A DNA stretch of 64,000 bases, taken from an uncultured Chloroflexia bacterium. Its GTDB lineage: Bacteria > Chloroflexota > Limnocylindria > Limnocylindrales > CSP1-4. A program made the position numbers and the translations under genes. Where the stretch lies: positions 72,747 through 136,746 of the forward strand of contig CAWBMK010000007.1 of the NCBI GenBank assembly GCA_963789905.1, read 5' to 3'. This document shows, piece by piece, positions 1 to 64,000 of this stretch (positions are counted from its first letter, which is position 1; each line of letters begins with the position of its first letter). Below the pieces are notes generated by a model, which saw only the letters and a list, made by a program, of their open reading frames with translations, was not told the origin of the DNA and ran no database searches.

Positions 1-2248
1 CGACGACAGTGCTACGGCCGCGGCGAAGCTCAAGGCCGTCATGGACGGCGTCGAGGACGGCGACCGGATCGCCCGGCTCGTCGGAGGGCTGTTTGGGTGG
101 GCCGACCCGAGCACGGCCGAGGACGCCTCATGGGCGACACGCAAGCTCTTCGAACACCTGGCTCGCGAGCGACCGCTCGTCGTCGTCGTGGACGACATCC
201 ATTGGGCCGAGCCGCTGATGCTCGACCTCATCGAGCACCTCGCCGACTGGACCCGTGAGGCCATGTTGTTGATCCTCTGCGTCGCACGTCCCGAGCTGCT
301 CGAGCTCCGGCCCGGCTGGGGCGGCGGCAAGGTGAACGCGACCTCGATCCTATTGGAGCCGTTAGCCGCAGGCGAGGCGGATGCCCTGCTCGACCACCTC
401 CTCGGCGAGGCCGTCCTGCCGGGAACCGCCCGGGAGCGGATCCTCGCGGCGGCCGAGGGCAACCCACTCTTCGTCGAGGAGATGATCGGGATGCTCATCG
501 ACGACGGCCTGCTCCGCTACGACGACGGTGCCTGGCGGGCGGTGTCCGACCTTGCCGACCTGACGGTGCCGCCGACGATCCAGCTCCTGCTGGCGGCCCG
601 TCTCGACCGCCTCGAGGCCGAGGAGCGGGCGGTGATTGAACGTGGCGCCGTCGAGGGCAAGGTCTTCCATACTGGTGCCATCACCTCGCTCGCGCCCGAG
701 GGGCTCCGTGCCCAGGTCCGACCACGCCTTCTGGCGCTCGCCCGTAAGGAGCTCATCCGCCCCGATCGGGCCGAGTTCGCCGGCGAGGACGCTTTCCGCT
801 TCCGCCACATGCTCATCCGCGATGCCGCCTACCAGGCGATGCCCAAGGAGCAGCGGGCCGAGTTGCACGAGGGTTTCGCCCGCTGGCTAACCGGCGCCGC
901 CGGGGAGCGAGTCGCCGAGTACGAGGAGATCCTCGGCTACCATCTTGAGCAGGCGCATCGGTATCGAACGGAGCTCGGACCGAGTGACGAGCGGACGCTT
1001 GAGCTCGGGCGGGAGGCTGGGCAGGCTCTTCGGGCTTCGGCGGAGCGTGCCCTGTCGCGCGGTGACTTGGATGGCGCCACCCGACTTCTCGAGCGATCCA
1101 TTGAGTTGCTCGACGGAGTCGAGCGCGCAGCCACGATCGTTGAGCTCGGCGAGATCCTCACCTGGAAGGACGAGGAGAAGCGGGCGATCCCGCTCCTGCG
1201 CGACTTCCTGGCCTCGCCCGCCGCCGCCGAGTCACCTGGCCTTCGGATCCGGGCCGAGATGTACCTGGTGTTCGCCGGGACTGCGACCGATCCAACGCAG
1301 ACCATGGAGGGCGCCTACTCGGCTATCGAAATACTGTTGGCGGAGGCCGAGGCGCTCGGGGACGAGGATGCGATCGTCGCCGGCCTGCTCGGCGGCGGTC
1401 AGTTCGCATCCTGGCTTGGTCGGACACACGAGCAGCGCGTGATCTGCGAGCGTCTGCTCCCACGCGTCGCCGACCTCCGAACGATCTACCGCGACTGGGT
1501 CGGGACAGGACTTCGGATGGACGTATTCTGGGGATCGGCCCCCGTTGACGAAGGACTTGGCATGGTCGGGACGATGCAGCGGATCTCGGGCGACAGCGTT
1601 CTCGGTAGCTTGGCCACCGAGGCGACCCGGGCCGCCCTCCTCGCCATGGCAGATCGGGTGCCCGAGTTCGACGCGACCCTTGACCGGTACGACCAAGTGA
1701 GATCCGACCTCGGCCTTGAAGCGCACGATCCAGGTGCTCAACCCCGCGCCGAGAGCCTATGGCTACTCGGCAGGCTCGACGAAGCGGTGGCCGTGCTGCG
1801 CGAGGAGAAGGCGTACCTGGACAGCAGGGGCGAGACCGGCGTCAACTCGACCACGACGGCTATGCTGGCGATCGTCCTCGCCGAATCCGGACGGATCGAC
1901 GAGGCTGACAGCCTGATCGCTGAAGCCGTCTCGATGGCTGCCTCGGATGACTTTGCGACCCATGTCGAGATCGGAGTTGCGACCGCCCTCGTCTCGCTTG
2001 CCCGAGGCGACCACGCCGCGGCCATGACGGCCATCGACGGCGCGCTTGCGAGGGTTCGGAGGACCGACTACCTGAACCACACCGCCGACGCCCTGCGGGT
2101 CCGCGGTCAGGTGCTGCTCGCTGCCGACCGGCCGACGGAGGCTCAAGGATCATTCGACGAAGCCCTTGCCATCTACGAGCGAAAGGGCAACGTCGCCTCC
2201 GCTCGTCGCCTCAGGGAGTGGCTCGGGACCACCAGAATCCAGCTCTGA
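1..2248 (+). CDS. C-terminal portion (5' truncated by window edge) of a large P-loop ATPase/TPR-type regulator; paralogous to the ATPase-TPR part of the 29558..32332 protein
   Basis: Translation VVVDDIHWAEPLMLDLIEHL...NPLFVEEM... (NB-ARC/AAA-like motifs) followed by TPR-like Ala/Leu-rich repeats. The reading frame is open from the window start. The architecture is the same as the regulator at 29558..32332. Confidence 0.6.
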   Translation, partial: DDSATAAAKLKAVMDGVEDGDRIARLVGGLFGWADPSTAEDASWATRKLFEHLARERPLVVVVDDIHWAEPLMLDLIEHLADWTREAMLLILCVARPELLELRPGWGGGKVNATSILLEPLAAGEADALLDHLLGEAVLPGTARERILAAAEGNPLFVEEMIGMLIDDGLLRYDDGAWRAVSDLADLTVPPTIQLLLAARLDRLEAEERAVIERGAVEGKVFHTGAITSLAPEGLRAQVRPRLLALARKELIRPDRAEFAGEDAFRFRHMLIRDAAYQAMPKEQRAELHEGFARWLTGAAGERVAEYEEILGYHLEQAHRYRTELGPSDERTLELGREAGQALRASAERALSRGDLDGATRLLERSIELLDGVERAATIVELGEILTWKDEEKRAIPLLRDFLASPAAAESPGLRIRAEMYLVFAGTATDPTQTMEGAYSAIEILLAEAEALGDEDAIVAGLLGGGQFASWLGRTHEQRVICERLLPRVADLRTIYRDWVGTGLRMDVFWGSAPVDEGLGMVGTMQRISGDSVLGSLATEATRAALLAMADRVPEFDATLDRYDQVRSDLGLEAHDPGAQPRAESLWLLGRLDEAVAVLREEKAYLDSRGETGVNSTTTAMLAIVLAESGRIDEADSLIAEAVSMAASDDFATHVEIGVATALVSLARGDHAAAMTAIDGALARVRRTDYLNHTADALRVRGQVLLAADRPTEAQGSFDEALAIYERKGNVASARRLREWLGTTRIQL

Positions 2249-2506
2249 TGACAATCCGTTGACGATTGGCCACGATCCGTTGACGCCCTACGCCCGAGCC
2301 CCTACGCTGCCGCTCACGATGCGTCCAACAGCCCGTGATCCGATGGAGCGCTGCTGCTCCTGTACCCGGCGAGTGCCGGCCGGATACGGGCGCACGCGTG
2401 ACTGACCGAGGGGCCTAGGCCTCCAGGGACGCGACGACCTCGCACCGGACGGACTCGCGGAGCCGTCGCGATCATCCTTCGATCGTCTCCCAAGTCGAGG
2501 TCACCC

Positions 2507-2998
2507 ATGGCATCGTCTCCTGATCCCTCCGGCCGCATGATCGACCCGCGCGGTCATCGCTTCGGGGCAGCCCTCTCCGTCGTCATCCTCGCCATCGCCT
2601 TCATCGCCAACGTTCCTCTGCTGGTACTGGCCGTGACACTCATGCTCGGGGCGAGCGCGGCGTTCGGGACCCAGTACTCGCTCCTCGGCAAGCCGTGGCC
2701 CTACGTCCGACGGACCCTTCGCCTGGGTCCGCCGGCCGAGCTGGAATCGGAATACCCGCCGCGCTTTGCCCAGGCGCTGGGGTTCATCGTCCTGACCGTG
2801 GCCGATGTGCTGTTCCTGGCCGGGGCCGTACCGGCGGCCTGGCTGCCGGTGGCGGCGGTCGTCGGCCTCCAGACGCTTCTCGCAGCGACTGGCTACTGCC
2901 TCGGCTGCAAGCTCTACGTCCTGCGCTGGTATGTGCCGTCGGTGTTCGACCGGATCGTCGGCAAGCCGCAGCCGTCGTTCGGGGGCAAGTTCCAGTAG
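2507..2998 (+). CDS. Small polytopic membrane protein (DUF4395-like)
   Basis: 163 aa with 4 hydrophobic segments. The C-terminal CLGCKLYVLRWYVP motif is typical of actinobacterial DUF4395 proteins. Confidence 0.5.
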   Translation: MASSPDPSGRMIDPRGHRFGAALSVVILAIAFIANVPLLVLAVTLMLGASAAFGTQYSLLGKPWPYVRRTLRLGPPAELESEYPPRFAQALGFIVLTVADVLFLAGAVPAAWLPVAAVVGLQTLLAATGYCLGCKLYVLRWYVPSVFDRIVGKPQPSFGGKFQ

Positions 2999-3012
2999 TC
3001 GCGGCCAGTGGC

Positions 3013-4284
3013 CTACGTCACTCGGGCGAGGGCCTCGTCGAACCGTAGATGGTCGCCGGCGTCGACGATCGTGCGGATGCGATCGAACGCGTCCCAGACA
3101 TCGACGAATTGGGTATAGGCCGGGGCGAACCCGAGCCGCAGTGAGTCGGGCGCCCGGAAGTCGCCGAGCACGCGCGCCTCGCGCGCGGCCTGGCTGATCC
3201 GCCACGCCTGGGCATGGCGGAACGAGACGTGGGAGCCGCGTGACTCCGGGTCACGCGGCGATCCGACGGTGAAGCTAAGCGGGGCCAGCCACGAGTCGGC
3301 CAAACCGATCGCCAGATCTGTGAGGGCGATCCCCTTCGATCGCAGGGCGTCGATGCCCGCGTCCGCCAGCACCGATGCGCTCTCGCGGACCGCCACGAGC
3401 CCGCCCACGACCGGTGTGCCGACGAGGAACCGGCCGATGCCCTCGATCGGGTCGTAGCGTGGACCCATCGCGAACTGATCGCGCTGACCGAACCAACCCC
3501 AGATCGGATGATCGAGCGTGCCCTGGAGAGAGCGCCTGACGTAGAGGAATGCCGGCGCGCCGGGCCCGCCGTTCAGGTACTTGTAGGTGCAGCCGACGGC
3601 GAGGTCGGCACCAGCGGCCTCGAGCTCGATCGGGACCGAGCCGACCGAGTGCGAGCAGTCCCACAGCATGAGCGCCCCAGCGTCGTGAGCCGCGGCTGTC
3701 ATCGCCGCCATCGGCTCGAGGGAACCCGATCGATAGTTGAGGTGCGAGATCGCGACGAGAGCGACCCCGCCATCCGCCTCCGCCGCGGCCAGGGCGGCCG
3801 ACAGCCGCTCGACACCCAGGCCGTCGATCGGGTCGCCAACCAGGAAGCGGAGATCGAGCCCGCGTTCCGCGGCAATGCCCTCGAGGATGTAGCGATCGGT
3901 CGGGAACTCGTCGGCCGTGGTGAGGACGACCCGTCGGCCGGGCCGAGCGCCGATCGCGGCTGACGCCAGGCGGTACAGGTTGACGCTCGTCGAATCGGCA
4001 ACGACCACCTCGCCCGGACCGGCGCCCAGAAAGTTACGTGCGAGCAGGTCGCCGACCAGCTTCGGAAGCTCGACCCACGATTCCCAGCCCTCGATGAGGC
4101 CGCTGGCCCACTCAGTTCCGACAAGTCGATCGAGTGCATCGGCCGTGCGCCTGGGCAGCCTGCCAAGTGAGTTGCCATCGAGATAGAGGAGCTCGTCGTC
4201 GTCGATGACGAACGCATCGCGAAGGCCAGCGATGGGATCCTTGCGATCGAGCTGTTGGGCATCCTCGCGAGACGGGATCGCCAT
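3013..4284 (-). CDS. kynU: Kynureninase
   Basis: LYLDGNSLG...VGCTYKYLNGGPGAPAFLYV is a class-V PLP fold with the kynureninase signature. The start was chosen at the internal ATG (MAIPSREDAQQ, ATG 4282-4284), because the upstream 61 codons of the listed ORF are Arg-rich junk. Confidence 0.85.
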   Translation of the reverse strand: MAIPSREDAQQLDRKDPIAGLRDAFVIDDDELLYLDGNSLGRLPRRTADALDRLVGTEWASGLIEGWESWVELPKLVGDLLARNFLGAGPGEVVVADSTSVNLYRLASAAIGARPGRRVVLTTADEFPTDRYILEGIAAERGLDLRFLVGDPIDGLGVERLSAALAAAEADGGVALVAISHLNYRSGSLEPMAAMTAAAHDAGALMLWDCSHSVGSVPIELEAAGADLAVGCTYKYLNGGPGAPAFLYVRRSLQGTLDHPIWGWFGQRDQFAMGPRYDPIEGIGRFLVGTPVVGGLVAVRESASVLADAGIDALRSKGIALTDLAIGLADSWLAPLSFTVGSPRDPESRGSHVSFRHAQAWRISQAAREARVLGDFRAPDSLRLGFAPAYTQFVDVWDAFDRIRTIVDAGDHLRFDEALARVT

Positions 4285-4289
4285 CCGGG

Positions 4290-4616
4290 CTACTTGGCGG
4301 GAAGGCTGCGAGTATGGCCGATCGCCTTGCGCACCCATGGCGTGAGCTCGTCGTCGTCGGCGACAGTCGCGGTCGGAACGATGTAGTAGCCGCGCATCGG
4401 CCGGTCGGCCATCGGCATCAAGGTCTCCATATCGCCGGCCTCCGACTCGGGCAGGCGGACGAACCACGACGATGCGAACAGACCGGTAGCAAGATTGCCG
4501 TTCACGAAGGCTGCCGGATAGCCGAACATCTTGCGCCGCGCGACCTCTGGAAAGTGCTCCTCCATGAACGTCCCGAATCGCTCGACGAGCTCCGGCGGCG
4601 CCTTCTCCATCTTCAT
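4290..4616 (-). CDS. TfoX N-terminal domain-like small protein
   Basis: 108 aa with RKMFGYPAAFVNGNLATGLF, a TfoX_N-type motif. It lies 6 nt upstream of kynU. Confidence 0.55.
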   Translation of the reverse strand: MKMEKAPPELVERFGTFMEEHFPEVARRKMFGYPAAFVNGNLATGLFASSWFVRLPESEAGDMETLMPMADRPMRGYYIVPTATVADDDELTPWVRKAIGHTRSLPAK

Positions 4617-4699
4617 CGTTCGATCGTCTGGCGGCCCATGGTCAGTCCTCCGAGCGATGACACTCCCGGCATCATAAGCAGGCCCGTCGCGCCTGAGCC

Positions 4700-6034
4700 T
4701 CAGTCGAGGTGCTCGTCAGCCGCGTCGATGCCGTCGTCAAGGTGGCGCAGGCCCTGCCGAAGCCAGCCGGGGGCGGCATCGGCCAGGTCCCACATGTCGT
4801 CGGGATCGAACGATGCGGCGATTCTCTGGTAGCCCTCTACCTGCAGGAACGCGCCGACGACCAGGGCCAGGTCCGCCGCCTCGATGAGGGCCTCCCGTGG
4901 CGCCAGGCCCGACCATGAATCGAGGTACGCGTCGCGGAGCTCCCGTCTGACGGAGGGGTCGCCGACCCGACCGAGCAAGGTCGTCAGGTCGACGAACGGG
5001 TGGCCGATCACGGCGTCCGTCCAGTCGAATACTCGACACCCCTCGTTCGTCTCGACGACGTTGCCTGCGTGGAAGTCGCCGTGGACGATCGTGCGCAGCG
5101 GAACGAGCGACTCGAGACGGCGACAGACCTCGACGATGGCCGGAATCGCGCCACGGAATCGCTTCCGTTCGTCTGCCGTGAGCCCGATCATCGTCGCGTC
5201 GCCCGGAGCGAGGCGAGCCACGAAGGCCGCGGTTTCCATGGGTCCGCGCTGCGGGGCGCCGGACGATGACAGAAGATCCAGTCGGTCGAGAAACGCCAGC
5301 TGGATCCGGGCGAGGACCTCGAGACCGGCCGCCCAGCGCTCGACTGGCTGATCCTCGAGCGTCCGCCCGCCGAAGTCCCGCATCAGCAAGAGCCCTGTGG
5401 TCTCGTCCGTGGCGACGACATCGGGTACGAGTTCGTTGACGACCGAGGCGATCGTCTCGGTCAGGGCAGCTTCGGCGTGGAAGATCGGGGCCGGCTGCTT
5501 GGCGAAGAACGCGCCGCTCGGTGTCTCGGCCCGAAGGATCGCCGAGATGCCCCAGAGCTGGTGCAGCGTCGGAGGCTCCGGATCGACGCCGATCCCCGTG
5601 AGGCGTTTGACCATCCAGTCCGAGGTCCTATCGAACCAGCCCGGATGAGACCACGGCGGGCGGCGGGCCGATCGGACGCCTGCCAGCTCAGCGAGCCAGC
5701 GGTCGAGCGGTGCTCGGGCTGCCGGCGGATCGACCCGAGCCGGATCGAGCTCGCCACGCGGCACCCAGCGGTGCCCGCGTCGGGATCGCTCCGTGGGTTC
5801 CAGCTCGACCAGCCACTCACTCGCGCTATCGTGATCCGGGTCCAGCGGGATGACTCGCAGGACCGGGACATCGCCACCGAGCAGGGCCCGGGCACCCTCG
5901 ACGAAGGGCGCCGCATCGTCGGACCAGGACGCTGACTCGCCGCCCGGAAGGACGAGCGCATCACCCTCGCCGAACCGGGTGAGGATGAACTCGCCGGACG
6001 GATCGGTGACCAGGAAGCGGATGTCGCGCTTCAT
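4700..6034 (-). CDS. Phosphotransferase-family kinase (APH/choline-kinase-like fold) with N-terminal extra domain
   Basis: Catalytic loop HGDFHAGNVV and DWTDAVIGHPFVDL (Brenner/APH motifs). Start set at the MKRDIRF ATG (6032-6034). Confidence 0.6.
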   Translation of the reverse strand: MKRDIRFLVTDPSGEFILTRFGEGDALVLPGGESASWSDDAAPFVEGARALLGGDVPVLRVIPLDPDHDSASEWLVELEPTERSRRGHRWVPRGELDPARVDPPAARAPLDRWLAELAGVRSARRPPWSHPGWFDRTSDWMVKRLTGIGVDPEPPTLHQLWGISAILRAETPSGAFFAKQPAPIFHAEAALTETIASVVNELVPDVVATDETTGLLLMRDFGGRTLEDQPVERWAAGLEVLARIQLAFLDRLDLLSSSGAPQRGPMETAAFVARLAPGDATMIGLTADERKRFRGAIPAIVEVCRRLESLVPLRTIVHGDFHAGNVVETNEGCRVFDWTDAVIGHPFVDLTTLLGRVGDPSVRRELRDAYLDSWSGLAPREALIEAADLALVVGAFLQVEGYQRIAASFDPDDMWDLADAAPGWLRQGLRHLDDGIDAADEHLD

Positions 6035-6044
6035 CCTCGCCGAC

Positions 6045-6755
6045 TCAACAATTCGTACTTCCGGTCCCGGTTCGACGACGCCGCACCGGGCGGCGTTCGG
6101 ACTGCGTCGGCGCGAAGACCTGCTCTGCCACCGTCTCGACGACCCAGTCCGTCCAATCGTCGTTGGACCAGCCATGCCGTTCGACAAGGGCGTGATATAC
6201 GTCCTGACCGACCAGGAGCAGCAGCAGCTGGTTCGCCCGCTCGGGGTCGATGCCGGGTCGCAACGGCGCCTTGGCGCGCAGGATCTCGAGGGCTGCCCGA
6301 TAGCCATCGGCCTGCCAACGGTCGTGGAAGTCCATGACCGCTGCGACCTCCGGATCGGCGCTCGCTCGCGCCGCGAGACTCAGGGGCGTCACCCGGGTCA
6401 AGATCGTGCCCGCGCCGGTGACGAAGTGCCGGACCGCCTGCCTGAGATCGGGCGCCGCGATCATGGCCCGGTACCAGGGCTGCTGCTCCGGGATCGCCGG
6501 CTCCTCCTCGCCCATGACGGCGAAGTCGATCGCCCGACTGAACAGGGCACCCTTCGTGTGGAAGGTGAAGTAGACGGTCTGGACGGCGACGTCGGCTTCC
6601 TCAGCGATGGCCGTCATGGTCGTGCCGCTGAAACCGCGCTCGCAGAACAGCCCGTAGGCTGCCTTGACGATCCGCCAATGCGTCGCTTTCGACTTCTCGC
6701 GGCGCGACAGCCTGGCGTTCGGCGCGCTCTTGACAGGGGTCATCGCACCGTCCAT
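6045..6755 (-). CDS. TetR/AcrR family transcriptional regulator
   Basis: HTH WRIVKAAYGLFCERGFSGTTMTAIAEEADVAVQTVYFTFHTKGALF. The start is probably the internal ATG (MDGAMTPV), so that the operator palindromes at 6763-6806 are upstream of it. Confidence 0.8.
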   Translation of the reverse strand: MDGAMTPVKSAPNARLSRREKSKATHWRIVKAAYGLFCERGFSGTTMTAIAEEADVAVQTVYFTFHTKGALFSRAIDFAVMGEEEPAIPEQQPWYRAMIAAPDLRQAVRHFVTGAGTILTRVTPLSLAARASADPEVAAVMDFHDRWQADGYRAALEILRAKAPLRPGIDPERANQLLLLLVGQDVYHALVERHGWSNDDWTDWVVETVAEQVFAPTQSERRPVRRRRTGTGSTNC

Positions 6756-6762
6756 ATTACGC

Positions 6763-6806
6763 GAGTCGCACACTAGAGTGCGACACTAGTTGTGCGCTCT
6801 AGTGAG
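6763..6806. promoter_or_regulatory. Candidate TetR operator(s) in the divergent promoter region
   Basis: GTCGCAC-N6-GTGCGAC inverted repeat, followed by ACACTAG...CTCTAGTG inverted elements. They lie between the TetR gene (minus) and the membrane-protein genes (plus). Confidence 0.35.
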
Positions 6807-6838
6807 ATTGGCAGGAGACCAGACTGAGGGAGCGCGTC

Positions 6839-7309
6839 ATGAGCGGGATGCGTCGACGGGTATGGTGGGTCCTCCCGGCGCTGTCAATCCTCATCATCGC
6901 TTTCGGTGTCGGCGACGTGATCCTGGGGGCGACCGCCGATCCAGGGATCGCGGTCGGGCTGTCGGGTATGACGCTGGCTCAGCTCGAGGCGGAGGGTTCC
7001 GCTGCCTACCGCCTCTTCGACTTCTTCACACGGACCCAGGGCATCGTGCTCGTGGCTTTCGGCGTCCTACTGACGGTGGTGCTGCTGATCCCGTATCGAG
7101 GCGGTCGACGCTGGGCCTGGTACGCCGGGTGGATCTTCCCGGGATGGGCGATTGGGGTGTTCCTCATCTATCTCGCATGGGGGATCGCGCCCGACCAGCC
7201 GTCACCGCCCCCGATGGTCTCCGGCCCGATCCTGGGGCTGCTGGCCGCGATGGTCCTACTCATCGATCGACCGCGGTTCACTGTGACCGACACCAAACAG
7301 CGGGCGTGA
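6839..7309 (+). CDS. Hypothetical integral membrane protein
   Basis: 156 aa with 4 predicted TM helices. Divergent from the TetR gene. Confidence 0.5.
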   Translation: MSGMRRRVWWVLPALSILIIAFGVGDVILGATADPGIAVGLSGMTLAQLEAEGSAAYRLFDFFTRTQGIVLVAFGVLLTVVLLIPYRGGRRWAWYAGWIFPGWAIGVFLIYLAWGIAPDQPSPPPMVSGPILGLLAAMVLLIDRPRFTVTDTKQRA

Positions 7310-7310
7310 G

Positions 7311-7829
7311 ATGGACTCGCTGGTGCTGATCGAGCGGATCCTTCACGTCGGCTCGGCGATGATCTGGTTCGGTGGGGCGATCATCGGATCGTTCTTCCTC
7401 GCGCCGACGGCGGAGGCACTCGGCAAGGCCGGCCAGCCGTTCATGGATCATTTGGTGAACCGGCGCCGGATGGGGATCTTCTTCCCGATCGTCGCGGCGG
7501 CGGCGATCCTGTCCGGCGCGGCTCTGTACTGGCGTGACTCGGGCGGCCTCCAGGTCAGCTGGATCACAACCTCGATCGGGATCGCCTACACGATCGGCGC
7601 GATCGCCGCTCTCCTCTCGTTCATCGGTGGCCTCGTTCTTGTCGGTCCGAGCGTGGCCGCGCAGACCGCCGTCCGGAACGAGCTCGCCGCGGCTGGCGTT
7701 GACGCGCCCGACGACGACCAGCGACGACGCCTCGAACGGGCGGATCGGCAGATGCGCCTGGCGACCCGTATCGACCTGCCCCTGCTCACGGTCGCTGCCC
7801 TGAGCATGGCCGTCGCGCGCTACGTGTAG
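7311..7829 (+). CDS. Hypothetical integral membrane protein
   Basis: 172 aa with 4 TM helices. Its start is 2 nt after the upstream stop. Confidence 0.5.
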   Translation: MDSLVLIERILHVGSAMIWFGGAIIGSFFLAPTAEALGKAGQPFMDHLVNRRRMGIFFPIVAAAAILSGAALYWRDSGGLQVSWITTSIGIAYTIGAIAALLSFIGGLVLVGPSVAAQTAVRNELAAAGVDAPDDDQRRRLERADRQMRLATRIDLPLLTVAALSMAVARYV

Positions 7830-7867
7830 GACTGGACACGGCCGAGGTCGGGCGTGCAGCTGTCATC

Positions 7868-8254
7868 GTGAATGCCCTGCGTGTCGCCGGCGCCATGTAC
7901 GTCGCTTTGGGTCTCGGCTTCGGGATCGGGATCGCGATCACGCTCGCGTACTACGCTCGCGACGGCGAGTTGCCGATGACGCCGTTCGGGTTCCGGTCGC
8001 TTGCCGGCGGCCCGTTCGAGAAGCTCAGTCCTGAACAGTTCGCTGTCCTGGGGTCGGCACTGGTGGCGGTCTGCGCCCTCGACACGATCGCGGGTACCTG
8101 GCTATGGCAAGGCAGACGCCGCGGCATCATGCTTGGGCTCGCCACGTCGGTGCCCAGCCTGCTGCTGGCCGTTGGATTTGCCCTGCCGATCCTGCTCATC
8201 GGGATCCTGGTCCGAACGGCCCTCGTCCTGGCTGGCCGGCGCGGCGCGGCCTGA
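7868..8254 (+). CDS. Hypothetical integral membrane protein
   Basis: 128 aa with 3-4 TM helices. Confidence 0.45.
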   Translation: MNALRVAGAMYVALGLGFGIGIAITLAYYARDGELPMTPFGFRSLAGGPFEKLSPEQFAVLGSALVAVCALDTIAGTWLWQGRRRGIMLGLATSVPSLLLAVGFALPILLIGILVRTALVLAGRRGAA

Positions 8255-8257
8255 CGA

Positions 8258-11200
8258 TCAGTCGTCGGCAAGGTTGGGGCGAAGCCAGCGTTCGGCTTCG
8301 TCGAGGGCGATGCCCTTGCGAGTCGCGTAGTCGGCCAGCTGGTCGCGACCGATCCGCCCGACGCCGAAGTAGTGCGACTCCGGTCGCCAGAAGTAGTAGC
8401 CACTGACCGAAGCGCCGGGCAGCATCGCGTACGACTCGGTGAGCGTGATTCCCGCCGCCTGTTCGGCGCCGAGGAGGCGGAAGATCTCGCCCTTCTCCGT
8501 GTGGTCGGGGCAGGCCGGGTAGCCGGGCGCGGGCCTGATGCCCTGGTAGGCCTCGCGGATGATGTCCTCGTTGGTGAGCGACTCGGAGGCCGCGTAGCCC
8601 CACAGCTCGCGCCGGACGATCTCGTGCATCCGCTCGGCGAACGCCTCGGCCAGTCGGTCCGCAAGGGCCTTGGTCATGATCGCGCTGTAGTCGTCGTTGG
8701 CCACTTCGAATGCACGGGCCACCTCGTCCGTCCCGACGCCGGCGGTCACGGCAAATGCCCCGACGTAATCGGTCAGGTTCGCCTCACGCGGGGCCACGAA
8801 GTCCGCCAGGGCGATGTTCGGACGGCCGCCTGGCTTGGCCATCTGCTGGCGAAGCGTTCGGAACGTGCCCACGATCGCCGACCGCGACTCGTCGGCGTAG
8901 AGCTCGATGTCGTCATCCGGGGTCGAGGCCGCGGGCCAGAATCCGACCACGCCGTTCGCCTGCAGCATCCCTTCCCGAACGATCCGGTCGAGGAGGGCCA
9001 GGGCGTCGCGATGGAGATCGCGGGCAGCCGGCCCGACGACGGGATCGTCGAGGATGGCCGGGAAGCCCGGACCCTTGAGCTCCCACGTGTCGAAGAACGG
9101 GCTCCAGTCGATGCGATCGACGAGGTCCGCGAGGGGTTGGTCGAGCACTGGGCGTACCCCGACGAACGTCGGTGCGATGGCCGGCGCCGCCGTCGGCCAA
9201 TCGATCGCGAAGCGGTTGGCCCGCGCCGCCTCGATCGTGAGGCGGACCTCGCGATCGCGGCGTTCGCTCCGTTCGTGGCGGATCTCCTCGTATTCCTCGC
9301 GCACCCCGGCCACGTATCGCTCGCGGTTGTCCTCCGAGGTCAAGGCGCCGACGACCCCGACGGCGCGCGACGCGTCGAGGACGTGGACGGTGGGCCCCGA
9401 ATAGGCCGGCTCGATCCTGACCGCCGTGTGGGTCCGTGATGTCGTCGCGCCACCGATGAGCAGCGGGATCCGGAAGCCCTCGCGCTCCATCTCCGAGGCG
9501 ACGTGGACCATCTCCTCGAGGGAGGGCGTGATGAGGCCGGACAACCCGATGGCATCTGCATCGATCTCGCGCGCCGTCTCGAGGATCCGGGCGACGGGAA
9601 CCATGACGCCGAGATCGATGACCTCGTAGTCGTTACAGCGCAGAACGACCCCAACGATGTTCTTGCCGATGTCATGGACATCGCCCTTGACCGTCGCGGT
9701 CACGATCGTGCCTTTCGAGCGGATCCCCGTGCCCTCCCGCTCGGCCTCGAGATAGGGGATGAGGTGGGCGACCGCCTGCTTCATGACCCGGGCGCTCTTG
9801 ACGACCTGGGGCAGGAACATCTTGCCCGCTCCGAAGAGATCGCCGACGACGTTCATGCCGGCCATGAGCGGGCCCTCGATGACGGCGATCGGGCGGCCGA
9901 GCTTCTGACGCGCCTCCTCGGTGTCCTCGACCACGAAATCGCCGATGCCCTCGACGAGGGCGTGCGAGAGGCGGTCCTCGACCGGCAGGTCGCGCCAGGC
10001 GAGGTCATCCTTCGCCTGCGCCGCCCGGCCCTGGACCGTGTCGGCCACCTCGAGGAGTCGCTCCGTGGCATCAGGACGGCGGTTAAGGATCAGATCCTCG
10101 ACGCGCTCGAGGAGGTCGGGCTCGATGTCGTCGTACACGGGCAGCGCACCGGCGTTGACGATGGCCATGTCAAGTCCGGCTCGGATGGCGTGATAGAGGA
10201 ACACCGAATGGATCGCCTCGCGGAGCGGGTCGTTGCCGCGGAACGAGAACGAGACGTTCGAGACCCCGCCTGATGTCCGAACGCCAGGCAGCTCCGCCTT
10301 GATCCGTCGGACCGCCTCGATAAAGGCGATCCCGTAGATGGCGTGCTCCTCCATGCCGGTTCCGACGGCGAAGATGTTGGCGTCGATGATGATGTCGTGG
10401 GCTGCGAAGCCGGCCTCCTCGGTGAGGAGCCTGAAGGCGCGCTTCGCCACCTCGAGCCGGCGCTCGACCGTCTCCGCCTGGCCCCGCTCGTCGAAGCACA
10501 TCACGACGACCGCCGCGCCATAACGGCGAGCGATCCGCGCCTGAGCGAGGAACGGCTCCTCGCCCTCCTTGAGGCTGATCGAGTTGACGACAGCCCGACC
10601 CTGGCTGCAGCGGAGGCCCGCCTCGATCACGTCGAAGCGGGACGAATCGATCATCAACGGGACCCGCGCGATGGCCGGCTCGGCGGCGACGAGATCGAGG
10701 TACCGGGTCATCGCCGCCGGCCCATCGAGAAGGGCTTCGTCCATGTTCACGTCGAGCATCTGGGCGCCCGCCTCGACCTGCTGCCGCGCGACCTCGACCG
10801 CCTCGTCGAAGCGATCCTCGAGGATCAGCTTGGCGAAACGGCGGCTTCCGGTGACGTTCTGGCGCTCACCGACGTTGACGAAAGTGTTGCCCGGCGGCGG
10901 GATCACGAGCGGCTCCAGGCCCGACAGGCGAAGAGCGGGATCGCGCTCCGGCGGGATGCGCGGCGGCAAGCCCTTGACCGTCTCGGCGATCGCCGCCACA
11001 TGGTCGGGAGTCGTGCCGCAGCATCCTCCCACGAGATTGACGAGACCGTGCTCGGCGAACTCGCGCAGGATCGAAGAGGTGATCTCGGCCGTCTCGTCAT
11101 ACTCGCCGAAGGCGTTCGGAAGGCCTGCGTTGGGGTAGACACTGACCGGGATATCGGCCACGCGGGCGAGCTCGTCGAGCCAGCCGCGCATCTGGCGGGC

Positions 11201-11920
11201 GCCGAGGGCGCAGTTGAGCCCGACCGCGAGCGGCTGAGCATGGGCGACCGAGTACCAGAACGCCTCGACCGTCTGGCCCGAGAGCGTCCGCCCGGACGCA
11301 TCGACGACCGTCCCGCTGATGATGACCGGCAGCCGAAGGCCGAGGCGCTCGAAGAGCGACTCGATCCCGTAGATGGCAGCCTTCGCGTTCAGCGTGTCGA
11401 AGATCGTCTCGACGACGAGGAGATCGGCCCCACCGGCGACGAGCCCGCCGGCCGCTTCCTCGTAGGCCTCGGCCAGCTCGGCGAAATGAACGCCGCGCTT
11501 GCCTGGATCGGACACGTCAGAAGACAGGCTGGCCGTGCGATTCGTCGGCCCGAGGCTGCCGCCGACGAAGCGCGGCCGACTTGGGTCCGCCCGCTCGAAC
11601 TCGTCGGCGACGGCCCGTGCCAGGCGGGCCGCCGTCTCATTGACCTCGGCCACGATGTCGCCGAGGCCGTAGTCCGCCTGGCTGATGCGGGTCGCCGTGA
11701 AGGTGTTCGTCTCGATGATGTCCGCGCCTGCCTGGAGGTATGCCCGATGCGCCTCGGAGACGACGTCCGGGCGAGTCAAGGCGAGGAGGTCGTGGTCGCC
11801 CTTGAGGTCGCGCGGATGATCGCGGAAGCGTTCGCCCCGGTAGTCCTCTTCGGTCAGCCGATACGCCTGCATCACGGTGCCCATCGCTCCGTCGATGACG
11901 AGGATCCGTTCGCGCAACAT
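8258..11920 (-). CDS. metH: Cobalamin-dependent methionine synthase
   Basis: Hcy-binding, pterin-binding, B12-binding ([11 protein letters not shown]) and AdoMet-activation domains all present. Start chosen at [15 protein letters not shown] (ATG 11918-11920); the upstream 85 codons are a non-conserved extension. Confidence 0.9.
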
Positions 11921-12211
11921 GGGCTCGAGAAGGGCATCACGGCGTTCGCGATCGAACGGCGCGCTAGGCGGCGCGTCGGCCGAAACAGGCGGTGCCGGCG
12001 ACGGGTGCACCGAAGCGGCGGCGATGGCGGTCACGATGGATCGGCTCCTATCGCGTCCTGACGGGGGCACCGTGCCACTTGTCCGGCGGGCCGGTTGCCA
12101 GGCCTTCGAAGAGTCAGGTCTCTCAGGCCACTCGTGATAGGCGCGCTCGCGAGAGCGCGTGCCGGGATTATGCACATCCCCGGCGAATCGGGCTAGACCC
12201 CGAGCCCGACG

Positions 12212-13465
12212 CTACAGGCTGTCGAGCCTCGCAGCGACGGCCGTCTCGTCGAACGGTTCGCCGGGCACTCTGTCCGGCCCGATCGTCTGGGCCAGCAGGA
12301 TGAGGTTCAGCGGGTCATCGTCTGGCAGCGCATCGACCGCTGCTCGTCGACGCTCGCCGTCGGGATCGAAGGCGATCCATAGCCGCTCGCACAGGTGGGC
12401 CGAGAGTCGCAGGCGTCGCATCCGTTCTGCCCGCTCCTCGACGTACGGCATCAAGGCCGCAGCCGACCAGTCCTTGCTTGCGAGCAGGATGTCCGACAGG
12501 ACCCTCGCGTCCCTCATCGCGACGGACGTCCCCTGGCCGATGAGTGGATCGATCCAGCCGGCGGCGTCCCCCGCGAGGACGACCCCGTCGATGACGGGTC
12601 GATCGACCCGCGCGCTGTGGAGCGGAAAGATCCCGCATGGTCCGGCGGGCCATCCCTTCGCGATCGTGTCGCCCCATGGGATCGCCCCGCGCCACGCCTC
12701 CAGTACGACTCGCTCACGGTCGGCTACGTCGTATCGCTTGCGATCGGAGATCGGCCAGCATACGTAGAGCCGTGCATGACCAGCGGCCTGGGGGATGCCG
12801 ATCAGCAGTCGATCCGACTCCTGTGAGCTGATGCCGGCGTCGTCCGGTGCGTTCCCCAGGCCGCCGGCGAGCATCCCGGCAACGATCGAGTGGGCCTCGT
12901 CCTGGATCAGCTCGAATCCCGCCAGGCGACGGATGGTCGAAACCTTGCCATCCGCCCCGATGACGAGTCTTGGGCGGACATCATGCGGTTCCCCATCGTG
13001 GCGGTACGTCACGAACGGGGCGTGCCCGGGGGTGACCGACACTTCCGATACGCCACGGAGGACGATCGCCCCGGCCTTCTGCGCGGCGCGAGCGAGGGTC
13101 TCGCAGGCGTCCGGATGTCGGACGGCCAGCGCGCCCGGCTCGTCTCCGACCGCCCGCACGAACTCGTGCCGTGCGTACTCCGCGTCGGCTGCGGCCGGAT
13201 CGAGCCCAAGACCATAGGTACGCCAGCCAACGAGGATCCGGTACCCATGCTCTGCGCTCTGGAGCGCCTCGAGCAGCCCGAGCCGCTGGATCTCGGCCAC
13301 ACCCCACGAGTAGAAGACCTCGCCGAGGACGCGGTCGTGATAATGGTTCTGCCGTTCGAGGGCGAGCACGTCGATGCCGGCGCGAGCGAGAACCGTTGCC
13401 AACGCCCCTCCGGCGATGCCGCTTCCGACGATTACGACCTCGGCTCGAATCGGACCTCGAGACAT
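12212..13465 (-). CDS. FAD-dependent oxidoreductase/monooxygenase (geranylgeranyl-reductase-like)
   Basis: N-terminal GSGIAGGALATVLARAG dinucleotide fold and a DG fingerprint. Confidence 0.7.
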   Translation of the reverse strand: MSRGPIRAEVVIVGSGIAGGALATVLARAGIDVLALERQNHYHDRVLGEVFYSWGVAEIQRLGLLEALQSAEHGYRILVGWRTYGLGLDPAAADAEYARHEFVRAVGDEPGALAVRHPDACETLARAAQKAGAIVLRGVSEVSVTPGHAPFVTYRHDGEPHDVRPRLVIGADGKVSTIRRLAGFELIQDEAHSIVAGMLAGGLGNAPDDAGISSQESDRLLIGIPQAAGHARLYVCWPISDRKRYDVADRERVVLEAWRGAIPWGDTIAKGWPAGPCGIFPLHSARVDRPVIDGVVLAGDAAGWIDPLIGQGTSVAMRDARVLSDILLASKDWSAAALMPYVEERAERMRRLRLSAHLCERLWIAFDPDGERRRAAVDALPDDDPLNLILLAQTIGPDRVPGEPFDETAVAARLDSL

Positions 13466-14568
13466 CAGGGCCAGAGGCGGTAGAAGCGGAAGAAGTCGTG
13501 TTCGACGGGCAGGATGTCCACCGAGGCGAAGCCGGCGCTGGTCGCGTACGAGCGCAGCGTCGACGGACGCATGACGGTTCCCGTCGCCGCGGATCCCGTG
13601 GCGGTCCGCCCGCCGGGCAGGCAGGTCAGCACGCTCCAGCCGTACATGAACCGTTCGACCTCGTCGCCCGGGGCCGTGAACGTCTCGGCGACGCGCTCAT
13701 CCACCACCACGACCGAACCACCCGAGCCGAGCAGCGCGCGGGCTGCAGCAAGCGCCTCGACGGGATGCGACATGTCGTGAAGGGCCTCGAAGATCGTGAC
13801 GAGATCGAAGCGCCCGGCGAGGACCGGATCTGCGGCGTCTCGAACCTCGAACGTCACCCGATCGCCGATCTCGGCCGCCTTCGCGTTCTCTCTCGCCGCG
13901 TCAATCGATGGCCCGTCGAGATCGAGCCCGGTGACCTCCACCTTGGGATAGCCGCGACCCATCGCTATCGACGACCAGCCAAAGCCGCATGCGACATCGG
14001 CGATACGAGCCGGCGGATCCGACCGTAGCCGGGCGTCGAGATCGGGTACCGCCCCGAACCAGTCCGGTACGAGCGATGTCATGAACGCGGGTCGGTTCAT
14101 CGCCGCCTGTGACTCGCGCATGTCGTCGCCGAAGTCCTCCCAGCCGACGCCCTCGCCGGTCCGGAATGCCGAGATGACCCGCGGTGCCTGGAGCGTACAC
14201 GCCACCAGCATCCGGGCGACCGGAGCGAGATAGTTCGTGCTCTCCTCAGCCAGGAGCACCTCGTCATGGCCGTCGGGCAATGAGAAGCGCCGCTCGTCCG
14301 CAGCGGCGGCGACGTCGTCGACGACCAGGAATCCCGTGACCGCCTGTTGCTCAAGCCACTCGCGGACGTAGCGCTCGTCGAGGCCGAGGGTTCGCGCGAG
14401 CTCGACCGATGTCGTCGGTCCACGCTCCTTGATCGCACGGTACAGGCCCAGCCGATCCCCGATGTACGCCGTGATCAGGTCCATCGACCCGATGGCCGCC
14501 TGGAAGAGTCGCTCGAGGAGAGCGTCTCGACGCTCGGCGGCTGTCATGTCGATCGTTGGTGCGCTCAT
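13465..14568 (-). CDS. Class I SAM-dependent (O-)methyltransferase with N-terminal winged-helix dimerisation domain
   Basis: VADVACGFGW (motif I) ... LVTIFEALHDM. Start at MSAPTIDM (ATG 14566-14568), with a GGGAGG RBS 6 nt upstream. Confidence 0.75.
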   Translation of the reverse strand: MSAPTIDMTAAERRDALLERLFQAAIGSMDLITAYIGDRLGLYRAIKERGPTTSVELARTLGLDERYVREWLEQQAVTGFLVVDDVAAAADERRFSLPDGHDEVLLAEESTNYLAPVARMLVACTLQAPRVISAFRTGEGVGWEDFGDDMRESQAAMNRPAFMTSLVPDWFGAVPDLDARLRSDPPARIADVACGFGWSSIAMGRGYPKVEVTGLDLDGPSIDAARENAKAAEIGDRVTFEVRDAADPVLAGRFDLVTIFEALHDMSHPVEALAAARALLGSGGSVVVVDERVAETFTAPGDEVERFMYGWSVLTCLPGGRTATGSAATGTVMRPSTLRSYATSAGFASVDILPVEHDFFRFYRLWP

Positions 14569-14620
14569 GTCGACCTCCCTTCCTGTGCGGGGCGATAGTA
14601 GGAAACGCCGAGACTCTTCC

Positions 14621-15466
14621 TCAGTGGGTTTCGATCCGGCGCTGCGGCATCCGCGGGCCCCTCGATGAGGGACCGACCCCCGACGCCTCGAGCAGGCGAA
14701 GGATCCGCCCGCGGTGGGGAGCGTAGGGCGCCAGCAGGTCGAGCATCCGCTCGTCCGAACCCCGACGCTCACCCGCCAGCGCCCAACTAACCATGTGCGG
14801 TAGATGGAAGTCGCCGATCGAGACGGCGTCGGCATCGCCGAGTGCGCGTGACGCGGCCTCGGCCGCCGTCCACGGCCCGATGCCGGGCATCGAGCGGAGG
14901 CGGGCGTAGGCATCGGTCAGCGGCATGGCAGCCACCTCCTCGACCCGCCCGGCCCGGGCGGTGACCAGACGGACGACATCGGCCCGACGCTGTTCGACGC
15001 CGGCTGGGTGAAACGCGAAGTAGGGAAGGCTGGCCAGGGTTTCGGAGGCCGGTGGCACCCGGAGCCGCAGCGCGGCACCCGGACCCGGAGCCGGCTCGCC
15101 GTATCGACGCAACAGGTAGCGCCACGCCCGTCGAGCTTCGCCGCCGGTCACCTTCTGTTCGAGGATCGCTGGTACTAGCGCCTCGATCACCCTGCCCGTC
15201 CGGCCGACACGCAAGAGGGTCGGACGACTCCGAACGAGCTCACGGAGCAGTCGAGAGGCGTCGACCGCACCGGCGATCGACCCGATCCCACCGAGTGGAT
15301 CGTCGTCGGCGCCGACGAGCCCACCGGCGTGCCCGACTGCCCAGGCGGCCCCCGGGCCCCATGCCTGTGCCAGCACGCGCCCCGGAGCGGTGCGCGTCAG
15401 CCGGAGCGTGGCCGGTCCATCTGGCGAGCGCAGCGCTCGCCACGCCTCCGAGGTCGATAGTCGCAT
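14621..15466 (-). CDS. alkA: DNA-3-methyladenine glycosylase II (AlkA-type, HhH-GPD)
   Basis: HhH-GPD motif GIGPWTAAEAASRALGDADAVSIGDFHL. Start at MRLSTSEAW gives 282 aa; an upstream extension is possible. Confidence 0.7.
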   Translation of the reverse strand: MRLSTSEAWRALRSPDGPATLRLTRTAPGRVLAQAWGPGAAWAVGHAGGLVGADDDPLGGIGSIAGAVDASRLLRELVRSRPTLLRVGRTGRVIEALVPAILEQKVTGGEARRAWRYLLRRYGEPAPGPGAALRLRVPPASETLASLPYFAFHPAGVEQRRADVVRLVTARAGRVEEVAAMPLTDAYARLRSMPGIGPWTAAEAASRALGDADAVSIGDFHLPHMVSWALAGERRGSDERMLDLLAPYAPHRGRILRLLEASGVGPSSRGPRMPQRRIETH

Positions 15467-15917
15467 CGTCGGGTCGCCGAGGCCGCGCAGGTGGGGGCGG
15501 AGAACGTCGCCCAGGTCGAAGGGCCCCTCGATATCGATGGAGAGCTCCGCGTCGGCGACGGCCGATCGCCCGCTGAGCACGATTGTGCTCAAGGATCCAT
15601 CCAGGACGCTTGGCGAAGGCCGTGATTCGACGATGCAGGCCCAGCGCCACGTGCGCAGCGCCCGATTCTGAGCACGTCCGTGCTCATGGGTGGGCCGCCG
15701 GACCAGTGAGGGCGTCCGCCGGCACCCAGCCTTCAGGCGCCAGCTCGCCGGGTGACGCGGACGCCCGCCACGACTCCGCATGCCAGCCGCCCTCGGGATG
15801 AGGTTGCAGCCCGAGGGACTCGATGAGTCGCGCGGCATCCACGAGCGTAGGATGCACCACAGGGCGCGACCGCACTTGGTCGGCTGATGGCACGGTCATC
15901 CCGAGGGAGAAAGTCCG

Positions 15918-17123
15918 ATGCGGATCCTGGTCGTCGGCGCGGGCGGCGTCGGCGGTGCCTTCGCGCCGATCGCGGCGCGGCGCGATTTCTTCGAACACAT
16001 CGTCATGGCCGATTACGACGAGGGTCGGGCGCGAGGGGTCGTCGACCGCCTTGCCGACACCCGCTTCTCGGCCGCGAAGGTCGATGCCTCGAGTGCCGAC
16101 GACATCGCCGCGCTGTGCCGCGCCAACGCCATCAGCCATGTCCTCAATGCGGTCGACCCGCGCTTCGTCATGCCGATCTTCGACGGCGCCTTCGCGGCCG
16201 GCGCGGGCTACCTCGACATGGCCATGTCGCTGTCCCATCCCCATCCGGACGAGCCCTACGCGTTGACCGGCGAGAAGCTCGGCGACGCCCAGTTCGCCAA
16301 GGCTCCGGAGTGGGAGGCGGCCGGTCGCCTGGCCGTCGTCGGCATCGGCGTCGAGCCCGGCCTTTCCGATGTCTTTGCCCGCTATGCGCAGGACCAGCTG
16401 TTCAGCGAGATCGACGAGGCGGGCGTCCGCGACGGGGCCAATCTCGTCGTCGCGGGCTACGATTTCGCGCCATCGTTCTCGATCTGGACGACGATCGAGG
16501 AATGCCTCAACCCGCCCGTCATCTGGGAGGAAGGGCGCGGCTGGTTCACGACGCCGCCGTTCAGCGAGCCCGAGACGTTCACCTTCCCGGAGGGGATCGG
16601 GCCGGTCGAATGCGTCAATGTCGAGCATGAGGAGGTCCTCCTCATCCCGCGCTGGGTGAAGGCCAAGCGGGTCACGTTCAAGTACGGCCTGGGTGACGAG
16701 TTCATCAACGTCCTCCAGGTCCTCCACAAGATCGGCCTCGATCGGACCGAGAGGATCCGGGTCGTCGGCGCCGAGGTCTCGCCGCGCGATGTGGTGGCCG
16801 CCTGCCTACCCGATCCGGCGACGCTGGGTGACAGGATGAGCGGCAAGACGTGCGCCGGACTGTGGGTGACCGGTACCGGCAAGAACGGTAGCCCCCGCGA
16901 CGTCTACCTCTACCACGTCGTCGACAACGAATGGTCGATGCGCGAATACGGGTCGCAGGCGGTGGTCTGGCAGACGGCCATCAACCCGGTCGTCGCCCTC
17001 GAGCTGCTGGCCGGCGGAGTCTGGACCGGGGCCGGCGTCCTGGGCCCGGAGGCGTTCCCCGCCGTTCCGTTCCTCGACCTCCTGACTGCCTACGGCTCCC
17101 CCTGGGGCATGCGCGAGAGCTGA
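15918..17123 (+). CDS. Saccharopine dehydrogenase NADP-binding family protein
   Basis: MRILVVGAGGVGGAF Rossmann fold; 401 aa, typical of the Sacchrp_dh family. Confidence 0.75.
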   Translation: MRILVVGAGGVGGAFAPIAARRDFFEHIVMADYDEGRARGVVDRLADTRFSAAKVDASSADDIAALCRANAISHVLNAVDPRFVMPIFDGAFAAGAGYLDMAMSLSHPHPDEPYALTGEKLGDAQFAKAPEWEAAGRLAVVGIGVEPGLSDVFARYAQDQLFSEIDEAGVRDGANLVVAGYDFAPSFSIWTTIEECLNPPVIWEEGRGWFTTPPFSEPETFTFPEGIGPVECVNVEHEEVLLIPRWVKAKRVTFKYGLGDEFINVLQVLHKIGLDRTERIRVVGAEVSPRDVVAACLPDPATLGDRMSGKTCAGLWVTGTGKNGSPRDVYLYHVVDNEWSMREYGSQAVVWQTAINPVVALELLAGGVWTGAGVLGPEAFPAVPFLDLLTAYGSPWGMRES

Positions 17124-17533
17124 TCACCGACGCGAACCTCGGTGAGCTCGACGGGAGTGCCATTTCGAATCGAGTTCGGGATCTCGGCGATCCGGTCGAC
17201 GTGGGCGACGAGCTCGCGGAGGCTCTCCTCCGAGGCTGAGCCGACAATCTCCACGTCGTAGCTGATTGGCGTCGAGACGGCCGGGCTGCCGACATAGTCG
17301 CTCGATACCCTGACGACGACCCGCTCGAGACTGATCTCCATCGTCGCCGCCTCGCGGAATAGATCGTTCGAGATGCATCCGGCGACAGCGAGATTCAGGA
17401 GCTGACCGCCGTTGAATCCCAGTCCGCCGCCCCCGCCCTCGACGGGCCGATCGACGATGAGGGTGAAGGTGTCGGCCGATCCGATCGCGGTAACATGACC
17501 GGCCACATTTCGGACCTCGACGTCGTAGGGCAT
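17090..17533 (-). CDS. OsmC/Ohr family peroxiredoxin-like protein
   Basis: 147 aa with GGGGGLGFNGGQLLNLAVAGCISNDL, the OsmC signature. Confidence 0.8.
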   Translation of the reverse strand: MPYDVEVRNVAGHVTAIGSADTFTLIVDRPVEGGGGGLGFNGGQLLNLAVAGCISNDLFREAATMEISLERVVVRVSSDYVGSPAVSTPISYDVEIVGSASEESLRELVAHVDRIAEIPNSIRNGTPVELTEVRVGDQLSRMPQGEP

Positions 17534-17547
17534 GGCAGGACTCCTCC

Positions 17548-18924
17548 TCAGGTGATCGGAGCAAAGCCGGCGGTGAAGTGACGGAGCTGGGGTGGCTCCG
17601 ACACGATCCTGTAGCCACGAAGGTCGGCGGCGCGCTCGGCGACCCAGCTCACGACCTCGATGGCGTAGTCGACGTGGCTCTGCGTGTACGTCCGGCGCGG
17701 AATGGCGAGGCGGACGAGGTCCATCGCGGCCGGCGCCTCCGATCCATCGGGCCGGCGTCCGAACATGACGGTCCCGATCTCGCAGCCGCGGATCCCACCC
17801 TCGACGTAGAGGGCGATCGCCAGAGCCTGGCCTGGATAGGCGAGCGGCGAGATGTGCGGCAGCAGGGCCCGGGCATCGAGGTAGATGGCGTGGCCGCCGA
17901 ACGGCTTGACGACCGGCACCCCCGCCGTATCGAGGGCTTGCCCGAAGTAAGCCGTCGACACGATCCGGTACCGCAGGTAGTCCTCATCGACCACCTCCTT
18001 GAGGCCCTGGGCGATCGCCTCGAGGTCGCGCCCGGCCAGGCCACCATACGTCGGGAAGCCCTCGGTCAGGATCTCGAGCATCCGGCAGCGCTCGGCCAGT
18101 GCGTCGTCGTTCAGCGCCAGCCAGCCGCCGATGTTCGCAAGGCCGTCCTTCTTGGCGCTCATCGTCATGCCGTCGGCCAGTGAGGCGATCTCGCGGACGA
18201 TATCGGGGATCGCCCGCTCAGCCTGACCGTCCTCACGCGTCTTGATGAACCAGGCGTTCTCGGCGAAGCGACAGGCATCGAGGAAGAGCGGCTTGTCAAA
18301 TCGATCACAGAGGGCCCGGACGGCGCGCAGGTTCTGGAGCGAGACCGGTTGACCGCCTCCCGAATTGTTGGTGATGGTGACGAACACGACCGGGATGTCG
18401 TCGCCTCGCTCTGCAAGCAGCCGTTCGAGCGCCCGGACATCCATGTTGCCCTTGAACGGGTGGACGGTCGCCGGCTCGCGACCCTCCGCGATGACCAGGT
18501 CGATCGCCTCGGCGCCGGTGTATTCGACGTTGGCCCGGGTGGTATCGAAGTGGGTGTTGTTGGGGATGACCTTGCCGGCTCCTCCGACGACTGAGAACAG
18601 GATCTTCTCGGCTGCTCTGCCCTGGTGGGTGGGGATGACGTGACGGAACGGAAACAGCTCCTGGACGGCTTCGAGGAAGCGGTACCACGATGGGCTGCCG
18701 GCGTAGCTCTCGTCGCCGTGCTGGATGGCTGCCCACTGGTCGCGGCTCATCGCGCCGGTGCCCGAATTGGTCAGCAGGTCGATGAGAACGTCGTCGGCGT
18801 GTAGCCCGAAGAGGTTCCAGCCGACCGCCTCGAGTGCCCGCACGCGCTCCTCGCGGGACGTGATCCGGATCGGTTCGACTGAATGGATGCGGAACGGCTC
18901 GATGATCGTCCGCCAGCGCTCCAT
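17548..18924 (-). CDS. tnaA: Tryptophanase / tyrosine phenol-lyase family beta-eliminating lyase
   Basis: N-terminus MERWRTIIEPFRIHSVEP...DLLTNSGTGAMS aligns with E. coli TnaA (MENFKHLPEPFRIRVIEP...DLLTDSGTGAVT). Confidence 0.85.
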   Translation of the reverse strand: MERWRTIIEPFRIHSVEPIRITSREERVRALEAVGWNLFGLHADDVLIDLLTNSGTGAMSRDQWAAIQHGDESYAGSPSWYRFLEAVQELFPFRHVIPTHQGRAAEKILFSVVGGAGKVIPNNTHFDTTRANVEYTGAEAIDLVIAEGREPATVHPFKGNMDVRALERLLAERGDDIPVVFVTITNNSGGGQPVSLQNLRAVRALCDRFDKPLFLDACRFAENAWFIKTREDGQAERAIPDIVREIASLADGMTMSAKKDGLANIGGWLALNDDALAERCRMLEILTEGFPTYGGLAGRDLEAIAQGLKEVVDEDYLRYRIVSTAYFGQALDTAGVPVVKPFGGHAIYLDARALLPHISPLAYPGQALAIALYVEGGIRGCEIGTVMFGRRPDGSEAPAAMDLVRLAIPRRTYTQSHVDYAIEVVSWVAERAADLRGYRIVSEPPQLRHFTAGFAPIT

Positions 18925-18975
18925 CGCACCGAGCATAGACCCGGTGGCCCGCAACGTTCACCGCGTGTGCGGCCA

Positions 18976-19908
18976 TCACCCGCGGGCACGCTCCACGAGT
19001 CGACGTATCGAGTCAAGGATGAGATCCGGCCGGCTCAGGTGGATGAAATGTCCCGCACCATCCGCGATGGTGATCCGGGTGTCGGACGACAACGTCTCGA
19101 GTGCCGCCATGGCTGCTCGGTCGACGGCCGCGGCCTCGGCTGCGCTCAACCGCGGATCGCGCCGGGGCGATACGACTACCTCGACGGGCAGACCATCGAC
19201 CGACGAGCCTGCCAGTTCAGCGGCTGAGGGCTCCCAGTCGATGCCCTCGACCTGTTCGATCAGGTCGAATGTGGCAGCCATATCGGCCAGCCAGTCGCTT
19301 CGTACGCGTTCCGGGGCGGCGTCCACCTGGCCCTCGAAGAGGTCGGGGTTGAAGGCGTCGTCGAGAACGATGCCGGCGACATCGTCGCGGTTGCGGGCGG
19401 CGAAGATCCGGACGTAGACGCCGCCCAGCGAGTGACCGACGAGGACATACGGCGGCTCCTCACTGGCGGCCGTGAGCAGAGCGGCCAGATCGTCGACGAC
19501 GTCGACGGCCGTTCGATCGGGTGCGGGGTCGGGCTGGCTCCGGCCGAAGCCGGCCCGATCGTAGACGCATGCGCGAGTGAAGCCGACTGTCTCCCTGAAC
19601 ACCACGCCCCAGCCACTGGAATCGCCGCCAGCGCCCGCCTCGAAGATAACAGTCGGCGACCCGGAGCCCCGACAGTCGAGGTAGAGCGACCGATCGCCGA
19701 GGTCGACGAGCCCTCCGTCCGCCACGTACGGCTCGGTCCAGCCGTGTCGCGAGAGCCAGAAAGACGGCGAACCGGCCCGAGCGACGTCGAGGCTGACGGC
19801 GATGGCGAGGCCCGCGACGACGGCGAAGGCGATGGCCCGCGCGCGGATCCGCAGGGTCAGGCGCTCCCGTAGTGCTCGAGGATGAACCGCGCGTAGAACG
19901 GCGGCCAC
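18976..19908 (-). CDS. Secreted/membrane-anchored alpha/beta hydrolase
   Basis: N-terminal hydrophobic signal segment and the nucleophile elbow GHSLGG. Confidence 0.7.
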   Translation of the reverse strand: MAAVLRAVHPRALRERLTLRIRARAIAFAVVAGLAIAVSLDVARAGSPSFWLSRHGWTEPYVADGGLVDLGDRSLYLDCRGSGSPTVIFEAGAGGDSSGWGVVFRETVGFTRACVYDRAGFGRSQPDPAPDRTAVDVVDDLAALLTAASEEPPYVLVGHSLGGVYVRIFAARNRDDVAGIVLDDAFNPDLFEGQVDAAPERVRSDWLADMAATFDLIEQVEGIDWEPSAAELAGSSVDGLPVEVVVSPRRDPRLSAAEAAAVDRAAMAALETLSSDTRITIADGAGHFIHLSRPDLILDSIRRLVERARG

Positions 19909-20147
19909 TCGCCGCGGTCACTGTCGGCGGCCTTGTAGGCGCGCTCGGCGCCGATGAGGAGGTAGGTGAGCTCGCTGCGCGTCGCGATCGCCCCGAGGCG
20001 ATCCCAGATGACGGTCTGGAGGTGAGCCGCGTACCAGAGGGCCCACTCCGGGTCGGCGCCATCGCTTGCAGCGAACGCGGCGTGATGCGCACGACCCGTC
20101 GCTTCGATGGCGTCTGCGAGGTCGGCCTCGGAGATCCGATCGGCCAT
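19857..20147 (-). CDS. Hypothetical protein
   Basis: 96-aa ORF with an ATG start and no recognisable motif. It overlaps the hydrolase 5' end. Confidence 0.3.
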   Translation of the reverse strand: MADRISEADLADAIEATGRAHHAAFAASDGADPEWALWYAAHLQTVIWDRLGAIATRSELTYLLIGAERAYKAADSDRGEWPPFYARFILEHYGSA

Positions 20148-20208
20148 GAGTCTCCTTCCCTGGGGCGTCGGACTGGCACGAGTCGCCCGTCGCGGTTACG
20201 GTAGCGCC

Positions 20209-20457
20209 ATGTGCAGAAGCATCAAGCAGCTCCGCCGCCCCGAAGAGGCGGCCACGACCGGCGAGATCGAGGCCGCCGCCCGCCAGTTCGTGCGAAAGGT
20301 CAGCGGCTATCGCGTCCCATCTCGGGCGAACGAGGATGCTTTCGAGGCCGCGATCGCCGACGTCGCGGGCAGCGCTCAGCGACTGCTCGAGGCCATCGGC
20401 GTGTCCGTCGAGGAGGGGCCCGATCGCTGGGTCCCATCGGCCGCTCGGGCTCGATGA
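20209..20457 (+). CDS. DUF2277-like small protein
   Basis: MCRSIKQLRRPEEAATTGEIEAAARQFVRKVSGYRVPS... matches conserved small actinobacterial proteins. ATG at 20209. Confidence 0.5.
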   Translation: MCRSIKQLRRPEEAATTGEIEAAARQFVRKVSGYRVPSRANEDAFEAAIADVAGSAQRLLEAIGVSVEEGPDRWVPSAARAR

Positions 20458-20638
20458 CGATCGACGCCGTCGCGACCGCCTGGTGGTCGCGCGACGGGCT
20501 CGATGGCGGACCCCCGATGGCGCCCGTCGCCGAGGGCGACATCGTCGCTCTCCTGTGGGCAGGCGGGTACCTCCGGGCGATGTCGTCACGCCATTGCCTC
20601 CGCGAGCCCGCTGGGTCCATCTTCCCGAAGCGCTGACG

Positions 20639-21490
20639 ATGGTCGCCATCCCGCCGCGGCAGGCCGGCCGGGCGCAGGTCATACGCGTCCGCGGTCGGCG
20701 CGTCGAGGGCTTGGAGGATCGGCTGGCCGGCGAGGAACCGCTCGAGATCCGGGCGGCCGGCCCGGATCAGGAGAGTGTCGCCGTCGCTGTCACGATGCGG
20801 ACGCCAGGCAACGAGGCCGAGCTCGCGGTCGGATTCCTGCGGACCGAGGGCCTCATCGACGGACCTGCAGATGTCGCGGACATCAGCTTCGGCGACCCGT
20901 CTCGAGACGCTCAACCGGATGACACGGTGCTCGTTCACCTGACCCGACCCTTCGATGCGTCGGTCGTCGCCGAGCGACACTTTATCGCCACGGCATCGTG
21001 CGGGATCTGCGGCAAGGCCTCGATCGACGAGATCGCCGTCCGGTGCGCCCCGATCCCTTCCGGGCCGATGGTCGATCAGGCGATCGTCCTCGCTCTCCCG
21101 GAGCGACTGCGCGAGGCACAGGCGGTCTTTGAAGCCACTGGTGGGCTTCACGCCGCGGCGCTGTTCACCCCGCAGGGCGAGCTCATTGCGGCCCGCGAGG
21201 ATATCGGCCGCCACAACGCCCTCGACAAGCTCATCGGCTCCCAGCTCATGGCGGGAGCCCTGCCGCTCCACGATCGGGTCGTGCTGCTGAGCGGTCGGAT
21301 CGGGTTCGAGCTCGTTCAGAAGGCGGCGGTCGCAGGTGTCCCGATCTTGTGCGCGGTCGGGGCGCCGTCGGATCTCGCGGTCGAGACGGGCCGGCGCCTC
21401 GGGGTCACCCTTGTCGGCTTCCTCCGCGGCGACGCGTTCAACGTTTACACCCACCCAGATCGGATCGCTCTCGGTGGTAACCCCGCATAA
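20639..21490 (+). CDS. fdhD: Formate dehydrogenase accessory sulfurtransferase FdhD
   Basis: CGICGK...GRHNALDKLIG, which are the FdhD catalytic Cys and signature. Start at MVAIPP (ATG 20639), immediately after an upstream small-ORF stop. Confidence 0.85.
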   Translation: MVAIPPRQAGRAQVIRVRGRRVEGLEDRLAGEEPLEIRAAGPDQESVAVAVTMRTPGNEAELAVGFLRTEGLIDGPADVADISFGDPSRDAQPDDTVLVHLTRPFDASVVAERHFIATASCGICGKASIDEIAVRCAPIPSGPMVDQAIVLALPERLREAQAVFEATGGLHAAALFTPQGELIAAREDIGRHNALDKLIGSQLMAGALPLHDRVVLLSGRIGFELVQKAAVAGVPILCAVGAPSDLAVETGRRLGVTLVGFLRGDAFNVYTHPDRIALGGNPA

Positions 21491-21715
21491 CGCACGCCCA
21501 GTGAGCGCAGTAGGAACTCGGGATGGTCGAGCCGGCAGATTGGGTGTCCGGGGATGGCGGTTGATAGTCGCTGACAGCTAACACAAGCACTCTTCGTGCT
21601 GTCGGCAGGCCAAGCCGTAGCGAACATCACGATAACGATCATGTGGCGTGCATTCGTCGGAGTCCGAGTATCTGATCACAGCGGCGTGGCGACAGATCAG
21701 GCTGGTGGCGACAGA

Positions 21716-23035
21716 TCAGGCGGGGTGGAGCGCTCGCCACATGTCGATTGACCACTGCCAATCGCCGACATCCTGGAACGCGATCCGGATGGCGGCGCCG
21801 CGTCCACGGACGGCCACGTAGCCCTCGAGGACGCCGACCTCGACGCCCGAGCTGCCGTCGGTGCTGATCTTCGCCCGCCCGAGGATCGGTCCGTCCTGGC
21901 GGGTGATGATGTCGCGCCCCAGATGGGAGGCGACCTGGTCGAGGAAGTCCGAGGCCGGCATGGGCCCGCGATCCGTCCCGGTCACGACACCCGCCAGGGT
22001 GATCGTGCGGCCCGCGTCGCTGCCGGTCCATTCCTCGGCCGTCCGGACGTCGCTGAACGAACCGGGCAGAGGTAGCGCCCAGCCCTCGTGGACGATCGTC
22101 ACCTGCCCTCGCCGATAGCCGATCGGCTCTCTCTCGCCGCCCTCTGCGGCCGCCTTCGCGGCGCGTGCCTCGACGTCGGGCGCGACGGCGTCGTGGATGC
22201 CCCGGAGCTTGAGGAGCTCGCCCCACTCACGCCACGGCCATGGCAGCTTCGTGTCGAGAGCGACGCCGTGTTTCAGCGTCTGGAGGACCTCGTCCTGGAC
22301 CCGGCGCTCGGCCGGTGTCACCGGCCCCCGCCAGCGGACATCACACCACATGAGGCAGAGCGCCCTGTTGAGCATGTAGCGAGCGTCGGTCGCATCGGCC
22401 CACCAGGGCACGATGTCGATGGCCGTCGGGACCTCGCTGAGGGCGCGCTCGAGCCATCGATCGTCGCGCGGTCCGAGTGGCGTCGCGATGGCACCTGGGA
22501 CCTCGATCCGAAGGTCGGCCGGCAGGCCGATGAGCATCCCGCCGGCGCCGAGTCGTCGGGCGTCCCGGGCGCCGACGAGAGTTGAGCCGAGCCAGGCAAG
22601 GTGTGCCCGCTCGACCGTCGGCCGATCGACACTGACCTTGCCATCGACGATGGGATGGACGTCGCTCGTCGTCCACTCGAGATCGAGCTCGAGCGCCAAT
22701 CGCTCGGCGACGTGGGCGAGGAAGCGCTGGTAGCCCGGGCCGACGCCCGCCGTTTCACCCTCGAGGGCGATGATGCCCTCGTCGTCGGCGATCGCGACGA
22801 GCGGAGGAGCGACCGGGTGCAGCCCGACGGCGAGCCTCGACTCACCAGAGGCGAGCCGCGACGCTTCGGACGACCGAATGGTGTCCCCGTACTCGGCATC
22901 GAGCCATGCCTTCGCCTCCGCGAGCAGCTTCTCGCCGTCTCGAGGCTTGCGGGCGATGCCGCGCTTGGATCTCTGGATGCCGATGCCACGCTTGGACGCC
23001 TGGCCGCTGACGCGGAATGTGGTAGACGCGCTCAT
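21716..23035 (-). CDS. Conserved hypothetical protein (439 aa), co-directional and downstream of the formate dehydrogenase genes
   Basis: Long ORF with coding-like composition and no recognisable catalytic motif. The N-terminus has a duplicated SKRGIxxxR element. Confidence 0.5.
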   Translation of the reverse strand: MSASTTFRVSGQASKRGIGIQRSKRGIARKPRDGEKLLAEAKAWLDAEYGDTIRSSEASRLASGESRLAVGLHPVAPPLVAIADDEGIIALEGETAGVGPGYQRFLAHVAERLALELDLEWTTSDVHPIVDGKVSVDRPTVERAHLAWLGSTLVGARDARRLGAGGMLIGLPADLRIEVPGAIATPLGPRDDRWLERALSEVPTAIDIVPWWADATDARYMLNRALCLMWCDVRWRGPVTPAERRVQDEVLQTLKHGVALDTKLPWPWREWGELLKLRGIHDAVAPDVEARAAKAAAEGGEREPIGYRRGQVTIVHEGWALPLPGSFSDVRTAEEWTGSDAGRTITLAGVVTGTDRGPMPASDFLDQVASHLGRDIITRQDGPILGRAKISTDGSSGVEVGVLEGYVAVRGRGAAIRIAFQDVGDWQWSIDMWRALHPA

Positions 23036-23139
23036 GCCTTAGGTGTCACCTCGCACCACCGACCATACCGCTCGGTTTCGGCCGTTGGGCCGCTGCAGCA
23101 GGGTGATTTCGTACCACCTGAGCCCACCATGAGTCCGCC

Positions 23140-24255
23140 TCAGGGCCCGCGGCCGCCTTCGACGAACTGCCATCCGAAGCGCCCTTTGATGCACAGGTGA
23201 CCGTCCGTCACCGAGTGGTCCATCGGCGAGGTCACCTTGACGATCCGGCCGTCCTGGGCGTGGAGCTCGAGGTTGCAGCCGACCCCGCAATAGGGACAGA
23301 TCGTCGTGGTCTCGGTCTGCGCGCTCTCGTCCCACGTGCCCGCTGCCCGCATCTCGTGCTCACGACTGAACATGAGCGCGCCCGTCGGACAGACGCCGAT
23401 GCAATTGCCGCAGTAGACGCAGGCCGAGTCGGGCAGTGGGACGGCCTGCTCGGTCGAGATTCGGGCGTCGAAGCCGCGCCCGGCGACGGCGATCGCGAAC
23501 GTGTTCTGGGCGTCGACCCCGCAGGCCTCGACGCACTTGTAGCAGAGGATGCACTTCGAGTAGTCGCGGACGTAAAGCTCGTTGTCGACCTTGACAGGCT
23601 GGGCGACCGTCGCCGCGACATCGCCGGCTGTGCCGTGGTGCTGGCCGGTGACGCGGCCGTCGCGCTCGCCGGCAGCCGTGGGCTCAGAAGCCTCGCCGTA
23701 CCGCGAGGGGTCGGCTCCATATCGCTCCATCCAGGCCGCGATGGAGCCGTCCGGCTCGCGTGGTCCGGCGAGCGAGAGGTCGACGGATGAGCCGAGGAAT
23801 TCGAGAACGACCTTGCGAGAGAGCGCGACGCGATCCGACTCGGTCTGGATCTCCATCCCCGGCTCGACCTTGCGGGAACAGGCGGGCACCAGAACGCGCG
23901 AGCCGGTCACCTCGACGACGCAGACGCGACAGACGTTGACCGGGGTGAGGTTCTCGAGGTAGCAGAGCGTCGGCAGATCGCCGCCCGTCACACGGACCGC
24001 CTCGAGGATCGTCGAGCCCTCGGGTACGGAGACGGCCCGGCCGTCGATCGTGACCTCGACCATCGCGGCGTGGTCCGGATGAGGGGCGAATGGCGCAAGC
24101 GGTGTACGGGGCTGGCCGACGAACCAGACCGGCATCTCGTCCCACCCATCCCTGGGTGTCGGTACCCAGTTGCCCGGCACCGGGCCGGCATGCTCCGGCT
24201 GGTCCTCGGGTCCGAGGTGCTCCAGGTGCTTGCGGGGCTCGCTGTGCTCGCTCAT
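23140..24255 (-). CDS. Formate dehydrogenase alpha subunit, N-terminal Fe-S module only (NuoG-like 2Fe-2S + 4Fe-4S domains + MopB N-terminal 4Fe-4S motif)
   Basis: 2Fe-2S ferredoxin fold (TLCYLENLTPVNVCRVC), two 4Fe-4S ferredoxin motifs (CILCYKCVEAC, CVYCGNCIGVCP) and the MopB FS0 motif CPYCGVGCN...GHLCIKGRFGW. It then ends. The ATG at 24255 overlaps the stop of the upstream gene as ATGA. Confidence 0.8.
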   Translation of the reverse strand: MSEHSEPRKHLEHLGPEDQPEHAGPVPGNWVPTPRDGWDEMPVWFVGQPRTPLAPFAPHPDHAAMVEVTIDGRAVSVPEGSTILEAVRVTGGDLPTLCYLENLTPVNVCRVCVVEVTGSRVLVPACSRKVEPGMEIQTESDRVALSRKVVLEFLGSSVDLSLAGPREPDGSIAAWMERYGADPSRYGEASEPTAAGERDGRVTGQHHGTAGDVAATVAQPVKVDNELYVRDYSKCILCYKCVEACGVDAQNTFAIAVAGRGFDARISTEQAVPLPDSACVYCGNCIGVCPTGALMFSREHEMRAAGTWDESAQTETTTICPYCGVGCNLELHAQDGRIVKVTSPMDHSVTDGHLCIKGRFGWQFVEGGRGP

Positions 24256-26123
24256 GCCACGACCATGCCTTCGCGGACAGCCGATTCGATGGCCGCCGAT
24301 GCCGTCTGGCCCAGGCCGCAGATCGAGGCGTCGCGCATCGTCTGGCCGATCTCCGCGAGAAGGCGCATATCCGAAGCCCGGTCGCCGATGGGCAGGTCGG
24401 CCAGCAGCCGGGCCAGCAGCTCCTCCTGGCGGACCGTGCCGACCCGGCAGGGCACGCATTGGCCACACGATTCGTCGCGGAAGAACGCTGCGATCCGACG
24501 GAGTGCGTCGAGGATGTCGGCGCGCTCGTCATACACCAGGATCACGCCGGAGCCGAGGGACGCCCCGACGGCTCGCGTGCCCTCGAACGTCAGCGGCAGG
24601 TCGAGGTTGTCGGGGCCGACGAACGTTCCGGCCGCTCCGCCCAGGAGGACCGCCTGCAGCGCCCGGCCATTCGCGACGCCGCCGGCCATGGCGATGAGGT
24701 CGCCGAGGGTCGCCCCGAACGGGACCTCGAAGAGGCCCGGTCGAGCGACGTTGCCGGACAGGCAGAAGAGCTTGACCCCGCTCGATCCGGCCGTCCCGCG
24801 GCGCGCGTATGCCGCCCCACCCTCGCGCATGATCAGGGGCACGTTGACGAGCGTCTCGACGTTGTTGATGACCGTCGGTTTGCCGAAGAGGCCGTGAGTC
24901 ACCGGGAACGGCGGCTTGTTGCGGGGCTCACCGCGCCTGCCCTCGATCGAGTTGAAGAGCGCGGTTTCCTCGCCGCAGATGTAGGCGCCGGCGCCGCGCC
25001 GGATCTCGATGTCGAAGGCGAACCCTGCGCCCAGGACGTCCGCTCCGAGCAGTCCAGCGGTACGGCAGGCGTCGATTGCGGCCGCCATCGTAGCGGTCGC
25101 GGCCGGGTACTCCGCACGGATGTAGATGTAGCCGTGCTCCGACCCAGTGGCGAACGCGCCGATCGTCATTCCCTCGATGACGGCGAACGGGTCGCCCTCC
25201 ATGAGCAGGCGATCCTTGAACGTCCCGGGCTCCGACTCGTCGGCGTTGCAGACGAGGTAGTGCGGGGTGTCGGGCTGACCTGCCACCGCCTCCCACTTGC
25301 GACCTGTCGGAAAGGCCGCCCCGCCTCGCCCGACGAGGTGCGAGGTCGTGACCTCTGCGATCGTCGCCGCCGTGCCGAGCTCAATGGCCCGTTGGAGCCC
25401 GGCGTAGCCGCCATCTTGCCGGTAGGCGTCGAGGTCGGTCGGCCCGATGCGTCCGATGCGGCCGATGAGGCGTAGATCGGCCGCGGCCGCCGAGTCGACC
25501 TGCGGCACCGATGCACGCAGCTCGTCTCGCGTCGGGAGGGCGTCGCCTGGAACGAGCTCGAGGCGGCGGATGATGCCCGCCGCGTCGATCGGCCCGGCCA
25601 CCAGCTCAACGGCTTCCTCGCCGGCGATCGTGAACAGGGCGACCGGGGCACGCTCGCACATCCCGAGGCAGGGGCTGCGATGCCACGTCACGGCTCCTTC
25701 GTGGACCGGCTGGCCCTCTGGGCCGAGCGAACGCTCCAGCGCGGCCGCAGTCTCCTCGGCGCCGGCCAACCGACAGGCCAGATCGTCGCACACATGGGCC
25801 ACGGTCGGCGGCTGGGGAGTCGTCGAGAGGAGGGCGTAGAAGGTGGCCACGCCGTAGGCCTCGGCTGGCGGGACCGACAGCCGCTTGCAGATGTAGTTGA
25901 GGGCGGGCTGGCTGATATGGCCGAAGCGAGCCTGGATCGCGCGAAGGGCTGGCAGCAGCAGGTCGCGGCGCGCCCGTGCCGCGTGACCGCCGTAGGCGAC
26001 GTGCCCTTCCGTGCGCGCATCGCGCTGACCGCCCACCCAGCCACTCTCGGGCGGTCCGACGACGGCGTCGACGGCTGCCCGCTCGGCGGCCGAGGCGAGC
26101 GGCCCGATGACGTGGAGATCCAT
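24252..26123 (-). CDS. NAD(+)-dependent formate dehydrogenase beta/gamma fusion (NuoE-like 2Fe-2S domain fused to NuoF-like NADH/FMN/4Fe-4S subunit)
   Basis: N-terminal NuoE-like motifs (ALNYICKRLSVPPAEAYGVATFYALL...CDDLAC...CLGMCERAP). Then NuoF motifs (GRGGAAFPTGRKWE, FMN site, C-terminal CGQCVPCR 4Fe-4S). Confidence 0.85.
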   Translation of the reverse strand: MDLHVIGPLASAAERAAVDAVVGPPESGWVGGQRDARTEGHVAYGGHAARARRDLLLPALRAIQARFGHISQPALNYICKRLSVPPAEAYGVATFYALLSTTPQPPTVAHVCDDLACRLAGAEETAAALERSLGPEGQPVHEGAVTWHRSPCLGMCERAPVALFTIAGEEAVELVAGPIDAAGIIRRLELVPGDALPTRDELRASVPQVDSAAAADLRLIGRIGRIGPTDLDAYRQDGGYAGLQRAIELGTAATIAEVTTSHLVGRGGAAFPTGRKWEAVAGQPDTPHYLVCNADESEPGTFKDRLLMEGDPFAVIEGMTIGAFATGSEHGYIYIRAEYPAATATMAAAIDACRTAGLLGADVLGAGFAFDIEIRRGAGAYICGEETALFNSIEGRRGEPRNKPPFPVTHGLFGKPTVINNVETLVNVPLIMREGGAAYARRGTAGSSGVKLFCLSGNVARPGLFEVPFGATLGDLIAMAGGVANGRALQAVLLGGAAGTFVGPDNLDLPLTFEGTRAVGASLGSGVILVYDERADILDALRRIAAFFRDESCGQCVPCRVGTVRQEELLARLLADLPIGDRASDMRLLAEIGQTMRDASICGLGQTASAAIESAVREGMVVA

Positions 26124-26154
26124 CCCGCCGAGTGTAGTCTGCTGCCGAGGTTGG

Positions 26155-27267
26155 TCAGATGAACTGGCTGAGGGCTCGCTGGAGGAGGAACAGGCCGATC
26201 GGCAGGACGATCGCCGACACGAGGGCTCCGAGGGTGCCCGGCCGCCACGGCAGTGTCGGGAGCCTGTCGACGAGGTCGCGCTCCATCACGAGGACGCCTA
26301 GCGCATCGTGCATCCCGGCCGCCGCCGTCATATCACCTCGGTCAACCGCCGCGTGGATCGCCGCGATCGTCGCCTCGACCCGCAGTCCCACCTCGCCCTG
26401 GAGTCGCCGCTTCTCAGCGATGATCCGCTTCTGCATTCCACGGAGCGGCAGAACGAATACGGCCATAGCGGCCACGATACCGCCGCCGAGGTACAAGAAG
26501 AAGAACACGGCTCCCAGGCTCGTCGACAGCAACCCGAGAGTCAGGAAGGTTGGAAGAATGAAGACGAGGGCGATAACGATGGCCGTCCTCGACGTCAGGA
26601 TCGAGAAGGCATACAGCGGTGCGGGCCGAAAGAGATCCACGCGGGTAGCTCGCGAGTGTGTCCGGCCCACCTCTCGAAGCTGACGGAACGAGTGGAGGAC
26701 GAGGACCAGGATGAGGCTTCCGAAAAAGACCTCGCTCACATACCTGAACAGCATGCCAAGCGGCGACAAACCGACGACCTGGGAACCGACCGGATCGGCG
26801 AGGTAGTAGATCGGCGTCGTAATAGCCGTGAAGAGGAGGAGGGCCGCGGCTGGGCGGGCTGGAGCAACGGTCAGCACGTAGCGAAGGCGCGCGACCTCCG
26901 CATCGGTCGCAGCGAGTACCGGCCTGAACGTGTCGAGGGCGGTCCCTGCGATATCCGCGAGATAGCCCATCAGCCAGAGTGTCAGGGGCAGGAAGACGGC
27001 CCAGAACGCTTGTCCAGCAAGATAGACCGGGTCGCTGTTGCTCTGGAGGCCGGACGGGCCCAGCAAGCTCAGAACCACCGAGATCGCCGCGATGGCGATG
27101 TAAGCGAGCCACGTGGGGCCGGGCAGCCGCTCGATCCAGTTGATGAGCAGGTTCACCCAGCTCGGCCCGTACGGCCGCTCGTCGCCCGAAAGATGCTGGC
27201 TCGTCGCGGTCGCTGCCGTGCTGGACCCGGTCGCGAAGTCGGTGGCCGATGAGGCCTCGGTCGCCAT
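26155..27267 (-). CDS. Polytopic integral membrane protein of unknown function, embedded in the formate dehydrogenase operon
   Basis: 370 aa with about 9-10 hydrophobic helices. GC content is visibly lower than in the flanking genes. Confidence 0.55.
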   Translation of the reverse strand: MATEASSATDFATGSSTAATATSQHLSGDERPYGPSWVNLLINWIERLPGPTWLAYIAIAAISVVLSLLGPSGLQSNSDPVYLAGQAFWAVFLPLTLWLMGYLADIAGTALDTFRPVLAATDAEVARLRYVLTVAPARPAAALLLFTAITTPIYYLADPVGSQVVGLSPLGMLFRYVSEVFFGSLILVLVLHSFRQLREVGRTHSRATRVDLFRPAPLYAFSILTSRTAIVIALVFILPTFLTLGLLSTSLGAVFFFLYLGGGIVAAMAVFVLPLRGMQKRIIAEKRRLQGEVGLRVEATIAAIHAAVDRGDMTAAAGMHDALGVLVMERDLVDRLPTLPWRPGTLGALVSAIVLPIGLFLLQRALSQFI

Positions 27268-27285
27268 CGCGGGCGATCGTAGCAG

Positions 27286-29199
27286 TCAGGCGACAGGTGT
27301 CGAGAGCTTCTCGATGCGGATGGCGGTCGCCTTGAACTCGGCCGTTCCCGACTTCGGGTCGGTGGCGTCGATCGTCAGGAGGTTCGTCGCCACGTCGTCC
27401 TGGAAGTGCAGGGTCATGAATGTGAGACCTGGCCGCAGGGATTCATCGATCCTGATGGGGACATTCAGCTCGCCCCGGCGTGAGCGGACATGAACGACCT
27501 CCCCGTCGCTGAGGTCATACGTCAGCGCGTCCTCGGGGCTGATGTCGAGCGATTCGCCTCGCCGCAGCGGCGATGTGTAGCCGGCCGTCTGGACGCCGGT
27601 GTTGAAGGAGTCGAGTCGCCGGCCGGTGGTGAGGCGGATCGGGAACTCGTCGGTCAGCCGATCGACCGGCGGATCGTGTTCGACGGGCATGAACGGTGCC
27701 GGAGCGCCGACGCGCGGTTGTGCCCACAGCCGGGAGTGGATGTACAGCTCGCCCGGGTGGGTCTCGTCCCAGCACGGCCAATGGATGCCGCCGAGCTCGT
27801 CGAGGCGTCGGTAGCTCATCCCGGCGTGGACCGGGGAGAGCGATCGGACCTCGTCCCAGACCCTTTCTGCGACCGGCTCGCCCCAGTCGTGGCCCATCCG
27901 GCGGGCGACCTCGAACACGATCCAGAGGTCATCGCGTGCCTCGCCCGGCGGGTCGATCGCCTTGCGCACCCGCTGGACCCGTCGCTCGCTGCTGGTCACC
28001 GTCCCCTCGGTCTCGGCGAACGAGGCTGCCGACGGCAGGACGACATCGGCCAGCGCGGCCGTCTTGGTCAGGAACAGGTCCTGGACGACGAGGGCCTCGA
28101 GACCGCCAAGGAGCTCGATTGCCGTGGCCTGGTCCGCCTCCGACTGGACCGGGTTCTCGCCGACGCAGTAGATCGCCCGGACCTCGCCGGTCTGCATGCC
28201 GTGGAACATCGCCGATAACGAGCGACCCCGGCGCGGCGGGATCGTCACGCCCCAGGCCGCCTCGAATTTCGCTCGCGCGGCGTCGTTCTCGACGTGCTGG
28301 AAGCCGGGCAGCCGGTCTGGCAGGGCGCCCATGTCGCCGCCCCCCTGGACGTTGTTCTGGCCGCGCAGCGGCTGCAGACCGCTTCCGTAGCGGCCGACGT
28401 GACCGGTCAGCAGCGACAACGAGATCAGGGCCAGGACGTTGTCGACCGCGTTGTGATGCTCGGTGATGCCCAGGGTCCAGCAGAGCTGGGCGGACTTGGC
28501 CGTCGCATACGCGTGCGCCAACTGGCGGATCGCTTCAGCGGGCACGCCCGTCTCGCGCTCCGCGTACTCAAGGGTGTACTTCTCGACGCCCTGGCGGTAG
28601 AGGTCGAAGCCGATCGTCGCGTTGTCGATGAACGCCCGGTTCTCGAGGCCGGCGGCGATGATCTCGCGGCCCACCGCGTTGGCCAGGGCGATGTCCGAAC
28701 CCACGTCCAGGCCGAGCCACAGGTCGGCCCACTCCGCGCTTGCCGTCCGGCGCGGATCGACCGCATACAGGCGAGCCCCGTTGTGGATCCCCTTGAGGAC
28801 ATGGTGGAAGAAGATGGGGTGAGCTTCGCGAGCGTTGCTACCCCACAAGATGATGAGGTCGGTCTCCTCGACCTCCCGGTATGAGCTGGTCCCGCCGCCA
28901 GCCCCGAACACGGTCGCCAGACCGGCGACAGAGGGTGCGTGTCAGGTGCGGTTGCAGCTGTCGATGTTGTTGCTGCCGATGACCGCGCGGCCGAACTTCT
29001 GCGTCGCGAAGTTCAGCTCGTTGGTGGCCTTCGAGCAGCTGAAGAGCCCGAACGCTCCGGGTCCGTGCCGGTCCACGACGCTCGAGAAGAGCTCCGCGGT
29101 CCGGTCCAGGGCCTCGGCCCAGCTCGCCCGCCGGAGATCGCCGGTCTTGCCGCCGACTCTGACGAGCGGGTGGGTGAGTCGGGCATAGGCCTGTGCCAT
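27286..29199 (-). CDS. fdhA: Formate dehydrogenase alpha subunit, catalytic molybdopterin (MopB) portion; selenocysteine-containing (in-frame TGA at 28942-28944)
   Basis: Two ORF-track entries (28942..29670 and 27286..28911) are in the same frame, separated only by TGA. Reading through gives ...GSNNIDSCNRT-U-HAPSVAGLATVFGAGGG..., matching E. coli FdhF ...GTNNVDCCARV-U-HGPSVAGL. Start at MAQAYARLTHPLV (ATG 29197-29199, GAGGA RBS). Confidence 0.85.
28913..28929 (-). other. SECIS-like hairpin downstream of the Sec UGA
   Basis: mRNA GUCGCC-GGUCU-GGCGAC is a perfect 6-bp stem with a GGUC-containing apical loop, starting 12 nt after the UGA, as in E. coli fdhF. Confidence 0.5.
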
Positions 29200-29322
29200 G
29201 CTCGATCCTCGACTCGATGGCGATGTGTACGCCACGCTCCCGAGTGTATCTCCGGGTTGTGGCATACGATATTGGCCCGCACCCGCGCGCTTCGAGCACC
29301 AACGGAACCAGGAAGGTCGGAC

Positions 29323-29574
29323 ATGCCGCTCTACCTCGATACACATCACCACGTCGAGGGCCTGACAGCCGAGGCGGTCGCCGGTGCCCATGCCGCCGAT
29401 CTCGGAGTCCAGGGGAAATACGACGTGCGCTACCTGCGGTACTGGTTCGATGAGGCGACCGGCAAGGTCTTCTGCCTCGTCGAGGCGCCCTCCGCGGAAG
29501 CTGCCATCCAGGTCCATCGCGAGGCTCACGGCCTCCTGGCGGACGAGATCACCGAGGTCAGAGAGGGGATCTGA
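29323..29574 (+). CDS. DUF4242 (SCO4226-like) small protein
   Basis: 83 aa MPLYLDTHHHVEGLTAEAVAGAHAADL...RYLRYWFDEATGKVFCLVEAPSAEAA. ATG 29323 with a GGAAGG RBS. Divergent from fdhA. Confidence 0.6.
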   Translation: MPLYLDTHHHVEGLTAEAVAGAHAADLGVQGKYDVRYLRYWFDEATGKVFCLVEAPSAEAAIQVHREAHGLLADEITEVREGI

Positions 29575-32332
29575 CCTCCAGGTCGACCGCGGGCGCGAGA
29601 AGGGCGATCGCCTCATCGAGCCCGGTCGACAGTCCGCCCTCCCAGGCAACGCCGAATGCCGCCGCGCCAAGGCTCTCGGTGAGGTCGGCGACTAGCCGAT
29701 CGTGTTCGGCCCGCGCGCCGACCTGGCGGGTTGCGCCGATCTCGAGGCGAAGCGCCTCGGCCGCGCCGAGGAGTCGTGCAGCCAGTCGCGGGTCAGTGGC
29801 CGCCACCGTTATCGCCAGTCGCTCGAGCGCCCTGACCGAGCCGGGTTTGTCGCCCAGCGTGCGCCGCATCTCGAGGCCCTCGCGATGCAGGGCGATCGCC
29901 TGTGTCGTCTCGCCGCGACTTGCCTCCGCATCGGCCAGGAGCATGAGCATCCGAGCGACACCGCGGCCGTCACCGATCGACCTATAGAGCGTCAGCGCTC
30001 GGGTGAGGATCTCTTCAGCCGCCGCAGGATCGCCGCTCGCGTGGACTGTCGCCCCCTGTTGGCCAAGGGCGTGCGCCTCGCCCCAGATGTCGCCCTCAGC
30101 ACGGAAGATCTCGGCCGCCTCCTCGAACGACCGAAACGCGCCCTCGTGGTCGCCCCGTCCCTCGGCAACACTGGCGAGATTCATGAGCTGGAAGGCCACG
30201 CCACGCCAATCGGACACCGACCGGGCGAGAGCGAGACCTTCCTCGTACAGCGCGACGGCGCGTTCCGAGTCGCCTTGCTGGACGCACAGGCTCGCAAGAT
30301 TGCTGAGGGCGGACGCGATGGCCAGGGGATTGCCGATCGCGCGCTGGGTGTCGACGCAGCGCTCCAGATAACGCATCGCCCCCTGTGGGTCGCCCCGCAG
30401 CCCCGCGATGACGGCCGCTCCCGTCAGTGCCGTGGCCCGCACCTCGCTGGCATCGCCCGCGTCGGCTTCCACTGCCCTGGCAAGCCAGGTGCTCGCTTCG
30501 GCGAGGGCGCCCCGGATCTCCCAATAGCGCCACAGGCCGGCCGCCATTCGAACCAGCGCATCACCCGACGATGGGTCAGACGCGCTCCAGTCGAGCGCCG
30601 CCCCGAGATTGGCACGCTCGCGATCGAACAAAGCGATCCACTCGGTCGGATCTGAGCCCCGGAAGAAGTCCGGCTTCGCTCGTTCGACGAGCGCGACGTA
30701 CCAGTCGCGGTGCCGACTCTGCGCCTCGCCGGCCTCCTCGCTCTCGACGAGCTTCTCGCGGGCGTATTCCCGAACAGTCTCGAGGAGTCGGTATCGGCCG
30801 CCGCCGCTCTCGACGTCAAGGATGACGAGCGACTTGTCGACAAGCCTGGACAGCAGATCCAGCACCTCGTGCGACTCGATGTCGGCGCCTCGACAGACGG
30901 CCTCGGCAGCTTCGAGCGTGAACGAACCCGCGAAAACGGCAAGCCGGCGCAGGATCGCCTTCTCCTGATCCGTCAGCAGGTCGTGGCTCCAATCCATGGC
31001 GGCACGGAGCGTTTGCTGGCGCTGAAGCGCGATCCTGCTGCCTCCGGTCAGGAGGCGGAACCGGTCATCCAGCCGGGCTGCGATCTGGTCGACGGGCATC
31101 GAGCGCACCCGAGCCGCCGCAAGCTCGAGCGCCAACGGGATGCCATCGAGGCTGCGGCAGATGCGCACGACGGCCGACGCACTCCGTTGGTCGATGGTGA
31201 ACGTGGGGTCGACGACCCGGGCACGATCGGCGAACAGGGCGACGGCCTCGTAGGTGAGCAGATTTCCGCTTGGCTGCCGGTCTGCGGCGTCAGGCAGCGA
31301 TAGCGACGGGACCCGATAGATCGTCTCGCCTGGGATGCCGAACGCCTCGCGGCTGGTGGCGATGATGCGGAGGTTCGGGCAGCCGCGCAGGAGCGCGTCG
31401 GCCAGCCGGGCCGCGGCGTCGACGAGGTGCTCGCAGTCGTCGAGGACGAGGAGGGTCGTCCGCGGCCGAAGATGGCTGAGGATCGAATTGATCGGCGCCG
31501 CGCCCGGTGGAGTGGCGATGCCAACGCTCGTCGCTACAGCTTGGGGGACGAGGCTCGGGTCGGTGATCGTGCCGAGCTCGACGACCCACACGCCATCCTG
31601 ATAGCGGTCGAGAAGATCGGCCGCCACATGTAGCGCCAGCCTCGTCTTCCCGATACCACCGGCTCCGGTCAGGGTCAGCATGGGCGACCCGGCAAGGAGC
31701 TCCCGGACCTGCACGGTCTCGGCGTCCCGGCCGACGAACCTCGTCAGGAGGCGTGGCAGATTGTTGGGAAGGGTGTCGAGTGACCGAAGGACGGGGAAGT
31801 CTTCGCGAAGTCCGTCTGCGGCGACCTGGTAGAGATGCTCGGGCCTGGCCAGGTCCTTGAGCCTGTGCTCGCCGAGGTCGATGAGTCGGACGCCATCCGG
31901 CACCCCGTGCCTGATGAGCTCGGCCGTCGTCTGGGAGATCAGGATCTGGCCTCCGTGACCCGCGGCCGCGATGCGCGCCGCTCGGTGGACGTCGATGCCG
32001 ACGTAGCCCGCAGCCGCCGTCTGCGGCTCGCCGGTATGGATACCCATCCGAACCAGGATCCTGACGTCGTCGGGCCAGGTGTGGGTTGCAACCGAACGTT
32101 GGGCCTCGAGCGTCGCCTCGAGAGCCGAGCGGGCACTCGCGAACGAATAGAAGAACCCGTCGCCGGCGACGTCGATCTCGCTCCCCTCATGGGCCCGGAA
32201 TGCCTGGCGCAGCAGGCGATTGTGGTCGTCGACGACTGCAGGCCAGCGATCCTTGAGGGCCGCCACGAGGGTCGTCGAGCCCTCGATGTCCGTGAAGAGA
32301 AACGTCACCGTCCCTTGGGAGTGGTCGGTCAT
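29558..32332 (-). CDS. Adenylate/guanylate cyclase domain - P-loop NTPase (NB-ARC/AAA) - TPR multi-domain regulator
   Basis: N-terminal class III cyclase motifs (VTFLFTDIEGST...GDGFFYSF). Then a Walker A GAGGIGKTRLA and C-terminal TPR repeats. ATG at 32330-32332 overlaps the selD stop. Confidence 0.8.
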   Translation of the reverse strand: MTDHSQGTVTFLFTDIEGSTTLVAALKDRWPAVVDDHNRLLRQAFRAHEGSEIDVAGDGFFYSFASARSALEATLEAQRSVATHTWPDDVRILVRMGIHTGEPQTAAAGYVGIDVHRAARIAAAGHGGQILISQTTAELIRHGVPDGVRLIDLGEHRLKDLARPEHLYQVAADGLREDFPVLRSLDTLPNNLPRLLTRFVGRDAETVQVRELLAGSPMLTLTGAGGIGKTRLALHVAADLLDRYQDGVWVVELGTITDPSLVPQAVATSVGIATPPGAAPINSILSHLRPRTTLLVLDDCEHLVDAAARLADALLRGCPNLRIIATSREAFGIPGETIYRVPSLSLPDAADRQPSGNLLTYEAVALFADRARVVDPTFTIDQRSASAVVRICRSLDGIPLALELAAARVRSMPVDQIAARLDDRFRLLTGGSRIALQRQQTLRAAMDWSHDLLTDQEKAILRRLAVFAGSFTLEAAEAVCRGADIESHEVLDLLSRLVDKSLVILDVESGGGRYRLLETVREYAREKLVESEEAGEAQSRHRDWYVALVERAKPDFFRGSDPTEWIALFDRERANLGAALDWSASDPSSGDALVRMAAGLWRYWEIRGALAEASTWLARAVEADAGDASEVRATALTGAAVIAGLRGDPQGAMRYLERCVDTQRAIGNPLAIASALSNLASLCVQQGDSERAVALYEEGLALARSVSDWRGVAFQLMNLASVAEGRGDHEGAFRSFEEAAEIFRAEGDIWGEAHALGQQGATVHASGDPAAAEEILTRALTLYRSIGDGRGVARMLMLLADAEASRGETTQAIALHREGLEMRRTLGDKPGSVRALERLAITVAATDPRLAARLLGAAEALRLEIGATRQVGARAEHDRLVADLTESLGAAAFGVAWEGGLSTGLDEAIALLAPAVDLEVRSPL

Positions 32333-33423
32333 CTCGTTGCCGCGATCAGGGCGATCCCTCGGCCGGTCTCGACGTGGCCGATCCACCAATGAGAGACGCC
32401 GCGGAAGGTGAGGTCCTGTCCAACGGCGTCGGCCGCGTCCTCCGGGACGGCCGCAAGGAGGCCGCCCGAGGTCTGCGGGTCGTGGGCGAGGACGACGCGT
32501 TCGGGGGGGACGTCCCGGTCGATCGTCACCGCATCGGCCACGGACCGGCGGTTATGGGCGGCACCCCCGGTCTCGACGCCGGCCCGCGCGTTGTCGAGCG
32601 CGCCGGCGAGGGCTGGCAGGCCGTCCGCCTCGATGACGAAGCGCGTCCGATTTCCGGCGCCGGCGTCGGTCCGGATCATCTCGGCGGCGTGGCCGAGCAG
32701 CCCGAAGCCGGTGACGTCGGTCGCGGCCCGGACGCCATGGGCCACGAGCACCTCCGAGGCCGCCCGGTTGAGGCGACGCATGGACTCGATGGCCCCGTCG
32801 AGGTCCTCGTCGGAGGTTCGACCCTGGCGCCGTCCGCTCACGAGGACGCCCGTGCCCAGGGGTTTCGTGAGCAGCAGGCGGTCTCCCGGTCGCGCGCCAC
32901 CCTTGCGCAGCAGACGGTCCGGATGGCCGGCGCCGACGACCGCCAAACCGTATTTTGGCTCCGGATCGCGGATCGTATGGCCACCGGCCAGGGTGCCCCC
33001 AGCCTCGCGGACGACGGAGGCCGCGCCATCGAAGATCGCGGCCATGGTCTCCCGGGGCAGATCCTCGGGCAGGGCGGCGATCGACAACGCGAACAGGACG
33101 CGGCCGCCCATGGCAAATATGTCGCTAACGGCGTTAGCCGCGGCGATCTCACCAAACGTCCGAGGGTCGTCGACGAGCGGTGGGAAGAAGTCGAGCGTCC
33201 CGATGATCGCCAGGTCGTCCGAGATGCGGTAGGCGGCGCCGTCATCGGGCGGATCCAGCCCGGCGATCATGTTTCGATCGCGATTCTCCCTATTCGTCGC
33301 ACCGAGCCCGGCGAGGGCCTCCGCGAGCAGATCGGCACCGAGCTTGGCCGCACATCCGCCGCAGTCCGTCAGGTCGGTGAGGCGGATGTCGATCGGTGTT
33401 GCGGGAGGCTCGAGCCGTGTCAT
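32329..33423 (-). CDS. selD: Selenide, water dikinase (selenophosphate synthetase), Cys-type
   Basis: IRLTDLTDCGGCAAKLGADLL...AISDIFAMGG...MTDVTGFGLLGH...DPQTSGGLL aligns along its full length with E. coli SelD. There is a Cys (not Sec) at the active-site position. Confidence 0.9.
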   Translation of the reverse strand: MTRLEPPATPIDIRLTDLTDCGGCAAKLGADLLAEALAGLGATNRENRDRNMIAGLDPPDDGAAYRISDDLAIIGTLDFFPPLVDDPRTFGEIAAANAVSDIFAMGGRVLFALSIAALPEDLPRETMAAIFDGAASVVREAGGTLAGGHTIRDPEPKYGLAVVGAGHPDRLLRKGGARPGDRLLLTKPLGTGVLVSGRRQGRTSDEDLDGAIESMRRLNRAASEVLVAHGVRAATDVTGFGLLGHAAEMIRTDAGAGNRTRFVIEADGLPALAGALDNARAGVETGGAAHNRRSVADAVTIDRDVPPERVVLAHDPQTSGGLLAAVPEDAADAVGQDLTFRGVSHWWIGHVETGRGIALIAATR

Positions 33424-33462
33424 GAGCCGCGATGATAGTGCGCCCGGCTATCCTCGAGGGTC

Positions 33463-34284
33463 ATGAGCATCGGGCGCACTGCGACAGGCATCGTCTTCGA
33501 GGTCGCCGGCCCGCCCACCCTCGAGGTCGCGCCCGTCGTTCTCCTCCATGCCGGCGTCGCCGATCGACGGATGTGGGACGTCGTGTGGGGCGATCTGACG
33601 ATGGATCGGCCGATCCTTCGGCTCGACCTCCGGGGTTTTGGTGAGTCGATAGCGAAGCCGGTGGGCCTGCTCCTCCATCACGCCGACGTGCTGGCGACGA
33701 TGGATTCCCTCGACATCCAACACGCTCACGTCGTGGGAGCGTCGATGGGAGCGGGCGTCGCGGTCGAGCTGGCGCTGGCGGCTCCAGACCGGGTCGTGTC
33801 TCTGCTGCTCGTCGGCCCGGGTGGCTCGCTCATCGAGCATCCGTCCGAATGGCTCAGTGCGGCCTGGCGGGCCGAGGTCGATGCCCTCGACGTGGGTGAC
33901 ACCGATGCCGCCGTGGAGGTCAACCTGCGGGCCTGGGTCGATGGGCCGGCGCGCGAGGCTCGCGAGGTCGACCCCGACGTCAGGGCATTCGTCGGCGAGA
34001 TGCAACGGCGCATCTTCGAGGTCACCGCGGACTGGGATGACGTCGAGGAAGACGAGCTCGATCCGGCGGCCGTCGACCGTCTCGCCGACATCGCCGCGCC
34101 CACGCTCGTCCTCGTAGGCGACGGCGACGTCGATACGATCCTCGAAGTCGCGGAGCGGGCGGCCGAGGAGATCCCCAATGTCCGCCTGGTGCGCTGGCCG
34201 GTCGTCGCCCACATGGCGTCGATGGAGCGCGCCGAGGAGTTCGTGAGCCTCGCCCGGGACTGGTTCGCGGCCAACGACAGCTGA
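33463..34284 (+). CDS. Alpha/beta hydrolase fold protein
   Basis: VVLLHAGVADRRMWD...GASMGAG nucleophile elbow. 273 aa. Confidence 0.7.
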   Translation: MSIGRTATGIVFEVAGPPTLEVAPVVLLHAGVADRRMWDVVWGDLTMDRPILRLDLRGFGESIAKPVGLLLHHADVLATMDSLDIQHAHVVGASMGAGVAVELALAAPDRVVSLLLVGPGGSLIEHPSEWLSAAWRAEVDALDVGDTDAAVEVNLRAWVDGPAREAREVDPDVRAFVGEMQRRIFEVTADWDDVEEDELDPAAVDRLADIAAPTLVLVGDGDVDTILEVAERAAEEIPNVRLVRWPVVAHMASMERAEEFVSLARDWFAANDS

Positions 34285-34317
34285 GGGCCGCAAAGCCCCG
34301 GCGATACCATCGCCGGC

Positions 34318-34414
34318 GGGAGCGGAGGGGTCCCGGTGGGTCCCCCGGTCTTCAAAACCGGTGACGCCGCGCTCGGCGTGGCGTGGTGGGTTCGACTCCC
34401 ATGCGCTCCCGCCA
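34318..34414 (+). tRNA. selC: tRNA-Sec (anticodon UCA)
   Basis: 97 nt with an acceptor stem GGGAGCG/CGCUCCC. The D arm is a 6-bp stem GGGUCC/GGGUCC (two G-U pairs) with a 4-nt loop CGGU, the tRNA-Sec hallmark. Anticodon arm CCGGU-CUUCAAA-ACCGG with UCA at 34352-34354. Long variable arm ACGCCG-CGCU-CGGCGU. T arm GUGGG-UUCGACU-CCCAU. Discriminator G and encoded CCA. Confidence 0.75.
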
Positions 34415-34512
34415 CGCGTCCCCTTGCGATCGAAGCACGGACGCAGGGTGACGCCGTCTCTATCGAGGGCTAGGCCCGACTACCCGCGACGCGGCCGGTC
34501 GGGGACGGCTGC

Positions 34513-34541
34513 TATAGTAGTCACCTAGGTAGTCACTGGAG
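34513..34541 (+). promoter_or_regulatory. Putative promoter/operator of the antitoxin-toxin operon
   Basis: TATAGT (-10-like) immediately followed by the direct repeat TAGTCACC-TAGG-TAGTCACT, then a GGAG RBS and ATG 34542. Confidence 0.35.
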
Positions 34542-34784
34542 ATGGCCGTGGCAGAGATCGGTATCAAGGAGCTCAAGGCCTTCGCTTCAGCGGTGATCGA
34601 GGACGTCGAGGGCGGCACCGCCTACGTCGTGACGAAGCGAGGACGCCCGGCGGCGGTACTTCTTCCGATCGACGAGGCTGAGGATCTCGTCCTCGCCAAC
34701 GCCGACGCGTACATCCGGATTCGCCGGCAAGGCCGGGCAGCCTACGCCAAGCGCCGGACGATCCCCCTGAGTGAGCTCGGCTGA
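34542..34784 (+). CDS. Type II antitoxin, Phd/YefM family
   Basis: 80 aa MAVAEIGIKELKAFASAVIEDVEGGTAYVVTKRGRPAAVLLPIDEAE, the Phd/YefM fold signature. Confidence 0.75.
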   Translation: MAVAEIGIKELKAFASAVIEDVEGGTAYVVTKRGRPAAVLLPIDEAEDLVLANADAYIRIRRQGRAAYAKRRTIPLSELG

Positions 34785-35076
34785 CGCTCCGTACGACGTC
34801 CAACTGGCGCCGGCGGCCGTTCGTGCGTTCCTGAAGCTCACGGCGATCGATCGAGGCCGGATCCGGCAGGCGCTCGAGGCCCTGGCCGGCACCGCCACCA
34901 GGAAAGGTCGCGGCGGGAAGGCAATCAAGACGATCCGGGGGACCGGCGATCGGTTTCACCGCCTCCGCGTCGGCGACTTTCGAATCATGTACGACCTCGT
35001 TGCCGAGGATCGAGTGGTACTCGTGTTGGGAATCGTCCACCGCTCCGACCTCGACCGCTGGCTCCGGAACCGCTGA
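34771..35076 (+). CDS. Type II toxin, RelE/ParE family
   Basis: GTG start overlapping the antitoxin 3' end. C-terminal RIMYDLVAEDRVVLVLGIVHRSD is typical of ParE/RelE. Confidence 0.7.
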   Translation: MSSADAPYDVQLAPAAVRAFLKLTAIDRGRIRQALEALAGTATRKGRGGKAIKTIRGTGDRFHRLRVGDFRIMYDLVAEDRVVLVLGIVHRSDLDRWLRNR

Positions 35077-35091
35077 TGCCTGATCTGGGCT

Positions 35092-36486
35092 GTGCGGTGT
35101 AACGTCCGCGAGATGGTCAGCGAGTCATCCCCGCGGCCCCCGGGCGTCGAGCGGTTGCTGAAGGCCGTGCGTCCGCTCGCCGGTCAGCGGGACGCCGACA
35201 TCCTCGTTCAGGCCACCCGGGCCGTCGTCGCGGACGAGCGCGATCGGCTTGCGCGGGGCGACGCACCCCGCCCGGTTGACGAACTCGCTGAGGCCGTTGT
35301 TGGTCGCCTTGACGCGGCGATGTCCGACGGATGGACGCCGATAATCAACGCTACCGGTGTGATCCTTCACACCAACCTGGGCCGGGCACCGTGGCCGGAC
35401 GCCGCCGTCGATGCCGCCCGGGCAGCGTCGGAGAATCTGTTCCTTGAGATGGACCGATCGTCGGGCCGGCGCGGGCCCCGATTCCGGGCTGCCGAGGAGC
35501 ACCTGATCGCCCTGACCGGGGCCGAGGATGCCCTCGTCACGAACAACAACGCGGCGGCAGTCGTGCTCGCCTGTCACCTTGCCGGTCGGCGTGGGATCGC
35601 CGTGGCCCGAGGCGAGCTCATCGAGATCGGCGGAGGAGTCCGGATCCCCGAGGTCGTTCGCCGCTCCGGTGCACGTCTCGTCGAGGTCGGCACGACCAAC
35701 AAGACCCGTGTGTCCGATTTCGAGGAGGTCCTCGCGGACGGTCGAGCTGCCGTCATCCTCCGGGTCCACGCCTCGAATTTCCGGATGAGTGGCTTCGTCG
35801 AAAGCCCCGACACGGCGGCGCTCGCCGCCATCGCGGCAGACCATGCCGCGATCGTCATCGACGACCTTGGCTCGGGTGCCCTGCTCGACACCGCGGCCTT
35901 CGGCCTGCCCCACGAACCGACGCCCATGGAACGGCTCCTGGCCGGGGCCGATCTCGTCACGTTCTCGGGCGACAAGCTCATCGGCGGGCCGCAGGCGGGC
36001 TTCATCGTCGGTCGGCGGGACCTCATCGCCCGGATCCGCAAGGACCCGCTGTCTCGGGCGATGCGACCGGACAAGGTGACGCTCGCCGCAGTCGCGGCCA
36101 CCCTGGCGATCTATGTCGCCGGAACGGCGACCCGGGAGATTCCAGTCTGGCGGATGATCGCCCAGTCGAGCGACGCGATCCGCGTCCGCGCGGAGTCGCT
36201 CTGTCGACGCCTCACGAAGCTCGGCCTTCCTGCCCTCCCGGTCCTTGTCGAGTCGACGATCGGCGGAGGCGCACTTCCTGAAGCGGTGCTTCCGTCGTGG
36301 GCGGTGGCTCTCTCGGACCCAAGCCCGGACCATCTGCTCGCGCGTCTCCGTGAGGGGATACCGGCCATCGTGGCGCGCATCGAGGCCGGCGCCGTCGTGC
36401 TCGACATGCGCACCGTCGACGAGCGGTGGGACGCCGAAGGTTCGCTGGCGGGTGCGCTGGTCCGCGCGCTGGGACGCGCTGGGTGA
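35092..36486 (+). CDS. selA: L-seryl-tRNA(Sec) selenium transferase
   Basis: VTNNNAAAVVLA...GELIEIGGGVRIPEV...FSGDKLIGGPQAGFIVGRRDLIARI aligns with E. coli SelA, including the PLP-Lys region (FSGDKL). Confidence 0.9.
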   Translation: MRCNVREMVSESSPRPPGVERLLKAVRPLAGQRDADILVQATRAVVADERDRLARGDAPRPVDELAEAVVGRLDAAMSDGWTPIINATGVILHTNLGRAPWPDAAVDAARAASENLFLEMDRSSGRRGPRFRAAEEHLIALTGAEDALVTNNNAAAVVLACHLAGRRGIAVARGELIEIGGGVRIPEVVRRSGARLVEVGTTNKTRVSDFEEVLADGRAAVILRVHASNFRMSGFVESPDTAALAAIAADHAAIVIDDLGSGALLDTAAFGLPHEPTPMERLLAGADLVTFSGDKLIGGPQAGFIVGRRDLIARIRKDPLSRAMRPDKVTLAAVAATLAIYVAGTATREIPVWRMIAQSSDAIRVRAESLCRRLTKLGLPALPVLVESTIGGGALPEAVLPSWAVALSDPSPDHLLARLREGIPAIVARIEAGAVVLDMRTVDERWDAEGSLAGALVRALGRAG

Positions 36487-38315
36487 CGGTCGTCATCGGG
36501 ACGGCCGGGCACATCGATCACGGCAAGACGACCCTGCTCCGGGCGCTCACCGGGATCGACGCCGATCGGCTCCCGGAGGAGAGGGCGCGGGGCATGACGA
36601 TCGATGTCGGTTATGCCCACATGACCCTCCCAGATGGCGACGTCCTCGACTTCGTCGACGTCCCAGGGCATGACCGGCTCATCGGAAACATGCTCGTCGG
36701 CGCCGCTGAGGTCGACGCCGCCCTGCTCGTGGTCGCGGCCGATGATGGGCCGCGGGCGCAGACGCATGAGCATCTCCGCCTCATCGATGCACTCGGCATC
36801 GACCACGGCATCGTCGTCATCACGAAGTCGGACCTCACCGGTCCCGGCGATCCGAGGACGATGTCGACCGAGCAGGCCGTCCGTGAGATCGTGGCCGGGA
36901 CAGGCCTGGCTCATTCACCCGTCATCGCCGTCTCTGCGTCGACTGGCAGTGGTCTCGACGAGTTGCGGACGGCACTTATCGATCTGCGCGATGCAGTCCG
37001 GCCCGAAGTCACCGCTCGAGAGGGCCCGGCGAGACTGGCCATCGATCGCATCTTCACGATCCGCGGCCACGGTGCGGTGGTGACCGGATCGCTACGCGGC
37101 GGCGCGTTCGAGACAGGCCAGGTCGTGCGGATCGAGCCCGGGCACAGGCGGGCACGAATCCGCGAGATCCAGAGCCGAAATGAGCCGACGAACCGGGCGA
37201 CCGGGGGTCGAACGGCGTTGAACCTTACGGGGGTCGATGCCGACCACTTGCATCGAGGCATGGTGATCGTCCCAGCGGACGACCTTCGCCTGGCCGTCAG
37301 CGATCGCCTGCTCGTGGTCCTCCGCTCACCTGCCCGGCGATCAACGGGCGCCTGGCGACTCCATCTCGGGACGGCCGAGGTCGGCGCCGAGCTCGGTCGT
37401 GGCCAGCGGGAGCACGCCGAGCTTGCGACCGGCGCCACGACGACGCTCCTGCGCCTCGATCGACCGGTCGCGATGGTGCTGGGCGATCGATTCGCCCTCC
37501 GGTCCAGCAGCGACACGACGGCCATCGGCGGCCGTGTCATCGATCCCGACCCGCCGCGTGGGCCGTCCCGCCGACGCGTCGACACGGATCGGCTCGCAGC
37601 GCTCGCGAACGCCGGGACCTGGGACGAACGCGACGCCGCCCGACTCGACCTGCATGGCTCGCTCGTCGCGGTCGCTGGGTCGGTCAGGCTGGCCCCGGAC
37701 GTCGAAGCCGGGATCGATGCGGCCGCCATCGCGGCAGTCCGCGACCATCACGTCAACGAGCCCGACTCGGCCGGACTCTCCGTCGCCGATATCCGGCCCC
37801 TGCTCGCCAGAGCGCTGCGTCGCCGGGTGACGATCGATGCCCGTGCGGCAGGCGCGGCGATCGAGGCGCGCCTTGGCGGTCTCGTCGCGACAGGGCGGCT
37901 GGCCCGGGACGGCGACCGCCTTCGCGACCCATCGCGCCCAGCCGGCACGCCGGCCGTCGTCCTCGCGGCCATGGATCGGCTGGAGACCCGGTTGGCGGTC
38001 CATTCCCCGCCGCCGCTCGCCGAGGCCGCGCGTGAGGCTGGCTGTCCGTCGGACGGTGTCAGGGCCCTTGAGAATGCCGGCCGCATCGTCCGACTCGAGC
38101 CGGATCTCGCCTATGCGTCATCGACATTCCGGGAGCTCGAAGCCCTGGCAGTGTCTATGGCCCGGGCGGGTCCGCTCACGCCGGCGGCGTACCGCGACGC
38201 CACGGACACCTCGCGACGCTACGTCATGGCCCTCCTCGAGGAGTTCGATCGACGGGGCGTGCTCCGGAGGACGGATGCCGGTCGCGTGCCGGGTCCGCGG
38301 GCCGCGGCGACGTGA
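36483..38315 (+). CDS. selB: Selenocysteine-specific translation elongation factor
   Basis: GTG start (GTGA overlap with the selA stop). VIGTAGHIDHGKTTLLRALTGIDADRLPEERARGMTIDVGYA...DVPGHDRL is a near-identical motif order to E. coli SelB. The C-terminal winged-helix region is present. Confidence 0.9.
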   Translation: MTVVIGTAGHIDHGKTTLLRALTGIDADRLPEERARGMTIDVGYAHMTLPDGDVLDFVDVPGHDRLIGNMLVGAAEVDAALLVVAADDGPRAQTHEHLRLIDALGIDHGIVVITKSDLTGPGDPRTMSTEQAVREIVAGTGLAHSPVIAVSASTGSGLDELRTALIDLRDAVRPEVTAREGPARLAIDRIFTIRGHGAVVTGSLRGGAFETGQVVRIEPGHRRARIREIQSRNEPTNRATGGRTALNLTGVDADHLHRGMVIVPADDLRLAVSDRLLVVLRSPARRSTGAWRLHLGTAEVGAELGRGQREHAELATGATTTLLRLDRPVAMVLGDRFALRSSSDTTAIGGRVIDPDPPRGPSRRRVDTDRLAALANAGTWDERDAARLDLHGSLVAVAGSVRLAPDVEAGIDAAAIAAVRDHHVNEPDSAGLSVADIRPLLARALRRRVTIDARAAGAAIEARLGGLVATGRLARDGDRLRDPSRPAGTPAVVLAAMDRLETRLAVHSPPPLAEAAREAGCPSDGVRALENAGRIVRLEPDLAYASSTFRELEALAVSMARAGPLTPAAYRDATDTSRRYVMALLEEFDRRGVLRRTDAGRVPGPRAAAT

Positions 38316-38884
38316 CGGTGTCCGCCATCGTCCTGGCGGGTGGTCGATCGTCGCGGTTCGGTCGCGACAAGCTTGCCGAGCCGCTCGATGGCCGACCGCT
38401 GCTTGCCCATGCGGTCGGGGTCGTCCAGGCGATCGCCGACGACGTCGTCGTCGTTCTCGCGCCGGACGCACCCGAGCCGAGCCTGGCGGGCGTTCGCTTC
38501 GCTCGCGATCCTGAGCCATTCGGCGGCCCGCTCGTCGGCCTCCTCGCCGGCCTCGAGGTGGTGACCGAGGAGACCGTCCTCGTCGTCGCCGGGGATATGC
38601 CTTCTCTCGACCCGGGCGTGTTGCGGCTGGTCATCGAGTGCCTCGACGGTGTCCAGGCGAGCGCGCTTCTCGACGGCGAGACCATCCGCCCACTCCCGGC
38701 GGCATTCCTGCGCTCTGCCGCACGAGCGGCGGGGTTGCGACTCCGCGATACCGGCGAGCGCAGCCTGCGCGCCCTCTTTGGCGAGATTGTGGTCCGGACG
38801 ATCCCCGACACGGCATGGCGTGCCCTCGACCCGACAGCCGTCACGCTGCGTGACATCGATCGTCCGTCCGATCTTCCGGCCTAG
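38312..38884 (+). CDS. mobA: Molybdenum cofactor guanylyltransferase
   Basis: GTG start overlapping the selB stop. AIVLAGGRSSRFGRDKL and VVAGDMP motifs. Confidence 0.8.
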   Translation: MTVSAIVLAGGRSSRFGRDKLAEPLDGRPLLAHAVGVVQAIADDVVVVLAPDAPEPSLAGVRFARDPEPFGGPLVGLLAGLEVVTEETVLVVAGDMPSLDPGVLRLVIECLDGVQASALLDGETIRPLPAAFLRSAARAAGLRLRDTGERSLRALFGEIVVRTIPDTAWRALDPTAVTLRDIDRPSDLPA

Positions 38885-38894
38885 GATAGGGACG

Positions 38895-39977
38895 ATGGAT
38901 CCGCAGATTCGGGCGATGTTCAGGCCGGCGGAGGGCACCGCCTATCTCGATTCGGCGACCTATGGCCTCCCTCCTGAGGCCACGACTCGGGCGATGCGGG
39001 CTGCGGTCGATGCCTGGCAGGCGGGCACCGCCGACTGGGTGTCCGACTGGGATCGGCCGGCAGAGGCGGCTCGCGAATCGTTCGCCCGGATCGTCGGCGT
39101 AGCGCCCGGCGCTGTGGCATTCATTCCGTCCGTGTCGGTCGGCGTGGGCATCGTCGCTTCGACCCTCGGACCTGGCGATGACGTCGTCGTACCGACCGAT
39201 GAGTTCCGCTCCGTCCTGTTCCCGCTGCTCGTCGCCCGCGAGCGAGGCGCCCATATCCGCGAGGTGCCGCTCGAGTCCATCGCCGAGGAGATCCGCCCGG
39301 GTACGACATTGGTCGCCGCGACGGTGGTCCAGATGCAATCCGGCCGCGTCGTCGACGTCGAGGCGATCGTCGCGCGAGCCAACGCCGTAGGCGCCCGGGT
39401 CCTTCTCGATGCGACCCACGCCATCCCGTTCGTCCCGCTCCAGGAGGTGGCCGCCCGCGCGGACTATCTCGTCGCGGCGGCCTACAAGCATCTCCTGTGC
39501 CCCCGCGGTGTGGCCTTCATGACCGTCCGACCGGACCGCTTGCTGGAGCTGCCGGCGCACAACGCGAACTGGCGCACCTCGGAGCGGCCGTTTGACACCT
39601 TCTTCGGTGGCCCCCTGGCGCTGCCGGAGACCGCGTCGCGGCTCGATGTGTCGCTGGCCTGGATCCCCTGGATCGCGGCGGTCGAATCGTTGCGGTTGAT
39701 CGCCGATTGGTCGGCATCCGGCGCGCTCGACGAGCCGGTCGTGCTGGCGCGGGCGATGGCCGAGGAGCTCGGCCTGAGGTGGGGCGGAGCGAGCCTCGTC
39801 TGTGCGCCGGTCGCCGACGGAGAGGCCGTCAGGCGCGCGCTCCGGGATGTCGGTGTCAAGGCCGCCGTTCGCGGCACCGCGATCCGCCTCTCGACCCACG
39901 TCTACAACGATCGAGCCGATATCGATCGCGCGGTCGCCGCCCTGGCGCCGTTCGTCGGTGCGCCGGAATTCGCATGA
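38895..39977 (+). CDS. Class V aminotransferase-fold PLP enzyme (cysteine desulfurase / selenocysteine lyase-like)
   Basis: 360 aa with a PLP-Lys context AAYKHLLCPRGVAFM. Start at MDPQIRAMF (ATG 38895). Confidence 0.65.
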   Translation: MDPQIRAMFRPAEGTAYLDSATYGLPPEATTRAMRAAVDAWQAGTADWVSDWDRPAEAARESFARIVGVAPGAVAFIPSVSVGVGIVASTLGPGDDVVVPTDEFRSVLFPLLVARERGAHIREVPLESIAEEIRPGTTLVAATVVQMQSGRVVDVEAIVARANAVGARVLLDATHAIPFVPLQEVAARADYLVAAAYKHLLCPRGVAFMTVRPDRLLELPAHNANWRTSERPFDTFFGGPLALPETASRLDVSLAWIPWIAAVESLRLIADWSASGALDEPVVLARAMAEELGLRWGGASLVCAPVADGEAVRRALRDVGVKAAVRGTAIRLSTHVYNDRADIDRAVAALAPFVGAPEFA

Positions 39978-40531
39978 CGACGTCCGTCGATCTGCTCCAC
40001 GCCGGCTACATCCGCGACGACGGCAGCCGCGTCGCCAGCAGCGTCAGCCTCATCCGCGACGGCGACGCCATCCTCGTGGCCGATCCCGGCATGGTGGCCG
40101 ACCGCTCGCTCATCATCGATCCGCTGAACGCGCTGGGAGTCGATCCGGCGGCCGTCACTCACGTCTGGATCAGCCACCATCACCCCGACCACACGATGAA
40201 CATCGCCCTGTTCCCGAACGCCGAGGTCATCGACTTCTGGGCCCGCTATCGCGACGATCTGTGGCTCGATCACGACGGCGACGGCTACCGGATCACGCCC
40301 CATGCCCAACTGTGGCTGACGCCGGGGCACACGGAAGAGGACACGGCTCTCATCGTCGAGGCGGACGACGGCGTGTACGCACTGACCCACCTCTGGTGGC
40401 GGCCGGATCGGTCGCCGACGATCGATCCAGTCGCCGCCGACCAGGCGGCTCTCGAGCGCGCGCGGGAGCGCGTCCTCGCGGTCGCCGACATCGTCATCCC
40501 GGGCCACGGGGACCTGTTCCGAGTCCGCTGA
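39974..40531 (+). CDS. MBL-fold metallo-hydrolase
   Basis: HxHxDH motif (WISHHHPDHTMN). The ATG overlaps the upstream stop (ATGA). Confidence 0.7.
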   Translation: MTTSVDLLHAGYIRDDGSRVASSVSLIRDGDAILVADPGMVADRSLIIDPLNALGVDPAAVTHVWISHHHPDHTMNIALFPNAEVIDFWARYRDDLWLDHDGDGYRITPHAQLWLTPGHTEEDTALIVEADDGVYALTHLWWRPDRSPTIDPVAADQAALERARERVLAVADIVIPGHGDLFRVR

Positions 40532-40538
40532 CCAGTGG

Positions 40539-41282
40539 TCAGGCGGCGCGTGTCGCGTCGATGTTGAGTCGGACGTAGTCGATCATCGGTTCGCCGAGCA
40601 GGGTCGCCACATCGTGTACGAAGGCTGGGCGTTCGTCCGCCGGCAGGCGTTCGAGGTGCGGACCGAGGACCACGGTCGCAAGGAAGCTCTCAAACGGCTC
40701 ACCAGGTTCGAAGGCGGTGGTCTCCGCCGTGAGCCAGCAGCGGATATGGTCGAACCCGGCATTCGCGAGGCGGCTCTCGGTCGCTTCCGCCGTCTGGAAG
40801 TGAGCCGGGCCGAGCCACCCGTCGCCGATGCCCGCGAGGACCGCCATGACCCGAGTGACGTTGCCGGCGCCGCCGCACTGGGCGGCCAGCCGGCCCCCCG
40901 GCCGAAGGACGGCGGCCAGATTGCGGAAGAGGGCATCGTGGTCGGGCACCCAATGGAACGTCGCTGTCGATAGCACAGCGTCAACTGGTCCGGGCAGCGG
41001 CAATGTCTCGCTGAGGTCGGCGACGACATACGAGACGCGGTCGCCGAAACGGCCGAGGCGTTCGCGAGCGGATTCGATCATCGATGGTGATCCATCCAGG
41101 GCGATGACATGCCCCGCCCCGAGCCGCTCGCATAGAAGCTCTGTCACACGACCCGATCCGCAGCCGGCATCGAGCACGGTCTCGGTTCCGACGAGCGCCA
41201 GCCGATCGAGGACCGCTGATCCCCAGCGCGTCTGTGGATCGGAGACTCGGTCGTATGTCGTGGCATCCCAGTCTCGGGTCAT
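40539..41282 (-). CDS. Class I SAM-dependent methyltransferase (trans-aconitate methyltransferase-like)
   Basis: VLDAGCGSGRVTELL motif I. Start at MTRDWDATTYDR. Confidence 0.7.
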   Translation of the reverse strand: MTRDWDATTYDRVSDPQTRWGSAVLDRLALVGTETVLDAGCGSGRVTELLCERLGAGHVIALDGSPSMIESARERLGRFGDRVSYVVADLSETLPLPGPVDAVLSTATFHWVPDHDALFRNLAAVLRPGGRLAAQCGGAGNVTRVMAVLAGIGDGWLGPAHFQTAEATESRLANAGFDHIRCWLTAETTAFEPGEPFESFLATVVLGPHLERLPADERPAFVHDVATLLGEPMIDYVRLNIDATRAA

Positions 41283-41393
41283 TCGTGCTCCGTGTCCTCC
41301 GGCCGACACCATTGACCGTCGCTGCTATCGCCGCCAGTGTCGCAGCGGGCTGTCGAAACGGGCAAGGACGGCGCGCCACTAAAATCCCGGGCA

Positions 41394-42101
41394 ATGATTG
41401 GGCCTATCGCCTTGGTCGGGTCGGGCGAATTCCTCCCCCCGATGGCGGAATTCGATCGACTCCTGCTCGAGGCGTCCGGCGCTGCGCGGCCGCGCGTCGC
41501 GATCCTGCCGACGGCCTCATGGCCAGACGGCGAGGAGACGTTCTGGCGCTGGGCCGAGATGGGAGTCGAGCATTTTCGTTCGCTCGGCGCGGAGGTCGAG
41601 GCGGTGCCCGTCAGCGATCACGCGGCGGCCTGCGATCCCGCCTACGCCCAGGCGGTTGGAGAAGCCGACCTGATCTACATGTCGGGCGGCAAACCCGACC
41701 ACCTTCTTGACACCCTCGACGGTTCCGCGGTCTGGGCTGCGGCGCGCGCGGCGAACGACCGGGGCGCGGTCATCGCCGGCTGCTCGGCCGGGGCAATGGT
41801 CCTCGCCGATCGTCAGCCGCGCTTCAGGCGGGTGACCTTGCCGTTCCCGCTGCGCTGGCGTGAGTCACTCGGCGTTGTCGGGGCCGCCGCGATCCTGCCC
41901 CACTACGACAGCGTGCCCGAGACGCTCTGGGCGATCTTCGCGCTGCAGGCGCCGGAGGGCGTGGCGATCGTCGGGATCGACGACGATACGGCCTTCCTCG
42001 GGCGTGGCGGCGCGTGGCAGGTCCACGGCAGCGGCCGGGTCACGATCTGGCACGGTCGGCGACGGTCACGTCACCGAGCCGGCGACTGCGTGACCCTCTA
42101 G
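41394..42101 (+). CDS. Peptidase S51 / cyanophycinase-like (type 1 glutamine-amidotransferase-like fold)
   Basis: IALVGSGEF...YMSGGKPDHL...GCSAGAM. Start chosen at MIGPIALVG. Confidence 0.6.
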   Translation: MIGPIALVGSGEFLPPMAEFDRLLLEASGAARPRVAILPTASWPDGEETFWRWAEMGVEHFRSLGAEVEAVPVSDHAAACDPAYAQAVGEADLIYMSGGKPDHLLDTLDGSAVWAAARAANDRGAVIAGCSAGAMVLADRQPRFRRVTLPFPLRWRESLGVVGAAAILPHYDSVPETLWAIFALQAPEGVAIVGIDDDTAFLGRGGAWQVHGSGRVTIWHGRRRSRHRAGDCVTL

Positions 42102-42128
42102 GGTCGCGCGACGGGTCAGACCGCCGGG

Positions 42129-42476
42129 TCAGACCGCGTCGGGCTTCTCGAGCCTGTAGCAGTCGGAGCAGTAGACGGGCTTGTCCATGCGCGGCTTGAA
42201 GGGCACCTGGGCCTGGTTCCCGCATCGGGTGCAGATCGCCGCGAAGTACTCGCGGGCCGGACGACTGTCCGCCCGTTCGTAGCCCCGGGGTCCGCCGTAG
42301 ACCGTCATGTCGTAGCCCGACTCGCGGGCCTGGCGACGGCTGGCGCGGCACGACGCGCAGCGTTTCGGGTCGGAGGCGAAGCCCTTCTCCGCGTAGAACT
42401 CCTGATCTGCGGCCGAGTGGATGAACTCGACGCTGCAGTCGACGCAGACGATCGTTCGGTCGGTGTAGGTGACCAT
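42129..42476 (-). CDS. Zinc-ribbon domain protein
   Basis: 115 aa with CxxC...CxxC pairs at both ends (CVDC...CASC ; CTRC...CSDC). Confidence 0.5.
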   Translation of the reverse strand: MVTYTDRTIVCVDCSVEFIHSAADQEFYAEKGFASDPKRCASCRASRRQARESGYDMTVYGGPRGYERADSRPAREYFAAICTRCGNQAQVPFKPRMDKPVYCSDCYRLEKPDAV

Positions 42477-42739
42477 TACTCTCCCAGGCGCGTGGCGCGA
42501 TGCGGGGCGTGCCCGTGGATACCTCGACGACCGGGGAGGGTCGGTCTTGGGGGAGGCCGGGCCCGGGCTCGGTGCCGTCGTTGTGGTGCCCGGTCAGGCT
42601 CGCCGGTCCAGTGTTGATGGGCAGGATACCACCGATGATCCCGGCCAGCCCGCGGACCACGGGACCGGGGCCAGCCGGGCACCTCGAGATGTCACAATGA
42701 CCACCCGAAGAGACCGCTGACTGGAGGCAAGAAGCGCGC

Positions 42740-43903
42740 GTGCTGCGACTCGTCCATACGGCGGACGTCCACCTCGGTGCCCGACATGCCGACATGGGCG
42801 AACGGGCCACTGCGCAGCGCGAGCGTCAGTGGACCGCGTTCCGGGTGACGGTCGATCTGGCGATCACCGAGCATGCCGATCTCCTCCTCGTCGCTGGCGA
42901 CCTGTTCGACTCGAACACCCAGCCACGACGGACCGTCGAGGCCGTCGCCGCCGAGCTGCGACGCCTTGCCGATGCCCGGATCCGAACGGTGATGATCCCC
43001 GGAACGCACGACGTCTACGACCGTTCGTCGGTCTACCGCGCCCATGATCTTGCCGCCCTGGCCGGACATCCCTCCGGCGACTTCGTCACCGTCCTGACGC
43101 CCGACCGACCGGAGGTCCATCTCGAGGCCATCGATGCCGTGATCTTCGGACGCGTCTTCGACACGAAACGAGCCCCACGCTCGCCACTCGCGGGCTTCTC
43201 GGCGAAGGATGAGAAGCGTGCGACGTGGCGCATCGGCATGATCCATGGGTCGCTCTCGATCCCGGGTCAGACAGACGCCGACGAGGTCGTCTTCAGTCGC
43301 GAAGAGGTGGCCGCGTCGGGGCTCGACTACCTCGCCCTCGGCCACTGGCACGGCTTCCAGCAGTGGTCCGCCGGCGCCACCTCGTTCGCCTACTCCGGCG
43401 CACCGGAACCTGTAGCCGTTGACCAGGACAAGGCCGGCAGAGTCCTCGTCGTGACCCTCGATGGCGAGGGCGAAAGTCGAACCGTCAAGATCTCGCAACG
43501 CGTCGTCGGCCGGACCCGGTTCGAGGCCGAGACCATCGATGCGGCATCGATCGGTGGCCAGCCCGAGCTGATCGAGCGGCTTGGTCGGAAGGCGGACCCG
43601 GACCTCATCCTCGATGTCGTGATCGATGGCGTCCGTCGCGACGAGCTCGATATCGACCCATCCGAGGTCGAAGCGGCGCTGCGCGAGGGGCTGCTGGGCG
43701 TCCGAGTTCGCGACCGTAGTGTCCCGGCGCTCACCGACGGGCCCCTGCCCCCCGAGGACACGATCGTCGGCGCGTTCCTTCGTGACCTGGAGGGACGGAT
43801 CCGAGAGGCCGATGCCGGTCGTCGGGCCGACGAGGCCTCGGAATTGCGGGAGGCACTCAGGCTCGGGCGCCTGCTGCTGGCGGGCCACGAGGTGACGCTG
43901 TGA
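42740..43903 (+). CDS. Mre11/SbcD-like metallophosphoesterase nuclease
   Basis: HTADVHLG...LLVAGDLFD...GTHD...GHWH calcineurin-like phosphoesterase motifs. Confidence 0.75.
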   Translation: MLRLVHTADVHLGARHADMGERATAQRERQWTAFRVTVDLAITEHADLLLVAGDLFDSNTQPRRTVEAVAAELRRLADARIRTVMIPGTHDVYDRSSVYRAHDLAALAGHPSGDFVTVLTPDRPEVHLEAIDAVIFGRVFDTKRAPRSPLAGFSAKDEKRATWRIGMIHGSLSIPGQTDADEVVFSREEVAASGLDYLALGHWHGFQQWSAGATSFAYSGAPEPVAVDQDKAGRVLVVTLDGEGESRTVKISQRVVGRTRFEAETIDAASIGGQPELIERLGRKADPDLILDVVIDGVRRDELDIDPSEVEAALREGLLGVRVRDRSVPALTDGPLPPEDTIVGAFLRDLEGRIREADAGRRADEASELREALRLGRLLLAGHEVTL

Positions 43904-46098
43904 GGATCAGCCGCCTCACGCTCACCGATCTCCGCCGCTTCGGGGGGCCCCAGCGGGGCCCGGCCACGATCGAGCTGGCACCGGGCGTGACGATCGTTCG
44001 CGGACCGAACGAGGCCGGCAAGACGACCTTCCAACGGGCGATCGAGCTGGCGCTGACGCGCAAGGTCACGAGCACCTGGGCGGAGCTCGATCAGCTTCGA
44101 CCCTGGGACGAACCGGCCGGGGCGCAGATCGCGCCGACGATCGAGCTCGAGTTCAGCGACGAGGACGAGGATGGTGCCCATACGGGGCGGCTCAAGAAGG
44201 TCTTCGCGGGACAAAAGGGCACCGTCAGCCTGGAGCTTGATGGGGAGGTCACAACGGACCCGGCCAGAGCCGACGAGCTCATCGTCGCCATGACCGGCGT
44301 CCCCTCGGAAGGCTTCTTTCGTTCGACCGCGTCGATCCGTCATCACGAAATGGCGGTCCTCGACAGCGACGAGGCCGCCCTCCGTGATCGCCTCCAGACG
44401 ACGATCTCGGGAGCCGATCGCGGAACGTCGCGGGCCAAGAAGCGCCTCGAACGCGTCCTCCGCGATACCAACGCGAAGGGTGACAAGAACCCGGGCCGTC
44501 TCAAGGTAGCCGAGGACGCCGCGATCCTGGCTCGAGAGGAAGTCGACCGTGGGGAAGCTGCGCTCGGCCAGCTTGAGACCGATCGATCCGTGCTCATCGA
44601 AGCCCGCGATGCCCGCTCCGTGGCCGATGCGACCCTCGCCGAACGAAGGGCGATGCTCGAGAAGGCGCGCCAGGCCGAGCGAACCGCCGCCGAGCGCGAC
44701 GCAAGCCAGGAGAAGTTCGAGCGCTATCGCCAGGCCGTCGGGATCATCGCAGAGCTGGCCACGCTCCGCGACAGCCACCCATCCAAGCAGCCGCTGCCGG
44801 CCCTCAAGCTGGCTGTCGAGAAGCTTCGCGTCACCGACGGCCGCGTCCGCGAGATCCGGGCCATCCTGGGCGAGGAGGCCGAGGTCGTCGCCGATGAGAT
44901 ACCCGCCGAGCCTGGGTGGCGTCGGGGATCCCGGTTCGCCGTTGGGCTGATCATCGCAGGCGTCGCGGTCGCCGCCGTTCTCGTCGTCGCCAACCAGGCC
45001 TTCGCCCTCGGCATCGGCAGCGCCCTCGCCGCCGTCCCGGGTCTGGCGCTCGTTGGGCTCGGCATCGTCTTCGCGGCCGTCGGGCTCTATCTGCGCCGAC
45101 TCGATCGGCGGCGGCTCGGCAACGTGCGAGTCGATGTCGCGCGTCGACTCCGCGGACGGTCTGATCTCCAGGAGGAGTTGAAGATCGCCGAGGCGGACGT
45201 CGAGAGGCAGCTGGCTGCCCTCGAGCAACCGTCGCTCGTCGAGGCTGAGGCGCTGCTGGAGGCGGAATCGGCGCATGTCGAACGGGTCAACGTCCTCACG
45301 GCCCAGTACGAGGGTCTCGTCGGCCGAGAGCCGGCCGAGGCGCTGCCGCGCCTTCGAGACGCGGCCGCCCTCGAGGTCGAGCAGAAGACGGCGGCCCTCG
45401 AGGCCCTCGGTCCCATCGCCAAGGAGCCACGGGCTCGGGAGAGGCTCGAGGGCGAAGTCGCACAGCAGGAAGCGGCCGTCGAGACCGCCCGCGACAGCGA
45501 GGCGAACGCGCGGGCCAGGGTGGAGCAGAACGCAGTCGACGCCGACGAAGTCGCCGTCGCGGCCGAGCGGTCGGCGATGGCCGACGTGCGCCTGGCAGAC
45601 GTCCAGCGTCGCTCCCGGATCGTAGAGACGACGCTTCGGGCGATCGAGGCGGCCGAGCAGGCGACAATGAAGACGGCGACCCGCTATCTCGAGAAGCACA
45701 TGACAAGCGAGCTCGGCGCTGTGACGGGCGGGCGCTATCGTCGGGTGCGAGTCGACGACAAGACCCTCGACATCGAGGTGTGGGCACCCGAGCGAGGGGA
45801 TTGGATCGACGTCCACCAGCTGTCGACGGGGACGATCGACCTCGTCTACCTGACCGCCCGGATCGGACTCGTCCGACTCGTCACCGGAGATCGTCGGCCG
45901 CCGCTCATCTGCGACGACCCGTTCGTGACGTTCGATCATGATCGGGCGACTCGGGCGTTCGAACGTCTGCGGGCGTTGGCGGGCGACCTGCAGGTCGTCT
46001 TCATGACGACGTCCGAGCGCTACGACGCCCTTGCCGATGCGGTCGTCGTGCTCGACGGTCCGACCGCCACCGATACCGCCGCGGCTGCGGCCGGCTGA
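43900..46098 (+). CDS. Rad50/SbcC-like ATPase with internal transmembrane hairpin
   Basis: N-terminal Walker A GPNEAGKTTF. Long coiled-coil; two hydrophobic helices at about aa 343-400. C-terminal signature/Walker B (LSTGTIDLVYLTARIGL...LICDDPF). The start overlaps the sbcD-like stop. Confidence 0.7.
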   Translation: MRISRLTLTDLRRFGGPQRGPATIELAPGVTIVRGPNEAGKTTFQRAIELALTRKVTSTWAELDQLRPWDEPAGAQIAPTIELEFSDEDEDGAHTGRLKKVFAGQKGTVSLELDGEVTTDPARADELIVAMTGVPSEGFFRSTASIRHHEMAVLDSDEAALRDRLQTTISGADRGTSRAKKRLERVLRDTNAKGDKNPGRLKVAEDAAILAREEVDRGEAALGQLETDRSVLIEARDARSVADATLAERRAMLEKARQAERTAAERDASQEKFERYRQAVGIIAELATLRDSHPSKQPLPALKLAVEKLRVTDGRVREIRAILGEEAEVVADEIPAEPGWRRGSRFAVGLIIAGVAVAAVLVVANQAFALGIGSALAAVPGLALVGLGIVFAAVGLYLRRLDRRRLGNVRVDVARRLRGRSDLQEELKIAEADVERQLAALEQPSLVEAEALLEAESAHVERVNVLTAQYEGLVGREPAEALPRLRDAAALEVEQKTAALEALGPIAKEPRARERLEGEVAQQEAAVETARDSEANARARVEQNAVDADEVAVAAERSAMADVRLADVQRRSRIVETTLRAIEAAEQATMKTATRYLEKHMTSELGAVTGGRYRRVRVDDKTLDIEVWAPERGDWIDVHQLSTGTIDLVYLTARIGLVRLVTGDRRPPLICDDPFVTFDHDRATRAFERLRALAGDLQVVFMTTSERYDALADAVVVLDGPTATDTAAAAAG

Positions 46099-46954
46099 CA
46101 TCGGCCCCGCCCTCGCCGGGGTCGTTCTCGGCCTCGCAACGGCTCTCAGCTGGGGAGGAGCCGACTTCACCGGCGGCTCGGTCTCCCGTCGAGCGCCGGT
46201 CGTCGGCGTCATCCTCGGCAACGAACTCGTCGGGATCGCCCTTGCCGTGGCGATCCTCATCTGGCGTGGCGAGGCGGCGCCCAGCCTGACCGACCTCGCT
46301 CTTATCGTCGCGGCCGGTCTCCTCACCGGTGTCGGCATCCTGGCCTTGTACACGGGGCTTGCCGTCGGCCGCATGTCTGTCGTGGCGCCGATCGCCGGTT
46401 TGCTCACCGCGGCCATCCCGGTTGTCATCGGCTCGATCCTCGATGGGATTCCTGGCACGACGGTCCTGATCGGGTTCGTCATTGCGATCGCGGCCGTGAT
46501 CCTGGTGTCGAGATCCGGAGCCGATCGCGGGTCCGACCGTAGCGGGTTCGGCTACGCGGTCGCCGCCGGCACCTGTTTTGGGATCTTCGCCGTGCTCCTG
46601 GCCCAGATAGGCGATGACCTCGTCGCCGGCCCCCTGGTGGTCATTCGACTCGTCGCCGTGGCCGTCATGGTCGTGGTCGTCATCGGCGGACGCCAGCCGT
46701 GGCGGATCGGGCGCCCGCTGTGGCCGGTTGTCGCTCTCATCGGCATCCTCGACGCCATCGGCAATCTGTGCTTCATCGCATCCATCCAGGCGTATCGGCT
46801 CGACGTGGCCGCTACGCTGTCGTCGCTCTATCCGATCGTGACGGTCGTCCTTGCAGCGATCGTCCTCCGGGAACGGATCGTCGGTGGCCACGCCGTCGGG
46901 ATCGGTCTGGCCGCAGTCGCGATCGTCCTCATCGCCGGCGGCTCGACAGTCTGA
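46031..46954 (+). CDS. EamA/DMT-family transporter (start uncertain, probably downstream of 46098)
   Basis: 10 TM helices and duplicated EamA halves. The listed ORF start overlaps the upstream gene by 67 nt, so a later alternative start is likely. Confidence 0.6.
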   Translation: MPMRSSCSTVRPPPIPPRLRPADIGPALAGVVLGLATALSWGGADFTGGSVSRRAPVVGVILGNELVGIALAVAILIWRGEAAPSLTDLALIVAAGLLTGVGILALYTGLAVGRMSVVAPIAGLLTAAIPVVIGSILDGIPGTTVLIGFVIAIAAVILVSRSGADRGSDRSGFGYAVAAGTCFGIFAVLLAQIGDDLVAGPLVVIRLVAVAVMVVVVIGGRQPWRIGRPLWPVVALIGILDAIGNLCFIASIQAYRLDVAATLSSLYPIVTVVLAAIVLRERIVGGHAVGIGLAAVAIVLIAGGSTV

Positions 46955-47564
46955 CCTCGGCGTCGTCGATGGCCTTGCCGCCGCTGAGGAGATGCACAGC
47001 GGAGAAGCCCTCGCTGCCGAGAGACCCGTCGCGCAGGGCTCGGTCGAGAGCGTGCCAATGCCGTGTCACGACATCGCTGGGCACCGGGCGGCCCTCTCGA
47101 GCCGCGTTGCGGGTGAGGACATCAACGAGGGCGAGATCGAACACGATCGCGATCGCTGGTGACCTGGTCTCCGCGGCGATGCGCAGGAGGTCTTGACGCG
47201 CACGACGCTCGACATTCGTCGCGTCGACCACGACGCGGGCGCCACCTCGCGCTCGACCGGCGACCTCATCGTGGAGGACCCGGAAGACCAACCGATTCTG
47301 AGATTGGTCATCCTCCGAACCGGTCATGCGACCTCGGATCGCATCCGACGACACGATCTCGTCCGGCGCGAAATTCCGTGCGGCAAACGTGGACTTGCCC
47401 GCTCCGGCCGGCCCAACGAGCACGACCAGGGCAGGATCGGGAACATCGATGACCACCGCGCCATCGTAGGTGCCGGGATCCGGCTCGCGTTCCGGGGAAT
47501 CCCGTACGCCGCTCGGGCAATCCCCGGTGTACCGTCTGGGCATGTCGTGGATCCGCGTCAACAT
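46929..47564 (-). CDS. P-loop kinase (AAA_33/zeta-toxin-like predicted kinase)
   Basis: Walker A VGPAGAGKST and Walker B VVVDATN. Confidence 0.5.
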   Translation of the reverse strand: MLTRIHDMPRRYTGDCPSGVRDSPEREPDPGTYDGAVVIDVPDPALVVLVGPAGAGKSTFAARNFAPDEIVSSDAIRGRMTGSEDDQSQNRLVFRVLHDEVAGRARGGARVVVDATNVERRARQDLLRIAAETRSPAIAIVFDLALVDVLTRNAAREGRPVPSDVVTRHWHALDRALRDGSLGSEGFSAVHLLSGGKAIDDAEVRLSSRRR

Positions 47565-47571
47565 CAGGCGG

Positions 47572-49212
47572 ATGTCCGCCGAGCCCGCCCGAGCTCGGGC
47601 CCGCGACGCCATCGCCGTCGCGATCGTCGCGTCGGCGTTCGCGGTCGGCGCCGTGGCCTTCGTGTTGGGCGATGTCGAGTCCGGCATCCGCCTGGCGCTG
47701 GGAGACGACGGGCGCGTCTACGTCGTCGACGTGGATCCGTGGAGCCCACAGAGTGGGAGCGAGCTGCCAGGAATGGTGGTAACCACGCTCAACGACCAGG
47801 CCCTGATCGTCATGCCCGGTGACGAGGGGACTCCGGTAGCGGGCCAAGCGTTGTCGTTCCTGCTCGCCGATCGGATCTACATGCTTCAGGCGATTCGGCC
47901 GGAGGAACTCGATCACAACCTCGGCGCACCGGCAGAGGAGCGCTATGGGACCACCTTCGTCTACACCGGCTGGTGGGCCCTCGACGAGAGCGGCATGGCG
48001 CCGCTCCTGGGAATCGCGATATTGATCGTCGGCGGATGGTGGCTCGGATCGGGGCGCGGGGGTCAGACCTTGAAAGAGCTTGCCGTTCCGACGATCGTGG
48101 CCACCGCGACGCCACTGTTCCTCGTCCCGGCGGTCCTAACTGCAACGGCCGCCGGCCTCGTCATCGTCGCGATCCTGTGGCCGGTCTCCGCGCTGCCGCT
48201 CGCGGACGGGCTCTCCGGCCTGGTCGCCGACCGCGTCGCTCGACGGAATGTGCGCGCAGCGGCGCTCCTTGCCGCCGTCTGTTCGGCCGTCGCCGGGCTG
48301 GCGACGCTCGTCTTCGGTCTGGATCCCTGGTTCATCGTTGGTCAATGGCTGGCCGCGGGCGCGGTCGCACTCATCCCGGGATACGTTGCGGCGCGCCCAG
48401 CGATGGCGACGTCCGGCGCGTCGGCGTCTCGGAGAGTCGTCGAGACGATGGAGCTGGTCGCAGTCGGCGCGACCCCTCTCATCGCAGGGGTTGTTCTCAT
48501 CGCCCGCGACAGCGCGCCGTTCCTGTCGCCCCTCCTTCTGTGGTTCCTGATCCTGCTCGTCGCCCAGCGCTACACGATCCGACCGTTGGCACGCCTCGCG
48601 ACGCGGGCGACACTGCAACGCGACCTGGTGGTCGCAGCGACCGAGGCCGAACGGGCCCGGATCGCCGCGGATCTCCACGACGAGACCCTCCAGGACCTGA
48701 CCTTGCTCGTCCGTCAACTCGAGGCTCGAGGCGATGTCGATGGCGCCGAGGCCGGACGGCGGATCGCAGAGCGGGTCCGGACCCTCACTGGCGAGCTCCG
48801 CCTTCCGATCCTCGACGATCTGGGGGTCGGACCGGCTCTCGAATGGCTCGTGAGCCGGATCGAGGCCTTGGCGGGTGGCCAAGTCATCCTCGAACGAGAC
48901 GAGGGTTCGCGCTTGCCGTCGGACATCGAGCTGGCGTTCTTCCGTGTCGCGCAGGAGGCGCTGTCAAATGCTGTGAAACACGGCAAGCCCCCGATTCTCG
49001 TTCGGTATCGGTCGGCAGTGAGCGGGGCGACGCTCACGATCGATGACGCCGGACCCGGGATCCCAGCTGAAGCTGCCGAAGTTGCTCCGGCGGCCGGCCA
49101 CTTCGGACTGCTCGGGATGCAGCAACGGGCCGAACAGATCGGGGCCCTCCTCGATGTGCGCCAGTGGCCGGCAGGCGGCACACACGTCGCCCTTGAATGG
49201 AGAGCGCGTTGA
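47572..49212 (+). CDS. Membrane sensor histidine kinase (NarL-type, HisKA_3 + HATPase_c)
   Basis: Multiple N-terminal TM helices. H-box AADLHDETLQDL. N/G boxes (EALSNAVKHG, DDAGPGIP). Confidence 0.75.
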   Translation: MSAEPARARARDAIAVAIVASAFAVGAVAFVLGDVESGIRLALGDDGRVYVVDVDPWSPQSGSELPGMVVTTLNDQALIVMPGDEGTPVAGQALSFLLADRIYMLQAIRPEELDHNLGAPAEERYGTTFVYTGWWALDESGMAPLLGIAILIVGGWWLGSGRGGQTLKELAVPTIVATATPLFLVPAVLTATAAGLVIVAILWPVSALPLADGLSGLVADRVARRNVRAAALLAAVCSAVAGLATLVFGLDPWFIVGQWLAAGAVALIPGYVAARPAMATSGASASRRVVETMELVAVGATPLIAGVVLIARDSAPFLSPLLLWFLILLVAQRYTIRPLARLATRATLQRDLVVAATEAERARIAADLHDETLQDLTLLVRQLEARGDVDGAEAGRRIAERVRTLTGELRLPILDDLGVGPALEWLVSRIEALAGGQVILERDEGSRLPSDIELAFFRVAQEALSNAVKHGKPPILVRYRSAVSGATLTIDDAGPGIPAEAAEVAPAAGHFGLLGMQQRAEQIGALLDVRQWPAGGTHVALEWRAR

Positions 49213-49838
49213 TCGACCCTCCTCCGATTCCGATCAGGGTCGCCATCATCGACGACCACCCCGTCGTACGCGATGGGACGGCCGCGCTGTTGGCGATCGA
49301 GCCCGACCTTGTCGTGGTCGGCGTGGCCGCGTCGATCGGCGAGGCATCCGCACTCCTGGATCGGACGGAGGTCGACGTGCTGTTGCTCGACATCCGTCTC
49401 GGCCAGGGCAGCGGTTTCGACCTGCTTGCTTCCTCGATCGAGGAGTCTGATCGACCGGCGATCGTTGTGGTGACCGCCTACGACTACCCGCAGTATGCGG
49501 AGGCCGCCCTCCGACTCGGGGCCTCAGGCTTGGTCCTCAAGACGGCTCCAATGAGCGAGCTGATCGATGCGATCCGGCGCGCCGCCGCCGGCGGGCTCGC
49601 TTTCGAGAGACGTCCGGGTGGTTCCGTCGCGAGGCTGACGCCGCGCGAGCTCGATGTCGTCCGCCTCGTCGCCGAGGGCGGCTCCAACGACGAGATCGCC
49701 CACGCTCTCGGGATCGGTAGCAAGACGGTCGAGACCCATCTGGGCCGGCTGTTCGAACGCTATGACATCGCCTCACGGACGGAGCTGGCGACCCGCGCCT
49801 TGCGCGAAGGCTGGCTCGATGCGCCGCCGCTGGCCTGA
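49197..49838 (+). CDS. LuxR/NarL-family response regulator
   Basis: REC domain (IIDDHPVVRDG...LLLDIRL) and C-terminal LuxR HTH (LTPRELDVVRLVAEGGSNDEIAHALGIGSKTVETH). Confidence 0.85.
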   Translation: MESALIDPPPIPIRVAIIDDHPVVRDGTAALLAIEPDLVVVGVAASIGEASALLDRTEVDVLLLDIRLGQGSGFDLLASSIEESDRPAIVVVTAYDYPQYAEAALRLGASGLVLKTAPMSELIDAIRRAAAGGLAFERRPGGSVARLTPRELDVVRLVAEGGSNDEIAHALGIGSKTVETHLGRLFERYDIASRTELATRALREGWLDAPPLA

Positions 49839-49865
49839 CGATCGCGACGCAGACGGGCGCCTTGC

Positions 49866-50987
49866 TTAGGCGGGCAGATCCCGTTCGGCCGGCCCGATGT
49901 ATCGCTGGTCGGGGCGGATGAGGCGGTTGGCCGACGCTTGTTCGATGGCGTGGGCGCCCCAGCCCGCCGTTCGGGCGATCGCGAACACGGCGGGGTACAG
50001 CGCCGGTGGAAGGCCGATGCCTTGGAGGACGGCCGCGGCGTAGTACTCGACGTTGGTCTTGATGACGCGATCCGGCTTCTCCTCCGCGAGGACGCGGAGA
50101 ACGACATCCTCGACCTGGACCGCAAGATCAAGCCACTCGGCGTTGCCCCCCATCTGCTCGGCGACACCACGAAGGGCCGCCGCCCGGGGATCGTACGCTC
50201 GGTAGACGCGATGGCCGAAGCCCATGATCCGCTCGCCCCGGCCAAGTGCCTCCCGGACCCAAGCCTCTGCATGCTCGGGCGAGCCGATCTCGTGGAGCTG
50301 GTTGACGACCTCCGATGGCGCCCCGCCGTGGAGCGGACCCTTCAATGTCCCGATGGCGGCCGTCACGGCGGAGGCCAGGTCCGACCGGGTCGAGACGACG
50401 ACACGGGCGGTGAATGTCGAAGCGTTGAGGCCATGCTCGGCGGCGACGACGAAGTAAGCGTCGAGCGCCCGCGCGGCGGCTGGATCCGGTGACCGATCGA
50501 AGAGCTGCTGGAGGAAGCCGCCGGCCAGGTCGAGCGACGTATCGGGCTCGACCGGACCAAGCCCATCGCGCAGCCGCCCGAATGCGGCGAGTGCCGATGG
50601 CGCGAACCCCGTCAAAGCCCGGGCCTGCTCGACCGTCGGCGGATGTGCCAGCCGCTCGGTCGCGCCCCAGGCGGAGATCGCCGTGCGCAGTGCGTCCATC
50701 GGGTGGGCGTCGCGGGGCAGCGAGCGAAGAGCGGCCATGACCGGAGCCGGGACAGCTGTCGGGTGGAGCTCGGCGGCGGCGTCCCAGGTTCCGCTCCATA
50801 GCAGATCGGCGACGGATGCGTACGACCCGCGCTCGACGAGCTGCCCGATCGGGTAGCCACGATAGAGGAGACGACCGTTCGCTCCGTCGACGTGGGCGAT
50901 GGCTGTCTCGGCGCCGATGACCCCCTCGAGCCCGGGCGAATAGGGGCGGGTGTCGGGCGGGTTTGCCAGTACCGTCGAATCGGTCAC
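49866..50987 (-). CDS. Citrate synthase / 2-methylcitrate synthase family (short type)
   Basis: GPLHGGAPSEVV...GFGHRVY, the citrate synthase active-site signatures. Confidence 0.85.
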   Translation of the reverse strand: MTDSTVLANPPDTRPYSPGLEGVIGAETAIAHVDGANGRLLYRGYPIGQLVERGSYASVADLLWSGTWDAAAELHPTAVPAPVMAALRSLPRDAHPMDALRTAISAWGATERLAHPPTVEQARALTGFAPSALAAFGRLRDGLGPVEPDTSLDLAGGFLQQLFDRSPDPAAARALDAYFVVAAEHGLNASTFTARVVVSTRSDLASAVTAAIGTLKGPLHGGAPSEVVNQLHEIGSPEHAEAWVREALGRGERIMGFGHRVYRAYDPRAAALRGVAEQMGGNAEWLDLAVQVEDVVLRVLAEEKPDRVIKTNVEYYAAAVLQGIGLPPALYPAVFAIARTAGWGAHAIEQASANRLIRPDQRYIGPAERDLPA

Positions 50988-51814
50988 GGTGCGATGGTAG
51001 CCCCACTCCCCGAGGCACCCGTGAAGGCATTCACTTCGGCGACGAACCGATCCGCGTGGGTGTGGTGGGCAGCGTGGCGAGCACCGTCGATGACGACGAT
51101 CCTGGTGTCGGGGAGGATGGCGGCGAGGGCCCAGGCCGACGCCGGAAATCGAGGGTCCGAGGCGCCGCCGACGATCTGGAGGACCGGTCGTCGCACGGTG
51201 CCGAAGCGTTCGATCGCCGCCCTGTCACCGATGCCGGCGCGCAGCTCACGGATGACGGTGTTGGCGGCCGTGACGCGGCGCGGGAATGTCTCCGACGCTT
51301 CGAAGGCTTCCCACTCGTCGTCGGTGACCTTGACGACCTTGCGCATGAAGACCTCCAGGACTCGCTCCGGCTGATCGGCCGCCAGGAGGTCGTCCATCTC
51401 CGCGGCGATCGCCTCCGTGTCACCGAACGAGTCACGTGTGACGGGCCCCTCGTAGACGACCAGCCGGTCGATCGCCTCGGTCAGGAGAGCTGCGCCAAGC
51501 GCGCAGCGCCCGCCGTACGAATGGCCGAGGACCGTGACCGGCCGTCCGACTCTGGCGGCCGCATGTTCGGCGACAGCGGCGACATCCTCCTCCTCTCGGG
51601 CGATGTCGTAGGGCAACGCGTCGCCGGATGCCCCTCGGCCGCGGCGATCCAGGGCGAAGAGCGTGTGGGTCTCGGCGAGAGGGGGACCGACCGTCCGCCA
51701 CGTCGTGTGGTCGGCCGTCGTGCCGTGGACGAGCACCAGCGCCTGGCCTGAGCCGGATACGAATGTCGCGATCGCAGTCCCGTCTCGGGATCCGACGATG
51801 ACTGGGTCCGTCAC
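50984..51814 (-). CDS. Alpha/beta hydrolase
   Basis: LVLVHGTTADHTTW...GHSYGG. The stop overlaps the citrate synthase start. Confidence 0.7.
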   Translation of the reverse strand: MTDPVIVGSRDGTAIATFVSGSGQALVLVHGTTADHTTWRTVGPPLAETHTLFALDRRGRGASGDALPYDIAREEEDVAAVAEHAAARVGRPVTVLGHSYGGRCALGAALLTEAIDRLVVYEGPVTRDSFGDTEAIAAEMDDLLAADQPERVLEVFMRKVVKVTDDEWEAFEASETFPRRVTAANTVIRELRAGIGDRAAIERFGTVRRPVLQIVGGASDPRFPASAWALAAILPDTRIVVIDGARHAAHHTHADRFVAEVNAFTGASGSGATIAP

Positions 51815-51851
51815 GACGTCGCGATGATGTCGACGTCCAGCGAGCCCGTCG

Positions 51852-53108
51852 TCATGCCGTGGATGTGCCGGCGAGCTGGCTCGCCAACCGGATGGCGTCG
51901 CTCGTCACCGTGACCCGGCCGCTCTCTTCGAGGGCCTCCGTCAGCAGATCGACGTCCGTTCTGCGCGACGCCCGGAACATCCGATCGATGCATTCGACGC
52001 CGTCCTGCCAGACTCGAGCGCGGACGGTCTCGGCTTCGGCCGTGATATCGGCCCGCAGCTCTGAGCCGCGACGATCGCAGATGAGCTCGACTCGCAACGT
52101 CGTGCCGGCCCGCGCAGTCGACTGGACGGGCCGGATTGCTACTGCGACATCCTTGGTGAGTCGGAGCGTCGCGGCGAGCCCTCCATGCATGGCGACGGCG
52201 CCGCCCCCGGGCCTGCGCGCGACGTTCGGCCCGGCGACGGCCGTCAAGGGTCGGACGACGTGCATCCCGAGGCGCGAAGCGAGCCAGGCAACGTGGTAGA
52301 CGGGCTTGACGATGTTCGTCGTCCCCGGCGACCCGGTGTCGTCGTGGGTGCCATAGGTCACCGAGATCCGATGCAACGACCGCAGATACGGCAGGAACTC
52401 GGGCATATCGAAGATGGATGCGATCGCCTCGCGCCAACGTGCCTGGCGATCGAGGGCGAAATCGCTGACCGTCAGCTCACGCCGGCCCAGAAGCTCCGCG
52501 AGCAGGACCAGCTGGGGCAGGCCATCGCCCGACCATGATGAGCCGTCGACGACGAGCCGGTCGGCGAGCGCGAAGACGTCACCCGCCATCGGCTGGTGAA
52601 ACGGGACCTCGCCCGGCCACCACACGGTCACCGGCAGGTCGTGGATAAGAAGCGGGGCGATGATCGCAGCGGGGTGGCGACCGGCCTCGCCGCCGGCATG
52701 GACATCGAGCATCTCTGCGCATGTCTCGGGCGCATCGTCGTGCGGCAGGATGCAGTGAGCCGAGATCCGGGCGTCGAGCCATGACGGCCCATCCGGATCG
52801 AGGGGCATGACGATGAGCGTTCGCGACGGATGGCGGCCGGTGAGCCGACGGATCGTGTCTGCCGCGCCGACGGCGATCTCCGGCCGGCGAGCGACGACGA
52901 CGAGGTTGAGCACCGACGTCCGGGCGGAGATGTGGCGCTCCTCCTGGCCGTCGATCTCGACGGCGAGATGCGGTGCGGCCCAGATCCGCGCGAGCTCGCG
53001 ATGGATGCCCTCGATCGTGGACGCCCGCGACGACCACCGCTGGATCGGCTCGCCCGGTTGGGCGGGCTCGACGGACCAGGGCGACGCGCCGATCAGATCC
53101 GTCGCCAT
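51852..53108 (-). CDS. opcA: Glucose-6-phosphate dehydrogenase assembly protein OpcA
   Basis: Directly downstream of and overlapping zwf; a PGDH assembly protein as in the actinobacterial tkt-tal-zwf-opcA-devB operon. The length (418 aa) fits. Confidence 0.75.
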   Translation of the reverse strand: MATDLIGASPWSVEPAQPGEPIQRWSSRASTIEGIHRELARIWAAPHLAVEIDGQEERHISARTSVLNLVVVARRPEIAVGAADTIRRLTGRHPSRTLIVMPLDPDGPSWLDARISAHCILPHDDAPETCAEMLDVHAGGEAGRHPAAIIAPLLIHDLPVTVWWPGEVPFHQPMAGDVFALADRLVVDGSSWSGDGLPQLVLLAELLGRRELTVSDFALDRQARWREAIASIFDMPEFLPYLRSLHRISVTYGTHDDTGSPGTTNIVKPVYHVAWLASRLGMHVVRPLTAVAGPNVARRPGGGAVAMHGGLAATLRLTKDVAVAIRPVQSTARAGTTLRVELICDRRGSELRADITAEAETVRARVWQDGVECIDRMFRASRRTDVDLLTEALEESGRVTVTSDAIRLASQLAGTSTA

Positions 53109-54718
53109 TGCCGGCCCTCGGCTTCGATCAGCTCATCCGCAGCCGGCGGGCCCCAGGTGCCAGCCGCGTAGTTCGGGAAGACTGGTGGCTTGCCCTCGGC
53201 CCAGGCGTCGATGATCGGGCTGACGACCCGCCACGCTTCCTCGACTTCGTCGGCCCTGGTGAACAGCGAGGCGTCGCCAAGGAGCGCATCGAGGATGAGC
53301 GTCTCGTACGCCTCCGGCGCATCGACCGCGAACGACGAGCCGTACGTGAAGTCCATGTTCACTGCCCGGACGTCAAACCGTAGACCAGGGACCTTCGCCC
53401 CGAACCGCAAGAGGATCCCCTCGTCGGGCTGGATTCGGATCGCCAGGAGGTTGGCCTCGGGGTCGATCGATTCGTCGCGGAACAATCGGTGCGGGACCTC
53501 GCGGAAGCGGATCGCGATCTCCGTCGCCCGGCGAGGCATCCTCTTGCCGACGCGCAGGTAGAAGGGCACGCCCGACCAGCGCCAATCGTCGACGTGGAAC
53601 CGTGCGGCGACGAACGTCTCGGTCTCGGATTCGGGATGGACGTCGGGCTCCTCGCGGTAGCCAGGAACCTCGGTGGCGGCGACCCACCCTCGCCCGTACT
53701 GGCCGCGAACGATGTCGCGCGCGACGTCCCTGGGCGGGAGCGGCGCGATGGCCCGGACGACCTTGACCTTCTCATCGCGAAGGGCATCCGCGGAAAAGGA
53801 GGCCGGCGGTTCCATCGCCACGAGAGCGAGGAGTTGCATGAGGTGGTTCTGAAGGATGTCGCGCGAGGCTCCGGTCTCTTCGTAGAAGGCGGCGCGACCC
53901 TCGACACCGATCGACTCGGCCACCGTGATCTGGACATGGTCGACGTAGCGCCGGTTCCAGATCGGTTCGAAGATCCCGTTGGCAAAGCGGAAGACGAGGA
54001 GGTTGCGAACGGTCTCCTTGCCGAGGTAATGGTCGATCCGATAGACCTGCGCCTCACGGAAGACCCGCGCCACCTCGCGGTTGAGCCGTTTGGCCGTGTC
54101 CGTGTCCCGACCGAAGGGCTTCTCGATGACGACCCTCCGCCAGCCGCCGCCATGGATCTCGTGGTCCATGCCGCACCTACCGAGCTGGCCGATGACCACC
54201 GGAAAGGCCGATGGCTGGGTCGCCAGGTAATAGAGGTGGTCGCCGCGGGTCCCGTGCTCGCGATCGATATCGTCGAGGCGTGCTGCAAGACGATCGAAGG
54301 CGTCGTCGTCGGCGAAGTCGGCCTGGTGGTAGACGATCCGCTGGAGGAATTCGTCGAGGACGACCGGCTCCAGTACGACCCGACTGAACTGCTCGAGAGA
54401 CCCTCTCATCTCCGTTCGGAACTCATCGTCGCTGAAGGGCCGCCGACCGACCGCCACCACCATGAATTCATGGGGCAGGAGGTTCGAGCGCCACAGCTGG
54501 GCCAGAGCCGGGACGACTCGCCGATGGGCGAGATCGCCGGTCGCCCCGAAGAGGACGAAGATCGATGGGTCGGGGACTCGCTCGAGACGGAGCCCTTCTC
54601 GAAGGGGGTTGTCGAGCTTCTGGCGACTCCTCCGCGTTCGTCGGCCCGCCCGGGCGAGCCGAAGGTCGCGCATCGTGCGCGGCTGCTCCTTCGGTACCCG
54701 CGGCGAGGCGTTGGCCAT
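53093..54718 (-). CDS. zwf: Glucose-6-phosphate 1-dehydrogenase
   Basis: LFGATGDLA, DHYLGKE and RIDHYLGKETVRNLLVFRFANGIFEPIWN signatures. Confidence 0.9.
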   Translation of the reverse strand: MANASPRVPKEQPRTMRDLRLARAGRRTRRSRQKLDNPLREGLRLERVPDPSIFVLFGATGDLAHRRVVPALAQLWRSNLLPHEFMVVAVGRRPFSDDEFRTEMRGSLEQFSRVVLEPVVLDEFLQRIVYHQADFADDDAFDRLAARLDDIDREHGTRGDHLYYLATQPSAFPVVIGQLGRCGMDHEIHGGGWRRVVIEKPFGRDTDTAKRLNREVARVFREAQVYRIDHYLGKETVRNLLVFRFANGIFEPIWNRRYVDHVQITVAESIGVEGRAAFYEETGASRDILQNHLMQLLALVAMEPPASFSADALRDEKVKVVRAIAPLPPRDVARDIVRGQYGRGWVAATEVPGYREEPDVHPESETETFVAARFHVDDWRWSGVPFYLRVGKRMPRRATEIAIRFREVPHRLFRDESIDPEANLLAIRIQPDEGILLRFGAKVPGLRFDVRAVNMDFTYGSSFAVDAPEAYETLILDALLGDASLFTRADEVEEAWRVVSPIIDAWAEGKPPVFPNYAAGTWGPPAADELIEAEGRQWRRI

Positions 54719-54726
54719 GGCGCCGG

Positions 54727-56784
54727 TCAGTGACCCTGGGGCGGGGCGATCCGGCCGTGGAGACCGTCACGGACGACGCGGCGGCCGATCTCGGCCACGC
54801 GATCGATGGTGAACCCGAGCTCGGCGAAGATCGTGGCGGCCGGCGCCGAGGCCCCGAAGCGATCCAGCCCGATGATGGCCCCCTCGTCACCGACCCAGCG
54901 CTCCCAGCCCAGGTGGACGCCGGCCTCGACGCTGACGCGCTTGCGCACATTCGCCGGCAGGACGGTTTCGCGATACGCGTCATCCTGGGTCTCGAATCGC
55001 TCCCAACAGGGAAGGGAAACGACTCGCGTCGGGATGTCCCACGTCTCGAGGATGGTCGCGGCTTCATATGCCAGGTGAAGCTCGGAGCCTGTTCCGATGA
55101 GGATGAGCGCTGGCTCACCGCCCAATGCCTCAGTCGAGGCCGGCCGGATGACATAGCCACCACGCCTAACCCCGTCGGAGGCGAGCTCCGCCGTCCCCGG
55201 CAGGGTCGGCAGCTTCTGGCGCGTGAACGCCAATGCGACAGGTCCGCCGCGGCGACGCTCGATCGCCAACGCCCAGGCCGCGGTCGCCTCATTCGCGTCC
55301 CCCGGCCGGACGAACCACAGGTTGGGGATCGCGCGGAGCGCCGCGTAGTGCTCGACCGGCTGATGGGTCGGGCCGTCCTCGCCGAGGCCGATGGAGTCGT
55401 GGGTCCAGACGTAGATGACGTGGAGGCCGGAGAGAGCCGCCAGGCGAACCGAGCCGCGCATGTAGTCGCTGAAGTTGAGGAACGTCCCGGCGTACGGGAT
55501 GAAGGCGCCGTGGTAGGCGATGCCGTTGGCGACGCCACCCATGGCGTGCTCGCGGACGCCGAATCGGATATTGCGCCCGGCTTCGGCCGCGCTGAAGTCA
55601 CCGGCACCCTTGACATCGGTCAGGTTGGATTCGGACAGGTCGGCGGCTCCACCGAACAGCTCGGGTACCGGCTCGGCCAGCGCCGCGATCGCAGCCTGGG
55701 ACGCCTGCCTGGTCGCGAAGTCCTGGCCGACTGCATATGTGGGAAGGCCGACGTCCCAGTCGGCCCGGAGCGATCCATCGAGGCGGCGGCTGAGCTCCCG
55801 GGCGAGCTCGCGGTGATCGCGCTCGTAGTTCGCGAAGCGCAGCTCCCAGTCGGAATGGAGGGCCTCGCCATAGGGGATGGCCCGGGAGAAGACGGCCTCG
55901 ACCTCATCGGGGATGTAGAACGTCCGGTCCGGATCCCAGCCGTAGGCCTGCTTGGTGAGCCGCACCTCTTCCTCGCCGAGCGGTTGGCCGTGAGCCTTCT
56001 GGCTGTCCTGGCGGTTCGGGCTGCCGTATCCGATATGGGTCCTGACCGCGATGAGGGATGGTCGTTGGTCGCTCCGGGCGGCCCCGATCGCAGCATCGAT
56101 CGCATCGATGTCGTTGCCGTCGTCGACTCGCTGGGTGTGCCAGCCATAGGCGTCGAAGCGCCCGCCCACGTCTTCGCTCCAGGCCCACGACGTCGGTCCA
56201 TCGAGCTGGATGTGGTTGTCGTCGTAGAGGAAGATCAGCTTCCCCAGGCGGAGGTGGCCGGCGAGGCTGGCGGCTTCGGAGGCGATTCCCTCCTGGAGGT
56301 CGCCGTCGGAGCAGATGCCGTACGTCCGATGATCGACGATCGTGTGGCCGTCCCGATTGAACTCGGCCCCGAGGCGGTGCTCGGCGATGGCCATTCCGAC
56401 CGCGTTCGCGAACCCCTGGCCCAGCGGGCCGGTCGTCGCCTCGACGCCCGATGTCAGGCCGTACTCCGGGTGGCCTGGGGTCCGCGATCCCCATTGGCGG
56501 AAGCGCTCCAACTCCGAGAGCGGCAGGTCGTAGCCGGTCAGATGGAGGAGGGAGTAGAGGAGCATGCTGGCGTGGCCAGCCGAGAGGACGAATCGGTCGC
56601 GGTCCGGCCAGTCGGGCTGCGTCGGGGCGTGTCGGAGGTGCCGCGTCCAGAGCACATAGGCCATCGGGGCCGCGCCCATCGGGGCGCCGGGGTGGCCGGA
56701 ATTCGCCTTCTGGACCGCGTCCATCGACAAAGTCCGGATCGTGTCGATGGCAAGCCGGTCGAGCGTCTCGGCGTGGACGGTCAT
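54727..56784 (-). CDS. tkt: Transketolase
   Basis: [18 protein letters not shown]... TPP-binding motifs. Start at [11 protein letters not shown] (ATG 56782-56784); the 278 upstream codons of the listed ORF are a non-coding extension. Confidence 0.9.
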
Positions 56785-56847
56785 CGGGCGCACCCTGCCT
56801 GGTTGCTCGTGGGAACGAGCCGATTGTAGGGCCGGTACCCTCCGAGC

Positions 56848-57801
56848 ATGACCAGCGCGCCGCGTCGGCCGCCCGCTCGCGCGCCTCGCGTCATGGTGGT
56901 CGGGGACCTCATCCTCGACGTCGTGCTGACACCCGACCGGCCGATCGAAACGGGCACCGACGTCCCCGGAAAGGTTGGCATCCGGCCTGGAGGCTCGGCC
57001 GCCAATACCGCCCGATGGCTTGCCCGACTGGGGGTCCGGACGCAGCTCGTCTGCTCGGTCGGCCGCGACGGGGCGGGCCGTGCGCTCGTCGAGCACATGC
57101 GCGCCGACAGGGTCGTCGTCCGGGCCAGTCGTGTAGTCGGCCAGCGGACCGGTCGCATCGGCGTTCTCGTCGGCCCCGGCGGCGAACGGTCCTTCGTGGC
57201 CGACCGGCGAGCGGCCGATGGGCTTCGGCCGAGCGATCTCAAGGACGGCTGGTTCGATCGTCTCGACCTCCTCCATATGCCGGCCTATTCGCTGCTCGGC
57301 GAGCCGCTCGGAGAGGCCGGCCGACGAGCCGTCGAGATGGCCCGAGCGCGCCTCGCCCTCGTATCGATCGACCTTGCGTCGGTCGGTCCCCTCCTGGCCC
57401 ACGGTCGGCGAGCCGCTCGCGAGCTCATCGGGAGCGTCCATCCCGACATCCTGTTCTCGACCGAGCGCGAGGCCGAGGCATTCCTCGGCCGGTACGCGGT
57501 CGAGGGGATGACCGAGTTCGCGGGGATCGTCGTCGTCAAGCAAGGTGGGCGCGGCGCCACCGTCCTCGCCCGCGACGCTGGTTCGGGTCCGCTGCGATTC
57601 GAGATCGCCACGCCCCATGTCATCGCTGCCGACACGACCGGGGCCGGCGATGCCTTCGATGCCGGTTTCCTCGCCGTCTGGCTGGCGTCACGGGGGGCCG
57701 GTCGACCGATCGCGATCTCGCTCCATCGCGCAACGCTGGCCGGTCATCGAGCCGCGGCGCGCCACCTCAGCGGTTCACGCCCGGAGCTGCCGCCCGGTTG
57801 A
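56848..57801 (+). CDS. PfkB-family carbohydrate kinase (ribokinase-like)
   Basis: GGSAANTA and [14 protein letters not shown] motifs. Confidence 0.8.
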
Positions 57802-57838
57802 TCGCGCGCGACAAGGGCATCGCCCACGGGAGTCGAGA

Positions 57839-59935
57839 CTAGCCCGTCTCCGGAGGCTCCGGCTCGGTCGCTGTCTCCGGTTTGAGGAAGCGGTCGAACC
57901 AGTCGAGCATCCGCGTCATCCGGTCGATGCGGCGGTCCGGTCGGCCCGTCGTCGCGTAGACGTGGTACTCGTCCGGGTAGAGGATCATCTCGACCTCCTT
58001 TCGACGCAGCCGGAGGGCGGTGAAGAGCTGCTCGTTGTCGGCTCGGGGGCATTGCTCGTCGGCATCGGCCTGGAACATCAACAGTGGTGTCTCGATGCTG
58101 TTGATGTGGCGCAGCGGCGACTGGCCCCACAGCTTGAAGACCCCCTCCGGGCTGAACGGGTCGCCGAGGAGGGACGTCCGGCAGTATTCCGGCCCGGTGT
58201 CCGAGTTTGCCCAGGCACTGATCTGGTTGGCGACGCCGTTCTCGGACACCGCCGCCCCGAAACGGGTGGACGTCCCGATGAGCCAGTGGACCATGAACCC
58301 GCCGTACGAGAGACCAAGAACGCCGACGCGATCGGGATCGACGAGACCGAGGCTGATCGCATGGTCGAGCGCAACGTGGACGTCCGCGGCGTCAACGCCA
58401 CCCCAGTCGCCGAGCTGCGGGCGGATCCACTCCGCGCCGTAAGTCTGCGAGCCGCGAATGTTCGGAAGCAGGACCCGATAGCCGCGCGCACACAGGAGAG
58501 CCACCTCGAGCGACGGCGTAGGCGCCCAGGCGCCGAGCGGGCCGCCGTGGATGTCGATGACGGTCGGGAGAGCCTCGCCACCGGCTCCGTCCGGGGAGGC
58601 GATCCATGTCTCGATCGGGCCGCCGGGTCCGTGCGCCTCGACGAGCCGCATCGACGGCCATGCGTAGCGGTGCTGCCAGCGCGAGCCGATCGGCGCCGGC
58701 GTGTCGAAGACCCCGTCCCGGATGACCATGAGGTCCTGAGCCCGCGTCCCGAGCGTTCCGGTCACCGTCACGAGCGGGCCATCGGGCGCACGCCGGGCGA
58801 CCGCCAGCGTCCAGCATGCGGCATCGGCCTTGACGAGTCGCTCGGGGTCTCCGCCGTGCCCACCTGACTCGGTGTCGACTGGAAAGCGCCATGGCACGAC
58901 CCGGCCGCGATTCGAGACGAGGGCGACGATCGTCCGTTCGTCTGCCCAGACGGGGCGCCGCGTACCGGAGTTGATCCAGCCGTTGAGATCGGTGTCCGCC
59001 CAGGGACCGATCGGTCGATCAAGGTCGGGCGCAAGGGCTCGCGCCTGGTCCGAACCATCGGCTGGGCCGATCACGACGCCCGGGCTCACGTCGTCCAGAG
59101 CGTTCGCGTCCAGGATGCCGACGCCCGCCAGCCAGCGCCCGTCCGGTGAGAAGGCAGGCGCCCCGACGCTGCCGCCCAGCGCCATGATCTCGCGCGGCTC
59201 ACCGCCAGCCGCGGGCACGGCCCAGATGGTCGTTCTGGGCCTCAGGTCCGCCTCTGGTCCTAGGTCAGCGACGAAGGCGATCTCGGAGCCATCCGGCCGC
59301 CAGGCAAGCTCCGACACGCCAAAGTCGCCGAACGTCAGGCGGGTGACGCGTCCCTTGCGCGTTGCGTCGGCGATGTATAGGTGCTCCCACGCATCGACCG
59401 GGCCATGGTCGTCGTAGCGCCAGTCGATCCTTCGGATGCGTCGGCCGAGAGGCTCCTCCTCGTCGTTGTATCTGCCGATGATGAACCTGAGCTCCTCGGC
59501 CTCGGCCGTATACGCGATCGATCGACCGTCGGGCGCCCAGGCGTATTCGGTGACGTATGCGTCGGATGGTGTGATCGGCCGGGCGGACGATCTCTTCCCG
59601 TCGAGCTTCACGACCATGAGCCGCCTGATGTGATCGACACCGGCGGCTTCGGACTCACTCAGCGGACGGATTCGCCGCCCGAACGCGATCCGACCGCCGT
59701 CTGGCGAGAAGCGCGGACTCGTGTCGCGGACATCGCCGCTCGTCAGCCGCCGCGGCTCGCCGCCATCGTGCTCGAGCGGCACGAGCCATAGGTGCGAAAC
59801 GTAGTGGTTCCCGCGGACTCGCCGACGAACGACGACGGCCATGCTGCCGTCGGGCGCGACGTCGTGCTCCTCGACGACGATCTGGCGCCGGATCACCTCC
59901 GGGTCGAGTATGCGTTCGGTGGACGACGCTGACAC
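57839..59935 (-). CDS. S9 family peptidase (beta-propeller + prolyl-oligopeptidase/acylaminoacyl-peptidase catalytic domain)
   Basis: GLSYGGFM nucleophile elbow, catalytic D/H downstream, N-terminal SPDG propeller repeats. Start tentatively at the GTG at 59933-59935. Confidence 0.75.
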   Translation of the reverse strand: MSASSTERILDPEVIRRQIVVEEHDVAPDGSMAVVVRRRVRGNHYVSHLWLVPLEHDGGEPRRLTSGDVRDTSPRFSPDGGRIAFGRRIRPLSESEAAGVDHIRRLMVVKLDGKRSSARPITPSDAYVTEYAWAPDGRSIAYTAEAEELRFIIGRYNDEEEPLGRRIRRIDWRYDDHGPVDAWEHLYIADATRKGRVTRLTFGDFGVSELAWRPDGSEIAFVADLGPEADLRPRTTIWAVPAAGGEPREIMALGGSVGAPAFSPDGRWLAGVGILDANALDDVSPGVVIGPADGSDQARALAPDLDRPIGPWADTDLNGWINSGTRRPVWADERTIVALVSNRGRVVPWRFPVDTESGGHGGDPERLVKADAACWTLAVARRAPDGPLVTVTGTLGTRAQDLMVIRDGVFDTPAPIGSRWQHRYAWPSMRLVEAHGPGGPIETWIASPDGAGGEALPTVIDIHGGPLGAWAPTPSLEVALLCARGYRVLLPNIRGSQTYGAEWIRPQLGDWGGVDAADVHVALDHAISLGLVDPDRVGVLGLSYGGFMVHWLIGTSTRFGAAVSENGVANQISAWANSDTGPEYCRTSLLGDPFSPEGVFKLWGQSPLRHINSIETPLLMFQADADEQCPRADNEQLFTALRLRRKEVEMILYPDEYHVYATTGRPDRRIDRMTRMLDWFDRFLKPETATEPEPPETG

Positions 59936-59980
59936 GGGCGGCAGCGTAGCGGACGGCTCGGCGCTGGACGGCGGTACGCT

Positions 59981-60922
59981 GTGGCCATGGTCAGTGACCG
60001 AATCGTCATCGCGCCTGAGGCTTCCGAGGCGCTGGCCGCCGGCGGCGCCGTCGTCGCACTTGAATCGACTCTGATCAGCCACGGCCTGCCGTATCCGCAG
60101 AACCTTGAGGTGGCGGAAGCATCCGAGGCCGCCGTTCGCGAATCCGGCGCCGTCCCCGTGACTGTGGCCATCCGCGATGGGCGCATCCTCGTCGGCCTCG
60201 ATCGCGCCAGCCTCGAGGCGCTGGCGACGGCGCCGGCTGGTTCGGTGCGGAAGGCGTCCCGGCCGTCACTGGCGGCCGCCCTGATGTCGGCGGGTTGGGC
60301 GGCGACCACGTCATCGGCCACGTCGATCGCCGCGCACGCTGCTGGCATCCGCTTCTTCTCCACCGGGGGCATCGGCGGCGTCCACCGAGGCGCGATCGGA
60401 GGTCCGCACCCGACGCTCGATGTGTCCTCGGATCTCGAAGAGCTCGCCCGGACGCCGATAGCGGTCGTCTGCGCCGGGCCGAAGGCCATCCTCGATATCC
60501 CCGCCACGCTCGAGTACCTCGAGACACGAGGCGTCCCCGTGGTGGCCGTCGGCCAGGACGACCTGCCCGGCTTCTACGCTCAGTCGGCCGGAGTCCGAGC
60601 GCCGGCAAGCGTGCCGGATGAGGCGAGCGCTGCGGCGATGATCGAAGCGCACCTCGGGTTGGGGCTCGGCAGCGGGATCGTGATCTGTGTACCGGTTCCC
60701 GTGACGGCTGCCCTTCCCGCGGATGTGGCGGCCGGCGCCGTCGGGCGCGCGATCGCCGATGCCGAGGCAGAAGGGATCGCCGGGCCAGCTCTCACGCCGT
60801 GGCTGCTCGGCCGCATCGCCGCCTTGACGGATGGCGCATCTGTCCGGGCCAATACGGCCCTGATTGTCAACGACGCCCGGGTTGCCGGTCGTCTCGCGGT
60901 GAGGGTGTCCGCGCACCACTAG
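59981..60922 (+). CDS. psuG: Pseudouridine-5'-phosphate glycosidase
   Basis: LESTLISHGLPYPQN...TGGIGGVHRG; the indigoidine synthase A-like family matches across its full length. Confidence 0.8.
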   Translation: MAMVSDRIVIAPEASEALAAGGAVVALESTLISHGLPYPQNLEVAEASEAAVRESGAVPVTVAIRDGRILVGLDRASLEALATAPAGSVRKASRPSLAAALMSAGWAATTSSATSIAAHAAGIRFFSTGGIGGVHRGAIGGPHPTLDVSSDLEELARTPIAVVCAGPKAILDIPATLEYLETRGVPVVAVGQDDLPGFYAQSAGVRAPASVPDEASAAAMIEAHLGLGLGSGIVICVPVPVTAALPADVAAGAVGRAIADAEAEGIAGPALTPWLLGRIAALTDGASVRANTALIVNDARVAGRLAVRVSAHH

Positions 60923-61007
60923 TCGGCGCCAGCCGCTCATTCATCTTGCTGGGGCGGGGGGCCGTCTGTACACTCGGCCCGGAGGCAGGCTCGGGGAATG
61001 GAGGCTC

Positions 61008-61544
61008 ATGCGGATCTACGACGGAGCGCCGCGACAGGACTTCGAAGAAGTCTTTCGCTCGATGGGAGCGTTCCTCGATCAGCGCGGCATGCGCGAGATC
61101 CTGCTGGTCGAGGCGCCAGATGGCTTCATGATCCAAGGCCTTGTCGTGTCGGCGAACACAGGCGCCTGGTCCGACTCGCTCGGCCAGCTCATCAAGGAGA
61201 CCCTCGCCTTCCAGGACGACGACATCGTCCGCTTCATGGACGAAGCGCGATCGCGCCGGTCGGGCCTCGGTCCCGCAGGCCTCGCACCGCCGCCGGGCCA
61301 GGCCGGCTACTACGAGAAAGCGTTCCGCGTCATCGGCCGCTACCTCGATGAACAGAAGCCGCGCGACGTCTTCTTCTTCGAGCAGGATGGGGCGTTTGTG
61401 GTGCGAATGCTCTCCATGACGCAAACTGGGTCCAATCACGTCCTTGCAGAGTTCACTCGCGAGGACATCGAGGTCATGATCGCTGAGGGCCCCCGACTCA
61501 GGGCTCCGGAGCGGCCGGCCGGGACGGCCGCCGCGAAGAGCTGA
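61008..61544 (+). CDS. Hypothetical protein
   Basis: 178-aa ORF with coding-like codon usage and an ATG start. No known motif. Confidence 0.4.
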   Translation: MRIYDGAPRQDFEEVFRSMGAFLDQRGMREILLVEAPDGFMIQGLVVSANTGAWSDSLGQLIKETLAFQDDDIVRFMDEARSRRSGLGPAGLAPPPGQAGYYEKAFRVIGRYLDEQKPRDVFFFEQDGAFVVRMLSMTQTGSNHVLAEFTREDIEVMIAEGPRLRAPERPAGTAAAKS

Positions 61545-61587
61545 GGTCAGGGTCCAAGGCGGCGCAGCACATGTACGAGGTGGTTCT

Positions 61588-61743
61588 ATGAAGGCAATCG
61601 CAGTCGCGTTGGGCATCACCCTCGGCGCACTCATCGTCATCCCCCTTGCGGTCCTGGCGGGCCTGTTCATCTGGCTCAAGGTGACCGAAGAGGCGGACGA
61701 AGAGGCGCTGGAGCTCGAGATGGAGGCGGAAACCGCCGTCTGA
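61588..61743 (+). CDS. Small single-pass membrane protein (51 aa), absent from the ORF table
   Basis: GAGGTGG RBS 6 nt upstream of ATG 61588. MKAIAVALGITLGALIVIPLAVLAGLFIWLK followed by an acidic tail. Confidence 0.35.
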   Translation: MKAIAVALGITLGALIVIPLAVLAGLFIWLKVTEEADEEALELEMEAETAV

Positions 61744-61817
61744 CCCCCGCTTCAATCACGAAATTCCGACGCCCGGCCGCCATGGGCGCGCCGGGCGTCA
61801 CCACGTCCTGAGGCAGC

Positions 61818-62765
61818 GTGCCAGGGATCCGTCAGAACCTGCTCCGATGGTCGCGCGATACGCGGGTGGCCGAAGCCCTCGTCATCGGCGTCATGCTGGC
61901 CTGGGCCGGCAACTTCATCGTCGTTAAAGCCGCTGTCGGGGTCGTTCCGCCGATCACATTCGCCCTTGTCCGATTCTCCCTAGCGGCCATCGCCCTCATG
62001 CTTCTGACCCGCTGGCAGGAGCGGAGTGTGGCCCTGCCGAGGCGGGACCTGCTGCCGATCGCGGTCCTCGGCTTTCTCGGCTTCGGTCTGTATCAAATGC
62101 TCTGGCCCACCGCACTGACCCTCATCCCCGCCGGCGACGCGGCGATCCTGGGTTCCGTCACGCCAATGCTGACAGCATTCCTCGCGGTCGCCGCGGGCTC
62201 CGACACGCTGTCGGCGTCCAAGCTCGCCGGAGGTGGATTGGCGCTCATCGGCGTGGTTCTCGTGATCGCCGCTGGCTCCGGGTTGACCCTCGGCTCATCG
62301 GTCGTCGGCGACCTGCTGATCCTCGCCTCGGCGACCTGCTGGGCCGTCTACGCCGCCTTCGGTGCGCCGTTTCTGCGTCGCCACTCGCCCCTTCGCACGA
62401 CTGCGTGGGCGATGACGTTTGGGGCGATCGCGCTCATCCCTCTTGGGCTGTTCCAGGCACAGGACCTCGACACGGCCGTGCTCGGCGTCGGGATCGTCGC
62501 CGCCCTCGCCTATTCGGGGATCCTGTCGGCGGGGATCGCCAACGTCGTCGTCCTCAACGGCGTCCGTCTCCTCGGGCCGACGCGGATCACGGGCTTCCAG
62601 TACATCATCCCGTTCGCCGCGGTCGTCCTCGCCTACATCTTCCTCGGCGAGCCGATCCGACCGGCCCAGCTCGTGGGCGGCCTCGTCATCGTCTCGGGCA
62701 TCCTCATCGCCCGGCGTGAGGTTCTCGTACCCGGCCGTGTTCGCCGCTTCCTGACAACGTCGTAG
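61818..62765 (+). CDS. EamA/DMT-family transporter
   Basis: 10 TM helices with two EamA repeats. Confidence 0.65.
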   Translation: MPGIRQNLLRWSRDTRVAEALVIGVMLAWAGNFIVVKAAVGVVPPITFALVRFSLAAIALMLLTRWQERSVALPRRDLLPIAVLGFLGFGLYQMLWPTALTLIPAGDAAILGSVTPMLTAFLAVAAGSDTLSASKLAGGGLALIGVVLVIAAGSGLTLGSSVVGDLLILASATCWAVYAAFGAPFLRRHSPLRTTAWAMTFGAIALIPLGLFQAQDLDTAVLGVGIVAALAYSGILSAGIANVVVLNGVRLLGPTRITGFQYIIPFAAVVLAYIFLGEPIRPAQLVGGLVIVSGILIARREVLVPGRVRRFLTTS

Positions 62766-62880
62766 CGCAGTCCGTCCGGATAGCGCGGGGCTCGCCCTGA
62801 CGAGGGGCGTGGTCGCGGGCCCGGAGGTTGCCCATCGGCCCGCTTTCCGATAGCATTCGAAAAACCCCCGGAGGACCTGA

Positions 62881-64000
<1,120 letters not shown>

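Follow-up and report, generated by a model that had tools for sequence, protein, structure and literature searches.

In the MopB enzymes that contain FS0, such as formate dehydrogenases (FDHs) and nitrate reductases, this [4Fe-4S] cluster is regarded as integral to the catalytic subunit. A locus in a 64,000-nucleotide stretch of DNA from an uncultured Chloroflexia bacterium (the window; contig CAWBMK010000007.1) raises the question whether FS0 and the Mo/W-pterin site can also be divided between two proteins. Our initial annotation had read the FDH alpha subunit there as two separate genes in permuted order. The genes concerned are:

27286..29199, minus strand: FDH alpha subunit, catalytic half (637 codons, one of them UGA), with the MopB Mo/W-bisPGD domains and dinucleotide-binding cap, without FS0
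26155..27267, minus strand: multi-pass membrane protein of 370 aa between the catalytic gene and nuoEF, a passenger
24252..26123, minus strand: NuoE-NuoF fusion of 623 aa, diaphorase subunit, with a 2Fe-2S thioredoxin-like domain, an FMN/NAD(H) site and the NuoF 4Fe-4S cluster
24252..24255, minus strand: ATGA overlap of the NuoE-NuoF stop and the Fe-S-half start, read from the sequence
23140..24255, minus strand: FDH alpha subunit, Fe-S half (371 aa), with 2Fe-2S, two ferredoxin-type 4Fe-4S and FS0, stopping 5 residues past FS0
23158..23313, minus strand: FS0 [4Fe-4S] domain, C-terminal in the Fe-S half (residues 315-366), CPYCGVGC...HLCIKGRFG with the conserved Lys, Pfam PF04879

Two genes that tile one alpha subunit

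Translation of both minus-strand genes reproduced the coordinates and sequences first reported, with MAQAYARLTHPLVRVGG... as the N-terminus of the catalytic half (29199..27286) and ...HLCIKGRFGWQFVEGGRGP* as the C-terminus of the Fe-S half (24255..23140). The start signals claimed for each half are present, a GAGGA that ends 7 nt before the ATG at 29199 (6 intervening bases) and the ATGA overlap at 24255..24252, and the order along the direction of transcription is indeed catalytic half, membrane protein, NuoE-NuoF fusion, Fe-S half. A promoter and terminator scan gave nothing above chance.

The catalytic half holds the MopB and C-terminal dinucleotide-binding domains of an FDH alpha subunit. 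Pfam scanning found a complete Molybdopterin domain (PF00384, residues 7-433, profile positions 1-352 of 353, 5e-63) followed by Molydop_binding (PF01568, residues 522-625, 6e-24), and no Molybdop_Fe4S4 (PF04879, FS0). The metal ligand with its adjoining His and the conserved Arg are both in place: the motif SCNRT-U-HAPSVAGL aligns with Sec140-His141 of FdhF, and LQPLRGQNNVQG (PLRGQNNVQG arginine) aligns with the active-site Arg333 of FdhF. The FS0 expected at the N-terminus of the same polypeptide is found instead as residues 315-366 of the separate Fe-S protein. There the Pfam scan detected Fer2_4 (64-140), Fer4 ferredoxin-type domains (about 230-294) and a complete PF04879 (315-366, profile positions 3-54 of 55), and no Molybdopterin (MopB) domain. 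The NCBIfam matches of this protein are HoxU (2.9e-35) and NuoG (2.4e-37). We rejected its assignment as the NuoG of complex I, as it ends 5 residues past FS0 and neighbours FDH genes rather than nuoA-N. An AlphaFold2 prediction of the Fe-S half from a 15-sequence alignment had a mean pLDDT of 52 and was unusable as a model.

The two proteins are complementary and the cut between them is exact. In a structure-set alignment, residues 63-364 of the Fe-S half correspond to Rhodobacter capsulatus FdsA 22-302, with FS0 at about 255-302, and residues 7-631 of the catalytic half to FdsA 308-933. Against Escherichia coli FdhF the catalytic half covers residues 61-689, its residue 7 aligning to FdhF residue 61. 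Of the 672 positions of the NCBIfam profile TIGR01591 (Fdh-alpha), 1-49 match Fe-S half residues 318-366 with 52.1 bits and 50-672 match catalytic half residues 4-629 with 645.3 bits; the latter lies below the curated cutoff of 666.25, which is exceeded only by the sum of both halves. The break placed by the first reading at a domain boundary thus falls between PF04879 and PF00384, at 49|50 of TIGR01591, at about 302|308 of FdsA and at 60|61 of FdhF, and it maps to 276|281 of a fused metagenomic relative (P0380). By each of these five measures no residues are lost or doubled. The domain and profile matches indicate an FDH alpha subunit encoded by two genes, cut at the FS0|MopB boundary and permuted relative to the single polypeptide.

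The Fe-S half's best 120 homologues all measure 306-422 aa and have the same domain set without a MopB domain. The four cluster motifs are kept in 83 of 83 sequences, among them CxxCxxxC...CxK of FS0 with its cysteines and the Lys that faces the pterin (CIKGRFG), and none of the 16 cysteines that ligate clusters has been lost. The A4 motif HxxxCxxCxxxxxC is missing in all 83, where the linker has 0-1 Cys. In the R. capsulatus enzyme the on-path chain runs bisMGD-A1-A2-A3-A5-B6-FMN, and A4 lies off-path (PMC7171172). The Fe-S protein would accordingly comprise the entire on-path wire A1-A2-A3-A5 of that enzyme without the off-path, dimer-interface His-Cys3 cluster A4.

A selenocysteine codon and its decoding signals

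An in-frame TGA, which the initial annotation had missed, interrupts the catalytic reading frame, and the frame is one gene only if this codon is read as selenocysteine. The evidence supports that reading. The features that bear on it are:

28942..28944, minus strand: in-frame TGA, selenocysteine codon at the FdhF Sec140 position, found in the same motif in relatives
28913..28929, minus strand: SECIS-like hairpin GUCGCC-GGUCU-GGCGAC, from fold and covariation, starting 12 nt past the UGA
32329..33423, minus strand: SelD (Pfam AIRS/AIRS_C)
34316..34414, plus strand: tRNA-Sec (ARAGORN)
35092..36486, plus strand: SelA (Pfam SelA)
36426..38315, plus strand: SelB (Pfam GTP_EFTU and SelB-wing_3)

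The TGA stands in the same motif in all 57 related loci that include the region. The hairpin is paired in 99.1% of cells across 56 sequences, with compensatory changes in 2 of its 6 pairs (8 cells) and an almost invariant GGUCU loop. In this GC-rich stretch the fold z-score of the whole region falls short of significance (z = -0.92), and the case for a SECIS-like element rests on the covariation. The genes for tRNA-Sec, SelA, SelB and SelD all lie within 10 kb of the catalytic gene (span 32329..38315). With a UGA at the catalytic site, a SECIS-like stem-loop and the Sec machinery at hand, the catalytic gene is a selenoprotein gene. We looked for a Cys variant of the catalytic half and discarded the idea: the sole full-length call, P0128, shows Arg where Sec is expected, and this resembles either a TGA-to-CGA/AGA change or an error.

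Distribution of the split layout

A set of species-representative genomes contained at least 596 matching stretches. The split layout occurs in hundreds of bacterial genomes, mostly of soil type, from at least 8 phyla; the best 80 loci of the at least 596 belong to Chloroflexota, Acidobacteriota, Actinomycetota, Planctomycetota, Gemmatimonadota, Rokubacteria, Armatimonadota and Binatia, although some of these labels may be wrong since all compared genomes are metagenome-assembled (MAGs). In 82 of 82 related loci the Fe-S reading frame stops 0-36 codons past FS0. Wherever a locus carries the three genes (64 of 64 loci), they lie on one strand in the order catalytic gene, nuoEF, Fe-S gene; the three are contiguous in 46, and the compact operons leave 0-36 nt between genes. 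The stop of nuoEF overlaps the start of the Fe-S gene as [A/G/T]TGA in 70 of 76 related loci, which implies translational coupling. Rather than a peculiarity of one genome, the layout is the fixed architecture of a large family.

These comparisons bear on the alternative raised with the first reading, that the halves are an assembly artefact or the decaying pieces of a once intact fdsA. The data do come from assemblies throughout, and gene callers break the catalytic gene at the TGA, which gives it a pseudogene-like look. Yet independent loci, drawn from many studies and at least 8 phyla, repeat the same cut (82 loci) and the same order (64 loci), the outcome of the genome comparison that had been named as a check. 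Within the family, amino-acid identity is 60-79% across phyla, no reading frame is broken and no cluster ligand is lost; the start/stop overlap is preserved, and the SECIS-like hairpin shows covariation. A second full-length fdsA, which would have hinted at decay, does not occur within the 64-kb window. The recurrence across hundreds of genomes marks the layout as a real variant, and the artefact or decay explanation, to which we give a negligible chance, is effectively refuted.

The NuoE-NuoF fusion has the Pfam domains PF01257, PF01512, PF10531 and PF10589 and matches NCBIfam nuoF_fam and nuoE_fam; its relatives in the PDB include the FDH beta subunits 6vw7_B, 7e5z_B and 6tg9_B. Electron bifurcation finds no support, since the NuoF part ends at its own 4Fe-4S domain and the additional ferredoxin domain that HydB-type subunits carry at their C-terminus is missing. 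A maturation gene lies beyond the Fe-S gene, as it does near the operon in many related loci:

20336..21490, plus strand: FdhD, sulfurtransferase/FDH maturation factor (Pfam PF02634, 4.3e-66), given as the longest reading frame; the true start is probably near 20636

The membrane protein holds the place in the gene order first described but is no part of the conserved system. It has no Pfam or NCBIfam match, its homologues among the 82 loci occur only in L001 and L005, and it is present in only 3 compared loci. The family counts 126 proteins, the few with a source name being from Chloroflexota/Chloroflexi MAGs, and its members occur in unrelated gene neighbourhoods. On these grounds the gene is a Chloroflexota-specific passenger rather than a core subunit. 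A role as the membrane anchor of the enzyme was rejected because the family sits in unrelated contexts and is missing from 79 of the 82 loci.

In the window and its Chloroflexota relatives, nuoEF lies 0.8-4.9 kb from the catalytic gene with unrelated genes in between, so that co-transcription with the catalytic gene is not assured there. One MAG (L052) has a solitary Fe-S gene surrounded by unrelated ones, and in a few loci there is no catalytic gene within 3-8 kb upstream. The Chloroflexota inserts and the solitary Fe-S gene would suit a different arrangement, in which NuoEF and the Fe-S protein form a self-contained NAD(P)H-linked electron-transfer module, the FS0-like cluster is structural or a vestige, comparable to N7 of complex I NuoG, an off-path remnant of the same domain (PMC7171172), and the catalytic protein uses another partner or acceptor. 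We consider this very improbable. The three genes are linked in every one of the 64 loci where all were seen, the catalytic protein would be left without any cluster to take the pterin electrons, the FS0 cysteines and the Lys facing the pterin are invariant, and the two pieces tile the FDH-alpha profile exactly.

Our literature search found no described split FDH alpha subunit or FS0 in trans. A split alpha subunit is not described in PMC7325909, PMC12342949, PMC13397495 or PMC8808070, nor is there a split in PMC13449736, which concerns the mycobacterial FDH-O type of 1064 aa. For a planctomycete, an fdhA-nuoEF operon and horizontal transfer were noted, but not the split (PMC4807772). The split, gene-permuted selenocysteine FDH is apparently an undescribed variant. 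The cut made by gene callers at the UGA, a score of 645 against 666 bits and the labels given to the Fe-S half ('2Fe-2S binding protein', 'YjgC', 'HndD') together make the enzyme easy to miss or miscount. This would affect surveys of formate metabolism and selenium use over at least 596 genome stretches in Acidobacteriota, Chloroflexota, Actinomycetota, Planctomycetota and other phyla.

Proposed enzyme, origin and known relatives

We propose, with a probability of about 0.8, that the locus encodes a cytoplasmic NAD(P)+-linked Se-Mo/W-bisPGD FDH of three polypeptides (two or three being usual) with FS0 in trans. The 637-aa catalytic protein would oxidise formate at its Mo/W centre, with Sec86 as the ligand together with His87 and the conserved Arg. 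From the pterin, electrons would pass to the [4Fe-4S] cluster FS0, carried C-terminally on the separate 371-aa Fe-S protein and docked at the place of the covalently attached FS0 domain in FdhF and FdsA, then through the two ferredoxin-type [4Fe-4S] clusters to the [2Fe-2S] cluster of the same protein, and finally into the NuoE-NuoF fusion, whose [4Fe-4S] cluster and FMN would pass them on to NAD(P)+. We infer this path through three proteins from homology. The physical association of the three, the choice of NAD+ or NADP+ as acceptor and of Mo or W as metal, and the direction in which the enzyme works in the cell are likewise inferred. FS0 in trans, as first claimed, holds in that FS0 and the Mo/W site lie on different polypeptides; the supply of the cluster from one to the other is predicted from sequence.

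Secondary fission of an already fused FdsA-type gene is the likely origin. The hydrogenase-like Fe-S and FdhF-like modules were historically joined before FS0, whereas the present cut lies behind it. If nuoEF-fdsA was duplicated in tandem and the two copies then lost opposite halves, the order catalytic gene, nuoEF, Fe-S gene would result. FdsA is thought to be a fusion of a cytoplasmic FDH and an Fe-only-hydrogenase-like Fe-S module (PMC10100899), and the catalytic half matches the FdhF type (E 1e-141) better than FdsA (E 1e-120), which might speak for the two-gene state as the ancestral, unfused precursor of FdsA-type enzymes. An unfused precursor should however hold FS0 on the catalytic protein, like FdhF, so that with FS0 on the Fe-S protein the cut is on the wrong side; a family this tight across phyla also fits recent spread better than an ancient relic. 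We find an ancestral two-gene state improbable. It concerns the origin only and leaves the proposed mechanism unchanged.

A further idea, that the split and permuted order are an adaptation to selenocysteine decoding, is speculative and rather unlikely. If it were true, abortive termination at the UGA would give a harmless 85-residue peptide, because the UGA gene comes first and is without the Fe-S domain, while a fused enzyme would yield a cluster-loaded fragment of ~450 residues able to dock on the diaphorase and poison the complex. Failed Sec insertion in the compact operons would lower downstream nuoEF and Fe-S expression by polarity, linking output of the whole enzyme to selenium supply, and NuoEF-Fe-S(FS0) would be a pre-assembled "wire with plug" on which the selenoprotein docks last.

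A large natural family with FS0 on the electron-transfer subunit would mean that the junction from pterin to FS0 can run across an interface between subunits. For the modular design of CO2-reducing enzymes, a catalytic module could then be plugged onto different wires.

The closest known system is FdsABG(D) of R. capsulatus and Cupriavidus necator (PDB 6tg9, 6vw7), which has homologous parts and the same cofactor logic: in both, the alpha subunit is encoded along with a NuoE-like 2Fe-2S domain and a NuoF-like FMN subunit, the Fe-S half has kept on-path clusters A1, A2, A3 and A5, and an FdhD/FdsC-type maturation gene lies close by. It differs in its gene order (fdsG-fdsB-fdsA against catalytic gene, nuoEF, Fe-S gene), in the A4 His-Cys3 cluster at the FdsA dimer interface and in Cys rather than Sec in the active site. 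Here NuoE and NuoF are fused and alpha is cut after FS0, the homologous HoxU/NuoG-like Fe-S region being on a separate polypeptide, not joined to the catalytic domain. The W-containing Fdh1AB (FoDH1) of Methylorubrum extorquens (PDB 7e5z, 7vw6) also has a NuoE-NuoF fusion as its beta subunit (7e5z_B, E 1e-97), and its alpha subunit joins a NuoG-like Fe-S region, FS0 and MopB; that alpha is a single chain of 989-995 aa and not a selenoprotein. The top matches of the catalytic half are E. coli FdhF (FDH-H) and HDCR FdhF (PDB 1aa6, 7qv7; E 5e-141 and 3e-141), with the Sec-His motif and active-site Arg in common; FdhF however has its own FS0 in residues 1-60, whereas the catalytic half begins with the counterpart of its residue 61. 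Formylmethanofuran dehydrogenase FwdB/FwdD, of which FwdB is a weak match, provides a precedent for a MopB catalytic subunit spread over two polypeptides: in Methanothermobacter wolfeii the catalytic subunit's C-terminus is replaced by a further subunit (PMC7171172). That split takes off the C-terminal cap and keeps FS0 on the catalytic chain, while here the N-terminal FS0 is detached. Finally, the N-terminal part of NuoG, like HoxU of the NAD-reducing [NiFe] hydrogenase, has the same 2Fe-2S and 4Fe-4S wire fold and a NuoF/NuoE-type diaphorase as its partner. HoxU is without an FS0-type domain, and NuoG continues after N7 into a cofactor-less MopB-like domain, whereas the Fe-S protein described here stops right past FS0.

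Formate dehydrogenase alpha subunit encoded in two pieces

The four genes of the formate dehydrogenase (FDH) locus in the window all lie on the minus strand, with the two halves of the alpha subunit at either end and fdhD convergent to them.

Genes of the FDH locus
29199..27286, minus strand: catalytic gene (Mo/W half of the alpha subunit), 637 codons, one of them an in-frame TGA (28944..28942)
27267..26155, minus strand: multi-pass membrane protein, 370 aa
26123..24252, minus strand: NuoE-NuoF fusion, 623 aa
24255..23140, minus strand: Fe-S protein (remaining half of the alpha subunit), 371 aa
20336..21490, plus strand: FdhD, convergent to the FDH genes

The nuoEF stop overlaps the ATG of the Fe-S gene as ATGA, and a GAGGA ends 7 nt (6 intervening bases) 5' of the catalytic-gene ATG at 29199. 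Upstream of 29199 we found no in-frame hidden sequence coding for FS0, the [4Fe-4S] domain next to the Mo/W-pterin site; a divergent gene for a small SCO4226-like "nickel-responsive" protein (29320..29574, plus strand) lies there instead. A 439-aa ORF (21716..23035, minus strand) lies ~100 nt past the Fe-S gene; neither Pfam nor NCBIfam matches it, and none of 82 related loci carries a homologue. The sole sigma-70-like match of the region, TCGACA-16-TACGAT (27276..27303, minus strand), runs across the 3' end of the catalytic gene, a little 5' of the membrane-protein gene, and barely exceeds chance expectation.

In the 371-aa protein Pfam finds Fer2_4, a pair of ferredoxin-type 4Fe-4S domains and, at residues 315-366, Molybdop_Fe4S4 in full; in the 637-aa protein it finds complete Molybdopterin and Molydop_binding domains and no others. 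Together the two proteins tile TIGR01591, the NCBIfam equivalog model for FDH alpha (672 positions, cutoff 666.25), with neither gap nor overlap: positions 1-49 fall to the Fe-S protein (52.1 bits) and positions 50-672 to the catalytic protein (645.3 bits, slightly below the cutoff). Alignment to solved structures matched Fe-S residues 63-364 to residues 22-302 and catalytic residues 7-631 to residues 308-933 of FdsA, the fused alpha subunit of R. capsulatus, and catalytic residue 7 corresponds to residue 61 of E. coli FdhF. The halves tile P0380, a fused metagenomic relative of 911 aa, likewise at 9-276 and 281-905. The initial annotation had described an alpha subunit carried by two genes and cut at a domain boundary; since Pfam, TIGR01591, FdsA, FdhF and P0380 agree, this observation is correct throughout, including its coordinates, the ATGA overlap and the GAGGA.

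Conservation of the split and variable inserts

A genome scan with one genome per species gave at least 596 matching stretches. The best 80 of these (60-79% identity) are labelled Chloroflexota (many Limnocylindrales), Acidobacteriota, Actinomycetota, Planctomycetota, Gemmatimonadota, Rokubacteria, Armatimonadota and Binatia, and we compared these and two other loci with the proteins of the window, all comparison genomes being MAGs. The Fe-S ORF stops 0-36 codons past FS0 in 82 of 82 loci. Wherever all three genes are present (64/64) the catalytic gene is followed on the same strand by nuoEF and then the Fe-S gene, which upholds the permuted order claimed initially. The three are contiguous in 46 of these 64, with typically 0-36 nt from the catalytic stop to the nuoEF start, and in 70 of 76 loci the Fe-S gene has an in-frame [A/G/T]TG start that overlaps the stop of nuoEF. 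The 2Fe-2S motif, two CxxCxxCxxxC motifs and the FS0 motif CxxCxxxC...CxK are complete in 83 of 83 sequences, and the best 120 homologues of the Fe-S protein, at 70-86% identity, measure 306-422 aa throughout with an identical domain set lacking the catalytic molybdopterin (MopB) domain. Misassembly or gene decay, both raised in the initial annotation, is therefore effectively ruled out by the conserved split, order, stop/start overlap and cluster motifs, and the window contains no second copy.

In a few loci the 3-8 kb upstream contain no catalytic gene. In a Chthonomonadaceae MAG (L052, 9965..10975) the Fe-S/FS0 gene stands alone amid glycosyltransferase, glycoside hydrolase and sugar kinase genes, near a gene for the 56-kDa selenium-binding protein (SBP56), with neither nuoEF nor a catalytic gene within 10 kb.

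The window belongs to a Chloroflexota/Limnocylindria-like subgroup in which inserts of 0.8-4.9 kb, made up of variable genes, separate the catalytic gene from nuoEF. In L001 the insert comprises a toxin-antitoxin pair among other genes, in L002 a gene for a 288-aa cyclase-domain protein (7224..8090), and in the window the membrane-protein gene. This membrane protein, which matches nothing in Pfam or NCBIfam, is a passenger. Among the related loci compared, only L001 and L005 have homologues in the same gap; the family counts 126 proteins, the few source-named members being labelled Chloroflexota or Chloroflexi MAGs, and the three members whose surroundings were inspected have unrelated neighbours, namely glycosyltransferases, a cytochrome oxidase/bc cluster, and a miscellany of genes. 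Up to three copies occur within the FDH gap of L001. Between the FDH locus and selD the window also encodes a 943-aa adenylate/guanylate cyclase-STAND NTPase-TPR protein (29558..32389, minus strand), and cyclase-domain genes may be recurrent at the Limnocylindria FDH locus, with two cases only (the window and L002).

Selenocysteine in the catalytic half

The internal TGA of the catalytic gene lies within SCNRT-TGA-HAPSVAGL, at the position of Sec140-His141 of FdhF. All 57 related loci covering the region have a TGA at this position and none has a Cys variant. Twelve nucleotides 3' of the TGA lies a SECIS-like hairpin, GUCGCC-GGUCU-GGCGAC (28913..28929, minus strand). In a 56-sequence alignment 99.1% of its cells are paired, the loop GGUCU is almost invariant, and compensatory changes occur at two of the six pairs (C-G to G-C; C-G to U-A), stemming from synonymous or conservative codon changes. 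Genes for tRNA-Sec, SelD, SelA and SelB each lie within 10 kb of the catalytic gene, which is thus a selenoprotein gene.

34316..34414, plus strand: tRNA-Sec

These form a compact island (32329..38315) of selD (minus strand) followed on the plus strand by an alpha/beta hydrolase (33463..34284), tRNA-Sec, selA and selB, the last two overlapping by ~60 nt. SelD of the window is a Cys form (TDCGGCAAK); that of L002, called as two pieces (136 and 230 aa), may itself be a Sec form.

Database homologues of the catalytic half are nearly all fragments of ~542 aa because gene callers cut at the TGA. The sole full-length call, P0128 (645 aa, from a 2183-bp ENA contig), has Arg and not Cys at the Sec position (CNRT-R-HAPS), either by TGA-to-CGA/AGA substitution or by sequencing error. 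Three fused homologues (P0369, P0387 and P0352) each end just 5' of the Sec position. Fused selenocysteine forms exist too, and the use of Sec therefore does not need the split.

Proposed electron path and origin, and known relatives

The cofactor inventory of the three proteins is complete.

Cofactors as read from the sequences
Catalytic protein: Mo/W-bisPGD; Sec86, His87 and a conserved Arg
Fe-S protein: FS0 (C320, C323, C327, C355) with the pterin-facing Lys (K357 in CIKGRFG); two ferredoxin-type 4Fe-4S; one 2Fe-2S
NuoE-NuoF fusion: NuoF 4Fe-4S (CGQCVPC...C); FMN and NAD(H) motifs (GAGAYICGEETAL, GRGGAAFPTGRKW); NuoE 2Fe-2S

Cryo-EM of R. capsulatus FDH traced an on-path chain bisMGD-A1(FS0)-A2-A3-A5(2Fe-2S)-B6-FMN and located the His-Cys3 cluster A4 at the interface of the FdsA dimer, off the path (PMC7171172). 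The Fe-S protein retains A1, A2, A3 and A5 and lacks A4. The His-Cys3 [4Fe-4S] site of A4 (N5 in NuoG) is missing in 83 of 83 family members, HPLDCLTCAANGDC of FdsA being replaced by SSVDLSLAGPREPDG followed by ~30-50 extra residues.

23583..23793, minus strand: A4-less linker of the Fe-S protein, residues ~155-225

An HH pair occurs in this linker in 66 of 83 members, and its G-H-HH is invariant or almost so in a 15-sequence alignment. As A4 is off-path and the other four clusters are kept, the wire is complete and divided differently: the whole of it, FS0 included, is on one protein and the Mo/W site on another. We infer a heterotrimer of the catalytic, Fe-S and NuoE-NuoF proteins in which the C-terminal FS0 module would dock on the catalytic protein at the place of FdhF residues 1-60, Mo or W would be the metal and electrons would flow from formate to NAD(P)+. 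There is no sign of bifurcation: bifurcating HydB subunits carry an additional ferredoxin domain, whereas NuoF here stops with its 4Fe-4S domain.

For FdsA-type enzymes a fusion origin has been proposed, in which a cytoplasmic FDH acquired an Fe-S module like that of Fe-only hydrogenases (PMC10100899). Their fusion joint lies before FS0 whereas the cut in the split family lies after it, so the split enzyme is not simply the unfused ancestor. One possibility is a tandem duplication of nuoEF-fdsA in which the first copy lost everything through FS0 and the second its MopB part, which would leave the catalytic gene, nuoEF and the Fe-S gene in this order. Identity this high between phyla suggests that the genes spread horizontally, which had been proposed earlier for a planctomycete fdhA-nuoEF operon (PMC4807772).

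In the full-text literature searched, which covers few subscription journals, no FDH is described as having its FS0 in trans. To our knowledge FwdB/FwdD is the sole precedent of a divided MopB catalytic subunit; there the separate piece is a C-terminal cap, whereas in the split FDH it is FS0 that is detached. Taken together the split FDH is real, widespread and mechanistically interpretable, and it is not a new kind of system. It differs from single-chain alpha subunits in that FS0 is not on the same polypeptide, its catalytic protein misses the TIGR01591 cutoff, and it lacks cluster A4 of FdsA. Its catalytic part has its nearest relatives among FdhF-type enzymes and its NuoE-NuoF fusion resembles the Fdh1B subunit of M. 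extorquens; by function it would be a soluble FDH like FdsABG and Fdh1AB.

Follow-up and report, generated by a model that had tools for sequence, protein, structure and literature searches.

The window analysed here is the whole stretch of 64,000 nucleotides from an uncultured Chloroflexia bacterium, and it carries a predicted formate dehydrogenase (FDH) locus, the features of which are collected in Table 1. Two minus-strand open reading frames (ORFs), 28942..29670 and 27286..28911, were found to be a single frame broken solely by a TGA at 28944-28942, as the preliminary description had claimed, and the gene itself was delimited to 29199-27286, with this TGA as its only interruption. Translation across the UGA reads ...SNNIDSCNRT*HAPSVAGLATVFGAGGG. 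The start was assigned to the ATG at 29199, which is preceded by an SD sequence (GAGGA) at a spacing of 6 nt, and the upstream remainder of ORF 28942..29670 was regarded as non-coding because a plus-strand SCO4226-like gene occupies about 29320-29574. This start is common to 85 of 85 homologous loci, in each of which M, V or L and a few residues are followed by RLTxPLVR.

Table 1. Predicted features of the formate dehydrogenase locus, in coordinates of the window.
Feature	Coordinates	Strand	Details
FdhD/FdsC-type sulfurtransferase, FDH maturation	20336..21490	+	PF02634, 224 bits, match from residue 133; coordinates are ORF limits, true start probably further in
N-half, iron-sulphur part, 371 aa	23140..24255	-	PF13510, PF00037/PF12838; PF04879 at the very C terminus
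NuoE-NuoF fusion (~FdsG + FdsB), 623 aa	24252..26123	-	PF01257, PF01512, PF10531, PF10589; TIGR01959 (NuoF family), 445 bits
Intervening predicted membrane protein, 370 aa	26155..27267	-	No Pfam or NCBIfam family
C-half gene, predicted FDH catalytic part	27286..29199	-	85 codons, UGA, 551 codons, stop; ~637 aa
Putative apical SECIS hairpin, GUCGCC/GGUCU/GGCGAC	28913..28929	-	+15..+31 from the U of the UGA
Predicted UGA selenocysteine codon (codon 86)	28942..28944	-	Aligned with FdhH Sec140; TGA in 84/85 loci
selD, selenophosphate synthetase	32329..33423	-	TIGR00476, 342 bits (cutoff 125)
selC, tRNA-Sec, anticodon UCA	34316..34414	+	ARAGORN; Rfam RF01852, 74.4 bits (gathering score 47)
selA, selenocysteine synthase	35092..36486	+	TIGR00474, 449 bits; Pfam SelA
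selB, Sec-specific elongation factor	36426..38315	+	TIGR00475, 312 bits; PF00009, PF25461, PF09107; coordinates are ORF limits, TIGR00475 match begins at residue 22

The product of the interrupted gene, hereafter the C-half, holds the Mo/W-bisPGD binding domains, PF00384 (Molybdopterin, residues 7-433) and PF01568 (Molydop_binding, residues 522-625), and is without an Fe4S4 domain: it has no PF04879 match, there is no room for such a domain upstream of the ATG at 29199, and no frameshifted or degenerate copy was found 5' of this ATG in any of the three frames. It was aligned to residues 61-689 of E. coli FdhH (1AA6; 474 bits) and to residues 308-933 of FdsA (6TG9), and its best solved relatives are T. 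kivui FdhF and E. coli FdhH. The earlier assignment to an FdhF/FdsA protein of ~70 kDa stands as regards an FDH catalytic subunit, but the chain is incomplete, beginning at the equivalent of FdhH residue 61 (FdsA residue 308) and lacking the [4Fe-4S] domain.

The domain normally fused to the catalytic part was located in a second gene 3 kb downstream of the first. The product of this gene, hereafter the N-half, has predicted sites for a 2Fe-2S cluster, two ferredoxin-type 4Fe-4S clusters and a C-terminal Molybdop_Fe4S4 (FS0) domain, and the four Cys and the CxK lysine of FS0 are retained at its end in all sampled members. Its ATG overlaps the stop codon of nuoEF (ATGA), the predicted sites of NuoEF being 2Fe-2S, FMN/NAD(H) and 4Fe-4S. 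The N-half matches positions 1-49 of the TIGR01591 model (52 bits) and the C-half positions 50-672, so that the break falls exactly between positions 49 and 50; on FdsA (6TG9), the N-half was aligned to residues 22-302, which places the split at the equivalent of residues 303-307. The dN/dS of the N-half was 0.13-0.33, and in readable loci it ends 5-25 residues past GRFGxxF, the few exceptions being tails interpreted as frameshifts. Joining of the halves by an intein or by trans-splicing was rejected, these junction tails containing no intein-sized sequence, and no degenerate Molybdopterin domain was found after the N-half stop codon, the next ORF (23035 to 21716) being without a family. An apparent fusion of Molybdopterin and Fe4S4 domains (P0410) reads like an assembly chimera or an internal deletion. 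The motif HxxxCxxCxxxxxC, which binds the His-ligated 4Fe-4S cluster of FdsA and NuoG, is absent from 18 of 18 aligned family members, and without this cluster the electron path may differ from that of FdsABG.

We assign a probability of about 0.85 to the reading that the locus encodes the Sec catalytic module of a cytoplasmic NAD(H)-linked FDH (FdsABG/NuoEFG-like), the alpha subunit of which is built of two polypeptides, the C-half and the N-half, whose association we infer from their complementarity and gene linkage. The order C-half, NuoEF, N-half was observed wherever a locus extended far enough to take in the genes downstream, and in such loci the linked pair was never found apart. Most loci outside the Chloroflexota clade form a compact operon with gaps of 0-50 nt, in which the three genes abut or overlap, and the split layout recurs in many soil bacteria. 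Homologues of the 370-residue membrane protein of the window occur at the same position in only five loci (L001, L012, L013, L021 and L076), the remaining loci having other genes, or none, between the C-half gene and nuoEF; the protein is a putative lineage-specific insertion rather than part of the enzyme, and both it and a 439-residue ORF were rejected as FDH subunits, as they occur in few close relatives only. Co-transcription is not assured, because the C-half gene is separated from nuoEF by another gene in the window and by 1-8 kb, sometimes with opposite-strand genes, in close relatives.

This same separation by variable genes speaks for an alternative in which the C-half would be a working Sec-FDH with another electron partner or none, and NuoEF with the N-half would form an independent NADH-linked iron-sulphur module; some Mo-bisPGD enzymes, namely DMSO and TMAO reductases, do work without FS0. 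Against it, the Fe4S4 domain has been kept with its four Cys and lysine in all sampled members, and to our knowledge this domain has no role besides feeding the bisPGD cofactor. The exact position of the break, the abutting or overlapping genes outside the clade of the window and the constant pairing in all loci long enough to judge likewise argue against independent modules, which we consider unlikely.

TIGR01591 (Fdh-alpha) was the best NCBIfam family for the C-half, at 645.3 bits over model positions 50-672, which is below the whole-protein cutoff of 666.25 bits; the C-half also matches the NasC, NasA and NapA models, and on these grounds the gene might be taken for a Mo-bisPGD selenoprotein of another kind, such as an assimilatory nitrate reductase-like enzyme or a different oxidoreductase. 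However, the C-half falls short of the TIGR01591 cutoff because 49 model positions sit in the N-half, and the nitrate-reductase scores lie far under their cutoffs (393 vs 1100). His141 and Arg333 of FdhH are conserved, and the FDH-specific active-site motifs, Sec/Cys-His and the Arg motif RGQ, as defined and classed previously (PMC8808070), are intact. An fdhD/fdsC-type gene, for the FDH-specific sulfurtransferase, adjoins the N-half gene in most loci, and one actinobacterial relative has oxalyl-CoA decarboxylase and formyl-CoA transferase genes next door, both of which weigh against a non-FDH function. Such a function is therefore judged very improbable, and the identification of the gene as that of a predicted FDH catalytic subunit is supported; the alignment of the joined translation to FdhF/FdsA profiles, suggested in the preliminary description, returned TIGR01591 as the best match, and both FdhH and FdsA align.

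The active-site Sec context that had been claimed for the UGA was borne out, since SCNRT-U-HAPSVAGL matches the sequence around Sec140-His141 of E. coli FdhH residue for residue. TGA was kept in 84 of the 85 homologous loci, which span at least 8 phyla and include Chloroflexota, Acidobacteriota, Planctomycetota and Actinomycetota as well as Rokubacteria/Methylomirabilota, Eremiobacterota, Dormibacterota and Spirochaetia; the single exception, CGA, lies in one 2-kb metagenome contig. Actinobacterial relatives, including Nonomuraea, have Cys at this site (TGC or TGT was read in two), and in these Cys-type relatives the hairpin loop and 3' arm are altered. A search with an actinobacterial Cys-type fragment returned partial proteins only. 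Two observations had been named in advance as counting against recoding, unconserved flanks and sense codons other than those for Cys or Sec: the flanks (DSCNRT-U-HAPSV) proved invariant across the 85 loci, and only the actinobacterial Cys codons and the one CGA were seen. The dN/dS was 0.23-0.45 on the 5' side of the UGA and 0.10-0.31 on the 3' side. Nearly all of the best 120 database homologues are ORFs of 541-555 residues that start just past the UGA, and dozens of database ORFs of 82-87 residues terminate at it.

A hairpin resembling that of the fdhF SECIS had been proposed 12 nt past the UGA and was found exactly there, with arms GUCGCC (28929-28924) and GGCGAC (28918-28913) enclosing the loop GGUCU (28923-28919). 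It has the same register as the SECIS of E. coli K-12 fdhF, with GGUCUG at +21..+26. In 80 distinct sequences, all six stem pairs are standard (480 of 480 cells paired), and one pair varies among C-G, U-G and U-A, never C-A. This pairing of 100% was reached by 0 of 500 shuffles, a control that overstates the significance since the sequences are related and only one stem pair has changes in both partners; sliding the 3' partners lowered the pairing to 14-81%. Third-codon positions 17, 20, 26 and 29, inside the stem, do not vary in any of the 80 sequences, and position 23, in the loop, is U in 75 of them (loop GGUCU). Outside the hairpin there are 0 invariant third positions: three or four different bases occur at the majority of them, and the twofold sites of His (5) and Phe (38) hardly vary. 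The amino-acid pairs VAGLA and VVGLT co-vary with preservation of the stem. A longer lower stem (CAC...GUG) was rejected as its 3' G occupies a wobble position that varies freely.

Folding and comparison with SECIS models had been recommended as a check. The folding energy was no better than that of shuffled sequences (z of -0.09 to +0.45 in three windows), a value near 0 that is uninformative in DNA of 69% GC. The Rfam model SECIS_3 (RF01989), whose gathering score is 63, gave 18.6 bits and E = 0.16 when 401 nt were searched, although this sub-threshold match is full length and correctly placed (28947-28889); across the whole window at gathering thresholds, no SECIS family passed and tRNA-Sec was the sole match. 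Judged by comparison with relatives, and not by folding energy, the hairpin clearly exceeds chance, and the pattern of substitutions clearly points to selection at the RNA level.

The genes for SelD, tRNA-Sec, SelA and SelB, which had been expected within 12 kb, were all found 3-9 kb away and no more than 9.2 kb from the C-half gene. All four score above curated cutoffs, and SelB carries a SECIS-binding winged-helix domain. The complete machinery thus lies adjacent to the gene, and this bears on the possibility that the TGA really ends translation, in which case the gene would be a decaying remnant of a rearranged fdsA. The C-half does lack a domain present in every characterised FdhF/FdsA, the pieces stand in the 'wrong' order and are separated by an unrelated gene, and the hairpin energy is unexceptional, all of which would suit a pseudogene. 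Yet 84 further loci, spread over many phyla, have the identical TGA, start and split, purifying selection is seen before and after the UGA as well as in the N-half, synonymous sites are frozen inside the hairpin only, and the FS0 cysteines and active-site residues are all intact. Decay of the gene is accordingly hardly credible, and the recoding claimed in the preliminary description, supported by the conserved TGA and the RNA-level constraint on the hairpin, is upheld: from the comparative evidence, the in-frame UGA almost certainly does encode selenocysteine in an FDH gene. Misassembly of the window might also have reversed the halves, but in its favour there is only the oddity of the order and the many related metagenome-assembled genomes that are long-read assemblies with frameshifts. 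It can practically be dismissed, as the identical order occurs in assemblies made independently, by different projects and technologies and from different phyla, and as the separate start or stop codon of each half is conserved in position.

Under the two-polypeptide reading, conservation suggests that SelB with Sec-tRNA(Sec) would bind the hairpin at 28929-28913 and that the UGA at 28944-28942 would be read as Sec, a ligand of Mo or W. The 637-residue C-half would bear the bisPGD cofactor, Sec86, His87 and the arginine of RGQ, and the 371-residue N-half would carry one 2Fe-2S cluster, two 4Fe-4S clusters and, with the CxK lysine, the FS0 [4Fe-4S] cluster that normally adjoins the pterin. Electrons would probably pass from formate to Mo/W, across the subunit interface to FS0 and on to the ferredoxin-type clusters and the 2Fe-2S cluster, and from there through the NuoF 4Fe-4S cluster and FMN to NAD+, or in reverse for CO2 reduction. 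More speculatively, the gene order may go back to a nuoEF-fdsA unit that was duplicated in tandem, with the outer parts lost afterwards. In the lineage of this genome, which is Chloroflexota to judge from the nearest relatives, unrelated genes have entered between the C-half gene and nuoEF, and the sel genes are neighbours.

Selenocysteine-containing FDHs as such are ordinary. E. coli FdhH resembles the C-half in its catalytic domains, in Sec140, His141 and Arg333 and in selABCD-dependent decoding, and in the fdhF SECIS the UGA is likewise followed by CAC and the loop GGUCUG at +21..+26. FdhH differs in having its own FS0 (Cys8, 11, 15 and 42), which the C-half lacks; the fdhF element has a bulged U, whereas here the stem is rich in G+C and its 6 bp form a perfect helix; and the partner of FdhH is hydrogenase 3, whereas here it would be a NuoEFG-like module. 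The FdsABG enzymes (Rhodobacter capsulatus, 6TG9/6TGA; Cupriavidus necator) share the NuoE-like, NuoF-like, NuoG-like iron-sulphur, FS0, bisPGD and FdhD/FdsC modules. FdsA is one chain of 958 residues with Cys, in contrast to the two chains in reverse order, with Sec, predicted here; FdsG and FdsB have a single, fused counterpart, the FdsA motif for a His-ligated 4Fe-4S cluster is missing and no FdsD was found. In sequence, the C-half resembles FdhF-type enzymes (475 bits) more than it does FdsA (404 bits).

The clostridial FdhF2-HylABC (Gottschalkia acidurici) and HDCR-type enzymes likewise combine an FdhF-like catalytic subunit containing Sec or Cys with separate NuoG-, NuoF- and NuoE-like iron-sulphur/flavin subunits, but their split lies upstream of FS0, leaving the Fe4S4 domain on the catalytic subunit. 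T. kivui FdhF (7QV7; HDCR-type) aligns from residue 62 and therefore has about 60 N-terminal residues that the C-half lacks. Formylmethanofuran dehydrogenase FwdB/FwdD is a precedent for an FDH-like Mo/W-bisPGD subunit on two polypeptides; its separate piece is the C-terminal Molydop_binding domain, whereas in the present locus the N-terminal FS0 has been detached and joined to a NuoG-like protein. A full-text search of openly accessible literature returned no description of such a split, and the split alpha subunit with reversed gene order is apparently an undescribed variant.

It is conceivable, at somewhat less than even odds, that these loci represent a large and apparently undescribed class of NAD(H)-linked FDH, with Sec and Cys forms, in which FS0 has moved to the C terminus of the NuoG-like subunit. 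If so, the class would be common in soil Chloroflexota, Acidobacteriota, Planctomycetota and Actinomycetota, the first electron step from the pterin would cross a subunit interface, and the gene order would be an operon-level permutation. A possible rationale is that failed Sec insertion at codon 86 would yield a harmless 85-residue peptide, whereas in an unsplit gene it would yield a 390-residue iron-sulphur fragment able to occupy NuoEF. None of this overturns what is currently understood of Sec decoding or FDH chemistry. The split is of moderate interest for the study of Mo/W FDHs and their engineering toward CO2 reduction, as a natural experiment in which FS0 could be supplied in trans to a minimal, separately expressed catalytic module and as a case of permutation within an operon.

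The selenoprotein assignment matters mainly for annotation. In essentially all database entries seen, gene callers have cut the gene into fragments of 85 and 541 residues at the UGA, so that a widespread predicted formate/CO2 enzyme of soil is systematically mis-annotated; the NCBI label on the relatives is 'molybdopterin-dependent oxidoreductase, partial'.

The open reading frames 28942..29670 and 27286..28911 of the minus strand were translated through TGA 28944-28942 (...GSNNIDSCNRT*HAPSVAGLATVFGAGGG) and, as the preliminary description had proposed, constitute one frame split solely by this codon. The first, upstream frame is mostly noncoding, the Pfam Molybdopterin match starts 7 residues past ATG 29199, and GAGGA with a 6-nt spacer precedes this ATG; the catalytic gene of the formate dehydrogenase (FDH) alpha subunit (C-half) was therefore taken to start there. 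The noncoding portion overlaps a small SCO4226-like gene (nickel-responsive, PF14026), divergent from the C-half and ~120 nt from its start, and an adenylate/guanylate cyclase gene lies between the C-half and selD.

Features of the FDH and selenocysteine (Sec) region
Feature	Coordinates	Strand	Remarks
439-aa ORF	21716-23035	-	
N-half	24255->23140	-	371 aa; Fer2_4, two Fer4 motifs, Molybdop_Fe4S4 at extreme C-terminus (Pfam)
Membrane protein	26155-27267	-	370 aa, predicted
C-half	29199->27286	-	85 codons, UGA, 551 codons
SCO4226-like	~29320-29574	+	
Cyclase	29558-32389	-	943 aa; adenylate/guanylate cyclase + STAND ATPase + TPR
selD	33423->32329	-	
tRNA-Sec	34316-34414	+	
selA	35092-36486	+	
selB	36426-38315	+	
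Class-V aminotransferase	38649-39977	+	

In a protein alignment with FdhH the UGA falls on Sec140, and both His141 and the arginine of RGQNNVQG are kept, in agreement with the proposed FDH active-site context. For comparison, 84 homologous loci were fetched (4 via encoding contigs, 80 from species-representative genomes; 69-91% protein identity), spanning Chloroflexota, Acidobacteriota, Planctomycetota, Actinomycetota, Rokubacteria/Methylomirabilota, Eremiobacterota, Dormibacterota and Spirochaetia. With the window included, TGA occupies the Sec site in 84 of 85 sequences, and the flanking residues, whose conservation had been suggested as a check, are invariant throughout (DSCNRT-U-HAPSV). 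Almost all of the best ~120 protein matches to the C-half are 541-555 aa long, corresponding to ORFs beginning right after the UGA, and dozens of 82-87-aa ORFs that terminate at it were recovered when the N-terminal part served as query; dN/dS against ten relatives was <0.45 both upstream and downstream of the UGA. Sense codons in relatives, a second suggested check, were Cys (TGC/TGT) in Actinobacteria (Nonomuraea, Streptomyces), where the loop base and 3' arm are altered; the lone discordant codon, CGA (Arg) at 413-415 of a 2.2-kb farmland metagenome contig (L004) in which the hairpin GUCGUC-GGUCU-GACGAC is still intact, is a single case that could reflect sequencing error, a dead allele or another cause.

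The hairpin described 12 nt past the UGA was found as GUCGCC (28929-28924), loop GGUCU (28923-28919) and GGCGAC (28918-28913), but with its surroundings it folds no better than dinucleotide shuffles (z -0.09 to +0.45; the window is 69% G+C), and folding energy is uninformative. An Rfam SECIS_3 match was placed exactly here at full length (28947-28889), but its 18.6 bits fall far short of the gathering score (63). As judged from sequence, the decisive evidence on the Sec question is comparison, not folding energy. Among 80 distinct 66-nt sequences, third-codon positions within the stem (+17, +20, +26 and +29 from the U of UGA) show zero variation and that in the loop (+23) is U in 75, while outside the hairpin none is invariant and most take three or four bases, the twofold His and Phe sites +5 and +38 being nearly fixed. 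Standard pairs fill 480/480 stem cells; one pair occurs as C-G (53), U-G (15) or U-A (12) and never as C-A, with Ala...Ala becoming Val...Thr in the protein, and sliding the 3' partners lowered pairing to 14-81%. GGUCUG at +21..+26 is identical, in the same register, to that of the reference E. coli K-12 fdhF (UGA at codon 140, then CAC), bearing out the proposed likeness to the apical stem-loop of the fdhF SECIS.

The selD, tRNA-Sec, selA and selB genes reported nearby form a complete set close to the C-half. The selA and selB ORFs as listed overlap by 61 nt (36426-36486); as the SelB model aligns only from residue 22 onward, the true selB start probably lies within or just past the overlap. 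A 1043-aa 'SelA-SelB fusion' called in one Chloroflexota MAG (L002, 3133-6264) is probably a long-read frameshift artefact, since tblastn puts selA in two frames. Right after selB, the class-V aminotransferase, distantly cysteine-desulfurase-like (TIGR01976, 63 bits, far under cutoff), could on this weak evidence be a candidate selenocysteine-lyase-type selenium donor. Homology, an active site with its residues intact, selection acting on the hairpin as RNA and the complete Sec genes are established, and together with TGA in 84/85 sequences they argue for recoding over a pseudogene stop; the preliminary Sec-FDH observation was correct and its interpretation is supported. SelB would be expected to direct Sec insertion at codon 86. 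No kind of selenoprotein is commoner in bacteria than Sec-FDHs with an fdhF-like SECIS, and as such the locus is ordinary and unsurprising.

The preliminary description missed that the C-half product is a partial FdhF/FdsA. Pfam detected Molybdopterin and Molydop_binding in it but not Molybdop_Fe4S4 (the [4Fe-4S] FS0 domain), of which no trace was found upstream in any frame. This domain lies in the N-half, an FeS gene with an ATG that overlaps the stop codon of a fused NuoE/NuoF gene (NuoEF). Against NCBIfam TIGR01591 (672 positions, cutoff 666.25 bits), the C-half matches model positions 50-672 (645.3 bits) and N-half residues 318-366 match positions 1-49 (52.1 bits); on R. capsulatus FdsA (6TG9) they cover residues 308-933 and 22-302, respectively. 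The N-half ends in ...CIKGRFGWQFVEGGRGP* and the C-half begins MAQAYARLTHPLVR, whereas the equivalent stretches of FdhH, LCLKGYYGWDFI and RLKTPMIR, share one chain with 9 residues between. The exact complementarity of the halves, plus their linkage, is established: the minus-strand order is C-half, membrane protein, NuoEF and N-half, then FdhD on the opposite strand. No Pfam/NCBIfam family was found for the membrane protein, homologues of which (34-61% identity) occur in or beside the same gap in L001, L012, L013, L021 and L076 only, or for the 439-aa ORF right after the N-half, which is 80% identical to the same-position ORF in L001 and missing from the other fetched loci.

Sequence comparison indicates that the whole family shares the split. 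In all fetched loci the C-half starts with M/V/L a few residues ahead of RLTxPLVR, with no in-frame Fe4S4 domain upstream; NuoEF and then the N-half follow downstream on the same strand in every sufficiently long locus, and the N-half stops 5-25 residues past GRFGxxF wherever its end is readable, except for a few tails resembling long-read frameshifts. The three genes abut (0-50 nt gaps) in most loci outside the window's Chloroflexota MAG clade (several members labelled Limnocylindria/Limnocylindrales), within which the gap between the C-half and NuoEF is usually larger (0.5-8 kb of variable genes) and selD, selA and selB are found immediately upstream; Cys-type actinobacterial genomes have the identical gene order. 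When the N-half was searched against 50%-identity representatives, matches above ~50% identity were mostly short split forms or fragments, and clearly unsplit full-length relatives (770-980 aa) appeared at 36-45% only.

N-half family members contain 16-17 cysteines, sixteen of which match the number needed for a single 2Fe-2S cluster, a pair of ferredoxin-type 4Fe-4S clusters and FS0. Between their 2Fe-2S and ferredoxin domains, FdsA, NuoG and [FeFe]-hydrogenases have a His-ligated 4Fe-4S motif (HxxxCxxCxxxxxC), which is replaced by non-ligand residues in 18/18 aligned N-half members (...LGSSVDLS..., then a variable linker containing the conserved motif ERD...GHH). Because the C-half lacks the FS0 in cis and the above-cutoff TIGR01591 score of canonical FdhF/FdsA, and the single chain with a His-ligated cluster specific to FdsA is absent, the enzyme is classed as a variant that would work like the FdsABG type. 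The active site (U-H + RGQ) belongs to class I of the motif classes in the ForCE paper (PMC8808070). No description of this split of the alpha subunit was found in the literature searched, and the split and reversed order add moderate interest.

The C-half and the FS0 domain of the N-half would assemble non-covalently, with electrons leaving Mo/W for FS0 and then passing along the ferredoxin clusters, the 2Fe-2S cluster and the cluster of NuoF to FMN and finally NAD(P)+. Speculatively, a nuoEF-fdsA unit was duplicated in tandem and its outer parts lost, and an early UGA in a separate gene may be of benefit. In a Nonomuraea locus (L085, 189-5466), the Cys-type split FDH catalytic gene adjoins MoeA and genes with the Pfam domains TPP_enzyme and CoA_transf_3, which fit oxalyl-CoA decarboxylase and formyl-CoA transferase; these neighbours suggest that the enzyme there uses formate released when oxalate is broken down.

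Follow-up and report, generated by a model that had tools for sequence, protein, structure and literature searches.

A selenocysteine-decoding gene cluster beside its selenoprotein formate dehydrogenase in a Limnocylindrales-type Chloroflexota genome

Genes of the Region

The stretch of DNA analyzed here, called the window in the following, comprises 64,000 nt of a Limnocylindrales-type Chloroflexota genome, and its genes support a compact selenocysteine (Sec)-decoding locus next to its selenoprotein, a formate dehydrogenase (FDH) (Table 1). Profile and RNA searches found selD, the tRNA-Sec gene, selA, selB, a mobA-like gene, the gene of a class-V-fold PLP enzyme (AT) and that of an MBL-fold protein exactly where a preliminary description of this DNA had placed them, and profile-HMM E-values of 1e-93 to 1e-135 exclude chance. 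Within 29199-40531 that description had omitted the SCO4226-like gene, the cyclase/AAA/TPR gene, the α/β hydrolase gene and the Phd/ParE pair; fdhD lies outside the range it covered, yet it is part of the same functional region.

Table 1. Features of the Sec-decoding locus and the FDH genes, with positions in the window and supporting matches.
Feature	Position	Strand	Evidence
fdhD, FdhD/NarQ sulfurtransferase for FDH maturation	20336..21490	+	PF02634 223.5 bits
FdhA N-terminal Fe-S polypeptide (2Fe-2S, 2x 4Fe-4S, Mo-type Fe4S4 domain)	23140..24258	-	PF13510, PF00037/PF12838, PF04879
NuoE/NuoF-like fusion, NAD(H)-side diaphorase subunit of FDH	24252..26123	-	PF01257, PF01512, PF10531, PF10589
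Membrane protein within the FDH gene row	26155..27267	-	hydrophobic translation
FdhA catalytic subunit, selenoprotein	27286..29199	-	PF00384 213.7 bits, PF01568 84.6 bits
SECIS-like hairpin directly 3' of the fdhA UGA	28907..28943	-	sequence and fold; upper stem GUCGCC/GGCGAC, loop GGUCU
Small SCO4226-like protein, gene divergent from fdhA	29323..29574	+	PF14026 84.6 bits
Adenylate-cyclase/AAA ATPase/TPR regulator-type protein	29558..32332	-	PF00211, PF13191, TPR
selD, selenophosphate synthetase, Cys-type	32329..33423	-	TIGR00476 341.8 bits (cut-off 125)
α/β-fold hydrolase between selD and selC	33463..34284	+	PF00561, PF12697
selC, tRNA-Sec, anticodon UCA	34316..34414	+	ARAGORN; Rfam RF01852 74.4 bits (gathering score 47)
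Phd/YefM-family antitoxin	34542..34784	+	TIGR01552 36.3 bits, PF02604 36.4 bits
ParE/RelE-family toxin	34771..35076	+	PF05016 32.5 bits
selA, selenocysteine synthase	35092..36486	+	TIGR00474 449.3 bits, PF03841 389.8 bits
selB, Sec-specific elongation factor, GTGA overlap with selA	36483..38315	+	TIGR00475 311.7 bits, PF25461, SelB winged-helix PF09107
MobA-like NTP transferase, GTGA overlap with selB	38312..38884	+	PF12804 110 bits
Class-V-fold PLP enzyme (AT)	38895..39977	+	PF00266 63.7 bits
185-aa MBL-fold hydrolase, MBLAC1-like, ATGA overlap with AT	39974..40531	+	PF00753 46 bits, HHHPDH motif

Formate Dehydrogenase and Its UGA Codon

The Sec-containing FDH that had been described as adjoining the sel genes is real: fdhA has an in-frame TGA at 28942..28944 on the minus strand, in the motif SCNRT-U-HAPSV, and the hairpin GUCGCC-GGUCU-GGCGAC begins 15 nt downstream of it. 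The folding z-score of this hairpin is not significant in its GC-rich context, so its assignment as a SECIS-like element is based on its position and its GGUC-type loop, a loop also found in the hairpin directly after the UGA in E. coli. No further selenoprotein gene besides that of FdhA was detected in the window. The N-terminal Fe-S polypeptide of FdhA is encoded apart from the catalytic part, and its close relatives stop at the same point. A Pfam search with the membrane protein of the FDH gene row gave no match.

The sel Genes and the MobA-Like Gene

In an alignment with E. coli SelD, Cys24 and Lys27 of the selD product take the places of the catalytic residues Cys17 and Lys20, so that the enzyme is Cys-type. 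On the same, minus strand, the junction sequence ATGA (32329..32332) joins the selD stop to the start ATG of the cyclase/AAA/TPR gene. Two insertions surround selC. The α/β hydrolase gene is a variable insert, and in relatives selD adjoins selC without it; the Phd/ParE toxin-antitoxin pair (34542..35076, plus strand), which sits between selC and selA, is a window-specific insert, with no homologue in the selC-selA slot of any related locus.

From selA to the MBL gene, all four junctions had been described as start/stop overlaps. Three of them are: GTGA at 36483, GTGA at 38312 and ATGA at 39974 were confirmed. At the remaining one the mobA stop TAG ends at 38884 and the AT start ATG lies at 38895, leaving a 10-nt spacer. 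No terminator-like site was found from selA to the MBL stop, and the selA-selB-mobA region is likely to be co-transcribed.

The MobA-like protein is, judged from its sequence, probably a molybdenum cofactor guanylyltransferase. Its best PDB relatives are MobA proteins (E. coli 1fr9/1e5k, Aquifex 2e8b), with which it shares the NTP_transf_3 fold, the N-terminal LAGGxSxRxGxDK and the internal GDMP; it has no MobB domain, and its scores of 69-79 bits with the NCBIfam MobA models stay under all the curated equivalog cut-offs (152-379). A gene of this kind follows selB in all related loci. The co-operonic order is conserved in all the related sel loci examined and fits the earlier proposal that the protein supplies bis-MGD to FdhA; its MobA activity is a prediction.

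Conservation of the Cluster in Relatives

More than 40 related loci of Limnocylindrales type keep the order selC-selA-selB-mobA, and together with selD it is conserved in L020-L022, L026, L028, L043, L090-L094 and about 29 metagenome contigs. The whole region is thus probably an ordinary, vertically inherited Sec-insertion gene cluster beside its Sec-containing FDH in a Chloroflexota genome. Downstream follows a conserved backbone of MBL, methyltransferase, S51 peptidase, zinc-finger protein, sbcCD and EamA genes, and it is to this syntenic backbone, about 15 kb long, that the MBL gene belongs where it stays close to the sel operon.

What varies is the slot between mobA and MBL. Among 29 contigs that carry both sel and MBL genes it is empty in 11, holds an amidohydrolase gene on the opposite strand in 17 and holds AT together with the amidohydrolase gene in one, so AT is absent from 28 of the 29; it is also absent from loci L090-L094. 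AT stands alone in the slot in this window, L020, L022 and L043. In close relatives (L006-L008; AT identity 69-80%) the opposite-strand amidohydrolase gene lies between AT and MBL, whereas it is absent here. Because most relatives have the convergent amidohydrolase gene between MBL and the sel operon, the five-gene "operon" seen here is a derived junction, and there is good reason to place the AT and MBL genes outside the conserved sel unit.

The Class-V PLP Enzyme

AT has a SufS/CsdB-like fold (TM 0.78-0.82) and shares with SufS, CsdA and CsdB (PDB 1jf9, 1kmk, 6o11) the PLP lysine, Lys198, and the PLP-site Asp. It differs from these enzymes in its identity of only 18-25%, in being about 45 residues shorter, and in the family-wide loss of a segment of about 20 residues that bears the catalytic Cys364 of SufS; moreover, SufE, SufU or CsdE partners are not nearby. 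Its scores with the SclA, SufS and CsdA models are 19-56 bits, against cut-offs of 475-607. A SufS/CsdB-type desulfurase was rejected on account of the missing catalytic-Cys segment and these scores, and the family most likely represents true aminotransferases or lyases without persulfide chemistry. In loci elsewhere, the most frequent neighbor of AT is an aldehyde dehydrogenase gene, which lies immediately upstream on the same strand in 16-22 cases, and enolase-superfamily, DapA-like and class-III aminotransferase genes are found nearby.

In the preliminary description AT and the MBL protein were plausible helpers in selenium delivery or Se(S) processing, judged by their position only. On this reading AT would be a Sec-lyase-like selenium donor for SelD, the MBL protein would handle selenide or persulfide, and both would form one five-gene selenium operon with selA-selB-mobA. 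This is quite unlikely, even though the fold is shared with type II desulfurases, among them the E. coli "selenocysteine lyase" CsdB, the PLP lysine is conserved, and the spacing in the window is tight or overlapping, with no terminator-like site up to the MBL stop. NifS-like Cys-to-Ala mutants retain Sec-lyase activity, so that AT could act on Sec even without the Cys. The candidate selenium genes that have been listed include one for a PF00266 protein near selD (PMC5029168). Against these points stand, besides the low model scores, the distribution of the gene: of the 63 species-level loci that were informative, only 6 tie AT to mobA/selB, sel genes are missing from the surrounding 10 kb in about 90% of the AT loci at species level, and most related sel operons have no AT. 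Furthermore, the sel-linked ATs form one clade, which indicates vertical synteny and not repeated recruitment. The selenium-helper role of both proteins is consequently weakened, although not formally refuted.

Where AT does follow mobA in related loci, it does so on the same strand and at a tight distance of about 9-57 nt in nine of ten, L007 having an extra ORF between; this spacing counts against AT as a non-member and would fit operon membership.

A link to the molybdoenzyme and not to selenium has also been considered, in which AT works with MobA and FdhD in Mo-bisMGD maturation, for example by mobilizing the sulfur that FdhD puts on Mo, as in IscS-FdhD or NifS4-XdhC. The SufS-like fold, the FdhD encoded in the window and the position of AT, always directly after mobA in the sel-linked clade, speak for it, and so does an unrelated AT clade (locus L053), in which AT is translationally coupled to fdhD by a stop/start overlap (TGATG) and a Mo-oxidoreductase with a MobA-like domain lies about 1.5 kb downstream of fdhD; that arrangement hints at a real link of AT to Mo-enzyme maturation. 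However, of 80 loci L053 is the only one to show an independent fdhD link, with a chance probability of a few per cent by a rough post-hoc estimate, most family members occur in catabolic clusters, and sel-mobA operons are commonly without AT. Since the persulfide-forming Cys segment is absent from the family, a canonical desulfurase-to-FdhD transfer is not possible, and such a role for AT is unlikely.

The MBL-Fold Protein

The closest solved relative of the MBL protein is human MBLAC1 (PDB 4v0h, E 4e-18), to which it aligns over 151 residues and with which it shares the HxHxDH metal site and the C-terminal PGHG motif. It differs in being bacterial, in having 185 residues against 266, and in being without a histone mRNA substrate. 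Its PDB matches include neither a persulfide dioxygenase nor a glyoxalase II chain, and its score with the GloB model is 21 bits (cut-off 200), so that an enzyme of persulfide dioxygenase/glyoxalase type was rejected. The proposed persulfide- or selenide-handling function loses its ground further because in most relatives the gene is split from the sel operon by the opposite-strand amidohydrolase gene, which makes it a separate transcription unit.

The same gene could instead be a true Sec/FDH accessory in this lineage, either a nuclease that processes the selC-selA transcript or tRNA-Sec, or a metal/chalcogen-handling enzyme. MBLAC1 is an RNA 3'-end endonuclease for histone pre-mRNA (PMC6303110), and in 29 of 33 informative contigs the MBL gene follows mobA on the same strand at a distance of 0.1-6 kb, directly so in 11, despite the turnover of intervening genes. 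It is also very strongly conserved, with 71-88% identity among the top 120 matches versus 43-61% for mobA. Unrelated downstream genes (methyltransferase, MFS, S51, sbcCD) are, however, equally conserved, which identifies the linkage as backbone synteny; a convergent gene usually separates MBL from the operon, and sel genes are absent near MBL in four contigs at 70-73% identity and in all three informative ones at 52-58%. An accessory function is accordingly very unlikely.

Comparison with Known Systems and Proposed Working

As in the Corynebacterium aurimucosum region, with its order fdnG-selD-selA-selB-selC (PMC2830990), and in the general pattern (PMC5029168), by which sel genes and fdhA commonly share one cluster or operon (PMC5029168; PMC2830990), selD, selA, selB and selC are clustered here with a UGA-containing FDH alpha subunit. 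Unlike in fdh-selABD-selC clusters, selD is divergent from selC-selA-selB, the selAB operon has a MobA-like gene fused to it, the toxin-antitoxin pair and the hydrolase gene are inserted around selC, and FdhA consists of two separate polypeptides. The E. coli selAB operon is linked to neither selC nor selD, and mobA lies elsewhere in that genome; the functions of selAB, selC and selD are orthologous at the equivalog level, and the two SelD proteins share 38% identity as well as the catalytic Cys and Lys.

In the proposed working, SelD would produce selenophosphate, SelA would convert Ser-tRNA-Sec, from selC, to Sec-tRNA-Sec, and SelB would bring this to the fdhA UGA, guided by the hairpin just downstream. 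The MobA-like guanylyltransferase, translationally coupled to selB, most likely makes bis-MGD for FDH, and the sulfuration of this cofactor would fall to FdhD, whose gene lies about 17 kb upstream of mobA. AT occupies a variable slot between mobA and the conserved backbone, and the MBLAC1-like hydrolase would be a backbone gene that was joined to the operon in this genome, as the opposite-strand amidohydrolase gene of L006-L008 is absent here. The locus therefore appears to be the standard bacterial Sec-decoding machinery of a Limnocylindrales-type Chloroflexota genome, adjoining its FDH selenoprotein.

Selenocysteine Decoding and Formate Dehydrogenase

A complete selenocysteine (Sec) decoding system is encoded in the window: SelA, SelB, a tRNA-Sec with anticodon UCA, SelD and a selenoprotein gene with an in-frame UGA and a SECIS-like hairpin were all found, and SelA, SelB and SelD pass their family cut-offs. 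SelB also carries the C-terminal winged-helix SECIS-binding domain. SelD had been described as Cys-type, and indeed its Cys24 and Lys27 align with Cys17 and Lys20 of the Escherichia coli protein; a tblastn search of plasmids with SelD added nothing. The selenoprotein is the catalytic polypeptide of formate dehydrogenase (FDH), FdhA, in which Sec lies in the motif SCNRT-U-HAPSV. A putative SECIS hairpin, GUCGCC-GGUCU-GGCGAC with a GGUCU loop, begins 15 nt 3' of the UGA. Its fold z-score of -0.89 is not significant and its folding energy is unexceptional at this GC content, so that the SECIS assignment is one by position and loop sequence.

FdhA is divided into two polypeptides in a permuted gene order, that is, the catalytic Sec part, a hydrophobic membrane protein, a NuoE/NuoF-like fusion and, last, the N-terminal Fe-S part, which stops right after the Mo-type Fe4S4 domain. 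Since the nearest relatives of the N-terminal part (53-83% identity) are short and several have the same end point, the split looks lineage-conserved and not an assembly error; matches at 36-45% identity include many fused FdhA proteins of 770-1130 amino acids. Because fdhD is found just beyond the FDH genes, both genes for maturation of the Mo cofactor are present in the region, with about 17 kb between fdhD and mobA.

The MobA-like protein had been proposed to make the bis-MGD cofactor for FdhA. It has the NTP_transf_3 fold and its best PDB matches, 2e8b, 1fr9 and 1e5k, are MobA proteins, although it falls below all curated MobA cut-offs (TIGR02665, 69.3 against 151.85 bits; NF001457, 71.8 against 164 bits; NF011056, 79.3 against 379 bits). 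Supply of bis-MGD to FdhA is the most economical inference for what this protein would do.

Gene Organization of the Region

The gene map was built from six-frame open reading frames (ORFs) and HMM scans, and GC content is uniformly about 69%. The row selD, tRNA-Sec gene (selC), selA-selB-mobA, class-V PLP enzyme (AT) and MBL-fold protein (MBL) given in the preliminary description is correct except for small points. The start codons overlapping upstream stops (GTGA at 36483, GTGA at 38312 and ATGA at 39974) are real, but the junction between mobA and AT is a 10-nt spacer. In addition, a toxin-antitoxin pair, an alpha/beta hydrolase gene, a small SCO4226-like gene and the overlap of selD with a cyclase gene had been omitted. 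Beyond MBL lie a convergent methyltransferase gene and genes for an S51 peptidase, a zinc-finger protein and sbcCD-like proteins. A scan of 32000..41500 gave no sigma-70-like promoter and no + strand terminator-like site from selA to the MBL stop, a scan that is uninformative for a Chloroflexota genome of 69% GC.

Features of the window and of related loci
Locus	Feature	Coordinates	Strand	Basis or remark
Window	fdhD	20336..21490	+	PF02634, 223.5 bits
Window	FdhA N-terminal Fe-S polypeptide	23140..24258	-	HMM scan
Window	NuoE/NuoF-like fusion	24252..26123	-	HMM scan
Window	Hydrophobic membrane protein of unknown family, 370 aa	26155..27267	-	No Pfam match
Window	FdhA catalytic polypeptide	27286..29199	-	In-frame TGA 28942..28944
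Window	Small SCO4226-like gene	29323..29574	+	PF14026
Window	Adenylate-cyclase/AAA/TPR protein, ~925 aa	29558..32332	-	HMM scan
Window	selD	32329..33423	-	TIGR00476, 341.8 bits, above NCBIfam equivalog cut-off
Window	Alpha/beta hydrolase	33463..34284	+	HMM scan
Window	tRNA-Sec (selC)	34316..34414	+	ARAGORN; RF01852, 74.4 bits (gathering score 47)
Window	Phd/YefM antitoxin	34542..34784	+	TIGR01552, PF02604
Window	ParE/RelE toxin	34771..35076	+	PF05016
Window	selA	35092..36486	+	TIGR00474, 449.3 bits (cut-off 267.9)
Window	selB	36483..38315	+	TIGR00475, 311.7 bits (cut-off 242.25); PF09107, 50.2 bits, residues 560-602
Window	MobA-like gene	38312..38884	+	PF12804, 110.3 bits
Window	Class-V PLP enzyme (AT)	38895..39977	+	SufS-like fold, K198
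Window	MBL-fold protein (MBL), 185 aa	39974..40531	+	MBLAC1-like, 4v0h match
L021	SAM-methyltransferase, selC-selA slot	5318..5990
L022	SAM-methyltransferase, selC-selA slot	5361..6045
L026	SAM-methyltransferase, selC-selA slot	5368..6040
L043	SAM-methyltransferase, selC-selA slot	5322..6010
L006	Amidohydrolase	1763..3412	Opposite
L007	Amidohydrolase	3545..5290	Opposite
L008	Amidohydrolase	4160..5761	Opposite
L053	AT, fdhD, HTH regulator, molybdopterin oxidoreductase ORF	9971..16560		Palsa Chloroflexi MAG
L171	533-aa protein beside distant MBL homologue	10614..12215	-	Aminotran_5, 140.9 bits

The SCO4226-like gene, of a family labelled "nickel-responsive", is divergent from fdhA and convergent on the end of the regulator gene, filling an apparent intergenic gap. 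The selD stop overlaps the start of the adenylate-cyclase/AAA/TPR gene (ATGA, 32329..32332, - strand), which suggests that selD is co-expressed with a signalling protein. Paralogues of the latter adjoin AT in the related loci L015, L077, L083 and L085, possibly by chance, as the family recurs in these loci.

Conservation of the sel Locus in Relatives

Related loci were collected by exact-protein look-ups, by searching species-representative genomes with an alignment of AT (80 loci) and metagenome contigs with one of MBL (80 loci), and their context was examined in 10-kb flanks. Among relatives with a name, Candidatus Limnocylindrales MAGs are the closest. The order selD(-) / selC(+) selA selB mobA is found in every related locus that reaches far enough and, because it is constant, the MobA-like gene is, in this lineage, an invariable third member of the selAB operon. 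In L140 and L142, selD is immediately followed by Sec-fdhA. The sel genes and fdhA are commonly found in one cluster or operon (PMC5029168), and the order fdn-selDAB-selC is highly conserved (PMC2830990). The core of the original reading, a Sec island with mobA beside a Sec-FDH, is right, but arrangements of this kind are already known, and only the lineage is new.

The slot between selC and selA is variable: in some relatives selC directly precedes selA and in others a different gene is present. In the window it holds, on the strand of the operon, adjacent Phd antitoxin and ParE toxin genes that overlap by 14 nt and match their families, as in a type II toxin-antitoxin system. Conservation of the pair at this site was considered and rejected, no related locus having it there. 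In four sel-linked relatives the slot is occupied by a SAM-dependent methyltransferase of about 215 amino acids, which resembles TehB only below threshold (15.9 bits); by its position it is a candidate selenium or tellurium methylase.

The Class-V PLP Enzyme

AT and MBL had been proposed, from their position, to be helpers in selenium delivery or processing. The AlphaFold model of AT (pLDDT 84) is closest in Foldseek to the type II cysteine desulfurases SufS, CsdA and CsdB (TM 0.78-0.82; 17-23% identity among the matches listed), and AT shares the fold-type I class-V PLP fold of CsdB, the "selenocysteine lyase". The PLP lysine of E. coli SufS is kept (K198 for K226), but the segment of about 20 residues around SufS Cys364, the catalytic residue that forms the persulfide or perselenide, is deleted in AT and in four family members; the sole near-invariant cysteine of the family, C303, lies elsewhere than in the active-site loop. 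Furthermore, AT misses every curated cut-off, with 56.1 against 475.1 bits for SufS, 35.5 against 607 for CsdA, 18.8 against 525 for SclA and 64.2 against 352 for TIGR01976. On these two grounds AT is rejected as a canonical member of the cysteine desulfurase and Sec lyase families.

Upstream sequence is long enough in 63 species-level loci, and in six of these mobA or selB adjoins AT; a seventh sel-linked locus, L016, has a short flank and stands outside this count. AT is absent from the sel operons of L090-L094 and from 28 of the 29 linked metagenome contigs. AT also occurs in Acidimicrobiia. In a neighbour-joining tree the sel-linked ATs, including those of the window and three close relatives, fall in one clade that also has unlinked members, which matches the prediction of a vertically inherited gene order and is the ground for rejecting repeated independent recruitment beside sel genes. 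The largest other context is an aldehyde dehydrogenase gene immediately upstream of AT on the same strand (16-22 loci), surrounded by enolase-superfamily, Gfo/Idh/MocA, DapA-like and class-III aminotransferase genes. An aminotransferase with an aldehyde dehydrogenase is the classical pairing for conversion of an amine to an aldehyde and then to an acid, and this pairing suggests genuine aminotransferase or lyase activity for the AT family.

The MBL-Fold Protein

The best solved relative of MBL is human MBLAC1 (4v0h, E 4.3e-18; query 34-184 on chain residues 80-237), an RNA 3'-end endonuclease (PMC6303110). The similarity extends over the full domain and takes in the C-terminal metal ligands as well as the HxHxDH motif, and MBL is thus MBLAC1-like. 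At E<=0.01 the PDB gives, besides MBLAC1 itself, TM0894, AHL lactonases and a single "beta-lactamase-like protein" (6auf); none of these entries bears the name of a persulfide dioxygenase or glyoxalase II, and GloB TIGR03413 gives 21.1 bits against a cut-off of 200.8, so that neither of these two functions is supported for MBL.

MBL is highly conserved, with 71-88% identity over its best 120 matches. Of 33 informative contigs from the lineage (at least 65% identity), 29 have MBL downstream of mobA: in 17 an amidohydrolase gene alone separates the two, in one both AT and the amidohydrolase gene do, and in 11 MBL follows mobA directly. Since the genes beyond MBL (methyltransferase, MFS, S51, zinc finger, sbcCD and EamA) are conserved to the same degree, the linkage of MBL to the sel genes is best read as backbone synteny. 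No sel genes occur near MBL in four contigs at 70-73% identity or in the three informative ones at 52-58%.

The amidohydrolase gene (Amidohydro_3/Amidohydro_1, 530-580 amino acids) usually lies on the opposite strand between the sel operon, or AT, and MBL, as in L006-L008, L090-L095 and 17 metagenome contigs; it is absent from the window, L020, L022 and L043. Because close relatives (69-80% AT identity) still hold it there, the ATGA junction of AT and MBL in the window is regarded, from gene order, as a derived state. A conserved five-gene operon is rejected, as L006-L008 and most contigs have the amidohydrolase before MBL and many lack AT.

In seven contigs with MBL after mobA and no amidohydrolase (L151, L148, L160, L123, L150, L143 and L153) there is a constant gap of 435-452 nt, perhaps with a small conserved ORF or a remnant inside it. 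In L121, the ORFs upstream of MBL gave no match in a Pfam scan. L171 has no sel genes nearby; its MBL homologue is distant (55% identity) and adjoins a convergent gene whose product covers almost the whole Aminotran_5 profile, whereas the match of the window AT is only partial.

Possible Accessory Roles and Meaning

Position is all that suggests a selenium-helper role of AT and MBL; the families they belong to, their active sites and their genomic context in relatives lend it no support. It is improbable that either is a real, so far undescribed accessory factor, and such a factor would more probably act in maturation of the Mo cofactor or of FDH than in the delivery of selenium. This slim chance is shared by two forms: the Cys-less SufS-like AT could be a dedicated chalcogen-mobilising partner of MobA/FdhD or SelD that matures the Sec/Mo-bisMGD FDH, or the MBLAC1-like hydrolase could be a lineage-specific component of the Sec/FDH system. 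As a rival to selenium delivery, it is likewise doubtful that AT serves Mo-bisMGD maturation together with MobA/FdhD. L053, whose AT is of a different clade, has the stop of AT overlapping the start of fdhD (TGATG), and what this locus shares with the window is Mo-bisMGD maturation and not selAB; yet L053 is the sole independent case of such a link, and the missing Cys364 segment speaks against this role as well. Behind fdhD in L053 come an HTH regulator gene and a single ORF of 1059 codons that joins a molybdopterin oxidoreductase and a MobA-like domain. If AT were a partner of FdhD/MobA or SelD, this would be a new route of sulfur or selenium delivery without an enzyme persulfide, feeding a molybdoenzyme or selenophosphate synthesis.

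Limnocylindrales-type Chloroflexota thus use selenocysteine for an NAD-type formate dehydrogenase, which is expected and of value for annotation, and in these bacteria the Sec machinery and the MobA-like gene are kept as one conserved unit.

Follow-up and report, generated by a model that had tools for sequence, protein, structure and literature searches.

Does a gene whose start codon overlaps the stop codon of selD take part in selenium metabolism? The question is raised by a 64,000-nucleotide stretch of DNA (the window) from a high-GC Limnocylindria-type genome (Chloroflexota), in which the gene for a 924-residue protein with cyclase, STAND ATPase and TPR parts follows selD inside a complete selenocysteine cluster (tRNA-Sec, selA, selB, selD, fdhA and fdhD; Table 1). 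The original prediction, made from this DNA, held that the overlap implies co-transcription and coupled translation and that it links selenophosphate synthesis to cyclic-nucleotide signalling, directly upstream of the selenocysteine-dependent formate dehydrogenase (FDH) operon. We found the overlap to be real, but no support for a functional connection of cyclic-nucleotide signalling with selenophosphate synthesis.

Table 1 Features of the locus, with positions counted from the first nucleotide of the window
Feature	Position	Strand	Evidence
fdhA, formate dehydrogenase catalytic subunit, in-frame UGA (selenocysteine)	27286..29199	minus	TIGR01591
Divergent spacer, SCO4226-like gene/fdhA	29200..29322		123 bp
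SCO4226-like (DUF4242) small protein, 83 aa	29323..29574	plus	PF14026
Antisense overlap of 3' ends, cyclase gene/SCO4226-like gene	29558..29574	both	17 bp, from coordinates
Signalling protein, 924 aa: class III cyclase-homology domain, STAND ATPase, TPR repeats	29558..32332	minus	Pfam, NCBIfam matches
C-terminal TPR sensor region, residues ~601-924	29561..30532	minus	TPR_12 at 88.4 bits, other TPR families
STAND nucleotide-binding oligomerisation module, residues ~198-600	30533..31741	minus	AAA_16, NACHT matches
Cyclase-homology domain, residues 5-156	31865..32320	minus	PF00211, Ma1120 alignment
ATGA stop/start overlap, selD/cyclase gene	32329..32332	minus	read from sequence
selD, selenide water dikinase, 364 aa	32329..33423	minus	TIGR00476, AIRS and AIRS_C domains
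tRNA-Sec	34316..34414	plus	ARAGORN; Rfam RF01852, 74.4 bits
selA and selB	35092..38315	plus	PF03841 E = 1.6e-116; GTP_EFTU, SelB-wing_3, Beta-barrel_SelB

The product of the upstream gene is a full-length equivalog match to TIGR00476 (E = 3.6e-102; 341.8 bits, cut-off 125), with AIRS and AIRS_C domains. Its translation contains LTDCGGCAAKLG, a glycine-rich loop with Cys and Lys (N-terminal motif CGGCAAK), and we take the Cys (or Sec) and Lys of this loop to be the catalytic residues of SelD. On the minus strand, the junction with the cyclase gene reads GCAACGAGATGACCGAC; the selD TGA (32331..32329) and the cyclase ATG (32332..32330) form the predicted 4-bp ATGA overlap. This ATG is likely to be the start of the cyclase gene, because the N-terminus it gives, MxxxxxGTVTxLFTDIEGST, is common to 34 homologues from other gene contexts. 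No Shine-Dalgarno sequence lies at a useful distance before it, the sole purine-rich stretch, GAG, abutting the ATG. Given the 4-bp overlap and this lack of a usable Shine-Dalgarno, co-transcription of the two genes in this genome is likely and the simplest reading, and it is plausible that ribosomes finishing selD translate the cyclase ORF. Ordinary ATGA-overlapping operon pairs have the same geometry and likewise no usable Shine-Dalgarno, as expected for termination-reinitiation. Indeed, the overlap is not unusual and nothing sets the pair apart: a 4-bp stop/start overlap is possible in 5 of the 28 same-strand adjacent ORF pairs of the window, including selA/selB (a possible GTGA) and a NuoEF/NuoG-like pair, and elsewhere a homologous cyclase gene overlaps an unrelated molybdenum oxidoreductase gene by the same 4 bp.

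The predicted composition of the 924-residue protein was confirmed by Guanylate_cyc, AAA_16/NACHT-type and TPR_12 matches. A database protein 100% identical to it (P0001) carries PF00211, PF13191, PF25872 (HTH_77) and TPR families, and the window protein matched Ma1120 (E = 2.8e-19) and the nucleotide-binding domain of AfsR (structure 8k60, aligning to residues 189-635 of the window protein, E = 1.7e-8) in the PDB, as well as NCBIfam AfsR (E = 1.1e-23). The Walker A motif, GAGGIGKT (31643..31669), and the Walker B motif, LLVLDD, have K229 and D298, respectively, in 34/34 sequences. The protein thus combines the hallmarks of STAND proteins, namely Walker A and Walker B motifs, a winged helix (HTH_77 on the identical P0001) and C-terminal TPR repeats. 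A paralogue of its ATPase-TPR part had been placed at 1..2248; BLASTP aligned no more than 115 TPR residues, at 29% identity (E = 0.005), and the ORF there (2..2248) encodes an AAA_16-type STAND protein of a different STAND family.

The cyclase domain matched Guanylate_cyc (PF00211) with 38.2 bits against a gathering score of 21.9, and matched the solved structures of Ma1120 (E = 2.1e-20) and Rv1900c/LipJ (E = 5.7e-16; PDB 4wp3, 1ybt). Each of the metal-binding aspartates, D15 (FTDIEGST) and D58 (AGDG), is present in 34/34 homologues, as is the transition-state Arg120; the canonical Asn position is held by His116, again in all 34. The invariance of both metal-binding Asp and of the catalytic Arg makes catalysis plausible. 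The missing Asn does not prove inactivity, since Ma1120 has Ala164 at this position and is nevertheless active (PMC4215837). The substrate positions Asp54 and Gly109 align to Lys101 and Asp157 of Ma1120, position 54 being D or E in 31/34 sequences and position 109 being G in 30/34. This Asp/Gly pair is neither the canonical Lys/Asp for ATP nor Glu/Cys or Glu/Gly for GTP, although it is near the last of these. As the substrate-selecting pair is Asp/Gly and not Lys/Asp, the nucleotide made is uncertain; the substrate is possibly GTP.

Rv0386-type proteins have the domain order cyclase, ATPase, TPR, LuxR helix-turn-helix. The window protein resembles these Mycobacterium tuberculosis cyclases in having an N-terminal class III cyclase domain with non-canonical substrate residues ahead of a P-loop STAND module and TPR repeats; for Rv0386 itself, cyclase activity and an alternative mode of substrate binding have been reported (PMC3466318). 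The window protein differs from these cyclases in its Asp/Gly pair, in its SCO4226-like gene partner and in its output: none of its Pfam matches at E <= 0.001 is a GerE or other DNA-binding domain, so that, with no LuxR/GerE domain detected, the cyclase is the sole recognisable output. A similar difference separates it from AfsR/SARP-type and MalT-type STAND regulators, whose nucleotide-binding module and TPR region resemble its own; their effector is a DNA-binding SARP/BTAD or LuxR domain, in contrast to the cyclase domain here. Among solved structures, Ma1120 (Mycobacterium avium) and Rv1900c/LipJ are the best matches of the cyclase domain. Ma1120 and the window domain both lack the canonical transition-state Asn and both keep the Arg; Ma1120, however, has Ala and the ATP pair Lys101/Asp157, whereas the window domain has the invariant His116 and Asp54/Gly109. 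The latter pair comes nearer to the Glu/Gly of Cya2, a guanylate cyclase cited in PMC4215837, than to the pair of Ma1120.

The cyclase gene does not lie directly upstream of the FDH operon, as had been claimed; a small SCO4226-like gene on the opposite strand, which the original prediction missed, intervenes. Its product matched PF14026 (E = 5.3e-24; 84.6 bits versus 28.5) and PDB 4oi3 (E = 2e-14), and scored 78.2 with NCBIfam NF033706, below the equivalog cut-off of 125. SCO4226 of Streptomyces coelicolor (the protein of 4oi3), which belongs to the same Pfam family, is a nickel-binding protein of 82 residues with a ferredoxin-like fold and a Ni-1 site made of Asp43, Ser46 and His76 (PMC4186839). 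Only Asp43 of these is kept in the 83-residue protein, Ser46 being replaced by Thr46 and His76 aligning to Thr77. The literature found on this family describes no link to STAND cyclases. The small gene is convergent to the cyclase gene in 10/10 contexts (identity at least 51%), with an identical 17-bp overlap of 3' ends in seven of them, and its protein is 77-87% identical across the best 120 matches, as against about 50% for the cyclase. The constant neighbour of the cyclase gene is the SCO4226-like gene and not selD. Beyond it lies fdhA (start ATG at 29199, in-frame TGA at 28944..28942), whose product matched TIGR01591 with E = 5.4e-161 after the UGA and 3.5e-19 before it and is without an N-terminal Fe4S4 domain. 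In both fdhA and the SCO4226-like gene, the ATG is preceded by a GGA-rich stretch resembling a Shine-Dalgarno sequence, and the spacer between the two genes is presumably the site of fdhA's own promoter.

Conservation of the selD-cyclase adjacency in related genomes, which had been proposed as a check of the functional link, proved very narrow. selD is upstream of the cyclase gene in four contigs only, the window and three metagenome contigs with cyclase identities of 82, 76 and 71%. Those three contigs are short, at 4-6 kb, and their source organisms may be very close relatives. The three homologues share the order selD, cyclase, convergent SCO4226-like gene, fdhA. The ATGA overlap is kept in two of the three (L002 and the contig of JGI sample 3300043331); in the closest relative (L001), a 220-bp spacer of palindromic repeats replaces it. 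Of the coupling that was originally read from the overlap, likely co-transcription and plausible coupled translation stand for this genome. Within the clade, where the gene order is found in 4/4 contigs and the exact overlap in 3/4, there may be some selection for co-expression.

Outside this clade the two genes were not found together. No cyclase, nucleotide-binding oligomerisation domain (NOD) or TPR relative occurs within 10 kb of selD in any of 80 selD loci from species-representative genomes, and selD is absent from 86 other loci of the cyclase family (6 contexts at 51-57% identity and 80 metagenome loci at 36-53%). The genes upstream in the six closer contexts encode succinate dehydrogenase with RNase H (two contexts), Lhr helicase, PadR, OsmC and a molybdenum oxidoreductase, and all six keep the convergent SCO4226-like gene; members of the cyclase family adjoin unrelated genes or form tandem arrays. 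This is largely the pattern named in advance as evidence against the link, an adjacency unique to this genome with paralogues of the regulator scattered, except that the adjacency persists in one narrow clade.

In the five nearest species-representative genomes (L003-L007; SelD 66-72% and FDH 70-71% identical), selD and fdhA lie on one strand without the two intervening genes. In L003 and L006 the gap between selD and fdhA measures 61 bp and about 224 bp, respectively; in L004 a Cys/Met PLP enzyme gene lies there, in L005 a histidine kinase gene, and in L007 a PAS-GGDEF gene and a kinase remnant. The L007 remnant, reduced to a C-terminal HATPase_c part, is homologous to the L005 kinase (46% identity, E = 2e-38). 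The FDH ORF stops at the same ...NNIDSCNRT position in all five genomes; in L001 and L002, FDH is represented by a split gene call. Since other lineages also carry signalling genes here (histidine kinase, PAS-GGDEF), the slot may favour local regulators.

These comparisons are best explained by a two-gene module, the cyclase-STAND-TPR gene with its convergent SCO4226-like partner, that was inserted between selD and fdhA, the selenium link being incidental; we regard this as probable. From the distribution, rather than from a rooted tree, we infer insertion here and not loss elsewhere. The module and its flanks have the same GC content. The alternative closest to the original prediction casts the protein as a regulator dedicated to selenium use, translationally coupled to SelD and controlling the sel genes or the FDH operon through a cyclic nucleotide. 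The ATGA overlap, kept in two related contigs, and the position inside a complete sel/fdh cluster would fit such a role, as would a Crp-type cNMP-binding regulator that adjoins the module in one other context, which shows that these organisms have proteins to read such a signal. However, the adjacency is missing from all 80 other selD loci and all 86 other cyclase-family loci, the closest relative has lost the overlap, an opposite-strand gene parts the cyclase gene from fdhA, and the window proteins covered by the scan yielded no cNMP-binding protein; 4-bp overlaps are, moreover, common in the window, and a homologous cyclase gene overlaps an unrelated upstream gene. We thus consider a dedicated selenium regulator unlikely.

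Slightly greater doubt attaches to the idea that lineage-specific regulators settle preferentially in the selD-fdhA spacer, having been recruited independently because local control of FDH expression would be useful. Of the four states in which the slot is occupied, three do involve signalling genes, and the homology of the L005 and L007 kinases suggests that a kinase was held there through a speciation. The pattern was, however, noticed after the fact in only seven independent loci, in genomes that are rich in signalling genes and cyclase-STAND paralogues (tandem arrays included); two genomes have no gene in the slot, a third has a metabolic enzyme gene there, and the reduction of the L007 kinase to an HATPase_c remnant argues against strong selection. 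It is very improbable that the protein is an anti-phage, Avs-like STAND with the cyclase as effector and the small gene as accessory, which would make the position next to selD irrelevant. The plan is alike (effector, P-loop oligomerisation module, repeat sensor), and a large, fast-diverging paralogous family with tandem arrays resembles defence STANDs, but the PADLOC matches of the protein were limited to a generic TPR model (E = 3.8e-13) and, weakly, PDC-S39, and the small protein had none. The contexts, furthermore, are housekeeping genes and not defence islands, the module has the composition of its flanks, and the small partner is highly conserved, unlike typical defence accessories.

The core arrangement in the relatives is selD followed by fdhA on the same strand. 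Under the insertion of a two-gene module, the module would have landed between these genes in the lineage of the window, the cyclase ATG coming to overlap the selD stop. The cyclase gene would most likely be transcribed from the selD promoter and probably be translated by ribosomes coming directly from termination at selD, while fdhA, cut off from selD by the opposite-strand gene, would now be read from the divergent spacer. Judged by its domain order and conserved motifs, the 924-residue protein most likely acts like other STAND switches. A signal, perhaps the SCO4226-like protein or its cargo, would bind to the TPR region, and the P-loop module would then oligomerise and pair the N-terminal cyclase domains into dimers, which class III cyclases need; the paired domains would make the cyclic nucleotide. 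Nothing in this signalling points to selenium. Because the relatives indicate that the cyclase gene belongs to a recently inserted two-gene module, its link to selD is probably local and recent, and its link to selenium metabolism probably incidental.

We examined the junction of selD and the cyclase gene, which reads GCAACGAGATGACCGAC on the minus strand (see table). The upstream ORF is, by its family matches, a bona fide SelD; it matches TIGR00476 with 341.8 bits (cut-off 125), contains AIRS and AIRS_C domains, and carries the motif CGGCAAK. The predicted N-terminus of the downstream ORF from ATG 32332, MxxxxxGTVTxLFTDIEGST, is common to 34 homologues from other gene contexts, which identifies this codon, as judged by alignment, as the likely start; an alternative start, TTG 32389, was rejected because the N-termini of the homologues fit ATG 32332. 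The sequence and the domain matches thus bear out the original prediction as to the overlap of the selD stop with the cyclase start and the cyclase, ATPase and TPR content of the second product. The overlap, however, is not special. When the ORFs of the window (68.7% G+C) were mapped roughly, a 4-bp stop/start overlap was possible in 5 of 28 same-strand neighbouring pairs, including selA/selB and the two NADH-dehydrogenase-like FDH subunits. On another contig, a cyclase homologue overlaps an unrelated molybdenum oxidoreductase gene by the same 4 bp. No Shine-Dalgarno sequence lies at a useful distance before ATG 32332, and in homologues from other contexts it is mostly absent too. A promoter and terminator scan of 28900..34600, with a consensus that is uninformative for high-GC Chloroflexota, gave no promoter-like site and left the junctions empty. 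Rfam matched tRNA-Sec alone; neither a riboswitch nor a leader was identified close to selD or fdhA. Co-transcription of the cyclase gene with selD in this genome, which had also been predicted, is likely.

Features around selD and the formate dehydrogenase genes of the window, and the selD–fdhA interval in the five nearest species-representative genomes (L003–L007)
Feature	Position	Strand	Remark
Class V aminotransferase gene	38649..39977	+	Fits selenium/FDH maturation neighbourhood
Alpha/beta hydrolase gene	33424..34284	+	
selD	33423..32329	-	364-aa ORF, closed by TGA 32331..32329
Cyclase gene	32332..29558	-	924-aa ORF, opened by ATG 32332..32330
SCO4226-like (DUF4242) gene	29323..29574	+	83 aa; PF14026, E = 5.3e-24; PDB 4oi3, E = 2e-14
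fdhA (Sec-FDH catalytic gene)	27286..29199	-	Starts at ATG 29199; in-frame UGA 28944..28942
370-aa ORF	26155..27267	-	
Sec-FDH gene	24252..26123	-	
Sec-FDH gene	23140..24468	-	
439-aa ORF	21716..23035	-	
FdhD gene	20336..21487	+	Fits selenium/FDH maturation neighbourhood
L003 selD–fdhA interval			61 bp, with Shine-Dalgarno
L004 selD–fdhA interval			Cys/Met PLP enzyme
L005 selD–fdhA interval			Membrane histidine kinase
L006 selD–fdhA interval			~224 bp
L007 selD–fdhA interval			PAS-GGDEF gene and remnant of L005-type kinase, 46% identity to L005

The cyclase protein belongs to a family of at least 7,999 proteins (E ≤ 1e-20), the best matches being named Candidatus Limnocylindrales or Chloroflexota. 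Its three closest homologues (82, 76 and 71% identity), all located on short metagenome contigs, are encoded in the order selD, cyclase gene, convergent SCO4226-like gene and Sec-FDH. Two of the three contigs keep the 4-bp overlap; in the closest, L001, a spacer of 220 bp (67..286), filled with palindromic TGGGTC...GACCCA units, separates the selD stop from the cyclase ATG. Three such units of ~27 nt in this spacer pair as inverted repeats, and it resembles a small repetitive palindromic element. We also examined six homologues at 51–57% identity on long contigs. Genes for succinate dehydrogenase with RNase H (two cases), Lhr helicase, PadR, OsmC and molybdenum oxidoreductase lie upstream of them; selD was absent from all six contexts, and the convergent SCO4226-like gene was present in all six, usually with a 17-bp overlap. 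Scanning metagenome contigs with the family alignment yielded 80 more distant loci (36–53% identity), none of which contained selD, and two of which had the SCO4226-like gene in another geometry. Tandem paralogues were seen in L125 (four in a row), L106, L110, L123 and L140, and these arrays of distant members show that local duplication is frequent in the cyclase-STAND-TPR family.

Conservation was also viewed from the selD side, by scanning one genome per species, which gave 80 selD loci, each with flanks of up to 10 kb. None of these loci encodes a relative of the cyclase domain, of the nucleotide-binding module or of the TPR region. The five nearest genomes are all Chloroflexota, one named Candidatus Limnocylindrales, with SelD 66–72% and FDH 70–71% identical to those of the window. 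In all five, selD and the FDH catalytic gene share a strand, and the same NuoEF-like subunit comes next; a NuoG-like subunit is present as well, except in L004, whose contig ends before it, and the separation into catalytic, NuoEF-like and NuoG-like genes recurs. The selD–fdhA spacer is empty of genes in two of the five, L003 and L006, and signalling genes are over-represented in it in this very small sample. In L007 (10626..13634), the PAS-GGDEF ORF and the HATPase_c remnant share one frame with a single stop, 13197..13199, between them, which may reflect either the decay of a fusion or an error in sequencing. On its other side, the window's selD is divergent from the alpha/beta hydrolase gene, with 39 bp between the predicted start codons. 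In 12 loci of Dehalococcoidia (such as L020 and L022), weak homologues of this hydrolase (23–32% identity) are encoded upstream of selD and opposite to it in strand, a placement that may reflect inherited synteny within Dehalococcoidia, or chance.

Reading 360 bases past the cyclase stop revealed the SCO4226-like gene, which is preceded by a good Shine-Dalgarno sequence and whose 3′ end shares 17 bp, antisense, with that of the cyclase gene. The cyclase gene is, therefore, not directly upstream of the FDH gene, as had been proposed; this small opposite-strand gene intervenes, and between it and the start of the FDH catalytic subunit lies a divergent spacer of 123 bp. A convergent SCO4226-like gene was kept in all 10 contexts of the cyclase subfamily (51–100% cyclase identity; including the window, L083–L086 and L167–L169), with the exact 17-bp overlap of 3′ ends in 7 of the 10. 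Identity of the SCO4226-like protein over its best 120 matches was 77–87%, and that of the cyclase partner ~50%. These 120 homologues are 82–125 aa long, nearly all 83 aa, and all stand alone; no fusion with a cyclase was seen among them. We found no published description of the cyclase-STAND/SCO4226-like pairing.

In Streptomyces coelicolor, SCO4226 is a small protein with a ferredoxin fold; it forms dimers and shows weak nickel binding (PMC4186839). The window's protein retains Asp43 alone from the Ni-1 site of SCO4226 and scores below the NCBIfam equivalog cut-off. In Anaerolineae GCA_046328505.1 (L170/L171), a homologue with 82% identity occurs as two tandem copies, and each of these converges on a STAND gene of the XRE-HTH/AAA_16/TPR type (~995-aa product). 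A relationship of this STAND protein to the window's nucleotide-binding module was rejected, as it is of the AAA_16 family and gave no BLASTP match at E < 1e-3. On Nocardioides sp. JS614 plasmid pNOCA01 (L172), a DUF4242 gene and a BTAD regulator of the AfsR type are divergent neighbours, genes for TusA and DsrE come after the former, and DUF4242 genes of Haloferax and Agrobacterium plasmids have no STAND neighbour. Pairing with STAND sensors thus recurs in the SCO4226-like family without being universal in it, since the plasmid contexts are mixed.

The class III cyclase-homology domain of the 924-aa protein spans residues 5–156 (PF00211, 38.2 bits versus 21.9); its best solved relatives are Ma1120 (E = 2e-20) and Rv1900c/LipJ (E = 6e-16). 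The remaining parts gave AAA_16/NACHT-type P-loop matches and strong TPR matches, the middle part matches the AfsR nucleotide-binding module (E = 1.7e-8), and the STAND winged-helix family PF25872 is assigned to an identical database protein. The metal-binding D15 and D58, catalytic R120, Walker A K229 and Walker B D298 are invariant across 34 homologues. The substrate-selecting positions, however, are non-canonical (Asp54 aligns to Lys101 of Ma1120, and Gly109 to Asp157), and an invariant His116 occupies the position of the transition-state Asn. Ma1120 has Ala at the latter position and is yet active, and the guanylate cyclase Cya2 has Gly at the second substrate position (PMC4215837); catalysis by the predicted cyclase domain is, therefore, plausible, with the choice of nucleotide left uncertain by the non-canonical positions. 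Pfam matches of the protein include no DNA-binding domain, in contrast to the LuxR-type Rv0386 group (PMC3466318). In the most probable mechanism, binding of a signal to the TPR region would cause P-loop-dependent oligomerisation, which would pair the cyclase domains and switch on cyclic nucleotide synthesis. A Crp-type cNMP-binding regulator adjoins the cyclase/SCO4226-like module in one other context; the window proteins that were scanned include no such regulator. A defence-system match was not obtained with PADLOC. The ATPase-TPR part had been thought to have a paralogue at 1..2248; in BLASTP, however, the two are similar at TPR level only (29% identity in 115 residues, E = 0.005), and this candidate, whose ATPase is of the AAA_16 type, was rejected. 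Among multidomain cyclases, the protein is of a known and ordinary kind, encoded at a recently rearranged locus.

The Sec-FDH of the window is encoded by split genes. Its catalytic subunit has no N-terminal Fe4S4 domain and begins at the molybdopterin domain; the Fe4S4 segment (TIGR01591 positions 1–49) lies at the C-terminal end of a NuoG-like iron-sulfur protein, whose gene comes after that of a NuoE/NuoF fusion. In or next to the operon are two well-formed ORFs (370 and 439 aa) for which neither Pfam nor NCBIfam gave a match, and for the former no match was reported in selD loci L003–L082. A class V aminotransferase gene (cysteine desulfurase/selenocysteine lyase-like) follows selB, and the FdhD gene lies beyond the FDH operon.

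The original prediction linked selenophosphate synthesis to cyclic-nucleotide signalling and proposed comparison of related genomes as a check. The link does not survive that comparison: selD and the cyclase gene are neighbours in a single shallow clade only, within which even the overlap varies, the cyclase family is otherwise scattered, and its real conserved neighbour is the SCO4226-like gene, not selD. In the simplest history, selD–fdhA is the older arrangement, and the cyclase/SCO4226-like pair would be one among several insertions that separate lineages have acquired in a variable spacer. The composition profile gives the module the same G+C as its flanks; with no GC anomaly over it, there is no sign of foreign origin.

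Alternatively, the selD–fdhA spacer of these Chloroflexota might wire lineage-specific sensors into selenoprotein metabolism, which we consider improbable. The STAND cyclase of the window's clade would then be translated only when selD is translated, its SCO4226-like partner would share a divergent promoter region with the Sec-FDH gene, and a cyclic-nucleotide signal would tie selenium activation to formate dehydrogenase expression; in other lineages, a histidine kinase or PAS-GGDEF protein in that slot would serve the same end. The original prediction, as worded, would have implied that selenophosphate synthesis and cyclic-nucleotide signalling are connected by regulation of a kind not described before. 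What the comparison shows instead is that gene order changed recently, in an ordinary way, in a genome rich in sensor genes of this type, and the cyclase should, therefore, not be treated as a selenium regulator without expression data. The pairing of the cyclase subfamily with the SCO4226-like gene, in turn, provides a testable hint as to what these abundant sensors detect.
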